A stretch of 64,000 nucleotides of DNA, from NCBI GenBank assembly GCA_964187785.1, contig OZ076414.1, positions 65,596,001 through 65,660,000 of the forward strand. The letters are read 5' to 3'. Position numbers and translations under genes: made by a program. Shown one piece after another: positions 1-64,000 of the stretch. Origin of the DNA: Amphiscolops sp. MND2022 (taxonomy: Eukaryota). The notes beneath the pieces are model-generated. The model did not search any database. It had not been told where the DNA came from and saw only the letters and a list, made by a program, of their open reading frames with translations. The stretch's first letter is position 1. The number at the start of each line of letters is the position of its first letter.

Positions 1-1690
1 CCTCCGTCGACAATAAGGACGTCCCTTCAGCAGGAGTTGTTCTATTAGGTTCAAACGTTGGCTGTTTTGAGTCGCACTAGCGTTGTCTAGAGAAAAAACA
101 ATTGCAATAACTGCCCTTTTTGAAGTAAAACAAGACCTGAACGCGTCCCAAATTGGGTTTGCAATTCTCAAAAACTTTTTGAGCGTTTGTAAGATCAACC
201 ATTCACTGCGAAGCCTTCCTCCCATTTCATCACATTGTTTACAAGTCTTCGACCAACACATACGCGTTTGCTTGGAGCGCATAATAAATTGTCCCCAAGT
301 ATGTGACAAAATCCCCAACCTCCCTCAGGAGGACGTGTGTTACAAATAGCTTCTCATGCTCCCAACTTGTTGTCTTAGCTCACCAGTTTGTTCAGGTCAA
401 CGAAAGCAGATTGCAATTGCAAAGTGGCATGAAAAAAACGCTGGTTAGATGGAGACATTCGTGGGCTGTCGGCCGAAAGCACACGAAAAGGAATCACTAA
501 AGGAATCAAACACCAATGAAAGATATTCAAAAACGCAAAATAGAGCGCGCTACGCTAATGGCTAAGGAAGGCAACTTAGGCAAGGCTGTACAATGCCTTC
601 AATCTCTGGGAAAGCAGCAAAAATGAACGTATACTTGATCAGTTGATCGAAAAGCACCCGACTGGAAAAGTCGTAACCTGCAAACACCTTCCACTCCGCT
701 TTGAACACCCCGAAAAGCTTTCAACTGCTTTGTCTTCCGCAGCTTCAAAGTACATCTGTGGCGCCAAACTAATTGCGCTGAACAAAAACAGTGACACTTT
801 TTGTCCAATTGCTGTGGGAGAGGTTATTTTTTCGAAGGTTGCATGTAGTTCAGTACTTTCGGATGCAAGAAAATTACTGGTCCCCCATCAAGTGGGAGTT
901 GGAGTCCCTGCTGCCTGTTAAAGCGTAATTCACAGCGTCCGTGACTTCATCGAAGCCAATGATCACAGAGACGATATGGCGATGCTAGAAGTTGACTTCA
1001 CAAACGCGTCCAATTTAGTAGACAGGCAAACTTTCATAAACGAGGTTAAAACGAAACTCCGCAGCATATACAACTGGTTGGTGTTTTGTTACGGCAACGA
1101 AAGCATACTTGACTCTGATGGCTTCACGATACAGAGTTCTTGCGGCGTTCAACAAAGTGACTTTCTTGGTTGACTCATTGTTGCGTTAGCCCTAAACTCA
1201 CTAGTTGCAAAAGTCAATGCCTCGTGCTCACTCACGTTACACATTTGGTTCTTCGACGACGGAACCCTCAAAGGTTGCAAAGCCGATTTACTAAAAGCAT
1301 TAGATCTTTTATCCACAGAAGGAAAACAGTCTGGTTTCGAAGTAAACTTTGAGAAATGCGAACTCTTCTGGCCCAAAGACACCGATACATCTGAGCCTCC
1401 GTCGACAATAAGGACGTCCCTTCAGCAGGAGTTGTTCTATTAGGTTCAAACGTTGGCTGTTTTGAGTCGCACTAGCGTTGTCTAGAGAAAAAACAATTGC
1501 AATAACTGCCCTTTTTGAAGTAAAACAAGACCTGAACGCGTCCCAAATTGGGTTTGCAATTCTCAAAAACTTTTTGAGCGTTTGTAAGATCAACCATTCA
1601 CTGCGAAGCCTTCCTCCCATTTCATCACATTGTTTACAAGTCTTCGACCAACACATACGCGTTTGCTTGGAGCGCATAATAAATTGTCCC
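1..1690 (+). repeat. Tandem duplication, 1395-bp period: 1-295 matches 1396-1690
   Basis: cctccgtcgacaataaggac...ataaattgtccc occurs at 1 and 1396 with no difference seen by eye; ORFs 83.. and 1478.. share the same first ~70 aa. Confidence 0.95.
790..1400 (+). pseudogene. Reverse transcriptase domain of the CRE element (stops at ~919 and ~1171)
   Basis: ORFs 643..921 and 976..1173 continue in frame through stops to WFFDDGTLKG and EKCELFW. Confidence 0.85.
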
Positions 1691-2129
1691 ATCGCTGACC
1701 TACAATGGCAATTAGCTCTCCTTCAGTTGTTTAATGGAGGCTTGGGTCTGCGATGTGCCTCAAACACCCAACTACCTGCCTATTTGGCATCCCGAACATC
1801 AACCTGGCAAAACGTGCCAGCTCAACACGAAGTAGCCACGATTTGAGAAACGCGACTGAAGATTTCTCAAAACAAGTTCGGGGTTTTGACTTGGAAGAAC
1901 ATTGGGGTGTAGAGCGTGGGCTCCGAGAATGTTCCAGCAGCTACATAATGAAACAACAAGTAGGGTCATTCTTCGAACAGTCAGACGCTCTCACACCCGC
2001 TAACACACTGTCGTTCACATTACTACATGGTACAGACTCCCTCTGTGCAAAGCCATCAAAAATCCTCGGAATAAAATTCAGAAACTCGGAATTTTGCATT
2101 ACACTGTGCCGATAACTACAAGCACAAAT

Positions 2130-2629
2130 TCTTGACCAAACACGAACGTGCATTGCCTGTAACTCATCCCCTACGGACATCTTCGGCGATCATGCCTTAA
2201 GTCGTTCAACCTCAGTGACCGCATATCTTGGCACAATGACACCAGAGCCTTGCTTTTCCATGCTTGCATATCTGCTGGTTTGTTCCCTGTCCTGGAAGCT
2301 AAGGGTCTATCAGAGTCCAGTCGTGGACGCCCCGGGGACATCTTTATTCCAAACGTGGCGCACGGGTCACCAGCTGCTATAGACGTTACCCTAACCTGCC
2401 CGCTGCACTCTACTGGTATTAACAGAGCGGCGTAAGAAGTAGGGTACGCGTGGAAGTTGGCTGAAGAGAGGAGAAGTTAGCTGCTTCGGCTGAGCTATGC
2501 CAACAAAGCGGATTCGAGATTATACCCCTAGCTTTAGAAACTAGTGCGACTACGTTCTTGATAGTGCTGGCCGAACGATGCGCCGAGAATAACCTGCGAG
2601 ACCGTGCTGGCTGAGAAATTTCAACTTTT
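2130..2629 (+). pseudogene. Zinc knuckle plus restriction-like endonuclease (PD..D) of the CRE element, frameshifted and truncated
   Basis: CIACNSSPTDIFGDHA; GRPGDIFIPNVAHGSPAAIDVT; GFEIIPLALETSATT. Confidence 0.75.
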
Positions 2630-2869
2630 TGTACTGCTTGAAGTCGTTCGATGTTTGCTTTTAGTTCTTTTGGATGAGACATAAAAGTTTCTAAGTTCTA
2701 AGCAAAACCGTTTCGCATAGCTAGCTCACCTTTATTTTCCACAAGTTCTAGACTGACTGAGATATCGGAGTTTCAACTAGTTTCTCTCCTAACTGAGAAG
2801 TCCTCTAGAATCAAATATTCAAGTTATTCTTCTGAATATAAAGTTAAAATCTTTATATCAGGGATGACA
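2630..2869 (-). repeat. LTR (240 bp, TG...CA), putative 3' LTR of element A
   Basis: tgtactgctt...gggatgaca aligns along its length with 15746-15986 (shared gttctttt.gatgagac, agcaaaaccgtt.cgcat.gctagct, gagtttcaactagtttctctc.taactgagaag). Confidence 0.8.
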
Positions 2870-2872
2870 TTA

Positions 2873-3072
2873 NNNNNNNNNNNNNNNNNNNNNNNNNNNN
2901 NNNNNNNNNNNNNNNNNNNNNNNNNNNNNNNNNNNNNNNNNNNNNNNNNNNNNNNNNNNNNNNNNNNNNNNNNNNNNNNNNNNNNNNNNNNNNNNNNNNN
3001 NNNNNNNNNNNNNNNNNNNNNNNNNNNNNNNNNNNNNNNNNNNNNNNNNNNNNNNNNNNNNNNNNNNNNNNN
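2873..3072. other. Assembly gap (200 N)
   Basis: N run. Confidence 1.
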
Positions 3073-3399
3073 CACAAAAAATGTCCGACAATGTCCGGAG
3101 TCCATTTCTAAAAATGATTGCTAATATGAGTACACGATTACAAGTTTACAAGATTAAATATGACGGCTAAATAGACAATCAGCGTTAAAATTGATGAAAT
3201 TGTTGGTAATTATAAGATTATACGAGTACACGATTACAATTACGGTTAATAACAATGATTACAAGGTTATACAAAAACAAGAATGGTTGAGATTTTTTGT
3301 TTAGGTTAAATTACAGACCAGGCTAAAGTTTGAAGCGTTGTGGAGTTTGCAGTGGAGGAGAGAGTTCTGCAAGTGAGGGTGCCGAAAACAGCGACGAAA

Positions 3400-4317
3400 G
3401 TGACTACGATGTAAAGACATCTGGTTATGCCAAAGAAGGGCAGTTGTGATCTGAAGTCGTGAAGAACAGTTCAGCGAGGTATGTGCATCTTAGGTCAGCA
3501 GCATTGGAGGTCAAGGTGAGAAAGTGAAGATTTAGTTGCCAGTAGAGGACAAAGAAGTGGAGAATGTCCATTTGAAATGAGGACAGAAGAGTGAAGATGA
3601 AGTCATGAAGGTTAGTAAAATGGGTGTTGTTGAGGATAATTAGTTTGGTTTTTATCTGGACTATACTGTTCTAATTTCTGGTGGTATCGGAAGTCAAGCA
3701 TGACCGCGTTGAAAACTTGTCGGGCTTCTTCGAGAGCAGCATGGAAAAGGTGATCTTTTTTTGGTAAAAGACGAGTCGATAATGAAGACAGCATTAGAAG
3801 TCGTTTCGCAGATTGCAATGTTAGGACCGTCCATATGAAGACGGTTGTATTGCTCGCAATGGAGGTTCTTTTTCCTAGTTTTCAAACATTATACAAACTA
3901 TGAGGAAAGAACGAGTAGTAGCTTTGGTAATTTTATCGTTGTTGATCTTTAATGATAATTGAATGTCATGGTGTTAAAGATGGCGGCTTTCAAAGTTTCA
4001 GGTGTGGTAGTTGATGGAACGATTTTTGGTGTGGAGCCATTGCTATGACTGCGTGGAAGAGAGAAATGAAGTAAGGAGCTAAGAGGCAGATCCTGGTAGA
4101 ATACAGTGGTGGACGTGGATGCTGAAGGAAGAAAAGAAGAAGGTTGCGTAAAATCCAGGTAAATTGACGTAGTAGTTGTTGGAGTTAACCAAATATGACG
4201 TTGAAAGAGACAAAGAAGACGTTGAATGAGGAAAAGTTTCGAACACAAAATAAATCTGAATGGTGAAATTTTGATGGTTCTGTTGATTTGTACTATAAAT
4301 TTGTGATGAAAGTTCAT
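3400..4317 (-). pseudogene. Accessory ORF X2 of element A (unknown function, frameshifted)
   Basis: RLHMDGPNIAICETTSNAVFIIDSSFTKK/DHLFHAALEEARQVFNAVMLDFRYHQKLEQY aligns with RIHLDGPKIAKCETASNVVFVLNSSFTTKDHYFRTALQEATDLFNNMLQDFGYTQKLELY at 20405..20791. Confidence 0.6.
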
Positions 4318-4599
4318 GTACTAGAAGTAGTTTAGAATAGAGTTCCAAAGCTTGTTGTTCAATCGTGTTTAATAAATTTCATATAAAGATGTCCAAAAGA
4401 GAAAAATTAAATAAGCGAAATAAAAATGTAAGATATTATTAGATGTACTCTATGTGACAAACAGTTTCAAAGAAATTATTAGTATCACAGGTACAAAATG
4501 TATGTAGAAAGGTAGAAAACCAGAAAAGCAGAAGTGGTCCAAAAACTTGAAAAAAGTTCGTATCACCTGCGGAGTTGTAACATCATTTATTGAGAAAAA

Positions 4600-6223
4600 A
4601 AGAGTTGTAATTGAGTCTAAGGCAGATTGAATTGCCTGTGAAGATTGAGAGATTCGTTGCGAATCCAACTCAAGGGATTGAAGGTACGTTCATGGCAGTC
4701 CATCTGAGAGTGAGTGGTGTATCAGAGGGATTTTTTTATGTGGTTCGAGATCTCTTTTATATCGCGAACTGTACGAAGATTAAGCATAACAGACATTTTG
4801 TCAGATGTAGTTTGAGATGTTTTAGAATCGATGGCATTCAATAAATTTGTGTTCTATTTTTTTGTGCAGATCTCACTCTGAATGAAATGACTTTTGCTGA
4901 AATAAAGAGTAGTTCATTTTACGAATAGGATTGTTTTTAGAAAGTGCGGTTTAGTATGAAGTGTCTTTGTCGTCAAGAGGCGAAGAAACAAGACGTTTGA
5001 AAACGGCAAATAGTTTGACTATTTGTGTAGGAATGTTGCAGGGCAACAATAAGTCGACGAAATGTATCAAAGACTCTTGAGGTACAACAAGCGGGCGATA
5101 CGTTTCATTGTGAGGAAGTAGTCAAAAAAATTGTTTAATAAGATGATAGTATCGTAGATAGCCTGTATTATTTGAGTGATCAAGTGTATAGAGATTTGTC
5201 ATTGTGAAAGAAGTATATTTGTAATTTGCGAATATGTAGTTTGTGGTTTTTGGTACTGTAGATATATTGTATATGTTTGATGATGGGTGGCTTTTTGTGA
5301 AATAGAAAGAAATGAAGGGTCATATTCATTCATCTGTTTTCAAATAGTTTATAGACGGGCGAAGACAGTTGAACTGTAATGAGAAAACTTTTACACCGTT
5401 TTCGAGCCAATACTGGAATGGAGGCATGATTTTTGAAACAGTCGAAGTAAAGAAACTTTGATTTGTATCATACCGTTTGAATGTGAAGTCAGTAGGATGC
5501 ATATAAAGAGAGCTAGTTGTGATTTAAAGGTGAAGTGGTCGTGTGAAAGAATTGTTATTAAATTGTCATCTCTATTCGTAGAGAGTGAGGGTTTCGAAGG
5601 TAGAATAGGTGGATATTCAGGTGAAGAAAGAAACGCAGGATCTTTCACTACTTCGTACTCCTTTTTCGGAGGTGCTGGTGTTTCAAGAGAACTATCATTA
5701 GTTATTGCGGGAGGTGTACGTTCTGTTAGAGAGACAGTGTTATGTTCATCTTGTTCTGAATTTGTTTTAGGTTGGTCTTGGTCCATAGCTTCAAAAAAAA
5801 GAACCGGAGAATCGTTAAATAGAGGCTGAGTTATAAGATCAGTAGTAGTCTGTTCGAGGTAAGTTGGCAAGTCAAGTTGTGCTTGAGTCATATTTGAAGA
5901 TTGTTCAAAAAAATACACTAACGAGTGGCTTTGTCTGAAATTTCGGGTGGAGGTGCAAGTACTAGAAGGTTAATAGTAGGATTGTGTGTTCTATTTATTG
6001 TGATTTCAATTACTGGCGTAATTTCAAGAGGAGGAAGGAGCTCAATTTTGAAAATTTTGAAGAGTGAGTTAGGTGTTGCAAAGATGAAGTGTTTTTGAGG
6101 AGTTTCAAAGAGCAGCCTATACTGGAGATATGAAAAGTCAGAATGAATTGGCCTTGAAAGATGGCGGAGTGAAAGGGTAATTTGTTTTGGAATATACTCT
6201 GACAGGGCTTTCATTTTCATCAT
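4600..6223 (-). pseudogene. Accessory ORF X1 of element A (unknown function, frameshifted)
   Basis: MTQAQLDL..LEQTTTDLITQPLFNDSPVL..KDPAFLSSPEYPP..SLSTNRDDNLITILSHDHFTFKSQL aligns with ORF 21932..22735; homology continues to PLVVPQ..IHF.D.LLPCN.PTQ..SSPLDDKD. Confidence 0.65.
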
Positions 6224-6299
6224 TGACAGGAGTGGTATTTAAATGTTATTCAGTTGAGTTAAGTGTGACAGAGTGACAGTTGAATAATGATGTAATGTA

Positions 6300-8760
6300 G
6301 GTTATTGTGGTAGTGGTGAAGTATTGTAAATGATGCTGTCACTTATTGGGTTGATTATATGATCTTTTTCGTTTTGGAAAGATTTTTAATTGTGTTATAG
6401 ATGGAATTTGTTTTGGATGTTTTGTGTAGAAAAGATGAAATAATTCCAGACGGTTTAGTAGACGGATTGGTTGGATCAACTGAATTATCAAATTTACTAA
6501 TGGATGTTCAATTATTGTTGACAGATGGAAGTTGTTGTGAACATTTAATGGATGGTAGTGGTCTTGGGGTATCGCCATCGTTTAGGTCATTGACCATATC
6601 TGATGTGAGAATGTTTAAAAAATCCATGAGCAATAGAACTAAGATTAGTAATATTATGTTTAAAGTTGTGTTTCACAGAATTTGATTATTAAAGTTTGAG
6701 AATGAGTGTTAAATTGTTTGTATAAACAGAAATGTTGAGAAATAACTTCCACATTGGGTGAGAACGTAACATGGATATCCAAATAATGAAATAAAAGTAT
6801 CAGAGAACCATGTAGGCGTGGAAAAGTGAAGTTAGATTAAGGAGTTTATCATGTAGTCCAATACGTAATGTACAATAAGGATTTTATTATGCATTAGAGG
6901 AGTATTCATCATAATTTGGTGTATCAGAAGAAATAAAAGAATAGCTGAAAGCGTTTCCTAAAAGTTGTAAAGTGGTGTCAGAGTGTTTTGAAAATTGAAT
7001 TTTGTTCCAAGTTCTTCATTAGAATATATACCAGCCCAGCGTCTTGTGCTGTCTAAATATTAGGGCGTATTGTAGTTCTGATTTGAGGTGGTGTGAACAT
7101 AAGTGGTGGTTTACGTTTAATTGGTGCAGGTCTGAGAAAATTGCTGGTCATTCGAATCAGGATCGAGTTCAATAATGTTTCTAGGATTATCATCACATGT
7201 AAGAGGAGTAGCATAGTCATAAGTTTCTTGTATGATTGTGGCTACGTACGTAAGGGTATCTTTGAAATATATGGGAACATGATCGGAACAACAATTAGTT
7301 TTGAATAATTGAAAGGGAAATGTGGACAGTCATAAAGCCATGCAGTGGAACCTTCAACATAAAAAAAGTTGAGGGTTTTGTACTGACATTGCATGTACTG
7401 TAAGTATTTGGTTTCGTTCGAACTCACATACTGTTTGGAGGATGTTTAATCCTTGTACTGTCATGGAGCGGAAATTTTATTTGATTGTATGATCAATTTT
7501 TGTATTATTATGGGCATCGTAATCAATTGTAGCAAAGTTATTTGAAACCTTGAGGGCAGGAAAAACGTCCTTTTATTAGGGTCCAAAACCATTTGACCTG
7601 GGATATATTCTTTGATTACAGAGTGAGGAATTGGTTATCGTGTATGCATATTGAAACCATTTGTATATGTATCAAGAAAATCTGAATATTGTGTTGCATA
7701 AAGAGAATCTGGTTTACTACAAAATGTTTTGTTTGAGCATGTGGAGAGACTTTAAAGCGTGAAAGACTAGGATTGTGTGGATTTTGTGTATGCGGAGCGT
7801 GTACATATGGGAAGGGAGTTCCTTCCATACTATGACTTGTCTCCGATTTATTTGGGATGGAAGCGTGTACAAAAGAATCTGTTTCTATCGGTCTTCTATT
7901 TTAGTCATTCGACCAACAAAATCTCGTTATGTAAAAATGAAAAAAAATTATCATTAAACCAAACCAAAGTATAGGTTGTTTTGGTGGTTGGTTTGCCGAA
8001 ACCATCTGCAAAATAGCAAGCTATTGTATGATCATCAGTTACCATAACATTTTCAGTATCGTCATATGTAGGTTCTATTTTAGAAATTGCGAGTCTCCAA
8101 CTGATTAGGTTAATTTCGAACTGATGATGAGCGAGACAGTTATGAAGAGGATTGCGTTTTGGGTCGAAAAGATTTATCTGCAGGCATAAAACTAAAAGTA
8201 TCAGTGTACACTTAGTTGAATTTATAGACAGTTAAAAGAGTTTGAAATTGTTTTAATTTGTTTTGAAAATAAGGTTTTCGAGTAGGGTAAAAACTTTGTT
8301 ATAGTTTAAGTTGTTTAATAATTCAATATTAACGACCCACGAGTACCATTGAGGTGTCGAATATGGTTTGTGCAATCTAAAGGATCAAAGGTAGCAGGAA
8401 TTGGCATTGTGTTATGATTCCAACAGCTCTATCTACTCGTCTGTATTTTACAGAGCCTTGAAAACGTATCGTGCGTTCTTTTATTGCATAAGCTTCACAT
8501 TTGAAAACTTTAATTCGTTTAGCGTTTGCGCGAACATAGACTCGTGCTTGAACAATATTGTGTTGTATATTAGATGGAGCTTCAGTGCGTTGCTCTACAT
8601 TTAATAACTTAAATTGGCGAAAATTATGTTGTTTTGCACAATCTTACTGAGAAACCATGATGTTTGTAATATTAGGATCATCTGATGGAGGATAAATTTC
8701 TGTTTCAATTAGGTCACAAGGAATGGTTTGAGTAATATAAAATAGTAAGAAATAGAGTGT
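6300..8760 (-). pseudogene. env: Envelope glycoprotein, class III fusion-like (chuvirus G / gB-type pattern), many stops and frameshifts
   Basis: Hydrophobic leader LYFLLFYITQTIPC (~8750), then DCAKQHNFRQFKLLNVEQ.TEAPSNI..ARVYVRANAKRIKVFKCEAY (8643 down), DPLDCTNHIRHLNGT, HTIACYFADGF.KPTTKTTYTLVWF, QTVCEFERNQILTVHAMSVQNPQL, VEGSTAWLYDCPHF, TCDDNPRNIIELDPD, and a C-terminal TM segment GYPCYVLTQCGSYFSTFLFIQTI (~6780-6710). Confidence 0.7.
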
Positions 8761-8769
8761 GATATTGGT

Positions 8770-9950
8770 TTAAGAAAGTACTGATTTTGTATTAAAAGGA
8801 TGTTGTATATTTAAGTCCTGAATAGGGTTTGTAACAATTTGACTATATGTTATAGCAAGAAGTTGAGGGTCACGAATACTGTCTATATAAGTGACTTCAA
8901 ATGGAACAGGGATAGTCTTATGTTCCATTTTAGCAACGTGAAACATTGAAAGAGGTTTTAAACCTTGAAATTTAACTTTACCTTCAAACTTCATTTGTAT
9001 ATTAGTGTTTTGGATTCTTTTTAGTGCTGTTTCTTTTCTTTTGTTTGGAAGTAGACCATTAGTTGTAATAAAGCGTTCCGTCAGAGTAGGAAAACGAGGA
9101 TCGTTTTTTTGGGTCGTATATAGTTATATCGTCAACACGTATAGGTTGGTCTGCAAAATTAGGAGTTGGTGGTCGAGAATTATCTGCTGTGAAATATTCA
9201 GGTAGGGTAGTCTCATGAGGAAGTGAGGATAGTTGAGAGTGAGAACGAGGTGTAATAGGTCTTTCAGATATAGGAGGTCTACTAATGTGGTAGAAGCCGA
9301 GGAATATGTATCTGTAATATGTGATCTTGATCTTTTGGAAGGAGTGACTGGAATTACATTGCAAGGTTAAGTTGGTATAACAATTGGAGATTCAGAAATA
9401 GAAAATAGACTAGGAGCAGAGGGAGATGTTTCAGATGAAGAATACAGGATGATAATGAGTGAAGGCAATTCGATGTCTGAGTGAGTCTTCTGTCAACTGT
9501 TGTATTATTGCTACTTGTTTTAATCAAGGTGTTGAGAGTTTTGGAGGTGGTATGAAAAGACGATAATCCTTTCGTGGTTGTTGTCTTAAGTTATAATGGG
9601 TTTTATTACTTCGTTCAGTTTAGTTTTGAGAAAAGTGTCAAGATCGATCAAAGAGTAGATTTATTTGATGAGTTTTATATATTTGTTTGAAAGGTGAGTT
9701 GTCAGTTTGTGTCTTGAGTGGGTTATTATTTGAAGGGGAATTAGAAGAAGTGGATTCTGAATTTGAAGAGGGTATTAAATGTTTTGATTGGTAAGGTACG
9801 GAGAGATCATCTTGTCAAGATATTTCATTAGAAAGGGATTGTTCAGAATTAAATGTTGATTAGTCGCTATTAGCATCTTTAATTGGTTTTGGATTGTCAT
9901 ATTGAGTGGAGTCTGAGAAACGCATTGAGTGGAGTCTGAGAGGTTCTTTT
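8770..9950 (-). pseudogene. Ser/Thr/Pro-rich region plus KFEGKVKFQGLK block between integrase and env
   Basis: ORFs 9059..9364 and 8770..8994; a KFEINIKFQILK counterpart occurs at ~54640 in element C after a similar low-complexity tract. Confidence 0.45.
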
Positions 9951-9959
9951 GGATAGTAA

Positions 9960-11200
9960 AGTATCAAATGGTTTCGATGTGAGGTTTTTTTAAAAAAAGG
10001 ATCCATCTTGAGAAAGAAGTTCATATGTTACATCAGAAAGGCGATCAAGTATCTTGTATGGTCCAATCTGAAGGGGTTTTAGTATGTCAGAAAATTGAAC
10101 GTGTGCAAAGTATCGTTTTAGCACGAAAGTTCCGATACGGAGAGGTTTTCCTTCATGATAGATTTTTGTAATATAAGCTTGAGAGTTAATTTAACGAAGA
10201 GTGTAGTCACATACTGTCGAATAAACTTGTAACATAGCTGTTTCAACAGCAAGAAACCATTGAGAAAGAGGATTCAAAAGTGTACGATAAAAAAAGATTA
10301 GGATCTGTTTTGTTATAGTGGGAATGTTCAGATAGAGCGGAGCAATATTGTAAAATTCATGTTTTGTTTGAATTTTGATTAAGGTTCAAGTCAAATGTGT
10401 GTGGAATTCGAGGACATGTATAAAAAAAACAATTTCATGAGGAGAAACTTCTAACGATGAAAGAGGTTCTGAATTATGTGCATTGGTGTACAAATGGAAT
10501 TGATGAGCCCCGTCTTTTGAAGTGTTGTTAAGAAACATACGGAGATCTGTACCAAAGTTTTCGTTTTGTATTTCACCGAGTCCATTTGTCCAAGGTGAGT
10601 AAGGGGTTCTAGGAGAGTGACGAATTCTCATGAGAGTACAGAATTGTGCCAATAAATGTTAATATATTCTAATCCACGATCAGTGACAAGGTTCATAGGT
10701 GGGCCAAATTTGATATCCAAATGATGAAGAAGTGATGTGACAGCAGTTTTAGCGTTATTGGATTTGATAGGAGCTGAAACAACAAAGTGACTAAAAGCAT
10801 CAACAATAACGTGTATGTAGGATTTGTTCTCTGAAGGAGGATTTATGGGGCCTCTGGTTTCCATGGAAATCCTGTAACTGAAAGAAGGAGCATGTTCTGA
10901 AAACAATTGTATTGGAGCAGTTCGATCTTTTTGGGTAAAATTTTTGTTGCGTTGACATTCGAGACACTCGTGTATAAAAATGGAAAGCCTTTTTTCAAGA
11001 AAAGGAATATAATAGTTTTGCGAAAAGGTGTTACAAGTAATTTTAAGAACTGTATGACAATCAACATGAAGTTTATTGAAAACTGTTTGAAAAAGACAAA
11101 ATGGTAGACACATTTTGAATGTAGTTTGGATAATTGTAGTATGTAGATTGGAGGATTGTGTCGAAGGGTTTTGTGTTCTTGTTTATAGATTATTTAAATT
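9960..11200 (-). pseudogene. Integrase of element A (HHCC, DDE core, GPY/F module)
   Basis: LH..H..YYIPFLEKRLSIFIHECLECQRNK; YIHVIVDAFSHFV; LVTDRGLEY; TPYSPWTNGLGEIQN; KPLQIGPYKILDRLSDVTYEL (~10020-10075). Confidence 0.9.
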
Positions 11201-11699
11201 AGTAAGGTCGTCTACAGAAAGTTGTGAAAAGATTTTGTAATATGCATGTAATATGGTGTACCAGTGATTTGATGTTTTGAGAGTTTGGGTTTAGTGTTAT
11301 AAGAGAGCCAGGAGTATTACAATTTTGAGCACTGGATCTTGGAATTGTTGTTGTTTAAGAGTGTGTGAATCTAAAGAGTTGTCATCAGGTAATAAGAAGG
11401 CTTGGAAACAGTTTTTGTATTTGAAGAAGGATGGGTCATAAAAAGGAATAACTTGTGATGAGTGTGTGGAGAGTTTTAATAGTTGTTGTTTATCAATGGC
11501 ATTAGCGGTAAAAATAAAGTATTAGGTGATTTATTAGGTGTTGAAAAGTTTTCATTTAGAAGAGTTTTGGCAGTTCCGAAAGGTGTTGAATCTTTTGGTA
11601 TCCTCGTGTGAATGTGGTCTTCATCATTACTGAGATTATCAGTGTCATTGAGTAAAAGAGATTGTTGATGAAGAGGTTTGTTATGCTTTTTATAGGATT

Positions 11700-12140
11700 T
11701 TTATATTTTGTTTCGAAAGAGATAATCGATGAGGAAGAAAAGGAGTCTAAAGGTTTGACAATGATATCATTGCCCTGTCGCAAACATAGGATAGGAGTCG
11801 TGTTTTCGATGAGGTAAATTTTCTTCGTGTTTAAAAAGGTAATGTATAGGCTTAATTGTATGATCTTGTAAGATTGCGAAGTCAATTCGTGGAGGAAGTT
11901 GTTAGTGTTTAAGTTTAATTTAATTTTGTTAAGTGCATTTGAGCACGATAAAACCTTTATTGGTAAAACAGTGTAATAATGGTCTGTGAAGAATATGATC
12001 TGTGAAGACGTGGATTGGATGCGGTGATCCAATGATGAAAAATTCATAGATCTGTAAGGCATGTAAAATACCAAGAAATTCACGATCAAGGGTGGACAGT
12101 TTTTGTTCTTGTGGATTAAGGAATCAAAAATTATAAGAAA
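11700..12140 (-). pseudogene. RNase H C-terminal part of element A, fused directly to the gag end (protease and RT deleted)
   Basis: LNPQEQKLSTLDREFLGILHALQIYEF.II.SPHP.HVFTDH starts ~12120, immediately after the gag tail; no DSG/DTG or YxDD between them. Confidence 0.8.
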
Positions 12141-12144
12141 AAAC

Positions 12145-14700
12145 TTATATTTTGTTTTCTTCATTGTTTTGTACTTCATCGTTAAGGGAATCATTGGTAG
12201 CTTGTGGTTGAATTGAAATAAGTTTGTTTCGTGTATCGGAGTGTGATATAGATCCGGAGTATCTAGAATCTCTTGGTATTGAAGGTGGTCTGAATGAAGA
12301 AGTATATCGGGAAAAGTTATTATCTCTAGAATAAGAACGAGATCTATAGCGATGACGAGAGTCATTTTTATGTGGGGGTCGATATGAAGATGTATACGGA
12401 GAGCGGTAAGATCGAGAATATCTTTTATAGTGGTCATATCGTGAGCGAGTATAGTGTGGAGGAGTAATATTTTTGTCATAAGCAAATGCAACTCTAGATG
12501 TAAAACGATAATTGTTTTGAGAGGTGTTATTTTTGTTGAAATAATTGTTGCGCGATGTACTCCGAATGTGATATCGAGTATCATGTCGTTTTGTTCTATC
12601 ATTACAAGGAGAACGAAAGAATTGCACAAATGACTTTTGAGGGGATTTAGATCTAGCGTATGCTTCTTGTTTATCTTCGTCATCTCTTTGTTTTTTGAAT
12701 CAAGTCGAGATGGAATGATTAATTCTATGATAGAAGGAGCAATTTTTTTTCAAATGCAGGTTTTGTTTTGTTGTTAGGTCTTTAGGTTGTGTAAAGATAA
12801 CTTGATCGTTTTGAGGAGAGTCAAAAGTTTGTGTTTGGAATTGTTTTGTATTATTATTTAGTTCGAGAGTATGGTGATGTGTACGTATTTTGTCTTTAGC
12901 TATATCTCCAACGTCAACTTGTTTAACTAGTGTATGAAAGTGGAAATAAAGGTTCTAAAACAGTAGAAGTATGTTTCACTTGTCTTTTATTAACAAAGTC
13001 TTTGAGATTTTTTGGAAGTCCTTTTGTAAAGATTTAATTGCATTTCAATTTTTTTGTAGATTAGGAGTTTCTACTTGTGCATAAGAAGCAATCTTTGGTG
13101 CTGAAAACTATTTAAAATGCTTGCGCAAAAACAGACGGGCCTTGTTTATATGTGGCATTCAAACGAAAGTACCAACTAAGTGCTGTGCCAGTCAGTGAAC
13201 ATTGTATGAAAACCATACGTCTAGCGCGCCAAATTTTATATTCAAGATCTGTAGTTGTAAACCTAAGGAGAAAACAACGCCTGCCTCAATATTTTGTAGA
13301 TATTCTTCAGGAGTATAATTATGGTCTGAACCATCAAAGGGTTTAATAGGTTTAGAAATAGATGCAAAAGATTTTATTTATGTTGGGTTTGATACTGCTG
13401 AAGAGGGTATTGTAGAAGGCGGTACTGAATGATAAGTTGGTGTAATAGAAGGATTTGGATGTTTATTTTGTGTAGTTATACATGGTGGAGTAGATGTAAT
13501 TTTAATGTGAGGGTTTGTTCTGATGTTAGTTGAAGGGTATTAGATGTTTGAGAAAGTTTGATAATGAGAATCTTGAACTGTATATTGTATTGTTTGATTA
13601 GTATATTGTAATGTTGAAAGAGATTTTATATTTGTATGATTATTACGGGTATTACATGTAGTTGATTGTTGTGAATGATTTGGATTTGTACTTGTCAAAC
13701 AATTAGAGAGTGGGTTTGTAGGGATAGTTTGTATTGGAGGTCGAGATAAGTTTTGAGAAGTGGTATAAATAAGTATATAAGTAGATAAAGTATTCGTATG
13801 AAGAGTATTCATTGTTAAAACAGGTTGAGCAGTTTGCGTATAAGAAGTCTCTGCAGGTGTATATGATAGTGTTTGGTGAGGTAGTTAGCTTGTTGGAGTG
13901 CTTGTTTGAAATTGAGCTTGTGGTGTGTTTTGTGATGTATCCGTAATAGGTGCATTTGAGGAACATTGTTAAGGATTATTATGTGGGGTATTATGTGTAG
14001 AACATTGAGGTAGGACAGGAGGTGGTTCATATTTTCTTGGTGATGTATGATGAGTTGGAAATGGTTGTGTAATGTTTGTATTCGATGCTAGTGTTGTGGA
14101 TGTATCATCAGGTTGTTGAGTGTTACGTTCTTGAGCTATTATTTGTCTAACGTCTAATGAATTAGAATCTGCTATAAATGTTAAGCTAGGCTGGTTATTT
14201 CTGGTTACACCAGAAGGATCAGATAATTTTTGAATTGTAACAGTAGTTTGTTGTTCATGTGTTAAATTATTATGTTGTGTCATTGGTTTTTCCTGAGGGG
14301 CATTTCCAAATTGATCTTTTTGAGGTGTGTTTTGTTGGTCTTGAAATGGGGCTTCGTCTGTGTCATCAAGTATTTTTTGGAATATTTCTAGGTTATCATT
14401 ATCAAAGGATGTGTCAGAGATAATTTTAGAAGATTTATATGGTCAATAGTATCAGATGTTTCAGATTGTTCTGTAATAAAATGATCTTCAAGACTTATTT
14501 GTTCTAGATAGGATGGGTGAAAAGTGGTAAGATATTTGTAGTATCTATGTTTATTTTGAGTTTTTTTATGATAAATGGTAAGAGTTCTGTTTCGGTTAGT
14601 ACTTATGAGGAAGTGAATATATGCAGCGTGGTCTTGTTGATGTGTAATGTTTTGTATCGAAGGCAATATAAACAAAAGTCTGCGTGTTCTCTAAGTATGG
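12145..14700 (-). pseudogene. gag: Gag of element A (T/N/Q/P-rich N-terminus, retrotransposon gag core, degenerate CCHC, RS/RY-rich tail)
   Basis: MVFIQCSLTGTALSWYFRLNATYKQ (~13210); KGLPKNLKDFVNKRQVKH; CSFYHRINHSIST* (~12741-12700, broken CCHC); ORF 12145..12627 rich in R/S/Y. The 5' limit is approximate. Confidence 0.7.
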
Positions 14701-15727
14701 GTATAGTTTGTATTGAGTGGGGTTCTGTTTCAAATGGAACATGATTTGTGTAATGAAAAAAATTGTCATGTAAGTACGGTATTACACCGTGTGTAAAAAA
14801 ACGTATTTGTCTTTGTTGATCTGATTATATAAATGGTGATGGAAGCATTTTGATAAGCACTAGAATTTATGTCTGACATGAGAGTTAGTTATTAGAAAAG
14901 AAGGGTTTCCATAGGGGTAGATATATTGGAAGGTAAGATTTTTTGTATTGTAATTAGTATTATATGGAAGAATTTGATCTACAAAAACAATTTGAAGGAA
15001 AATTACACGTTTTATAGAAGGAATAAGTAAAAATTCGTTATGTACTAAAAAATTGAGAGTATCAATGGTATGGTAGATACCAAGAAGTCTTGAAAGTGGG
15101 AGTACAATATTTGCAATCATAAGTATCGTAATAAAGTTAGAGTTTAGAATTTGGGTATAAAATGTACCGAAAACTTATCAAAGAAAAAGGCAAGGCTTGC
15201 AAGTAGTCCAAGCTAGAACCTGAGACAGATATTAAACCGTACAATCAGCTGAAGGCATTTCTTGAATCGAGTTTAGATTTCATTGTAAAATTTTGTTATG
15301 TATTTTAATGAGAAGTATATTGTATGTAAAATCTTTCATATAGATTCTGTTATATATCTGTTATATATCCCATGGCACTGTTTGAAAAAGAGTTGTATCA
15401 TAGATGGAAATTTATATAAGGAGTGTATGAAATGGTTTGTTCAAAAAGTGCACCAACTTTAAACGAGTTGATCCAAGCGGCTAGAACCAGGGTGTCAACT
15501 AGCAGGATTCTAGAATAACTGACAGGAATTACGTTGGTTACGTAGTGAGAACCATACCAACAGGAAAGTTTTTCAAGGAAAATCGGTTGGAACGTTGAAT
15601 TATTAGCGGTAAGTGACGAAAAGAGGAAGAGAGACTGTGAGTCGAACCAAGAAGTAGCGTATGAAAAAATTGAAAAAAGATGTACAATTTGAGTGAATGC
15701 GTGAACAAAATGAAGAGAGAAGGAAAT

Positions 15728-15743
15728 TTTTGTGATTGCACCA
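15728..15743 (-). promoter_or_regulatory. Primer-binding site of element A (TGGTGCAATCAC..., possibly tRNA-Gly)
   Basis: TGG starts 2 nt inside the 5' LTR end; a similar TGGTACGATCAG sits at the same position in element C (~47916). The tRNA identity is an inference. Confidence 0.55.
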
Positions 15744-15745
15744 AT

Positions 15746-15986
15746 TATACTGCTTAGAATTAGTTTGATGTTCGCTATTAGTTCTTTTAGATGAGACGTA
15801 AGACGTTTCTAAGTTCCAAGCAAAACCGTTCCGCATCGCTAGCTTATCATTATTTTCTACAAGTTCTAAACTGATTGAGATCCCAGAGTTTCAACTAGTT
15901 TCTCTCTTAACTGAGAAGGCTTCTAGAGTCAAAGATTCATGTTTTTCTTTGGATTATAAAGTTCCAAAGTTACTTCAGTGATTACA
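15746..15986 (-). repeat. LTR (241 bp), 5' LTR of element A
   Basis: Aligns with 2630-2869; one terminus mutated (ta instead of tg on plus strand); visibly diverged from the left LTR. Confidence 0.8.
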
Positions 15987-18754
15987 TCAGATTCAAAGGT
16001 TCTCATTCAAAGGTTTACAGGAAGATTACTTCCCTACTGAAACTCTAATGAGGTTATTAGTAAAGGTCAGCATCCTAATTCTAAAATGTTAACTTCTGAA
16101 TGAAGTGTTATCTGTTAAGTTATTGGGTCTAAGATTTCATATACTTTCAAGAATATGAAAATACTTTACGACATGCATCATTGCATCACATTTCCCAACG
16201 CATCAACGTGGCCGGGCACAGGTAGAGCGCAAACATGGTTCTGCCAAGAGTGCCGACCAGAGAGCTTGAACCTGTTAACCTTCGTTGTTGCCGAGAGAAA
16301 CCCCCTTTTACAACCTGTAAGCGTTTACGCGACGATATCTGTGAGAAGGGTTCTCTGGCGAAAACACCTCTCTGCTTCGTCGAGGTAGAAAGAGAGTCAA
16401 TGAATTGATTCTCCGTCTCATTTGCCTTGGTACGAACCCATTAATGATTGTCGTCACCTTTGGGCCTGGCGCACTTTGCAACAACCCAATCCTGTCTGGA
16501 TAATGTGTTGGAGTGAACATGCAAAATGACCCTGCAAACTACAGATGAACAGAAAATCAAAACGAGAACACTTTGGAAAGTAACACGTGGATTGTGCTTT
16601 TCTGTTAAATCTGCATATCAAACGCATTTGAACCTACTAGTTCAGCAAAAGTCAATTGATCTTGTGATTCAAAGAAATTTGAAGTAATAATTACAACTTA
16701 TGTTCGTGATTAATAATGCATTAATGTGCTTTGTACAAGAATCGCAAATTTTGCAAATTTGTTTTAATGTTGAACATTATTCTGATATATTGTTTCATAT
16801 GTCGAATTGTAACAATGTTATAAATGAACTGATGTCCAATTGGTGATATTTAACTATCGAAAGATTTTGTTGTTATCAGAAATCAAGTGTGCATTGTTTG
16901 TGAATGCGCGTACTGTTTTATTTGAAGAGATACAAAAATGAATTGACTTTGAATGGAGTTCAGCTTCGTTTCTTGTTTGTCATGAAAACCTAACTTCATC
17001 TTTTTCTAAATTATGAACGAATTTGAACCCCATTTTATGCCTAATCACGCTCTTCTGAAAGTATTTTGTCGGGCATTTCCCCAGTCGGCCATTAGCGCCG
17101 TCGGCCAATTGACCTAGCACCGTGCTATACCATACCCACTGATAACTGAGTGACTCACTCATGTTAGTTCATGACGTCATTTTTCTATTCAACTTTGAAC
17201 TTTTCGAAAGAGTGAGTTTACGTTACGTCATTTATTACCTGTGCTGCTGCTCTTTGGTGACAACATATGCGAGATTGATTGAATTCCAGATGCCCAGGGA
17301 AAATAGCTTCTCTCCAGCCCACCACTACCTGACATGTGCACTTTCTTATCCGCTTGTCACAAGGGACTCCGCAAAGTATATGCCGTATGTTTCTCTCTGG
17401 AATCGATATTATTTGGTCCATGTTTCTTCTTTATTCCCCTTGTTTCTTTTGTCCCCAACTCAAAAGCAACTTCTGTGCTCCAAAAAATTCTCAGACGAAT
17501 ATTAGAGCTTGATATAGCTATAAATACTTGAGGATTGTCTATATAGTTGGTTCGACACTTGAAACAAAAAATGATCCTAATTTTTGTAGTTTCAGACAAA
17601 AAAGCAAAAATTCATTTCTGGAACGACTAAAAATAGATATGAAAGTTCCTATTTCACCGCAACTTTTCTCTGTGATAGAATAAAATGAGCATCTTTTAAC
17701 TGTCAACTGATGTTAGATTATGTCGACATCAGTTATTTAATTTGTCCAAAATGTCAGTGCAAATGATGTCGACAATGATATTTGTACCTTGTTTTTTAAC
17801 GAAAGCCAATAAAACCCCCACCCTCACACCGTCGGATGGGACAAATTGTACAATTATTTTTTACTGCCGTCAAAAAACTATTAGGAATAGTTCCATTCCG
17901 ATAAAAATGTTCAAATCTGTTATATCAGTTATGATTTTTTATACATGTCTTACTTGAAGAAAAAATTCTTGAATAGTTTTTTGCAATCGTATGAATGATT
18001 TCTCTACCAGTGTCAGGGAAACAATTTTATTCAGATTTTGAAAGTAAAATTTCAATTTTTCAGGGCCAAAATTTCCGTAAGAATATACTTTGCGGAGTCC
18101 CTCCTTCTCACACCCCGTACTGACAAAAATTTGAATTCCAAGACTGCCAAGGATTGGTAAGGACTGGTCAAGTTCTGGACGAGTGTTTTCATGTGCCACT
18201 TTTAGCCTTACAAGTCCTGGACCAGTCCTTACCAATCCTGGGGAATCTTGGAAATACGCTGCCAAGGACTGGAACACGGAAAAATCCAAAACCGATTCAG
18301 GGCTTATAAGGGCCGAATAGGTGCTATATTTAGTTGAAATGACTGTTGTTAGGTGCAGCAAGAAGGTTTTTTTAGTATGTTACCTTACAAAAATCGTGAA
18401 AATTGTTTCTCGTCAAGTGAACATGAAAACGACCTCAAAAATATTCGTTTCTATAGTCTGGGCTGTCCAACTGAGAAACAGTCGACACTGGCAGGGCTAC
18501 AAACGAACAGTTGCATATAAAAGGCCCCATTTACAATACCACATCAAATGAATGAGCCCAAAAAACATGTTTTGTTTGATGTCTCTCGAATTCCATCAAA
18601 TATCAGATCATGACGTCGAAAAGACATTTGATTGATTTAGGTCTTATTCCGTTAGATCTCAATACCCCTCTCCGGGAAAACCCTTTTTTTATTATTATAT
18701 CCGGTACTATTGAGCCCAGACATAGTCTCGGCTATGGGAATAGTACCGGAACAA

Positions 18755-21700
18755 TTATTCTGACAATTATTCGTTTCTTTTAGATGTTTGATTACAGACA
18801 TAAGAAGTCTAGGATTTTAACAGCAAAGTCGTCGTATTTCAAGTTAGTTTAGCTAGCCAGTTCTGGGTCTAGTCTTTCTGAGATCTCAGTTACTTTCTCT
18901 GTCGAGAGTAAGATTGTTTGGTGGATTAGAATCTAATTTTCTCCGACGAGATATATTCTATCAACTAGGGTAGATTTCATTCATTTACATTAATAAAAAA
19001 GTGACAGTACCAAGATGAATCTGAGAAGCTTGTTACAGGATATAATAAGTGAAGTTTCTTCTGAGATAATTAGCTTTCAAATGGAATTACATCTATTAAT
19101 TACTTGGGCTGAGAGTTCAGATATCTCTGAGTTATAGAATCTTTGAGGACATGTATCATGGCATCACAATCAACTGGGAATTTGAAAAATTAAAATTACA
19201 TATATGCACTTTGGCTTGAGGAGTTCTAGAGTTTGTGTTTCAAATGTTTAAGTTTTTGTTTCAGATGTTATATGTATGGGTTTGTTATGCATGAGTTTCG
19301 TTCTGAAATGTACCATACTTAAGAAGTGAGAAAAACCTTAGACGATTTGACTTCTTACGTCATAAACGATTCAATGGGTGCAAAAAGTTTCAGTTTCTTT
19401 GAGTTTCGTTGACTGACAGTTTTGTTCAAGTTATTATTGACAACAATTTTTTATTTCATGTTCCTTTTTCGTATCAGCCATCAGCTTGTTTGAAAAAAAG
19501 ATCATCAACATGAGTTAGCCAGCATTGAAAACTTCCCAAGTTGAAGCATTAAAGCGTGATGTTGTCAATGAGTTGTGAACCAACAGTGGCAAGAAGTTCT
19601 GAAAGCAAAAAAAAACTTTGACAATTGCAAGTTTCAAACATCGAAAAATCAGAAGTTAGAGTTTTGAACGGTTCAAATGAAAAAAAAATTAAATTTTTTG
19701 GGATTGTTTTGCGGAATAAAAATAAAGATGTAGGAAGCATGTTATGAAAAGAAAACATTTTGTCAAAAAGCTTAGAAAATGTTTGTACTATACGTAGGAC
19801 TTGTGTTCTGTAAAAGATGTGAATTATAGATTTATTGAATAGATGTATTATACCCATAACAGTAGAGATATAATTTGCGGTTACAACGTAATTATGGACT
19901 CGAATTTTTTGGGGGTTTAGCGACAAAGGTGGGCAATTATAGATGATTATGGAAAGTATGATTATACAATAATAAGATTAAATAAGGGTATACAATATTA
20001 AGATTATATTTTGGATTAACAATAAGTAAGATTATACAGTAGTTTAGAGTTATATTAAAATTTGAAATTGGGTTATTTTAAAGTATGAAATTGGCGGCAA
20101 GTGAATTGTTTGAAATTTGCAAGTGAATTCAGTTCAGCGGAGTGAAAAGACCAGTCAAGTAGAGAAGGAGTCGACGTTGCAGTGGCGGCCGTGAAGAAAG
20201 ACCAGTGAAGAGTTGAGTGTAGTGGCGGCCATGAAGAAAGACCAGTGAAGATGACAGAGGAAGAAGCCAGTTGACAAAGTTGAAGAACCCATAGTGACGA
20301 AGGATGATGGTGACCATCTGGAAGGTGTGCACGAAGCAGTGAGAAGTGTCAGCGTTGTAGGAGAAGTTCTTTGGAGGAGTGATCAACAATTACATCTCGA
20401 GGCATTATCGAAGAAGGATGAAGAAGTGAAGAGGAGATGTATCTGAAGAGTGAGAGAATGTAAGTAGATTGTTTATGACAATAAAGGATGTTGTTGCGGC
20501 GGATGGATGTTGAAGCGCGTCATATAATTCCAATTTTTGTGTATAGCCAAAATCTTGGAGCATATTGTTGAAAAGGTCGGTTGCTTCTTGAAGAGCTGTG
20601 CGAAAATAGTGATCTTTTGTAGTGAAGGATGAATTAAGAACGAAAACGACATTTGACGCCGTTTCGCATTTAGCAATTTTAGGGCCATCAAGATGAATGC
20701 GAGAATCTTGGTCGAATGTTATCTTTTTCTTCTTGATTTGAGTAACGTTATAGAGAACTTTCAAGAAGGCAATAAAAGATTTTGAAGTCACCCTTTTTTA
20801 TTAATTTCGAGAGAAAGTTTAAATGCCATGGTGTGGAATATGGCGGCTTTGAGGCTTTGAACTTTTGAAAAATCTGAGGTCATAGTAATATTATCGTGTG
20901 TTTCAGCGTTGGGAGCCATTGTGATGAAACTGTGAAGAGCGTGATGAAAGATAAGTGGAGATGTTTTGAAAGAACGCTGAAGGAGGAGGAAGAAGAATAG
21001 ATGTTTCTAAAACATAGGAACTTTAAGAAGATTGACAATGACAAGTCAAAGGTGTACAACAAAAATTGGTGCTACAATGTATTATATTTTGGTGCAATTA
21101 TATATTGTTTTTAAGGTGTCTTGTAGCTTAATTGTAATATGTAACATAGGCAAAGAATCGTAAATGTTTTCATGTACTTTAGGACAAGGAGTGTATGTAC
21201 TGTAAAGTAAAAAATTCCTGAGAATTCATTCAGAAAAGGGGAAGAAAGTGTTACCTTTATGTAGTTTAGAAATGTACCATAGAGTACCTTTGATGTAAGT
21301 CAAAAGATGTGCCATAAAGTGTACCAGAGGAGAAAAATTAGGAAATTTGTATTACCTGTAGAAGAGTTTATTGAAGATTAGTTGAAATAAAAAGAGTAGT
21401 TATGGATTCCAAAGCAGATTGAATTGCTTGGGATGATTGAGTGATGGGTTGAGAGTCTAGATGAAGTGTTTGTGTGTTCTGTCATAGCAGTGTAATATAT
21501 GTGTGAGTGGGTGTTTCAGAAGGAGTTCGTTTATATGGGTCTAAGAGGTTTGTCATATCGCGAAGTGTTCGATTGTTCAAGACAGAAAAAAGTTTGTCAG
21601 GAGTGTTTTTTATTGGTGAGGAAGGTAATTTGTGTTCTGATTTTTGTTCAGCTTGTACCATAAACGAAAAGATTTTGGCTGCAATAAACAAAAGTTCGTT

Positions 21701-22728
21701 ATAGGTGTATGTCTGTTTGTATAGAGCTGTATAATATGTTTTATCTTTGTCATCTAGCGGAGAAGAGACAAGTTGTTTTATAACGGTGAGAGGTTTTACT
21801 TTTTGAGTAGGAACGTTGCAAGGCAACAAAAAATCATCGAAATGTATAAGGTATTTTTGAGGTACAATAAGTGGGCGTGAAGTGTTATTGTATGGAAGCA
21901 AACCGTAGTACTGTTTTATAGGATCATAGTTTCAATGATATCCTGTTATACAAGAGTGATCAAGAGTGTACATATTTGTCATTGTGAAGGGTGATGTGTA
22001 TTTGTAATTAACGAAATTGAAAATTTTTGGTCTTGTGTGCTGTAAAAACTTAGTGTATGTTTGATGATGAGTAGTTTTTTGAGATACAGAGAGAAAGCAC
22101 GGATCAGATTCGTCTGTTTTTAAATCGTATATAGATGGGCGAAGAAAATTAAATTGCAGAGAAAAGATTTTGACTCCATTGTCAAGCCAGTATTGGTATG
22201 GACTCATGATTTTTGAAGCGATAGATGTGAAAAAGTCTTGATTTGTGTCATATAAGCGGAATGAATAGTCTGTAGGATGCATGTAGAGATAAGTTAGTTG
22301 TGCTTTGAAGATGAAATCATCATGAGAAAGAAGTGAGATCAAATAATCATCACGATTTGTAGAAAGAGAATTTTTGGGAGATATGAAAGGAGGATAGATT
22401 GGTGAAGAAAGAAAGAGAGGATCTTTCATAATTTCATATCGTGTTTTCGGAGGAAGTGGTGTTGCGTGTGTATGATCAGTATCATTGAGCGGAGTAGAAA
22501 CTTTCGATGTATCATGTTCAATTTTTTCGTGTTCCATTTGTTCTAGAAGAGTGGTAGGTATTGGTTCAGAAGTGTCAATATATAAAACAGGAGAATCATT
22601 TAGGAGAGGTCTTGTTGTGAGATCTGCTGTAGCTTGTTCAAGTTGATTTTGTAGATCGACTTGTGCTTGTGTCATTGTGTTGAAAGAAGAAACATCAACA
22701 ATCACAGTGATATCTATTCCAAGAGGCC
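18755..22728 (-). mobile_element. Element B: 3' portion of a related family member (LTR-like ~18755-18989, 3' UTR, accessory ORFs X2 and X1), 5'-truncated
   Basis: The LTR-like segment shares blocks with A LTRs (gtttcttttagatg..agacataa, agcaaa.tcgt, agctagc, agttct..ctgagat, tagaatc.aat.ttc) and ends in ca followed by tta like 2869; gattata-rich UTR like 3120-3300; ORFs homologous to A X1/X2. About 19400-19920 looks like an unrelated AT-rich insertion. Confidence 0.7.
20129..21062 (-). pseudogene. Accessory ORF X2, copy B
   Basis: ORFs 20880..21062, 20405..20791 and 20129..20389 are homologous to 3400-4317. Confidence 0.6.
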
Positions 22729-22735
22729 TTAGCAC
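21482..22735 (-). pseudogene. Accessory ORF X1, copy B (267-aa plus 139-aa open segments, 5'-truncated)
   Basis: ORFs 21932..22735 and 21482..21901 are homologous to 4600-6223. Confidence 0.7.
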
Positions 22736-23303
22736 TTTAAAGTGCTAAACTATTTTTTGCGTCCGAAGTTTGATAGTTATTGAACTTACGGTTCCTCTCT
22801 GTTTCCCCTCCATCTAATTTTTAAAGGAAAATTGCCAGATAAACTTCAGAGTGGCCGAATTAAAAATGATATCTTTTTCCTGAACAGGGAGATACCGTCT
22901 ACTAGAATAGTTTTTCGTTTGAACAAAACAATTTTTTGGACTTTCAAACACTTAGATTGTGATTATGTTGAAAGTTAACTGTTTTAAGTGATCAAAATGT
23001 AAGGTTTATGATCAGATTTCAAGTCTTGTTGGTCAGATATTTTTGCTTACATTGAACAGGTGTGAGGAACAGAAAAGAACCGAAGATTGATTTTGCTCAA
23101 ACGTCGCAAAACTGTTCGTCCTTTTTGAACGAAAACCATCTCACTGAAATACCATACGATTACATTGAGACTTTCCGAACATTTCATCACTAAAAGAATC
23201 AATTTCGCATCAAAAAAGTTGGCCTTTGCAGCTAATTTTGATTGCCTGTGGACAAGATATTATCATCTGACATCGTTTCCCGACTTCCAACGTTTAACCA
23301 ACG

Positions 23304-23600
23304 ATGCCGTCACATGTTATAATTCTTACTCTGTTGTTATTTGTGATGAGAGAAGCGGTTTCAATGAATGAAGCGTTCAGAAAGGCGGTTTTGAGCAGCC
23401 ACAATTCTTATCGACAAAAAGCTGGACTACTTCCTCTCGTATGGAGCATCAAACTTGCGAATGAAATAAAAAACTCGAAGACCGTGAAAAAGATAAGAGA
23501 TACATTGCCCAACAGGACAGACAGCGAATATCTTGATGATTTTATTGATGCAGGTGCAATTCGTTGCCCGTGTCCCTCAGAAGCATTTGACAAAATCTAG
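23304..23600 (+). CDS. Short secreted CAP/SCP (PR-1/CRISP-like) protein fragment, 98 aa; host gene exon or pseudogene
   Basis: Hydrophobic N-terminus VIILTLLLFV followed by FRKAVLSSHNSYRQKAGLLPLVWSIKLANE, matching the CAP N-terminal HNxYR..PL.WS..LA motif; the downstream CAP motifs are not seen. Confidence 0.55.
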   Translation: MPSHVIILTLLLFVMREAVSMNEAFRKAVLSSHNSYRQKAGLLPLVWSIKLANEIKNSKTVKKIRDTLPNRTDSEYLDDFIDAGAIRCPCPSEAFDKI

Positions 23601-26515
23601 ATGAAAACTCAACTTTGCAAGCTAAGAAATCTCGAGAAAAACTGTTTAACGATCTTTGACATCGGAAACCTCGCCATATTTGAGCTCAGTCGAATAGTTT
23701 CCTGAACAACGCAAGCAAGTCACCGGTACTTGAACGCCCTATGAAAATATTTTTTGCACGGCAATTCAAACATACATAAAGGTCATTCCCTCTTCGGCAA
23801 GTCAGACGTATTGTAAAAAAATTCACATTTGGAGGTCTGTAGGGATTTTACCTCTTATCGGACTCGCAACTAGAAGAAGGTTGTTTCGGTGGGTGTCGAA
23901 ACTCTGACTGCTTCGAATGAGAGACTACTGGTCTCTCATTATGATGTCTACCTGCGTTGAAATGATAAAACGGAGTTTTGAAGTGCTTTTGCTGTTTTGT
24001 GTTTAATTCGACTTCGGGGTTCCAATGTAGTCCCGCGTACCGAAGGTCAACGTTTGTGCTAAATCCCTCTTTGAGCGGTCCCAGGCTAACATGAGTCTGC
24101 GGAATGTTTTTCTCTCCAAATGCAGGGTCCATTGCCGTCTTAATCTGAGTATATTAGGATTTCCAGAGTTCTTTCACTATTTTTCTACTATTAGTGTTCA
24201 TCATCGTTTTAACTTGCAATAATAAACTTCAGCTTTCTTGGCGACCATCAGACAATAGGTCAGCTTGTGAATCTTTTGCTGAAAAGTTGGTAAATCACCA
24301 AGTTTTTCGCCATTCAAGTTCCTACTTTGGTGAGTCTCATTGGACTGTAGGTCCATTTCTACAAGTCACTTGTTTTCTCACTCGTCCAATAGCTTTTCAA
24401 CATAACAATCGTCTCTTCCAAATCTGACATTACGTAGTTTTTCCGTAACTTTCTGCTTTCTTGATGAACGCATTATAAAAATGAACTTATCTTCAACAGT
24501 GAACTTTCTTGATTTCCAACGGAATTTTCTACCAAGACCCTCCGCTGACGGGCGGGATATTTTCCGCCAGAAAATGTGCCACTACGTTGTGAGTTTGATG
24601 CCCAAAAGTAGCCAAAACTATTTTAAAAATGCATAGATGCTTGAAATAACGAAAATTTCGACACTTTTTGATTCATTTGATGACATTTTTAGAGGAAGCG
24701 CTTGATGTAACCAAACCCTCAGTACTAATTTGGTTTGTTGTTGAGCTAAATGTATGCCAGTACCCAACCAACCACTTTTTCATTTGTTTGTATACACAGA
24801 AGTCAGAAAAGTTTCAAAAATTGGAAAAAAATGATTTTTTCGACTCCTTTGGGTCGCTTTGAACTCTTAGAAAATGCCTCTTGGATTCCGTAATCAGACC
24901 ATGGTGAAAAATTAAATCATTCGAACCCACGAAATAACTCGAAATTTTTACAAAAATGCATGAAAACGTCATGAAAAATGTCGAAATTTGGGAGTATGTG
25001 GTTGATAAATGAGAAACTTCTGAATTTTTGACTTCTTTGTTCTCGAATTGGAAGAACTCTATCTCGTTTTTTCTCAAGTAGTGTTTAGAATACACTTTTG
25101 TTTCAACGTTCATGTCAATGGAAGTTCTATTCTACAAAAATTTCCTGACTTGAACAAAAACTAACACTATCCCAGATTTTAGACTTTTTGGTTTTTGGAG
25201 TGTTTTTCAACGTTCAAACTACATGAAGTTTCCCAAAGTACTTGAAAAACTTTTTATAAAACCAAATTGTCCAAATTTTCGTCTAATTTTATGTCATTCT
25301 GATCAGTATTCTGTATTTGATTCAAACATGGCAACTTTTCAGAAAGATATAATGCATAACTAGTTCTTTCGTCTTGAAAAAGTTTGAACCCTTTCACACA
25401 TGAAAACCCTCACACATGAAATCGTACACAAATTGTATCGAAAAGGACAAAACCTGGAAACGTTTAAATTTTTTGTTAATTCCGGGTCGTTTTGATGCAT
25501 TTTCCTATACAAGAAATGCATTTATGGCTCCATAAAAAACGCCATATTAAACGCCACCGGAAATTTGACAAAAATTGCATGAAAAGCTTAAAAAAAGACT
25601 TATTTTTGTCTGTTTCGGTCGTAGTTTAGGGCTTTTTCCCAATTCAAAAACTGCATCAACTTTTTTTGGAAAACAGTTTTTTCTTGTTGGAGCGGAGCAA
25701 CGTTTTGAGCCACGTTTATCGAAAATTTGACAAAAATTGCATGAAAATGTCATTTTTGCTTCCGGTCATTCTGGGGTTTTTGGGGTCGACCAAAAAAGTC
25801 CGAGAATCTCTACAAATACATATCGCACAGAACTAAAGTTATGTGAGATAAATTCGATAGGTGACACTCTTCAATTTGAGTATAGTTTTGGAGCATGGCA
25901 AATTTGGTTAAAAAAACTCGGTTGATATAAATGTTGTGCTATCCCATGTGAAATATGGGCGGTAAATAAAAACTCATTCTGCTAAATTCGATAATTCCAG
26001 CAACTGAGGGACACGTAATGCAGAAATGACATGTACCGATGCAGCTGTGAAAATGGCAGGGGAACAATCTTTCTTTGAGGAAAGTTACCTGTTGGCATCA
26101 ATGCATTTTTTGACTCAGGTTGTTAGAACGAGTGAATATAATTTCAATTGGAGAAAAGCACCTCTCCATTTTGATATTGGTATTTTGTCTTTTCTAACAA
26201 AAAAACACAAAGAACCCAAAATTTAAAAAAGCTGACATTCAGAAACAAAAACCTATAGGAGGACCATAAGGGCTCACAAAACACTTTGTCCTTACTGAAA
26301 ACATCATCAAAAAAACTTAAAGGGCGACTCTTTCCTGAAACTTTTCCAGGAACGTCGCAGAGTGTGGAAAGAAATGTAATTGAGGAAACCTTCGATCTAG
26401 TGTGTTATTTGTGTTCGAAAAAGATTTTTAAAATCGCAAGATACGAATACAGGCTTAAGAGGCATAGGCTGACAACATTGCGAAGTCAGTTTCAAACTCT
26501 ATACCACTTCAATTT

Positions 26516-26671
26516 CAAAATGGGAACAAGCAAAATCAAGTTGAAAACAAACAATGTCAAATTTGGAATTAACAAACTCAAGTTGGGAAGTAACAAATGC
26601 AAGCTGGGATTAACAAATTGAACTTGGGAATTAACAATCTCAAGTTGGGAATGGACGAACTCAATTTGAGA
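26516..26671 (+). repeat. 21-bp minisatellite, ~7.5 degenerate units (caagttgggaattaacaaact-like)
   Basis: Units start at 26516, 26537, 26558, 26579, 26600, 26620, 26641 and 26662. Confidence 0.85.
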
Positions 26672-26739
26672 TGTCTGAAAAAATACTGGAAATTTGAACT
26701 CCACTGGAAACATTCTCAACATCAACTATTGAGTGCTAT

Positions 26740-27570
26740 TAATTCATGGTATCAAAATGCAACCTTTGGCAGCAAAAACGGCTTGAAGCATCAGATAAAA
26801 CTTTTACACAATCGCAACAGAGATTGGAGAACTTTAGACGTAGCATTCAGGATTCCGAAATCAACTGCTTACAGGTAACTTTTTAAAAATTTTATGCTAA
26901 CATTTTTGCATCTTCGGAATAGTTCGAATGTTTTCCGACAATATTTTTCTTCCACGTGATAATTAGTTACACTGAATGACTAAAATTCACTAATTGACTG
27001 GTTTACACTATTTTCCGGTCCAACTTTTAAAAAAGCCGAAATTATCCAGAAAAAGCGATTTCAAGGAGAAAGAGAAAAGCGTGAATTATATGTACAAACT
27101 TTATTAATTTATCTGGCCGCAAACCTCCCATATTGTGTATGGATGAATCAAATTTAAAGATCTAAGAAGGGCTCGAGATGCACTACAATTGCCGCCACAG
27201 GTACAAGAGTCGCAGGCATTAATATTATAGGATGTATCAGTAATATGGGGCTTGACTATCATGTAATTCGACGTGGCTCGAAAAGTTGCTGCGTCTTGTC
27301 ACGAATAGCCTAATGCTGAATCCTACTGAAGGAACATGGCCAGTGTTCAAGTCAGATGTGAAGTGTCACGTTCCATATCCTTCCCTTTCGGTGTTGGATG
27401 TAGTAGGCAGGGGTAATTTGGCTCAAACAGTGTATAGACAACGGGAATTGGAAAAAGTAATAGCAAGAAACCTTATTAAAATTGCCGTTTCGAAATTTGT
27501 AGGATTTATAACCAACGTTCAGATGTTTATATTGCCTGCATTGGAATTGGAAGACATGGAATTTTGAAGG
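26740..27570 (+). mobile_element. Tc1/IS630-like (DDE_3-type) transposase relic, internally deleted
   Basis: HTH-like WRTLDVAFRIPKSTAYR; PILCMDESN (27139); SKKGSR..GINIIGCISNMG; LRLVTNSLMLNPTEGTWPVFKSDVK (YSPxLNPIE-like). The middle catalytic Asp region is missing and no TIRs were found. Confidence 0.7.
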
Positions 27571-27870
27571 TTTATACAGTATGTACAATATAAAAGCCCT
27601 TTGTTCATCTTATGTATTTCTGTTTCATCAATGATAATTTGGAAAATATTATTTTTCAAATGATTTCCTAACTTGAGTTTGTTAGTTGTCGCAACGCATA
27701 AATCAGGTCGCAACGCAAAAAAAGCAGTGAGAAGACAACGAGTGAAAATTTGTAGATTTCTTGTAGAATCTGTCAGTTCGCAACTCCCAACAAGCCACTA
27801 TTATAGTCCCCGTTCCCCAACGAAAGCGCCCACCAATAATAAGCATATGTTTGGAGGTTTCGAATCCAAC

Positions 27871-28040
27871 TGTCACAGTCCACTGTCACAGACTAGGTTG
27901 CGGATGTACGGGAGTGGGATTTGGAAGAGGCCACGGTTGCGCTTCAAAACTGCCAAAACGGTATTTTAACTTTTAAACTTGAACTCCTCACAAATGTACT
28001 GTGACTAGGTAAAACTTCACATCCATTTCCAGAAAATCTA
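27871..28040 (+). repeat. LTR-like direct repeat copy 1 (pairs with 39085-39243)
   Basis: Both start tgtcacagtcc and share ttgcggatgtacg.gag.gggatttggaaga.gccac..tgcgcttcaaaact.ccaaaa.ggtattttaa..ctgtgact..ttcacatc..agaaaa.tcta. Confidence 0.7.
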
Positions 28041-28819
28041 TTTTGTTACTTCATTTGGAAGTCCAAGGTGACTTAGTCTTTTTCCTGGCGGATACAAACT
28101 AATTGAACATCATTGCTTCGTCAATTATCATCTAGAACAAAGAAGATCGTATTAATACGTCATGCTTACGTCGACTAAGGTTTTAAACAAGTAAACTAAG
28201 GTTTTGACGCTGGTTTTAATATAGTAATGTTCCGTAAACTGATCTACCGTTCACCAATTGGAAAGTCACAGTTTATACATATGATATAATTGAATTATGT
28301 ACCAATGCGTCTTGGATTATGACTTCTTTTGATGTACATGCATTTTGACGTCGTTTTGATGTGAAAAGTTAACTACTCTTTCTGTGCCGTTTAGAACAAC
28401 GAATCTAGTGATCTTCTGCTAAATCTGTTAATATAGGTGTGACTGTTCAGTAAATGGAAATGGTTTCAAGTGTCTTCATGTATCATCCAGCTTTGACTGT
28501 TTTGTAGCGATCATTTCCATAATTGACCCCAACGTGTCGTCCAACTATGAGACCAGATTCTAATTGTTTTATAATATTTCATACAATGTTTTCAACTATT
28601 GATGAATACCTGCTTTTTGATATTTGCCTTGATGAGTGCTCTTAATTTTTACGCGTTGAAGTTAATGTTGATGTTAAATTGTTACTCATTTGGAGATTAC
28701 ACCTTTTTGGAGCCTCGTAACGCGTATTTAGAATAATAACGCGTTTTCATTGGCTGTCAATTGAACTAGCAAGATCTTGCTAGTTCGTTGCGGCATATGT
28801 ATCGTAATGAGGCAGGAAA

Positions 28820-30270
28820 ATGTCTGACGTCAAATTAACGTTTGAAAATCAAAATCTTTTCATCAAGAAGTGAACAAGACGTCAAAAAAGAAGAAACAAC
28901 TACCAGGAGAGTAACGAAAATGTAAGTGAGATTATAGTCTCCTCAGTTTTGGTTGAGAAGGTAGATTTAGCAGAGCCAGGTGTAATGGTCGTGAAGCCCT
29001 CTCGTCCCAAGTCACCCAGAATTGAGAGTAGCGCTGTAGAGAGCTTAAGAGCCTCCTTAAGAGAAGAGATACCTTCGTAAGTAAAGGAACTTTTGATGGA
29101 ATCTCAAAGAGAGCTTCTTAGGATGTTGAAACTTAAAACGAAGCAAATGAAAATGTAGAGAATAAACAAACCCCGGAAAAAGAGTCTAGAAATTTCTCTT
29201 ATAGTCTAGAAAAAACACTAGCCATAATAACGACCTTGACATAAGTCGTAACATGGTGACAAACGTTTTAAATGACTCCACGAACCAGTCGAAAAAAGCG
29301 AAGATAAGGTCGCACAGCCAACCTGCGTCAAAAGAACGTCCCGCAGCAGCTAGGACACTCTTTGCACTAGACAGGAATGATACCACCACTTTGCCCATGC
29401 CGAAAGCGCTAACAGCGTCACTCCCAACATTTGACGGAAAATCAGAACAATTCGGGTTGTTGGAAGACCTTCTCCGTAACAACTTCGTAACCTAACCGAA
29501 CCTTGCGGAAACTGAAAATTTAAACTTCCATCCCTACTTCGGAGAGACGCGGTACAAGCGTTCTGGAGCCTAGAAGACTCGAAAAAGTATTCGCTAGAAG
29601 AAATCATGTCCGCGCTCAAACATCGTTTTGGAGACTACCGCTCCATAGCACGAACACGTTGTGAGATGGACGACTCAAAAACTACACAATTTCCTAGATA
29701 GTTTTCAGAAAACAGGCAAGGAAGCCTTTGGGTCCAAAGCCCTAGTATTCATAGATAACGCAATCTAATGCCAAGATGCCGTATCACGTCAAGAACATCC
29801 TAAATTAGGCGTACTCAGAAGGTAAACCGTACAACGATATAGTACTTCACCTGGAGCGAAGAATGAGACTCAACGGTCTAAGTGGCAAGATGAAATAACT
29901 CCAGTCTACCCGAAAAAGATAGAGCTCGCTCCACTTTAAACGGTGAAACAAAACACTGAAACCGGATGTCGGGAAACTAAAAACGTAGTGATTTTACTGT
30001 AGCAAATTTGGCCGTTTTAAAGCAGAATGGCGAAAAATGAACCTTGAGAAATGGTAGCAAATGCGGAAACACAATGACGTGACAAGTGACGGCGCAGGCA
30101 AGAAGCTAAAATACGACACTTGCGGCAAACCACATGAAACAGAAGATTGTCGGTACGGAGCCAACGCAGCCAACTATTCCCAGCAGAAGCGCAAATACCC
30201 AACAGAGCGCCAGACTGAAACTAACGTCAAACCAACGACATCAACCCTAGATGAAGAACCAAAAAACTGA
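28820..30270 (+). pseudogene. gag: Gag of Ty3/Gypsy element G1 (decayed)
   Basis: ATG 28820; MPKALTASLPTFDGKSEQF; GDAVQAFW; CCHC-like DTCGKPHETEDCRYGANAAN; ends EEPKN* at an A AAA AAC heptamer. Confidence 0.8.
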
Positions 30271-30759
30271 TTACGCCGCACCTGCGTTTTGCGGAAACAG
30301 TGAAGGCCTGGGCATATACAATAGAGGATCCGCCCATCAACTACACCGAACCCTCAACCACAAAATGCAAAGAGATACCAACAGAGGACTACCAATGACG
30401 TCAGAAGGTCGCCGCAAAACAAAGACATAACGCGAAACACGAGGCAGTTTGCCCGGAATGGAGCACGGAATCCGAGGAGAACTACATGACAACGGAACGA
30501 CCACTAGCAGACTCACAAAAGAGTGAATCTACATTTATGATGAAGACTACATATGTGTTCCCTGGGACACACCCGACATCTTTGACCAGTCCACTCTAAC
30601 CTTCAAGACACCCTCTGGCACTCCACCAGAAGATCCACTAGATGACACCCGTACACAGTGCAACACTTCACAAATGTCCAAACTCCACAAGTGATACGAA
30701 AACAACTTCTACGGACGACCTCCCACCGTCACTAAACTCACGTTCCCACTGAAAAAGCG

Positions 30760-33700
30760 ACGCAGAATGCTCCACCCACCATTGGAACTCGGGGAAATAA
30801 CAATAGGCCTGGTGGATACAGGAACTTTCATCAATGTCATGTCATGGTCATACTACACCATGATAAAAGTCAATTGTGACAGCTGCGTTTTTAGAGGCTG
30901 CGTTATTAAAGAATACCCACAACCGTCGTTCAAAATCGAATGCGCTAATGCCCAACTGGAGCAACCAATAGCAACATAGAATTCAACATTGGATCGTATA
31001 CATCAACAGACATGTTTGTGATACTATCCAGACCTCCTTCCCAATGATAGGCTTGATTATCTTAGTAACCACCAGACCGTGTTTGACACAGCTAACGGGC
31101 CAATCAACTTCCCGCATGTCGAAAAAACGATGGCTAAAACTGACGAATTGAAAAACTGTAACCCCAATCCACTCCAAATACAATATGGGGGAATGAGACA
31201 AAACCGCCACAGCCAACGACAACAGTTTCAGCAGTAGTTATAACAAGCAGCGCACATGACATCACGGGAGCGATTCAACCACTGCCACAAATTGAAACAG
31301 CGAAATTAACTGTCGCCCCGGCACTAGCGACAGCACATAATTAGAGAACAGGCCTCAGGATGACCAACACAACAGAGTTCCCTTATACCATCAAAAGTCA
31401 CACCAAACTAGCGGAACTCCAAATACTCAAAACAGAAGAAACAAAACAGATACGACACATCGATGCTGTAGGAATAAAAAAGCTAGAGGATCCAGACGGT
31501 GCTCACATGTACGTCAACGAACTCACGAAAGCCAAGGAAGACAACAAAAATGACGCAAATTTCTGGTTTATAACTCCGGAAATCCAGAAAGCGAAGATGG
31601 GTACACGCCCATTCAACGTCGCATACTGGATGAAATACATGATTTCTTCAAAAAAAAAGAACTCAACCCGGACAAGGATATAGAGTCAAGAAAATAAATC
31701 CTTGACATGTTCAATTGGGAAGGATCACAAATTGAATGAGAAGACAAACAACAGTTAGAACAAGCAATAGTGAAATATAACGAAATCTTTGCGCGACACC
31801 GCTCAGACATTGAGATCAACAGTAACTTCAATGAAAAAATTACAATAAAGATGAAAGCTCAGTGTACACAGAGAGTCTACACGTACCGATCAGTCTGAAG
31901 GAAGCCCTAACAGTAGAACCAGCGCTAATGCACCGCTATGGCCTCGTACCTGCCATTCTCCAAACACGCCAGCCCAAGTATTGCACAAAAATAAACAAAC
32001 GGCAAATTGCGTCTAACCTCAGATGATTACATAAACAACAATTTTTCAGTTAGCACCTTGTCAGATGCAGCCCAACACCTGTTAAAAAACTTTGTTGCAA
32101 ACTAGACTGTTCGCTTACCTATCATTCTTTACAAATGGCGGATCAAAGTGTCTGGCACTATGCCTAAGCAGGACACTATCTGCACTCTCTACTTTCATGC
32201 GCGAGTTCTTTGACAACGTAACAAAAGCCGATCAATATGCACAATACGTCGACGACATTGGAATAGCCGCAAACAGAGTGACGCAACTAATACGCAATAC
32301 CCGATCAGTGTTCGGATGCATCAGGAAAGCTGGACTAAAATTAAGGATCAAAACTTTCCACTTTGGAGTTACAAACGTAGAAACCGTATGCAAAACAATC
32401 ACACCTCAGGGAGTACAACACATCCCAAGACCACAAAATACATAAATTTCCAGCAAATATGCGATTTCCGAGATAAAAAAAAACAGGTACAGACATATTT
32501 AGGACTTGTCAACTATTATCGCAATTACATCTGCGTCTATTCAAAAAATGACCGATTTCACGAACTTTTGAGAGCAGACAAACAGAAAAGAAACCGAAGG
32601 ATATTCACAAAGAGAACAACGCAGCACTAGCGGAGCGTGCGGATTGGCTCTCAAACAGACACCAAACAATGACAGATGCCAGCTTTGGCGCCTCAAGATA
32701 TGTGCTAATGATTGAGGAAAATTACAAAAAAAACTCAATTCAGAGAAGAAAACTTTTGCACCAGTAGCGTTCGGATCAAAAATTTATTTTCCAGCACAAT
32801 TGAAAAGGTCCATCAACTGCAAGCAAGTTCTAGCGAGATATCACGTAATTTTGGGATACAGCCACATTTTATAGGAAGCAACGCTACCAACTTAGTAATG
32901 ACCGATAACAGGTCAGTGACGCGTTCTTGACAAAAAAGGAAGACCACTTATACTACGAATTACAGTTGAAGGAGACACGGATAATGCCCTGCAAACAATC
33001 ACGAGATTGCTCATTTGTGAAGAACACGTTAAACATTTACATGCAACAGACCCGAAAGACAGACGTCTATTATTACATGATGTTAGACTAATCGTCAAAG
33101 AGGGAATACTCATGCTTAAACATTACGGGGATTGCGATCAAGTACGCACCATCATACACTGATCCCTGAGTACCGAATGAAGGAATTGCTGCGAGCCATA
33201 CCTGGACAAATGGGGAAACACTCAGGTATAGCAAAATGATCCAAGGGTGCCGCTCCGAATACCACCGTCCTGGCTGAGAAAAGAATAAAAAAGTAGGTCA
33301 CGAGCTGCGAACACTGCATCAAATACAAAAGAATAAATACCCGATCAGGCCAAAAATTCCCAGCAACACAGAACACGCATTAGGCCCAGAGGACATCCAG
33401 AAGTCGACATACTAACAATTTTGCCAAATTCTGCTGCTTATCAAAATATTGTCACTATGATGGAATTTTCCACGCTATCTGTTCGCATACCCCACACAAA
33501 ACGTAACAACTAGAACAAAAGGACGATGCATGGTCGACCTCATGACCAGACACGCTTACCTGCCAAAACTCATCTTATCAGACGAAGGATCACAATTCCA
33601 ATCACAAGTTGTCGCCGAAAGTACAGAGGTTTAGGAAATACAAATAAACCATGTGTCGACAAAACATGCAAAAATGATAGGAATACTGGAGCGAACGCAT

Positions 33701-34600
33701 GGCTGTATCATAAGGGCACAAATAATTTCGACTGTAGAACGACGACCCGTGTGGCGCAAATACGTCGACCATCTTGCAGCATTGAATAACAACACAACAT
33801 ATCGCGTGTTTGTGCGTGTTTTCATTGACGATTACCTTATATTGCACTCGACCTAAAATTAGGCATCAAGTCGAAATGAAAAAAACGCATGATTCAGACT
33901 TAGCTGAACAATCACAACATTAAATCGACGAAATGCGCGCGACAGCAAAGGACAACATTATGCTGTCCTACATCAAGTACAAGAAACACTACGACCGAAA
34001 AGCGCCAACAGCTATGAATATTGCTAAACACTTAACCTGAAAGCCGGCCACCATTCGACAAAGTTTGCGTTCCAAGACTGCGTTTGGACAGGACCGTAGG
34101 TTGTGATAAAAATACGGTCAAATAAAAACTACACAATCAAAAAAACTGGACGCGATACAGGCAAACGCTACATAGAATACCAATCCGCGCCTACGTGCAA
34201 GCACGTTGTATGCCTGACGTCTCAGTGCGGTCAAACGAATATCTACCAGACCCTGGCGGCGAAACGCCGCACAATCAATGGTATGCTACTTCATGGGAAA
34301 TAAATTTTCGAAATCACTCGATACTCTTGAGAAGACTGAAATACAGAGATAACAACAGAGCAAAGTGACACTAAAGACGACGTCGATCTGTTTTCGTCGG
34401 ATTTTTGAAATTTTACTACGTTTTTTTCAATCCTACTGACGTGGAGAATATTCCTTACATATCACGCCCCAACCATTGAAAGACCACCTATACACCCGCG
34501 ATCACCGCCTACAGTTGTCGGCGAAGACCCGCCAGAAGTAGCGAAGTACAACTTACGCCCTAATCTTAAACCTAAAACCCAAACTTGGCACCAGGTGTTT
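30760..34600 (+). pseudogene. pol: Pol of Gypsy G1: protease, dUTPase-like linker, RT, RNase H, integrase (decayed)
   Basis: GLVDTGTFINVMS; RMTNTTEFPYTIKSHTKLAELQIL; AQYVDDIGIAAN (~32245); TDASFG; CEHCIKYK; SDEGSQF; GILERTH; terminal KYNLRPNLKPK (~34545-34580). Confidence 0.9.
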
Positions 34601-37600
34601 TTGAACTGCTCTTAGAGCCCCTCTTAGCATTTACTTTTGTGCATTTCTTTGTACCCTTCTTCGGACCTGCCTCACTGACAGTCTGCTCAGCGGGTTGCTG
34701 ATCCACCATGGCAACAGCATCGGCGTCAACTGAAACCATCCTATTTTGCTTTATTGCAGCAACAAGGCCAGATCGCAATATCTGACTATCCTCCCTGACT
34801 GAGCTAGAGGTACTGACACCTTCATCCAGAAGCACTATCACTCTCAAATCTAACTTGACGACCACGCCTGTTTGCGTCATGCAGTCGCTGCCCAGCAATA
34901 GTTTTCTTACTAGATAGGTACTCGGCAACCAAATCGCAATACAGAGTGACAAAAACAACACGGTCAGCATACGCTGTATCTCTCCAAGGATCAAATTCAA
35001 CTGACGTCACGAAATCTTTTGCGTAAAGCTGACAACTTGCTTGTAGGGGGGCTGTTGAACACTCTGCACACTGATAGCGGAAGTTACCATAACTCCGGGA
35101 ACACTACACCCGGTCATGCCAAAATCCACTGAAGGCAACTGAAAGGAGATTTGCTGACCACAAGATATTACAACTTTAACACCTGAACGAGGCGTCTGCG
35201 AGAGAGACAAGTTGAATCGGACAAAAGGTATGCAATAACATCGCCGTTTTCCTCAGCTCTCCGATCAGAGCCTTTTTAAGAATACGAGTGTCCACAACAA
35301 AGGACATAAATTCGTCCAGACTGGTTTTAGCAACATCACCAGCTAAGCAACCACTTTTTTCCAACACTCGTAACAACTTGGAGAACGGCGCAAAGAAAAT
35401 ACTGTATGTCGCCTTCCAGGGACAGAAGGCGATAATGTCTTGATACTTTTCGGCTGACACCAGATGCAAAGACAGAATCACGTCCACCAGCTACATCATA
35501 CAACCACTCGCTACAGCGATTCCGGAAATCCAGATCCTCACTTCTGTTGGATCTCCTCAACTCATCGTCGAAAGCATTAGCCAGGAAACCTTCAGTGTCC
35601 ATCTTTCCCAATGGAAGACAATTTCGAGGAATCCATACAAGAATCTCAGTCATAAAGTCCAGGCAAGTCAAACAATCGGCGACTCCGCGACAGAAAGCAG
35701 TAAACAAATTAGGACAGTAAACCATGCTGTGAAACTCATAGTCCGAACGCCCCGAAAGCCGTTTTTGAAGATCTAAGTAAACACAAACAAACAAAAACTC
35801 AATGCCAAAGACACTCACCAGCGGACGGTGCAATAATGATCAATAGTAACAGAGATCCAAGATGTGAAGTATCAAGCCAAGACGTAACCCGTTCATGTTT
35901 TCAGAGCCCATCGGTACCTCGCATCTATCACATCAATAACAACAATCAGATAACCATCAATACAAAGTCAAAACACTGTGATAGGCCTCAACTAACAAAT
36001 TAACACACCAAACGAAGAGAAAAGAGAGTTAACAAGATATGCACGAACATCAATGATACGAAAAACTGAACTTACACTATCCGCATCACTCTTCATGTGT
36101 TGGGGCCCAGCATAAGGCACAAATTCGCGCACAAATTCCCAGATGGAAATCAGCTCAGAAACCCCTTCGAAAATACTGAACCCGACCGACAGAAAACAAA
36201 CTGTCACCAATCATCGCTGATGTCGCTGAGCACACGACGAAGAGTAGGACGGATGTCCCGAATGCACAATGGCAACTGCGAACGTGACGTGCAACTCACA
36301 ACACGCGAAAAACAAGCAAACTCAGCCAAGGGCACACCTTGGCCAGATGACTCGACGTGGACACGAACCTCGATTTGTCCGCCCAAGTCCGTACCACATA
36401 GTATTGTTTCCCACCACAATCATCAAATGACACACTCCACTCACCAAAGGAGCTGATTCGTGAAAAGAAGGTGCGGAGTACACGAGGAAATATTGCACGA
36501 CAGATCAACGAGTAGAACAAAACCACTGTATAGTATAAGAGGTCTGAAGACAAACCACTCAAGAACACAACGGACAACATGGATGGACTCCAAACCATTT
36601 TTGGAGGGATTCAGGGCTCTACGTCAAAGAGTACAAGGGATCTTCTGGGCCGTGAGCAGCTCGGTAACAGCCCCAAAGTTTCGGAAGCAGCAAGTAACTC
36701 CCGCAAGAACGCAACAGCACCACCAGACAGTTTATTATCGTCTTCAAATGCACACTCCGATCAATTTGAGTACACTGAGGAAGCAAAACCTCAGGAGAAC
36801 TAAAGCCCTCGGTACGACTTCGACAAGCAAGAGTCTGCTTCTTGCTCCACTGTTAGGACCATCGAATCGCACAACCAATTGTACACAGGCAGACCTTTCC
36901 GAACTCGGTAGGTTTCGTCGACTTGCCAGTGCTTGTGTGTAGAAAATATTGATGATCAATTTCGCCGTCACCAAGAGACTTCAAAGAAACGTCCTGAAAC
37001 TTATCGTGCAGTAGAATGCCCAGGCATACCCAGTGTTTCAACGGCTGACGCATAATTTGTACACCGGATTGTCCTTCACTATATCGCGCCGTAAACGATT
37101 TCGCGAACTGTACTTGCGAGTTGTCCGCTGAGGGGTCGTCATCCCTCCGATGCTAGTTTCCACTCGAGATATGAGCAGCTGGAAGTCTGAAACACACCAA
37201 AAACAACTTTACCAACTGCGCAACCCATGAATGAATAACATCGCAGGGACGCTACTAACTTGAAACGGACTGCTCAACTGTCGGGTCCGCCACACAGAAT
37301 GCATTCATTTCTCTCAGCAAGGTAGTTTGCTGAGGAGTGGAAGCAGCATCCACTTCAACACAGGATTCGTCGTCAGGACTTAAAAGAAAAATTTCAGACA
37401 ACAACAACACGATACTCCAGAAACGAAACGGAAACTATACGACTGTCAAATCGATTTGCCGAGACTCCACCCATGACCGGAAGGGAGGCAAAGAGCGCCG
37501 TTTTGCAGCCAGTATTTCCAAGGTTTTCCCTAATGCCTAAAAGAACAACATAACTGGCTTTTCCGTTAAAACAACCAGTCAAAAAAAACAACACGCATCA

Positions 37601-38100
37601 TATTCGCTCTTTTAACCAACCTCGTTTCCCTCCTCAAGGCCCTGCCCGCTGATAAAAAACCTCTATTTGTAGGAGGGGGGACTCCGTCATGAAACGAAGA
37701 AGCCATGGCCACGACGTCTTGCGGAAAAGAAACGGCAGCAGGGCGAGAGTTTAGGAACAGCGGGATCAGAAAGCCGGCAGGCAAGAGGAACATCAAACTC
37801 ATCTTGGCGGGACGAGAAGAAACAGAACCAGACTTGGGAGAAACCACAGGAACAACTGGTGAGACCACACCAGGAGACTACGCGGCAGAGAATACAGAAA
37901 TTTAAACCGCGAGATTGGTCTGAGTAGTGACATCAGGCTCGGCAACAGGCAAGGATGAAGGTCTAACACCAGGCACTGAAAAACTTCCCGATGTAGACGC
38001 TTCAGAAAATCTGAGCTGTGAAAATACAACTATAGAAAGATCCTATCTGTCAAAATGTATAATTCACGAAAATTTAATGGATCGGGGAATTAGAACTATT
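34572..38100 (-). pseudogene. Long decayed antisense ORF of unknown function, convergent with G1 pol
   Basis: Minus-strand ORF fragments tile the interval (37868..37566, 37594..37394, 37053..36853, 36598..36296, 36419..36204, 36210..35992, 35833..35336, 35487..35176, 35210..35007, 35000..34572); the stop codon overlaps the pol end. No domain recognised and the 5' limit is approximate. Confidence 0.55.
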
Positions 38101-39084
38101 CACTTGCCGGCCGAGTAAGTGGAATGTCAGCGTCTCTCTGACGCACGTCGCCCTCCGAAAAGACAAACTGGGTCTCGTTACCATTCTGAGCACCTAAGTC
38201 AAAGACACGAGAAGGAGTTGGATCAGCATCCATTGCAGAGAATTTCAAAATTTGAAAACAGTGTTAAATTGACGCTCGCAAATATTTTTAAGCGAATTAG
38301 CGAAAAGATTTACTTCAACGGCCAATAAAAACGCAACGTTGACAAAATGCCTACACCTGGGACTGACTTAAAAAGCACAAAAAATTGTAATAGTCAATCA
38401 AAGTTGAAGGATTTATCCCGCTAACCCTAACTACTCCCATTTCCATTGTCAAACAACCAATCGTCGCAACCAGCAGTTGAGCAACCTGTTTGAATTAATT
38501 GACTTTTCCGCGGCTCAAGTGAAGATGAAGACCCGGCAGGACGGCGTTTTTAACCTAATTTCAGGGTAGTACTGGAAATTTTACACTCTTTGGCGGAAGC
38601 CATAGCAGGCGAAGAAGAATATGTTGACAAATCAATAGATTCTCTTGAATCGAATTGCAAAAGAATGAAACTAGATGCAAGCCTTGAGTTAGTCGGATCA
38701 AAAATTACCCCCGTTTCGAACCCGGAGACCCAAAGCGGAGACGAGTTGCTTGATAGCCTTAAAAACCCAACCAGCTCCCAGAGTTCTGGAGTGTTCGTTG
38801 TCGAAGCCCCAGAGACACAGCCGATAACAAGCTGCTTAAAAGCAGATTACCTGGAGAAAGTACCTCAAGAATATGCAGAGTTTTATTTCGAAACCACTCC
38901 TAGAACTTCAAGAAATTAGGAGCAAGCAGTAATAAAACCACTCAACGATCTGGAGGAGGCATGAGGCATTGTATTGTCCCGTGATCAAGAGACGATTCAG
39001 CTGACCCAAGTGTTTTCGAGCTCGAATACCCTTGTCAGTAGCCTCGACAACCAGGGAGAGTTTTCGGTTCCATGACAGTGGCAC

Positions 39085-39243
39085 TGTCACAGTCCGCTCC
39101 CGGGCTGTGTTGCGGATGTACGAGAGCGGGATTTGGAAGAAGCCACACATGCGCTTCAAAACTACCAAAATGGTATTTTAATTTTCTAACTTAAACTCTT
39201 AACAAATAAACTGTGACTTCACATCAGTTTCTAGAAAAATCTA
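39085..39243 (+). repeat. LTR-like direct repeat copy 2
   Basis: See 27871-28040; overlapped at its start by the hairpin tgacagtg-g-cactgtca (39073-39089). Confidence 0.7.
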
Positions 39244-39895
39244 AGATAACACTGACTACCAAATTGAACAGATTTAAACAAACAATTGCACACATTTTCG
39301 CCAATGGGTTTAAGCACGTCGGAAACAATTCCATTCTCCACCCGAAGTCCTAATTCGAATAGGCGTCTCCAAAAGATCATAGCCAAGTCTAAAAAAATTA
39401 CATTGGAAGACAGTGATCAAAAACATTACGCCTCTTCTGAGAAATGCAGCTTATTCGTGGCTTCGAACAATAATTAGTGCGAATTAGGGCGATGAGACGT
39501 CGTTACGTAAACTATTATGGCAGCGCTGTTGAATAATACTATCAGCACGAAGTAGTCGGTATTGAAAGAATATTCCGTGATCTCATCGCCTCGTCGATTT
39601 TGTCACTTTGGAAATTAGTCATAATTTTTCCAAGTTGGAAATCAAACTCAGGTGTTAGTTGTTTACGCCAGGGTTAGCTCCGCGTCTTTTTTCCCGCGAA
39701 TCGAAGCAGTGAAACAGGGAAAAGTCTCTGGTTTGAATGACTGAAGATCTACTTCCTGCTCGACAGGAAATAAAAAGGACGCCGCAATGAAATGATATGG
39801 TTGTGAATGATGACTAATAACTTGTTAATTTGGCCTATCCCTAGCTTTGACGAAGTGTCGACGTATATTAAAGGTCCAAATGAATTTTGCCGCGA

Positions 39896-40095
39896 NNNNN
39901 NNNNNNNNNNNNNNNNNNNNNNNNNNNNNNNNNNNNNNNNNNNNNNNNNNNNNNNNNNNNNNNNNNNNNNNNNNNNNNNNNNNNNNNNNNNNNNNNNNNN
40001 NNNNNNNNNNNNNNNNNNNNNNNNNNNNNNNNNNNNNNNNNNNNNNNNNNNNNNNNNNNNNNNNNNNNNNNNNNNNNNNNNNNNNNNNNNNNNNN
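39896..40095. other. Assembly gap (200 N)
   Basis: N run. Confidence 1.
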
Positions 40096-40320
40096 TATAA
40101 AAACTACAACTTCAAAACCTAAACGCAAGTTAGTAACTCAAAATCTTTTCAACAAGAAATCAAAAAAGAGGAAAAAACTACCAGGAGAGCACCGAAAACG
40201 TAAGTGAGAATATAGTTTCCCGAGTTTTGGTTGGGAATTCAGATTTAGCAGAGCCAGAGGTAATGATCGCAGAAACGTGATAGACATTGACATTGTGCTG
40301 TCTACCGTCAGGACTTTGCG
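40096..40320 (+). mobile_element. 5' gag fragment of a G1-related Gypsy
   Basis: aaaactaccaggagagcaccgaaaacgtaagtgag..ttttggttg.gaa..agatttagcagagccag matches 28895-28990. Confidence 0.75.
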
Positions 40321-41659
40321 CAAAGCAATTGTAATTATTTAGTAACGCCAAAATATAAAAATTCCTCAATTATGATCAGAGAGTAAAGAGTAGACTGACT
40401 GAGCACACTGCTGGACGAATCTTTTCTTGCTGCGCACGGATCATGCGATTGCATGTGAAGAAAGCTCATGTCCATGTTCAGCGACCGTGCATGGTATGGA
40501 TACGAACTATGCATGAAAGTACCTGAAAACTTTGAGTACCCAGGTTTTCCTCCCATACAAAACAGGTTGATTAACTCGGCCATAATAAAGTACGATTGAT
40601 TCCGGGTTAATCGTACACTGGGCCATAAAGGTTTATGGTTCCAGGCTGACCATATCAACCTTGTCGGGAAACTCGGGTAGACCTTTTACGCAACCTCAAT
40701 CACTATGTTCATATTCAGGCTCATCAAATCATTACTATTTAGTGAAGCCACTCGAACAGTCAGCTTCTATTTCATGTGAAAAATGTCAACAGGGTTATTA
40801 TTGTATTGCTAACGAAAAAACAAGCCTGATCAAGCTACCATTCAAAGCTTGTGCAACCTGGTACTCATTTGGGCAGGAATATCACTACCCGGGTGAAGAT
40901 ATACGCTACGACGAGTGTCATGAACTTCAGGATTCAAACTTTGCCGACCCGATTGATGATTTCACACGGTAAGGGATGGACAAGCAGCGAGAAAAACGAA
41001 AAAAATCGATTGGAACGAAAACAATAGGACTTTAACTGAATGAAAAGAATAAAAAAACTGTTCACTAAGCTTATTCAAACAAAACTACGAAACTCATTGA
41101 TGTCATTGTCAATACTGTACCGGGAACTGAATCTACCAGATTTCAGAGTTGAAATTGGACAGAGCACAAGATTCTGAAAAAGGTTACAAAGAGGAATATG
41201 CGTTTTTTTGCATTTTGAACCTCAAACAAATCAATGATTGAAAATGAAATCTAACTAGCCATTAGAACGGTAATCAACAATTGACCGAAACGAAAAACGT
41301 CGTACGCGGAAAAAGTGTATACCCTCTTCGGAAAAAGTTTCAAGATGCAGACGACTGGAAAGTCACTGATACAGCAATTACGCAATTAGCAAACAAATTA
41401 TCAAGTGCATTTGAAATCCATGCGATAAACGAATCAAACAACGCATTCCCAATGGCCAATCAGAACACGACATTTGAAAACTTACGTAACAAGTAACGAC
41501 AAGTCTTTCGGTAGCCGTGATCTCAACCGAACAATATTATAGCCACTTGTGATTTTAGCCGATTCTACATGAAAAGACTTTCATTTTCCGACGACATATA
41601 ATTGTTACGTAATAGCTACAAAATTGAAGCTTCTTTCTCAAGTGGTTTAACAAATTACA

Positions 41660-42050
41660 ATTTAGTGTTACGACTAGTTTCGGAGTGTTTTTCAAAGTAG
41701 TCGCTTTAGATTTCATCGGTGTCAATGTAGCTGCAGGAAAGGCGTTGTCCGTTTCAGAATCAAAGTCTCCTATGTCCTGGGGATAAGTTGTTTTCTCAGC
41801 AACAGGTGCTATTAGTTTCAGGATTTTCTTTGTTTCTCCGTTAGGGTTTTAGTGAAATCGGACATGATCCCTTCCCTAAGAGATGTTTTTCTCTCTTCAA
41901 GTTTTTCAGAGTGGATTCTAGGTAACTTGTTCACGCCTGCCACGAGGTTCTCAGATTGATTAACCTCGGTTATAGAATTTTCTAGGCTTCCTGTGACTAC
42001 TTAATCAACTGCTTCTCTCTTTTGGCTTCCGTTTGTCATTTTTCAGATAG
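41660..42050 (-). mobile_element. gag fragment homologous to 47340-47610
   Basis: cggagtgtttttcaaagtagtcgctttagattt.atcggtgtc.atg..gc.gcaggaaaggcgtt.tccgtt.cagaatc is shared. Confidence 0.85.
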
Positions 42051-43429
42051 AATAAAAATCTTTGGGAAGATTGAGTTCTTCGAAGAAAAGTGAGTTTTAG
42101 GTTTCAACAATTGAATACCGATAGGTCGAAACTAATCTGTTAACAAATACCTGAAAAATATTCACCACATCGAAATTTTGATACTTTCCTAGCATCATTT
42201 TTTCCACACCTAAAAATTCCAATGTATCCTAAAAATCGAGTTTGTTCACTAAAAAGCCCTGTTGATTCATATCAATTCAGTCCCTGGTCCCAAAATTAGG
42301 TATCGAAGTTCTTAGTTGCGTCGCTTATTCGTCATCCTTTTGTTGAAAACATTTTCATCCATGCAACTCTTTTACCTGTTCAGACTTCAAAATGGCGGCA
42401 AACTTAAAGTATACCGAAAATTTCGATCGATGAAAGCACGCTAGCGTGAACAATTAGTCAACTTCCAAGATAGGAATTTAGGAAGAAAGAGACAAACGTA
42501 TGACTAGCATAATTAGTGCCGTAACTAAATCGGAACAAATTGTTGTCCGAAGGTGAAAGTATTAGGGCAAAAATGGATGGGAACAAACGATGCTGGAATT
42601 GCATATTCCCTTAGATATTGCTGCAACAAAGCAAGATTGAAGTACGAGAAGAATGTTTTAACATATCTTGGACAATTCTTACATGTGTAATTGATCTTTT
42701 TCATGGAGGGAAACAAAACACTACGGTGGTTCAACGTAATATAACACGTTGGAATATGTCAGGTAGAAAAACTGAATCATTATATGGACAATGGACATAA
42801 ATTAGGTCTAGCAACACTCAATTGCCTTCCTCGCGAAGACACAAAAGTTTTTTATTTGGTTTGAAATTTGTAGCACACTATAAATGAAGATGTATCTTTG
42901 CGTTGTCCTTACGTTTTACTCTGGATTACTAAATTGAGTAGGGTGACTATAATTGAATAATGATTCAACTTGTTCCTTAAAAAAACTCCTCTTATAACGT
43001 AAGGGCAGCGTATTACCATGATTGACAATATTATGTACGCATTGGACGATAATATCAAATCATTGATCGTTTCGCTTACGAACATAAAAATTGCTCTGCA
43101 ACTTTACTTTACAAAACAGCTTTGTCAATTGGGGACTTCGTTAAAAAACTCATCAATCGAACATTTCACTCAAATCTTTCTCTCAAAATGTGTTTAAATC
43201 TCTATTATCATAACTACAATTTTACAATCGCTCCATGACGTCTCCGTGCGTATCAGGATTGGCTATCGCTGACCAGCGGTTGACGGAGGGATTACAGAGA
43301 GCAGCCCGGAATGCATTTTCATTCTCTAGCAATGACGTCAAACAACCATTCCAACTGGCTTGAGCGCAAATGCCTCTGCTAACAAGCTACGCTTTTGGTC
43401 CATTAAGCTAGCAATTTGAGATATCAATC

Positions 43430-46400
43430 CTACCCTGTGACGTGGTCATTATGTTGTGATTGTTTTTTTGATGTACTTGACTCTAATGTAAGGAAAGTTT
43501 GACAACTACTTCAAGCTGGAGAACAATCCGCTGACTTTTTCTTTGAGAGTTAAATCCAATTTCGATAGAAAGTCTGCTGCCGTGTTTTGTGAGCCTGCTA
43601 AGTGCATGATACGGAACTTGAACTCTAAGACGTAGTCACAGGCGTTCCACAATGCGGACAGTGTGGTTTTTGTTTGGAAGAATCTTGTTACAGATCTGTT
43701 GTGCGTTAGTACTAGGGTCGGTAGGGTAGTTTCTCACAAAGATATGGTTGTACTCAAGGAAGCATGATAGACTGCTGAGAAATCCTTGTCAATAAATTGA
43801 CATTTCCAGTTGAGACGGTCAGAAGACTCCTGATCCAAAGGCTCCTGGGGCGAATGTCTTTCGCTTGCCAAAAGTTTCCGTTCGTTAGTTTCTTCTATCA
43901 TAATTGCATATCGGATGCTCGAACACTTGCATCAATCATGAGGACGTATTGTTTTCGGACTACTGGTCGTCGTAGTGTAAGTCCACAGGGTTCCGCGGGG
44001 CTAGCGTTGATTACTTCGAAATTTTCAACTAAGACTTCGGAGATGATGAGTTTTGCATCGGATTATAGGAGTTCGTACACTTCGATTAACTTCCCTGGAA
44101 ATCGAGGTATATCGTTTTTGTAGTATTTCACAAAGACGAGGTTTTTCTCCACTTGTTTTTTGACTTCGGGAAGCGGACTTTTGAGAGGAAATTTTTAACT
44201 TTGTGGTCCTGTGGCGCTACTCTTTCCTTTAGAGATGATGGTTCTGGCACGGACTTCGACTTGGGTTACATAAAAGTGGCATTTCTCAATTGTCAGTCCT
44301 AAGCCAGCTTTTCTGATATTTTGAACACTGCTCTGACGCTTTTAAGGGGTTGCTCCGTGCTGTTTGCAACTATCCCGGTGTTTTTTGCGTACTGAGCGGA
44401 TTGGTCCACTTTGATGACTGTGTCCAAGCTCGAGATTGAAGATAAAACCCTGTTGACTCCCTGGGGTAGTCTGCGGTAGGCAAACGCTCTACTAGCAAAA
44501 TTAAAAGCAAGGAGTTCTACTGACCTTTGATCTGCCGCTTGGATGCAGTGGTAATCACGGTAGCAGTAGAGTTTGCAGAACAGTGTTTTCCCCGGTAGAT
44601 GCTGAGCTACATGTGAGAGTGTGCTGATGGGGTGGTTGTTGTTGTTGTGGTAATCCGAGATGTGTGCGTTAATAGTCCGCCTATCCAGCACCAGCTTCAG
44701 TTTTCCGTTGAGTTTGCGTTGCGCGTAAATGGGCTGGCATTTTTTCAGAAGGGTAGTGTCGTGATAATTCCGTAGCGAAGCAAGAGGGCTAGTTCTAATG
44801 TCAGATCATCTTTTATGTTTATTGCTAAAGGAAGGTTTTGGGTGTAGACGGGGTTGTCAACTTTTGGGGTTAGAGTGACTTTGAATTGCGTGTTCTTGCC
44901 ATTATCTAGTCTGTGTCTCGCGAAGATGTCGTTGAATTGAAAATGATGGAATCGGGTTTTCACGATATTCACGCGTGATTAGTGAATCACTCACTCCAAT
45001 AGAATATGAATATAAAATTTGATACAGAAATCCTAGTTTTCTTCGGGATCACGTTTTTATAATTGAACCAATTCCCTTACTTCTTTGAGGATTCGGCGTT
45101 TTATCGGGGAGTGTTCTGATAAACTGCCGTGGTTTTCGAAAATAAAATTTGGAACCAGAATTTTTCTTCATTGTCTTAGGTACGTTCGAACTTGCATGAA
45201 TGCGTTGACTTACGTTATCGCGATGTCATGATTGAGTAGTAGGTTTAGCGGTGCAATGTCATTTGGTCAGATGGAATTCGTTTCTTCGAGTTTTATAATC
45301 TGCAATTCTGCCAGCTTGATGTTGGACGTTACTGTATGAGGGAAGCCTGTGGTATAGCTGTTTTGATGGTTACCCGTTTGTCTATAGCCGTTCTTAGGGT
45401 TGGAGCTACAATAAGTTTGGCCTACTCGTCAAGCTGTGACAGAGGTTTTATTGTCCAAGTTAATGGGTGGTCATTGCTCACAAATATTGACGCGTGAATA
45501 ATACGGGTGGAATGCACTGGATTTGTGTGTTTGTTCTCTGTTCTGATTGTGAAGGGCTTCGGGTTGCACTTCTGCATCTTGTTTGTTAGAGCTAACGGAA
45601 TTTGTATCCTTGGGAAATTGGTTGTTCCATGCGTGGTATCTAGCTTTGCGGAAAGCGTGCACAAAAATGTCATACCAATTATTAGGTAAGACACGTTTTG
45701 TTCATGATGATGAATGTTTCTTCAAAGGTGTAGTCTCCTATCTTGAATTGCACTCGTGTATGTAGCGAGAGCATGTTCAAGTTCAGTGTTGGCGAACTGT
45801 ATTTTGAGAGGGGGAGGTAGCGCATCCCGGATGATGCACTGCTTTGCTTCAAGCCTGATCTTTTCTTCGTCCCTTTCACTATAGAGGTCGATTAACGCAC
45901 CTGAGCCTACTAAAGCGTCAATTTTGACTTTGTTAAACTCCAGGGGTAGGAAAAATAGGCTTCTTTTCTTCTTCAGGGTGATTGCGAACGTCAACGGGAT
46001 GTAGTCGTCTTCTTTGCCGTGTTGGATGAATTCTTTGATGACGCTCAGATCTTATGGTAGGGGTGCTGAACATTCAGTTGTCTCATCGCCGTTGTTGGTG
46101 GATTGTTGGGTAACAGGTGTGGTTTGTGGTGGTGGAGGAGGAGAAGAGGTATCAGCAGTTCGTTCCTATGGTTTTGGTGCCGATGGTGTGTCGTCTTCTA
46201 TCCCGAAGTTGCCGTATCGCGATCAATCGAGTTGGCGTTTGATTTTTTCAAGGTTGTTGATGGTGCGGGGGTAGCTTTGTTATTTCGTTTTCTGGTTTCG
46301 GGGCATTCTGTACAAGGATTTTACCGCGAGGGATTTGGTATTGTAGATATCTGGCTCATCCCAGGGATCGCAAAGATAATCTTCATCATAGACATAGATT

Positions 46401-47610
46401 CTATCAGTTTTGGATTCTGGCAGGGGAGTTTTAGAGTGACATCAGTTTCAGGGGACTCACATATCCATTCCAGGAGCGGTTTTGGATTGTTCCCGTGTCT
46501 TGCATTTGCAGACAATTGCTCCGACATTCCAACGTTTTTGACAGGCTTCAGTGGGAAAACTCAGTGATGAAATCTTTCTCGAAGCGATTTGGGGATCTTT
46601 GGTTGTAAATGGCCTCACGTCCACTTTTTCCCGGAACGAAGGCGCAGCGAACTCAAGTTTTTGGCTGAGTTGCAGTCTTTGGTTGCGGGTGTTCACAAAC
46701 AACGTATTTCTCGTTCCGGATTCAGGAAAAGGTCCTTATACCGCTTGTCGTCGAGAACGCCTCATTGAGCGTCTTCTCGACATGATCCGGCATTTTCGCG
46801 TAGATCGCATTGTCAATGAAATTTTGTGCCTCGGTTCCGAACGCTTATTCTGCAGGTTTTGCAACACTACTAGGAACTCACATGGTATTTGTTCCGTTGG
46901 CTCAAAATAGAGCGCGTCCCACACGCATCGTACATTGGTGGAGGACTGGAAGTCCGCAAGGTGACCTTTCAATACCATGATTATTTCCTCTTTGCGTCCG
47001 ACTATCTTTCTTAGCGTCCTCTAAGTTACGATACGCTTGGAGTGCGTTTTTTTTCTGAGTAGCGAAAGGAAATAGTTGATATTTGTATATTTGTGTGGTG
47101 AAAATACATTTTGATGGTATTTCGAAATGACTCCTCGATTATTTCACATTTTTCGGACTTGCCATCAAAGACGGGGAGTGATACCGTTAGTGCTTTGGGC
47201 ATCGTCAAGGCGTCAGTTGGTTGATCTGTGTGTGGTGCAAACAGTAGTCTTGACGTTGATGGTCGGTACTCGACTGATTGGCTCTGTGAGCGTTGTTGTT
47301 TCAGCTTTTTGGTACACAGATTTGAGGACTCCCTTACCATGTTAAAACTAGCTATCGGAGTGTTTTTCAAAGTAGTCGCTTTAGATTTTATCGGTGTCGA
47401 TGGCGTTGCAGGAAAGGCGTTCTCCGTTCCAGAATCGCAGTCTCCTATAAAGTGGAGATTGGTAGCTTTCTTAGCAACTGGTGCTATTAGTTTCAGCAAA
47501 TCCTTTTTGATACTCAATTAGGATTTTAGTGAGATCGGACATCATTTGTTTCCTAAGCGACGATTTAATATCGTCAACGTTGTCCGAGTGGATTGATTCT
47601 AGGTGATGAT
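43430..47610 (-). mobile_element. Decayed Ty3/Gypsy element G2 (gag-PR-RT-partial RH/IN), truncated at both ends with internal deletions
   Basis: MPKALTVSLPVFDGKSEKCE; IDALVGSGALIDL; YTQNLPLAINIKDDLTLELALLLRYGIITTLPF; FAYRRLPQG; AQYAKNTGIVAN (degenerate YVDD); integrase core ending ..HNMTTSQG at ~43430. Confidence 0.85.
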
Positions 47611-47932
47611 ATACTTATACTCTTATATTCGATCATCATCACCCCACTCATTTGTTGATGTCTAGACTTAGAGTATGTATCTTGATTTTTAATGTATCTA
47701 CTTTATATTCAAAGCCAAACTCTATACTGTAAACTAATTATCTGATATATAACGGCTCACAACTCAAATAAAGTCTTCACCATCAAGTTGTCACCGTTCG
47801 CTAAAAAAACTAATAACTGCAGCTCTGTTAGCTCCTTTTTAAAGTACTTTCGCCATCCATTTCATAGAATTTGAAATCATGTAACAACTTCTAAACAAAA
47901 AACAAGTACTTTATTTGGTACGATCAGTTCAT

Positions 47933-47977
47933 CTTCCTTCCTTCCTTCCTTCCTTCCTTCCTTCCTTCCTTCCTTCC
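47933..47977 (+). repeat. (CTTC)n microsatellite, ~11 units
   Basis: cttccttccttcc... tract in the leader of element C. Confidence 0.95.
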
Positions 47978-47989
47978 CTTTTCTCCAAT

Positions 47990-48330
47990 TTTCTGTACTA
48001 ACCATCCTTTGGTTCGATATCTCCAATATCGGTACACAAATCTTTCTGTACTAATCACAACGCAGTGGTTCGACTAAATGTCTGTACCAAACAAAATTTC
48101 TTCTGTACTCGCAGTCGGTACATCTCAAACTTCTGTACTAATCACGAATAGGTGATCCAGCTTCGTGCTGGTACATCTTACCTTTCTGTGCTCAGAAAAA
48201 AGTGACTGAGCATCGTTCTGGTACACCTGATTTCTGTACTAATTAAGTTGGTTCGACTCTCGTCGGTAGAATAGAAGTATCAACCTTCCTTGATTCGACA
48301 TTTTGTCGTCACACCCTTCTGTGTACTAAT
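47990..48330 (+). repeat. Degenerate leader repeats (ttctgtactaat core, ~8 copies, interleaved with tggttcga / ggtacatct)
   Basis: Cores near 47991, 48044, 48080, 48101, 48131, 48184, 48232 and 48318. Confidence 0.75.
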
Positions 48331-50499
48331 TAAAATTCAATTTTGATCCAACATTCCTGTTGATTCAACTCATTTTCTAACCTCTCAGTATAACTTTAAT
48401 GCTTTCTCTCAGTGATTCATATTGTATTTTATTGTATTTATTCTTTTTTGGCCTACTTGCGGTAGTCTTTCGCGTTGTCGACAAATTTATGATTGATTCA
48501 ATTCCCCGATAAATCTTTTTCACCTCAAATCCAATGTTTCTCACCGAAAACCTTGCAACTATATTCATTTTTGTTTCATACTTTTTTTGCCATGCTTGTT
48601 TTTTTATATGCTCCTCGTTGAAAAGGTAATCATATTTCTTTTATGCTAATCTCCCAATCACACGAACCTTTCACGAATTCCATTTTTCCATATACTCTGT
48701 CTTTTCCATAACTCACATTTTTTATACTTACCTCTTTTCTTCAACCATTACTCCATCAAATTTTCAACCTCCCTCTTTTCATGGATTTATGTTCCTCTTT
48801 TTCTCGAACTCAAACTATTTCATTGCTCTTTGCAACTCCTGATAATCACAACTTTCATCCTTCTCTCAAAAACATTTTTACATTCTTTTCTACTTTCCCA
48901 CACTCACAACATATTTCTCAAACTCCACCTATTTTCACCCACTCCCCACGGAACCTTCTATCCACATTGACATCAATTTTGATCGTATTTGGTTGATATA
49001 CCACCCTCATCGTCTTTCATAATGGATGACTCACCTCATTCTTTAATTCCACTCCCCTTTTCTATTGATGTTTCTCATTCTCGCATTTCACGCGGAATCT
49101 CTCAAAATTTAACTAAAATCCGTATAAACCTCATTTATAACTCCACAGTTCCTCTTTCTTTTAAAACATTTCCTGAAGATATTTTTACACTATACCTCTT
49201 ATTCGTGAATGTCACTCATATTTTTTTTCTAGACACACATTTTGTGGTAGAAACTCCTGATGAACATTCTTTTTCGATATATTTTACCTCTTCTCTAAAT
49301 TCTAACGAAACTTTACGTAAAAACATCCACCCCACCAATGTTTTCATTCCTATCGCTAATGTTTTCACCACAATTCTAAAAACCGCTCGGAAACACAATC
49401 TCTTACTTGAACATGCTTTCACTCCATCTGCAATTCAAGCACTCTTCAAAAAGAAACTCCTTTTGACCTTCCCAATAATGAACAACTTCGCACTATCGAA
49501 ATAAACCCTCATCATTGGCTCTCTACCAATATTCTTCAAATTCACCACCTCAATATCAATTTTTCTAGAATCTAACTTTTAATACGCAAATTAAAAAACT
49601 AATTCGAATCTACACACTATTCCTCCGAAAATTTTTTTAGAAATTATTATCAACATATTTGAGATTTTAAATTTCTGGACGCTTATCATAACTTTCCTTC
49701 TCAATTCTCTAAAAGATGAACTCCTACCTTTTCTCGCTACCTCTGACAATTCTCGCTACCTCCTTTTTTCTTTACCCTCCGTGATTTTCCCGTATCTCAT
49801 TTTAACTACCTCATCTATGATAGTCATAGTATAAATAAAAGTCTTCAACTTCATCCTTCTTTAAGACCATACGCCACGTGTACTCCTCAACTTACTTTCT
49901 TTGACACAACCTCTGATGTTCCTCCTCAAACGATCCCCTCTGCTTCTAATGTTTTATTGGAGATATAAACCCCGCTCTCACTCACGCTTCAACTCTTGTT
50001 CAAAATATTGTCACAATCACTCTCCTCATAACAATTCTTCATATCATGATCGTAACTTATATGGCTATGATCAAAATTATAGAAAATCTTCTCGAAGAAC
50101 AATTTTATCATCTCGTTCAAATTATAAGTCAATATCTTTCCGAATTCCAAATAAATTTTTCCCTACGCTCTTCTAGTTACAACAACTCCTCTTGTTGACG
50201 CTATGAATCAGCATATCACTCCTTCTCAACCACGTAATGACCGCTACCGCAGTCACTCTCACTCTATTTCAAAACCATACTCAAGCTATCAATACAAACC
50301 CACTGTTATTCTCACTCAACAGCCCTCTTCACTTATTCACCATCCTCCCTCCACAGAACCAAAGTTTGAAAGTATTATGTATCATCCTAACACCTCCCTT
50401 TGTTTTCAATACTCCACTCTCTCAAATAATCATGCTATTGCAACAATTGCTTTACTTCAATTGTCACCCTATACATTTTCAAACCACCTGAAGAAACCT

Positions 50500-52950
50500 C
50501 CTTACCTTCAAAACTAGATATTTTTTTCCTGCTAGACGGTGGTGCCTCCACCGTGTTCTAAGTTTGCCCACTTTTACAAAAATAGCTGATCACGTTCTCA
50601 AATGTTCAAAATCTACTCTTGATAATAATGAATGAAAAACCCTAACAGTTGCCAATAAAGCTGCAGTTCCCATATTATTCAACAAGATTCTAACCCCCCA
50701 TACCTCCATTCATGGAAGTACTCGCAAGCTTTTAGTTCCTTTTGTAGCTGCAAATATCAAATTTGAAATACATGGAACTCCTTTCTCTCAAAAATATGTA
50801 AAAACTCTCAATATCGAACGAGAGTTTCTTACATTTAATAGACCTCAATAATCACACGTTAATACTCTTCTTTTCCCCGCATATAAAGAAGCCATGTTTT
50901 TCTTACATCTATACAATTAAAGTAAAAAAAATTTACCCCAAACCTAACGCTTCTCAAGTTATTCAGTTTCCGATTCAACCTACTCTTCCTTAAACTTTCA
51001 AAACCTCTGAAAATTAAACCATATTTCCTTCAACTCCTACGCCATGTTCCAACAGTCGTTTTAACTTTACTTTTAACTTCCTCCAAATTCATCAAAATAC
51101 TAAACCTGAACCCAATAGTTGCTCTGTCGTTATTCAATATGTTACCCACAACCCAGTTTTTCTTTCACCAGGATATATTGGCTACATTGAAATTCCTTCT
51201 ACTAATAATGAACACCCACACTGAAACGTTAATGATGATAACTCTTTAATACACACGATAATTCATTCATATTACTCAGATCATCTCTCAGAACCAAATT
51301 CTCTTGTTGGTCGCTCTCTCTAAGACAAACTAAGATTGAAATCAATATTCAACAACCTTGTCAGCTTTTAAATCGTTTTCTTCTTTTTTCACCTACTCCC
51401 CAGATACTCAACAACTTTTGAAGAAAGTTAATTTTGAGTACTCTGACATTACCGATGATGAATATTTAATTTAAACTCTGCACTATTTTAGTCATTTATC
51501 AACAGTGCTATACCACTCATCGTAATGATGTTGGAAAAATAACAACCGCTTTTAGAATTTGCCTCAAACCAAATGCTGAACTGTAAACTCTAAGACTATA
51601 TCGACTACAGAGATAAACTCAAAAAGCTACACGAAGAATTGGAAACTCACAAAATTTTTCGACAAATTGGTTCCACGTCCACAGATAAATCTTTATACGG
51701 TACAACGTTTTTGAATCCACTCAATATTATCCCCGAAAGAGATGCAATTAAAGTCGTCCTTCACGCTAGACACTGAAACTCTAAATCTGATTATTTTTTG
51801 GCCTATTGAACCTTCAGCTCTTCAACTCGCACGCGCTAAGACGAAATATAAATCTGCAATTGACCTCATTTATGCTTAATCACATGCCTTTGGATAAAGA
51901 AACAACCTCTCTTACCAGTTTCTCATCTGGAGATAAACTTTACACCGTTCTTCGAGGTATTTACGTTCTTAAAGGCATACCAATTTTTTCACCAAGCAAA
52001 TTTACTCATTTTTTCTAAAAACTCATTGACCAAGGCTTTGCAATTGTCTATATTGACAATATCCTCTTCCTTGCTTACACCAAAACTCGTATGTTATATT
52101 TAATTGAACAATTACATCTAATATTTTTGAATCAATGAACTTCTATTCTAAATGTTAAAACAAACTCCAAATTTCACTGAAACTTTTCTATACCTTTCTT
52201 CATGATGATATTTCTTTTGAACGGACAGAATTAGGCGAACTCTTCGATGAAATGAAAACGTCTCTTTTCAAAGACGCTGAACTTGCATTTCCTATTGCCA
52301 CCCATACTTTCAATACTACTGTTGACGCATCTATCATTGGTCCAGGTGCAAAACTATTTCTTTTTAATTGCAACTCAACACCGATAATAAAATGCAAGTT
52401 GTATCTTGTAACTCCCGTATTTTTAGAATTCAACAAAAAAAAACTTTCTACTTCTGAGCGAGAACTCTGTGCTATAACTTTCGCTCTCTCCCAATATGAC
52501 TTTAATACCCTGGCTCTAAATTCCCATTCACTGTCTTCACAGACTATAATCCTATTCTCTTTTCCTTCTCCAGGAACAGAAACCTCACACAAGGACAATA
52601 TGGAGCTCAATTGCTATTAACATACTTCTCAACCCTCCAGGTTAGTTATACAGCTGGTTCTAATTTTATTGTTGCTGTTTTGCTTAATCGAGATTTTTCA
52701 CAAATTACAAATAAAATGAGTCAGTTACAACACAGAACACTCCCTCCACACATCGAAGGTATGCAACTCAAACCCGAAACCACGTTAAAACAAATTCATT
52801 ATTTAGTCAAACTTTAAAATGTATTATTGCCAACACCAAATAAATGATTCACACCCAATTTTAATTGATTACGGTGATGCTCAATTCACTCTTCGTATTC
52901 AAGATAAAGGTAATACTGTTACATACCCTCATCTTACCATACATCCTCCC
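50500..52950 (+). pseudogene. pol: Protease, dUTPase-like linker, RT and RNase H of element C
   Basis: FLLDGGAS; YHSS.DVGKI.T.FRI.LKPNAEL; HMPLDKETTSLTSFSSGDKLYTVLRGIYVLKG; YIDNIL; HTFNTTVDASIIG; LPPHIEGMQLKPETTLKQIHYLVK. Confidence 0.85.
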
Positions 52951-54779
52951 TCCTACTTACCAAAATCTTCCTCAACTGACCGTCCACATTATTGAATGAT
53001 AATTTACATGATACATATTACTCTACAGACTCTGATTTTGAAAAGCTCCAAAACCCTAATTATCATTCTAACTCTTTTCCTCAACTTTATCCACGTGTTG
53101 CTGACTCTTCAAATTTTTCTTTTGAGTCCTCATCAAACTCAAATTTTACCTACCCACATTCGAGCACCTCTTGTTCCATATAATTTACGTCCTCTTTCAC
53201 CGAAAGGTTACCCTAACTCAAAACCCACTATTAACTTCCCACCCTAACCTTATATTCAACCCTTAATTACATTACCTACCAGACCTCCACTGATTTGTCT
53301 TTTGTCTAAACACATAATTATGTCTGACACTTGACATCCACAATCTAATCAGCTGTTTCCAGAACTACCTGCTGCTCGTTTGTTCATAATCTTTGTCTGA
53401 ACAGTCGGGTAAACACTAAGGCTAATAAATTTTCAGTTTTGTGCAAAAATACTACAACATATTATCACTACTATTCTCTCTTAAAAATCATAAAGTACTA
53501 ATCACCTACATATCAATAAACACCTAATATTTATTATCAAAATCTCTTTTGTTTCCATCCTGGATCCTCCTGTTCCTGTATCCTCCAATTCTACAGACTC
53601 CAGATCTTCTGTTTCTTCCTCCGTTTAAACTGATACTATTAACTCCTCTCAAACTTCTTCTTTTATCTTACATCGCACTCTTTTAAACCCAATTTCCATC
53701 ACCCTTTTTCAAAAACTACTCCTACTAATACTCTAAACTCTCTTCTAACTCCTAAAACCACTCCTATTAAACTTCAACCTCATAATTCTTTAACACTTCC
53801 TCTTTCTGATACAGAATTCCCTTCAACTCCTTTTGATATCACACCAACTTTCTCTCCTTCGCCTTCGCATCCTCCTATTCCTGATTCTAGTGATATTGAC
53901 CAAACACGCTTGAAAATTATTGAAGAACCTCAACCTCGTAAATCAAAGTTCCTGCTTCTATTAAGTGACCCCGTAGACACTCTCAGGTTGGTCCTTCACT
54001 CACCTTGTACACACTCTCAACCTGTCACTTCTCTTGCACTTCCAAAACCTTCAACAATCCTTGATCACGAATCTCTTGACACACTCAGTGAAAAATATAT
54101 TTTGAGTGACCTTAATTCCACTACAATTTTTCTGAGAAATCCACAGCTTCCTCCTTCAAACTCAGCTTCTAAACTTACCACTACCTCTGTAAATAACCTT
54201 TAAAAAACTTCTTGTGGATCTAGTATTCGCAGACCTCCACGGCATAGGTATAATATTAGACATACTCGTAATCCTACACCTCTTGCAAGTACTAACTCCT
54301 TTTTGTTAAGACATCACGCTCCATCTCTTTCATCTGACAGTCTTCACTCATACGAAAATATTCAAATCTCTTTTCTCAACCCGTTTCTCAAAATTCCAGT
54401 GTTCTTCCTTCGGATTAACATCTCCTAAATATTGACCTTTCCACTGATCAATACTTTTCTCCATCTACACGTAATCGTGTTGAGTATCTCTGGTTGTCAA
54501 TAACACTCTTGTCTCCAGTCCTCGTCAAGATCCGCGCTTTTTATACCTTGCCACTCATAAATTTAACTCTAATACTCAAATTTCCGACGAACGTCGACGC
54601 AAAAAGTTTCATCGATTAGATAGTACCAATCTTGAACTTAAATTCGAAATCAATATTAAATTTCAAATCTTAAAATTCCCATCCCATTTCCACACACACT
54701 ACTGTCAATTTTAAATCATTACCACATCCTTTCCTTGCCATTAACCTCAGTCTTTTTCTTAGTGATTACCCTCTTTTCC

Positions 54780-56700
54780 GTCTCCTCCACTATCTCAATG
54801 GTACTGATAATCCTCACCTTAATACTTTTGAATATAGTAACTCCTTCACTTTCTTCGATGATTTTCAAAAACAACGCCTCCTCTTGAAATAAGAAGACCT
54901 CTTTTTCTTATAACAAAACTCAACACTATTGAATACCAAAATCTCAACTTGTTTCAATCACAACTCCTAAAGAAAAAGGCGTTTGTTGGGACCGCTATGA
55001 TTTTCATTGAAAAAGGTAGTTGGTGTTTAATTGTTCGAGAAATTGAAATCACTTATGATGAAACTATAATAAACTAATATATCAACGACACACCTTACCT
55101 TGCCTCCATGACGATCGTTTCTGTAGACCCACTTATACAATTCCATTCATCATTGTTTGTTCGCCGAAATACTTTGTCTAAGTTTATCAATTCACTCCTT
55201 CGTAGGACGAATGTCTGAACTCAATAACCGCTATTGACTTGAAAGTGAACACTTCTATCTTAATAATTCTAATATTCCTCCTGAAACTCCCTTTTACCAT
55301 GACTCCAAATCTCAAACCCGACTCTCTCGTTTTTAGGACCTTCCCGAAAGTAAAATATTTTGTAACAAACCCTTAATTTTTCATACCACTCCATTTGCTG
55401 ACCTCTTTATTACGTTTAAAGAGGGATATAATATGCACATTGGTAAACGTACTCCTCTTCAATTATATGAAAATGAACAATATGATAAACTCTTTTTTCA
55501 ACTTATGTCTGGTAAACTCATTCATAATCAAAATAAAATCCTTTTTCCTGTCCTAAACTCCTGCAACAAGTTTGCTCTTATAGATTCTGAAGCTCATATA
55601 AATTTTTAAAAAGATTACTCAATCAATCATGTTTTTAAAACTATGCCAGTTACTGAATTCAACACGGTTCATACAATTTTTGTAGTCGGAAGAACTCAAC
55701 TCTTAACCATCCTCGCAATCTCTGTTAAAAATCCACAACTCGCTGGTTTTCTCTTAACTCAAAACCGCTGTAACTTTTTTATATGTCGAAGCCTCAACTG
55801 CCTCGGTATAAGATTTTCCTCACCACCTCTCTCTTTTATACATAGCTGAACAAAGATTTGACAAAAACCCTGTTAAATATCTTGACAATGTCATGTATGT
55901 TGAATCTGTCACTCGTAAAACTTTTGAAATCGCTAATCAAATACCATGTGAGAACAACCCACGAATTGTTATTGCTCTTGACCCCGATACCGATCAATAC
56001 TATATCCTAACTCCACAACCTAATAAAACAGATCCGCCTCAACTCTTCGAACCTACTCAATTTAAAACCGCTATTATCTCTAACACTTTTATTGCCCATG
56101 ATGCAGGTTTTTAACCTCAAAAAGACCTCGTGGAACCGTTGGAATCGTGTTCTCTTCACTAAACAGTCTGATAATATCCTCCTTGGCAAAGCGATTAGCA
56201 ATGAATTCATGAGTAAACAATCTTCTGAACTTCCTTCAAGTAATCCATATAAATCTCTTCGAATTGGTCTCCATGACTATATTTTTCTAAACTTAACTCA
56301 CCGATGCTTTCATTAAATAAACTCTTTGGTTACCCATGTAATATTTCAACCCAATGTGGAATTTATTTTCCCACTGTTTTTTTGTTTTGTTTTGCTTCCA
56401 ACACACTTCTTAGTTTATACCGCTCCTTTAAAATTGTTTAAAAGCAAATCTCTCTTATTTCTGCTTTGTGTCATTGATTTGGAACTGTAACCAAAACAAT
56501 GATCACTGCTATGATTAAACCTGATCCTAACTCCGACTTCAAACTTTCTGGTACACCTCCTCATTCTAGATCTAATACTAACCCACCTTTAAAACTTTCT
56601 AAAGGCAAAAAATTTAATCCCAATATCCAATCCAAACTTTTAAGCCCTGAATTTACAGATACCATGCAAAGATCTTCATCACAAAATATCCTTCTAATAA
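54780..56700 (+). pseudogene. env: Envelope glycoprotein of element C (N-terminal part deleted)
   Basis: HYLNGTDNP; HTLPCLHDDRFCRPT; RTQLLTILAISVKNPQLAGFLLTQNR; YVESVTRKTFEIANQIPCENNPRIVIALDPDTDQ; WNRVLFTKQSD; FGYPCNISTQCGIYF TM region, all colinear with the A env. Confidence 0.75.
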
Positions 56701-57348
56701 TAACGTTTTCCACCTTAACCTCTTTATACCACTCCTAAATTAACCGATAATAGTTCACCCTCTCTTGCTAATTATAATTTACATAATAACCCTCCTATTA
56801 ATCGTTCACCTCGTCATTCACAATTACTGTTGGCGCCAGTCATCAGCAGGCAAAGAGAGTCGATTTGGAACATGGTGAGTGAGAAACAAGAACTTGAACA
56901 CTTTTCAACTTAGATGAAACTTTAAAGATAAGTAAATCGTCATAAAATTGAAAACCCCCCTCCAAATGGGTTTCCTCAAAAACTCTTAGTCATAGAGCCA
57001 TGAAACTTGGCACACATATGCAGGTTTTCACACGAACATAGTGTAAACATGCTTCAGAACCCACCTATCAACCATGTCGAAAGCATCACATACTTTGTTT
57101 ACATAGATGATATTTTTAATAATTCATTTGAATGTCATTTATTTATACCACAAATTTCTACTGATATTTGCTCTATATTTACTGTAAAATTTTAAACTAG
57201 ATGTATACCATTACTAGATAGGCACAAATTGATTGGAAAGTTGTATTCAAGTCGGGTCTTAGAACCATTTCAATTCTCAATTAACTTCTTTACCTCTTTT
57301 TGACTTTTCGCCAAAAACTTAAGGCGACTAAGGTAGTTACTCTCAACC

Positions 57349-60300
57349 TGTGGAGGGTTGGACGCGTTAAGAGACAAGGAAGAAGTGCAATTCGTGATCA
57401 TTGAATCCTACTAAGTCAAGATAAAGTCCTTTCATTCTAAGAAGTGAGCAGTGTTCGGTAACGATCCGCAGTGCCGAGCACCGAATTCTGGGCGGCGTAA
57501 AGTTTGGTCAAGTGAAGGGATCAAGCAGCCGTTACATTTGGTCCGCCGACCCGGACATCATTAATTGGGCGGACAACTGTATGATCATCTAAATGCTACA
57601 TAGTCAGATTAGCACTGTGCGAACAGTTGAACGTGTACAGTGAACGACGACTGTTGGTGAACTATGCAAAACTGAGTGTGCTGCAAAGTGTCTATTCTGG
57701 GCTCTCCGGGGTAAGTTGTGTACTCTGGCGTTTGGGCTACTTCTGCAGACTCTCGGAGTTAATATTCGAAGTGGGATTACTGGAGCTCTTGGGAATATAG
57801 TGTACACTGGGAGTTTAGGACTACTGTGACTCTGGGAGATTGGGCTATGTGTCTCAGATTAGTATAGTCCCAGATTAGTATATTGTGTCCTGGGAATTTG
57901 GGTTATAGTGACTATGGAAATTGATTTCCATTGCAAAGTGAGAAGATGACAGAACCCAAACGTTTTGATCTCAACAAAATAGAAAACTTTTTGAAGAACT
58001 CAGCAGACAAAACCCAAACATTGAGTTATTGGAATGCGGCTGTCATTCACGGTGAATCGATCAGGGTAATTGACGAAAGCTTGAACGACAACCAAAATGA
58101 CAAGCAAATAGCTGAATTACTGTTACAAAGAAAGGACAGCTCGGAAGCGTGAGCGCCTCAACCAGGCATTTCAAAATGCAATAAAACTCAAGTATCAAAC
58201 TCAGATCCTCGAAGCGTTTGCATACGAGAACAAAGAAACGCAGAGCCGATTTGAGGAGTTGCAGGAACAAAACTCTAGCATTGGAAGATTGGTAATACTG
58301 ATGTCAGCAATGCGCGATGAGAGTGAAATACAAAACTACTTGGATCTTGAAGAGAAGAAACGAAACGTGCTGTTGATGAAAAAACGGTTAGCAACGAAAA
58401 ATTACGAATTGAAGCAACCGCAAACGGTAAAGACACCAACGAAGAAGAATACACAGCAGCATGTCAAGAGTTGCTTCAAAAAAGGTCTGACATCAAAACA
58501 AAAATTGAAGCTCTGCTAAAGTCAGGAGTCGCGGGAGCTAGTTTGCGAAGTCTTGAAGACGCTGAACAAAGACTAGCAGACACTCGTGTAAATTCCACAG
58601 CAGATAAATTCCGCAAAAGCTGCGCCTCACTCCAAAAGGAGTTCCAATTCCAGACCGTAGAAAAGGAACATGAGAATCAGGAGATGCATGACTACCAAGA
58701 GTCTAAATCACTGCCAAAAGAGAGGCTGAGCATACGGGATCGAACCCGAAGCAACAGAACATCAGTTAGTTCAAAGTCAACTACTACAAAGCGAAGAAAC
58801 AAGGAGAAAATGATGAACAATTAGCCGCAAAAAAACGCCAAGCAGAGATCCGAAAGAAACACGAGGAAATGGATAAACTTACAGAAGAACTCGAAATTGC
58901 TAAACTCCAAGAGGAGAGGGCAAGAGCATTACCAATCTCAGAAAAGGAAAGAGAAATAGCTCTCGAACAGGGAGTAGTCGCGCAAGCACAAATTTTCGGA
59001 GTGTTTCTCTAATATCCGTTCAGAGTGATCCCTTTGAGAAAGTCCCGTGGTGGTTAGATCAGATCAACTACGACAGCAAAGCAACGAAGGAGGACAATGG
59101 ATTAGACAGGAATGCGTCGGACAGCAGACCCATTCAACCAAAACCTGACATATTGCCACACAGAACACAGATGATCCACCTGGCTGCTAAAACGGCGCAG
59201 CCGACCATATTGAATGATGGCGTGTCATCCAGTCAATTCGCGTCGAAAGCGGCATCAGCGAAGATGCAAATGAATAAGACAGTTCATCAGCATGTGCAGT
59301 TTGTGAGCTTCGAACCTCCGAACCAACAATTGTTTAGTAACCAGACGAGAAGTGGTACATTGCCACCACCGGTGGCACCCTCAGCTAACTAGTCTGCCCC
59401 CATACAGAGTCAGTTCGCGACAACAAGAACTGAAGCAGTAAGCCTACCAGCAAGTTGGCCAAAACTGAAGCTGGCAGAACTCTCAGGTGACCCATTGGAA
59501 TAGCCTGAGTGGTCAGGGTTGTTCCTTTTGACCGTGCACGCTGCAAACATCAACGCAAGCTTGAAGATGAATCACCTCAGAGCGCTGGTCACTGGGAAAG
59601 CAAAAGAAGTGATAGCTGGACTAGGCTACACTGGAGACAAGTATGACATTGCTTGGAATACCTTAGTCGCACAGTTTGGGAGACCACAAGTGGTAGTTAA
59701 CGAACAACTGAAACGAATATACACCTTCCCACCCGTGAAAACGTACGACTCTATAGCATTGGTGAAATACTCCAGAATAGTTTCACTTTGTGTACAAGTT
59801 CTGACGGAGATGAACTATCTTGGCGACATGCAGTCAGAAGGCGTCCTGAGTAGTGCAACCAGAAACCTGCCACTGACAAAATGGGTGACGTACGTGAGAA
59901 AAAAATGCCAATTACTACATTGGGCGGAAGCGTTCGGCCTATGATTACAAGAGGTAGCAGCGGTGCAGGAAGATGTTCTCATGACAAGCAATCCCAACGC
60001 CGACAAGTCGAAATGGGCAATTAAAAACAAGCCTAAGAACTCTACGTTCTCAACTTTCGCCGACGACAAAACCGACAAGAAGACTGGCCAAGATTGTCTT
60101 TTGAAAGATGGTAAACATCCGTAGTGGAATTGCGAGAAGTTTCTGAAAATGACTGGTCAAGCGCGATATAAGAAATCCAAAGAGTTGAAACTCTGCTTTT
60201 GTTGTTTGGCTGGGAAACATGTAGTGAAAGATTGCACATGCAAAGCGTGAGGAGTCAAAGGTTGTAACAGGCGGTACCATCGACTGCTACATCCCGAGGC

Positions 60301-61913
60301 AAATGGACGGCCAAAAGATTGTGGAATTGAAGACCCACAACGGAAAGCAGAGGCGAACTCTGCATTTTGCTCATTGAAGAGCAGTGGATTTCTACCAGTT
60401 ATACCTGTAATCATCCAAGTTGGAAAAAAGCAAGAATGGACCTTGGCGTTGTGCGACTCTGGAGCAAGCCTCTCGTTCATAGACAAGACATTAGCTAAAA
60501 ACTTAAATGCTCACAGGGAAGCAATTGATCTGAGTGTGGCTGGAATACATGGGACAAAGGATGTGAAATGCAAACAATTCACCTTGGGAATCCGTGGCAA
60601 GACAAAAAGCGATACACACCAAATGACAGTTTACACTCATCCAAACATAGACACCGGAGCAAAGATCTACAACTATCAGGAGCTCAAACTTGCCTATCCC
60701 CATTTTTCGGTTCTAAGCGAAGAAACATTGAAACTCAACGTTGTGAAAATGATTTTGGGACAAAACTGCTACCATATACATCGGCCTGAAGAATATAAAA
60801 GCTGCACGAATGATAAGCCTTGGGCAGTGAAAACGAAACTTGGATGGACACTCTGTGGACCACTTCCACAGCAAGAAGCTGTGCAGATGGCTGCATCTGT
60901 CGTAACAGCTTGTGGAGATGTTGTGATGGCTGAACAGATAAAAATCTGGTGGGACATTGAATCATATGCATCTCGCTGTGATGTCTCCGGAAGGTTCCAG
61001 CACCATGAGAAAGCGTTGCAGATGTTAGAACAAACCACAGAATTTGATGGCGAAAGACACGAAGTTGGCCTTTTCTGGAAACGGAAGGACCCTTTCTTGC
61101 CTAACAATTATTTTCGACATTGAGCCAAATGAAGTCGTTGGAGTATAGACTCGAAAAGACACCGGAGTTGAAGAATTTCTATCAAGACTCTATCAAAGTA
61201 GATGTAGAGAAGGGGTTCATCAGAATCCTAAAACCAGAAGAGTTAGAAGCCACAAAAATTGAAAGACAGTGGTATATTACACATCACCCAGTTGAAAAAC
61301 CAAACAAACCTGACAAAGTGAGGCGAGTCTGCAACGCAGCCTCTAAATTCAGGGGAATTTCACTGAACGATAACCTGTTGACAGGACCGGACTTACTGCA
61401 GACTCTGATTGGAATCATGATTGTAAAGTGTTGCAATTTCTTTGGAGAGACCATTCAAATGAACCCGTTAAGGTGTTTTAGTATAGAAGGCATATCTTCG
61501 GAGCAAAAAGTTCGCCAAATTGCGCTAATCATGCTCTGCAACAAGTTTCAAGAGATAACGCACAGGAGTCCTCACAAATTACAAACCTGATAACGTGAAA
61601 CTTCTATGAGGATGACTTTGTCAAGTATGTTCCCAGCGCCGAGCAGGCTATTGAAATCTACAAATTGTTGCAAGGGGAGGCTTCCAGTTAAGAAAATGGA
61701 TTAGCAACAGACTATGACATCTATCGACCAAGCCGACAAGTCACTGTCCTCCAGTAAAATCTTCGAAGCTGAGCCGAGTTCTCCATCCATCTTGAGACTG
61801 CAATGGAACGTTGACGCAGACAATCTGGAAGTCTGGAGAGGCATGCAGAAAGAGATACCGGTGAAGATAACGCAGAGAGCGGTGTTATCCTATGTTTCAG
61901 CTGTGTTCGACCC
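57349..61913 (+). mobile_element. BEL/Pao LTR retrotransposon, 5' part (LTR, PBS, gag, PR, RT), broken in pol by the second copy
   Basis: LTR ending gccgttaca (57536); gag KLKLAELSGDPLE.PEWS; triple Cys knuckle CLLKDGKHP.WNC..LCFCCLAGKH..GC..HRLLH; ALCDSGASLSFI; VRRVCNAASKFRGISLNDNLLTGPDLLQ; NFYEDD (61605); LQWNVDADNL..VSAVFDP. The LTR start is either 57349 or 57452. Confidence 0.9.
57539..57556 (+). promoter_or_regulatory. PBS of the BEL/Pao element (TGGTCCGCCGACCCGGAC, tRNA-Tyr-like)
   Basis: Lies 2 nt after the LTR-terminal ACA and resembles the TGGTCCTTCGAGCCGG tRNA-Tyr PBS common in BEL/Pao; a duplicate lies in the second copy. Confidence 0.6.
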
Positions 61914-64000
61914 TGTTCGGTAACGATCCGCAGTGCCGAGCACCGAATTCTGGGCGGCGTAAAGTTTGGTCAAGTGAAGGGATCAAGCAGCCGTTACATT
62001 TGGTCCGCCGACCCGGACATCATTAATTGGGCGGACAACTGTATGATCATCTAAATGCTACATAGTCAGATTAGCACTGTGCGAACAGTTGAACGTGTAC
62101 AGTGAACGACGACTGTTGATGAACTATGCAAAACTGAGTGTGCTGCAAAGTGTCTATTCTGGGCTCTCTGGGGGGTAAGTTGTGTACTCTGGCGTTTGGG
62201 CTACTTCTGCAGACTCTCGGAGTTACTATTCGAAGTGGGATTACTGGAGCTCTTGGGAATATATTGTACACTGGGAGTTTAGGACTACTGTGACTCTGGG
62301 AGATTGGGCTATGTGTCTCAGATTAGTATAGTCCCAGATTAGTATATTGTGTCCTGGGAATTTGGGTTATAGTGACTATGGAAATTGATTTCCATTGCAA
62401 AGTGAGAAGATGACAGAACCCAAACGTTTTGATCTCAACAAAATAGAAAACTTTTTGAAGAACTCAGCAGACAAAACCCAAACATTGAGTTATTGGAATG
62501 CGGCTGTCATTCACAGTGAATCGATCAGGGTAATTGACGAAAGCTTGAACGACAACCAAAATGACAAGCAAATAGCTGAATTACTGTTACAAAGAAAGGA
62601 CAGCTCGGAAGCGTGAGCGCCTCAACCAGGCATTTCAAAAGGCAATAAAACTCAAGTATCAAACTCAGATCCTCGAAGCGTTTGCATACGAGAACAAAGA
62701 AACGCAGAGCCGATTTGAGGAGTTGCAGGAACAAAACTCTAGCATTGGAAGATTGGTAATACTGATGTCAGCAATGCGCGATGAGAGTGAAATACAAAAC
62801 TACTTGGATCTTGAAGAGAAGAAACGAAACGTGCTGTTGATGAAAAAACGGTTAGCAACGAAAAATTACGAATTGAAGCAACCGCTAACGGTAAAGACAC
62901 CAACGAAGAAGAATACACAGCAGCATGTCAAGAGTTGCTTCAAAAAAGGTCTGACATCAAAACAAAAATTGAAGCTCTGCTAAAGTCAGGAGTCGCGGGA
63001 GCTAGTTTGCGAAGTCTTGAAGACGCTGAACAAAGACTAGCAGACACTCGTGTAAATTCCACAGCAGATAAATTCCGCAAAAGCTGCGCCTCACTCCAAA
63101 AGGAGTTCCAATTCCAGACCGTAGAAAAGGAACATGAGAATCAGGAGATGCATGACTACCAAGAGTCTAAATCACTGCCAAAAGAGAGGCTGAGCATACG
63201 GGATCGAACCCGAAGCAACAGAACATCAGTTAGTTCAAAGTCAACTACTACAAAGCGAAGAAACAAGGAGAAAATGATGAACAATTAGCCGCAAAAAAAC
63301 GCCAAGCAGAGATCCGAAAGAAACACGAGGAAATGGATAAACTTACAGAAGAACTCGAAATTGCTAAACTCCAAGAGGAGAGGGCAAGAGCATTACCAAT
63401 CTCAGAAAAGGAAAGAGAAATAGCTCTCGAACAGGGAGTAGTCGCGCAAGCACAAATTTTCGGAGTGTTTCTCTAATATCCGTTCAGAGTGATCCCTTTG
63501 AGAAAGTCCCGTGGTGGTTAGATCAGATCAACTACGACAGCAAAGCAACGAAGGAGGACAATGGATTAGACAGGAATGCGTCGGACAGCAGACCCATTCA
63601 ACCAAAACCTGACATATTGCCACACAGAACACAGATGATCCACCTGGCTGCTAAAACGGCGCAGCCGACCATATTGAATGATGGCGTGTCATCCAGTCAA
63701 TTCGCGTCGAAAGCGGCATCAGCGAAGATGCAAATGAATAAGACAGTTCATCAGCATGTGCAGTTTGTGAGCTTCGAACCTCCGAACCAACAATTGTTTA
63801 GTAACCAGACGAGAAGTGGTACATTGCCACCACCGGTGGCACCCTCAGCTAACTAGTCTGCCCCCATACAGAGTCAGTTCGCGACAACAAGAACTGAAGC
63901 AGTAAGCCTACCAGCAAGTTGGCCAAAACTGAAGCTGGCAGAACTCTCAGGTGACCCATTGGAATAGCCTGAGTGGTCAGGGTTGTTCCTTTTGACCGTG
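61914..64000 (+). mobile_element. Second, near-identical copy of the BEL/Pao 5' region (runs off window)
   Basis: tgttcggtaacgatccgcag at 57452 and 61914 (4462-bp offset, 4464 after a 2-bp indel); the same broken ORFs are repeated. Confidence 0.95.

Follow-up and report, generated by a model that had tools for sequence, protein, structure and literature searches.

Two open reading frames located downstream of env, designated X1 and X2, are almost certainly selected and spliced accessory genes of a retroelement. They were found in elements A and B, which belong to a large Ty3/gypsy family and lie, both in decayed form, on the minus strand of the window, i.e., the whole stretch of 64,000 nucleotides analyzed here (Table 1).

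Conserved coding blocks in two decayed elements

An earlier note on this DNA had claimed long protein-level conservation between elements A and B alongside far more diverged non-coding flanks, and both observations were reproduced. A tblastx comparison of B (18.5 to 23 kb) with A (2.6 to 16.3 kb) recovered, on the minus strand and at 55-78% identity, the blocks cited in that note. The X1 block starting with MHPTD was 77% identical over 60 amino acids (B 22288-22109; A 5508-5329) and a further block 67% identical over 91 amino acids, and the block R.H.DGP.IA.CET showed 55-56% identity over 40 and 32 amino acids. At the nucleotide level, blastn paired the two elements only at 4590-5891 in A and 21382-22675 in B (69% identity), leaving the spacer and the 3' UTR unaligned. 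Two details of the earlier description were revised: what had been given as two X1 pieces in element B is one ORF split by a premature stop, and X2 starts further upstream than the piece originally delimited, by about 120 nt (position 20919 in B, position 4040 in A).

Table 1. Coordinates and state of the features of elements A and B within the window
Feature	Position	Strand	Basis and remarks
Element A 5' LTR	15746..16190	-	TG... start; PBS-like TGG adjoining; LTR pair alignment
Element A gag-pol remnant	9525..14850	-	gag, RNase H, integrase; Pfam and tblastn; lower end approximate
Element A ORF Y remnant	8794..9450	-	tblastn; third accessory ORF, after pol and before env
Element A env remnant, class III fusion type	6159..8811	-	tblastn; PF24664 in other copies
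X1 of element A	4583..5891	-	frame broken by stops and frameshifts; lower end approximate
X1-X2 spacer of element A	4041..4566	-	donor-like CAG/GTGATA at 4567/4566; no recognizable acceptor
X2 of element A	3612..4040	-	frame broken by frameshifts
Element A 3' LTR	2630..3076	-	includes N gap 2873-3072
X1 of element B	21368..22675	-	premature stop 21932-21934; frameshift near 21480
GT-AG intron, X1 stop to X2, element B	21007..21355	-	349 nt; donor CAG/GTAATA, acceptor TTTTAG/A
X2 of element B	20473..20919	-	frame broken by frameshifts
Element B 3' LTR	18761..19168	-	lower end approximate

The two LTRs of element A were identical at 203 of 240 aligned positions. Its gag-pol remnant matched RT_RNaseH, rve, and Integrase_H2C2 in Pfam, and the protease and RT are missing (gag-pol residues about 985-1812 were unmatched in tblastn). 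Element B is a 5'-truncated 3' fragment that begins about 70 nt upstream of the X1 ATG and carries an LTR at its other end; its X1 is 79% identical to another copy across 440 amino acids. Elsewhere in the window, a decayed family-2-like element was located at 50200-56620 on the plus strand; it is cut inside env and was therefore rejected as evidence for a lineage devoid of X1. Direct repeats at 1-295/1396-1690 and 57452-59536/61914-64000 (100% and 99.6% identity in blastn, respectively) are either recent duplications or assembly artefacts, and a 21-nt tandem array occupies 26508-26693.

An envelope-bearing Ty3/gypsy family with additional ORFs

A 126-aa piece of X1 retrieved 5960 first-look candidates in a 1.07-Gb animal genome, none of the 150 that were scored having a stop inside the match, and a 77-aa piece of X2 retrieved 3072 candidates. 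The gene order in 20 young copies was gag-pol, ORF Y, env, X1, X2, UTR, and LTR, with an env of about 900 aa, an X1 of 442-447 aa, an X2 of 150 aa, and a UTR of about 1.4 kb. X2 was full length in 15 of these copies and absent from one; the copies had been picked for long X1 frames, which makes X1 intactness among them a biased count. The position downstream of env proposed earlier was borne out, as the upstream ORF is a true env matching PF24664, a class III fusion domain, in other copies (E 6e-25 and 2e-21 in two of them; E 5e-27 to 2e-21 across three families). This match points to Monjiviricetes fusion proteins, and a hydrophobic segment near residue 712 agrees with a C-terminal membrane anchor.

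The gag-pol is a single frame with the Ty3 order of gag, PR, RT, RNase H, and integrase (the Pfam order in three families), with capsid and CCHC motifs in gag and DSGA/DTGA and YIDD motifs in pol. When RT-RH was ranked against PDB sequences, Ty3 came top (135 bits; foamy Pol, 71 bits). The hallmarks of LTR retrotransposons, namely TG..CA ends, a PBS, and a short target duplication, were present. Since the LTRs of the one copy inspected differed at 1 of 419 bases (with a 4-bp target duplication), the family must have moved recently. By its domain content, with the RT placed by ranking, the family is assigned to the env-bearing Ty3/gypsy elements (Metaviridae) with a class III env.

When 1.84 billion representatives were searched with a profile, 578 matches at E 0.001 emerged, of which 150, mostly fragments, were listed and 10 inspected. 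Two of these 10 led to sister families 2 and 3, both in the same genome, in which Y, env, and X1 occur in the same order. Identity between the three families was 72-78% in RT-RH, 54-60% in env, 39-42% in X1, and 40-49% in the Y C-terminus, with 67 of 368 columns of the X1 core common to all three. Another X1 relative of 447 aa (P0253), whose best match among 94 scored in this genome was 50% identical, probably represents a fourth family or another genome.

Purifying selection on X1, X2, and ORF Y

Selection was assessed with Nei-Gojobori counts on natural copies. Between elements A and B, X1 gave a dN/dS of 0.17 over 359 codons (dS 1.27, dN 0.21), and X2 a pS of 0.78 and a pN of 0.22 over 81 codons, whereas shifted-frame controls gave 1.1-3.6. 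The 20 young copies, which form 190 non-independent pairs, yielded dN/dS values of 0.13 for env, 0.12 for X1, 0.09 for X2, and 0.13 for Y, against 1.95-2.82 in shifted frames, 0.82 in the spacer, and 0.73 in the UTR. Comparison of the young copies with 20 divergent ones gave 0.16 for both env and X1, and ORF Y of element A gave 0.23 against the 20 young copies. Across all codon comparisons, shifted frames ranged from 1.1 to 5.1, and spacer and UTR from 0.73 to 1.09. X1, X2, and Y are thus under purifying selection as strong as that on env, the contrast being large despite the non-independence of the pairs.

The earlier note had regarded X1 and X2 as selected protein-coding genes of the active element and had proposed dN/dS across genomic copies as a check; values of 0.09-0.17 in the sense frame only, far from 1, together with the existence of open copies, agree with that view. 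It is hardly tenable that the two ORFs are passengers, whether through non-coding conservation or as a host gene or other TE inserted before A and B diverged: their lack of a recognizable domain and the absence of X2 from 1 of 20 copies might suggest so, but the codon tests already refute it, place and splice sites are conserved in three families, and every X1 locus fetched lay in an element context.

A working intron between X1 and X2

A GGTAA donor lies 3-60 nt past the X1 stop in all three families (family 1, 18 of 20 copies; family 2, 19 of 20; family 3, 12 of 12), against a background frequency of 0.3-0.8 per kb, and the last ORF is preceded by a pyrimidine-AG acceptor. A gap pattern with the X2 start 85-112 nt past the X1 stop detected 15 intron-less copies, and a control pattern detected none; 14 of the 15 carry an exact 331-nt GT..AG deletion, and the fifteenth has diverged at the junction. 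The intron-retaining pattern detected 1150 copies, the two patterns differing in strictness. Two of the intron-less copies are near-duplicates, and the backbones of the others show 83-97% identity to the reference copy, so that intron loss must have recurred. In family 2, one of 20 copies lacked its 653-nt intron, which was again lost exactly. The intron-less copies were otherwise of the genome type over the 7 kb examined upstream, and they are reverse-transcribed spliced RNAs, which means that the intron works and that most packaged RNA kept it. Element B retains both donor and acceptor of the intron whose homolog was exactly lost in other genomic copies. Because the proven donor lies past the X1 stop, an X1-X2 fusion cannot arise from this splice.

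Searches among the genomic copies for a second acceptor before X2 and for a leader-to-X1 junction returned no matches, and 14 loci that stood out by unusual frame lengths or by tandem matches were rejected as spliced forms because they were duplications or deletions. Family 3 also harbors a GT-AG stretch of 115-116 nt before X1 (L191-L202, about 4300-4580), which in 8 of 11 copies would join an exon coding for GIDxTVIVDVF in frame to X1; the same peptide was in frame with X1 in 13 of 19 family-1 copies. The X1 N-terminus may accordingly be longer than called. Env and X1 are separated by a stretch (window 5918-6150, minus strand; L022:4873-5055) containing a short frame of some 40 codons, which, with a pN/pS of 0.40, is possibly a small coding exon.

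X2 as an exchangeable cassette

Among the 19 young copies with X2, two alleles (13 and 6 copies) differed at 28.4% of bases, whereas Y, env, X1, the distal UTR, and the LTR differed by 4.3-7.6% between the same two groups, with the step in divergence falling within about 100 nt of the X2 ORF ends. The six allele-2 carriers formed one clade in X2 (support 100), and quick trees rejected this clade in X1 (p-AU 4e-5) and in UTR+LTR (p-AU 0.0017). In six allele-1 copies, divergence was 1.3% in X2 but 3.9-5.3% in Y, env, X1, and LTR, a contrast expected if a sweep took place recently. The two largest X2 protein clusters (590 and 312 members) grouped with the two alleles in a quick tree. Selection within and between the alleles was purifying (pN/pS 0.07-0.16), with no dN/dS above 1.

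In family 2, the last slot is occupied by a 300-aa Ser/Thr/Pro-rich ORF (L055-L074, about 6600-7570) without a match to X2, and in family 3 by a 158-aa ORF (L191-L201, about 6400-6875) weakly resembling the N-terminal half of X2 (hhalign E 0.0013, a score equalled by 1 of 1600 shuffles). X2 has moved between element backbones, and other ORFs take its slot in the sister families.

ORF Y and protein features of env, X1, and X2

ORF Y spans about 410-490 codons without an ATG (dN/dS 0.13; L022:979-2229 and equivalents in families 2 and 3). A CTG in an AnnCTGG context occupies the same place in 20 of 20, 11 of 11, and 10 of 10 copies in which the site was found, CTG accounting for 10 of the 461 Leu codons counted, and one divergent copy has ATG at this site. 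The pattern suggests that translation of ORF Y likely starts at CUG. Families 1 and 3 have a PSAP motif in Y, and all three families have PPxY (PPFY, PPKY, or PPNY) in the long cytoplasmic env tail.

In accordance with the earlier claim that neither protein has a recognizable domain, X1, X2, Y, and the last ORFs of the sister families all stayed below the Pfam cut-off, and the best PDB sequence matches reached only E 0.04-1.2. X1 was not linked by sequence or fold to any RNA-export, DNA-binding, or anti-silencing protein. Neither Pfam nor PDB matched X1 or X2 to Tas or Bet, proteins of a kind that diverge past detection; the ESM Atlas gave no usable match for X1, and a search of viral contigs found no relative. 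AlphaFold2 models were of low confidence (mean pLDDT 50.5 for X2 and 40.0 for the X1 core). The Foldseek check that had been suggested for a known fold gave no matches at E 0.001 in PDB and BFVD, a blank which, with such input models, is no evidence of a new fold, and VIA on the same low-confidence models reached a best Z of 6.8, on helical pairs. On these searches, X1 and X2 are regarded as two protein families without a match in the libraries used.

The N-terminus of X1 is variable and mostly acidic (dN/dS 0.33-0.48). A basic patch reads PPPKKRY or PTKKKY in families 1 and 2 and is weaker in family 3 (QKRMYP or QKRKYP). The core is aromatic-rich, and within the X1 model the long helix at the C-terminus was predicted best. 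The net charge of X1 ranges from -5 to +3; comparison of the three families revealed neither an Arg-rich stretch nor an invariant Cys, and no transmembrane segment was detected in X1 or X2. A Tudor/SH3-like stretch in X1, noticed by eye, was discarded as Pfam gave it no support.

Possible roles of X1 and X2

The reading that we favor, and hold only tentatively, is that X1 is a nuclear self-associating regulator aiding intron-retaining RNA, and X2 a host-conflict factor. As the working intron is retained in about 99% of copies, genomic RNA must exit the nucleus unspliced, and X1, likely nuclear, might help to make or export this RNA in a manner similar to that of CERV or Rev. The basic patch and C-terminal helix of X1 would fit a nuclear, oligomeric role. 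Removal of the intron would bring the X2 start to about 100 nt past the X1 stop, or else the acceptor may serve a separate X2 message. X2 would likely meet a host defence factor, with variants spreading between element backbones, and its allele swapping and the replacement of the last ORF might fit an arms race. Against the export model, no sequence or fold match points to such a function, the basic stretch of X1 is weaker in family 3, and X1 lacks both an Arg-rich stretch and an invariant Cys, unlike Rev or CERV; Rev has an arginine-rich stretch. The unspliced RNA of many simple retroelements is exported by cis elements and host factors alone; that cis elements could perform the export counts against X1 as an export factor. 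Similarly, the spread of X2 alleles could reflect hitch-hiking or a recombination hot spot without any conflict, and the purifying selection on X2 does not speak for a conflict.

CERV of C. elegans Cer1 acts in the export of unspliced genomic RNA (PMC10309623). Rev has the same task. The present family resembles such systems in that its genomic RNA keeps a functional intron (1150 copies versus 15 without). From its published description, CERV differs in having exons in common with gag, a G-protein-like domain, and a Cys loop, whereas X1 follows a true env and lacks any invariant Cys.

A spumavirus-like arrangement, in which X1 would be a Tas-like transactivator of the LTR or an internal promoter and X2 a Bet-like restriction antagonist, seems somewhat unlikely. 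X1 and X2 are likewise placed downstream of env, and X1 combines an acidic variable N-terminus with a basic patch. In spumaviruses, Bet is a fusion made by splicing between the two accessory ORFs, with the donor inside the first; here, the donor follows the X1 stop, which excludes a Bet-type fusion through this donor, though further donors may exist. Moreover, the RT is Ty3-like, X1 and X2 match no Tas or Bet in Pfam or PDB, and an internal promoter is only hypothetical for this family. The accessible text of PMC5210030 describes fish foamy-like ERVs in which pol and env are separated by a single ORF of about 420-445 codons and env is followed by two or three selected ORFs of unassigned function, a layout close to that observed here; those elements and the spumaviruses are retroviruses, in contrast to a family whose RT is nearest Ty3 and whose env is class III, so the shared layout is convergent. 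The analogy with spumavirus tas/bel2 drawn in the earlier note thus stands for layout but not for kinship.

It also seems unlikely that Y is a matrix-like and X1 an inner structural protein of the particle, acquired together with, or adapted to, the class III envelope of a negative-strand RNA virus. Y, env, and X1 do move as one block in three families, env matches Monjiviricetes fusion proteins, the PSAP motif of Y in families 1 and 3 and the PPxY of all three env tails resemble late domains, and X1 has a coiled-coil-like end. However, the viral contigs contained no relative, the basic patch of X1 is NLS-like, and gag already supplies the capsid and CCHC motifs.

It is improbable that X2 represents the C-terminal (roadblock) domain of a Rag GTPase, whether captured or mimicked, and alters host nutrient signaling or trafficking. 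The top three ESM Atlas feature matches for X2 were Gtr1/RagA clusters (0.82-0.83), and by eye its C-terminal half reads strand-strand-strand-helix, which we take to be reminiscent of a roadblock; yet Atlas scores below 0.9 are leads only, 0.8 being reached by a third of shuffled proteins, and what X2 has in common with the ORF of family 3 is a pair of helices rather than a roadblock hairpin. Comparison of X2 with the Rag roadblock by HMM, hhalign, and profile alignment remained at shuffle level, but as the RagA-RagC positive control failed likewise, these tests had no power.

Comparison with other elements and significance

Env-carrying Ty3/gypsy elements with an HSV/gB-type (class III) env, termed 'ancient errantiviruses', have three ORFs according to PMC13524379, in the main text of which 'accessory', 'extra ORF', and 'splice' do not occur. 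As far as that text describes them, they share with the present family LTRs, a Ty3-order gag-pol, a class III env after pol, and many near-identical copies; the present family differs in adding three selected ORFs (Y, X1, and X2) and an intron. The accessible texts on rotifer LTR retrotransposons with an exchangeable ORF3 (PMC5408684) and on Oikopleura Tor elements (PMC4402516), together with a review (PMC6431247), report extra ORFs around env. These elements are similar in having modular extra ORFs that replace env or lie before or after it, and spliced or internally promoted env RNAs, whereas the extra ORFs of the rotifer and Tor elements are named enzymes or a single env. Swapping of last-ORF alleles behind a fixed Y-env-X1 block was not found in the accessible parts of these three sources. 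The literature covered, which excluded subscription papers, Repbase/Dfam, and supplements, offered only analogues of this layout.

Enveloped Ty3/gypsy elements are known as three-gene elements. The present family adds a further three genes under selection, a proven intron, and a last gene that can be swapped, and so shows the pattern of complex retroviruses, although its ancestry and its class of envelope are different. It is possible, if doubtful, that this Ty3/gypsy lineage independently evolved a full complex-retrovirus genome, with a CUG-started protein upstream of a class III env, a Rev-like X1 of new fold, and an exchangeable arms-race X2 with alleles sweeping through the element backbones, all linked by splicing. 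By analogy with complex retroviruses, the accessory genes likely regulate the RNA of the element itself and counter host defence. Numbering more than a thousand copies, in which two X2 alleles coexist, the family offers a natural test of the benefit of accessory genes and of the host pathway that they meet.
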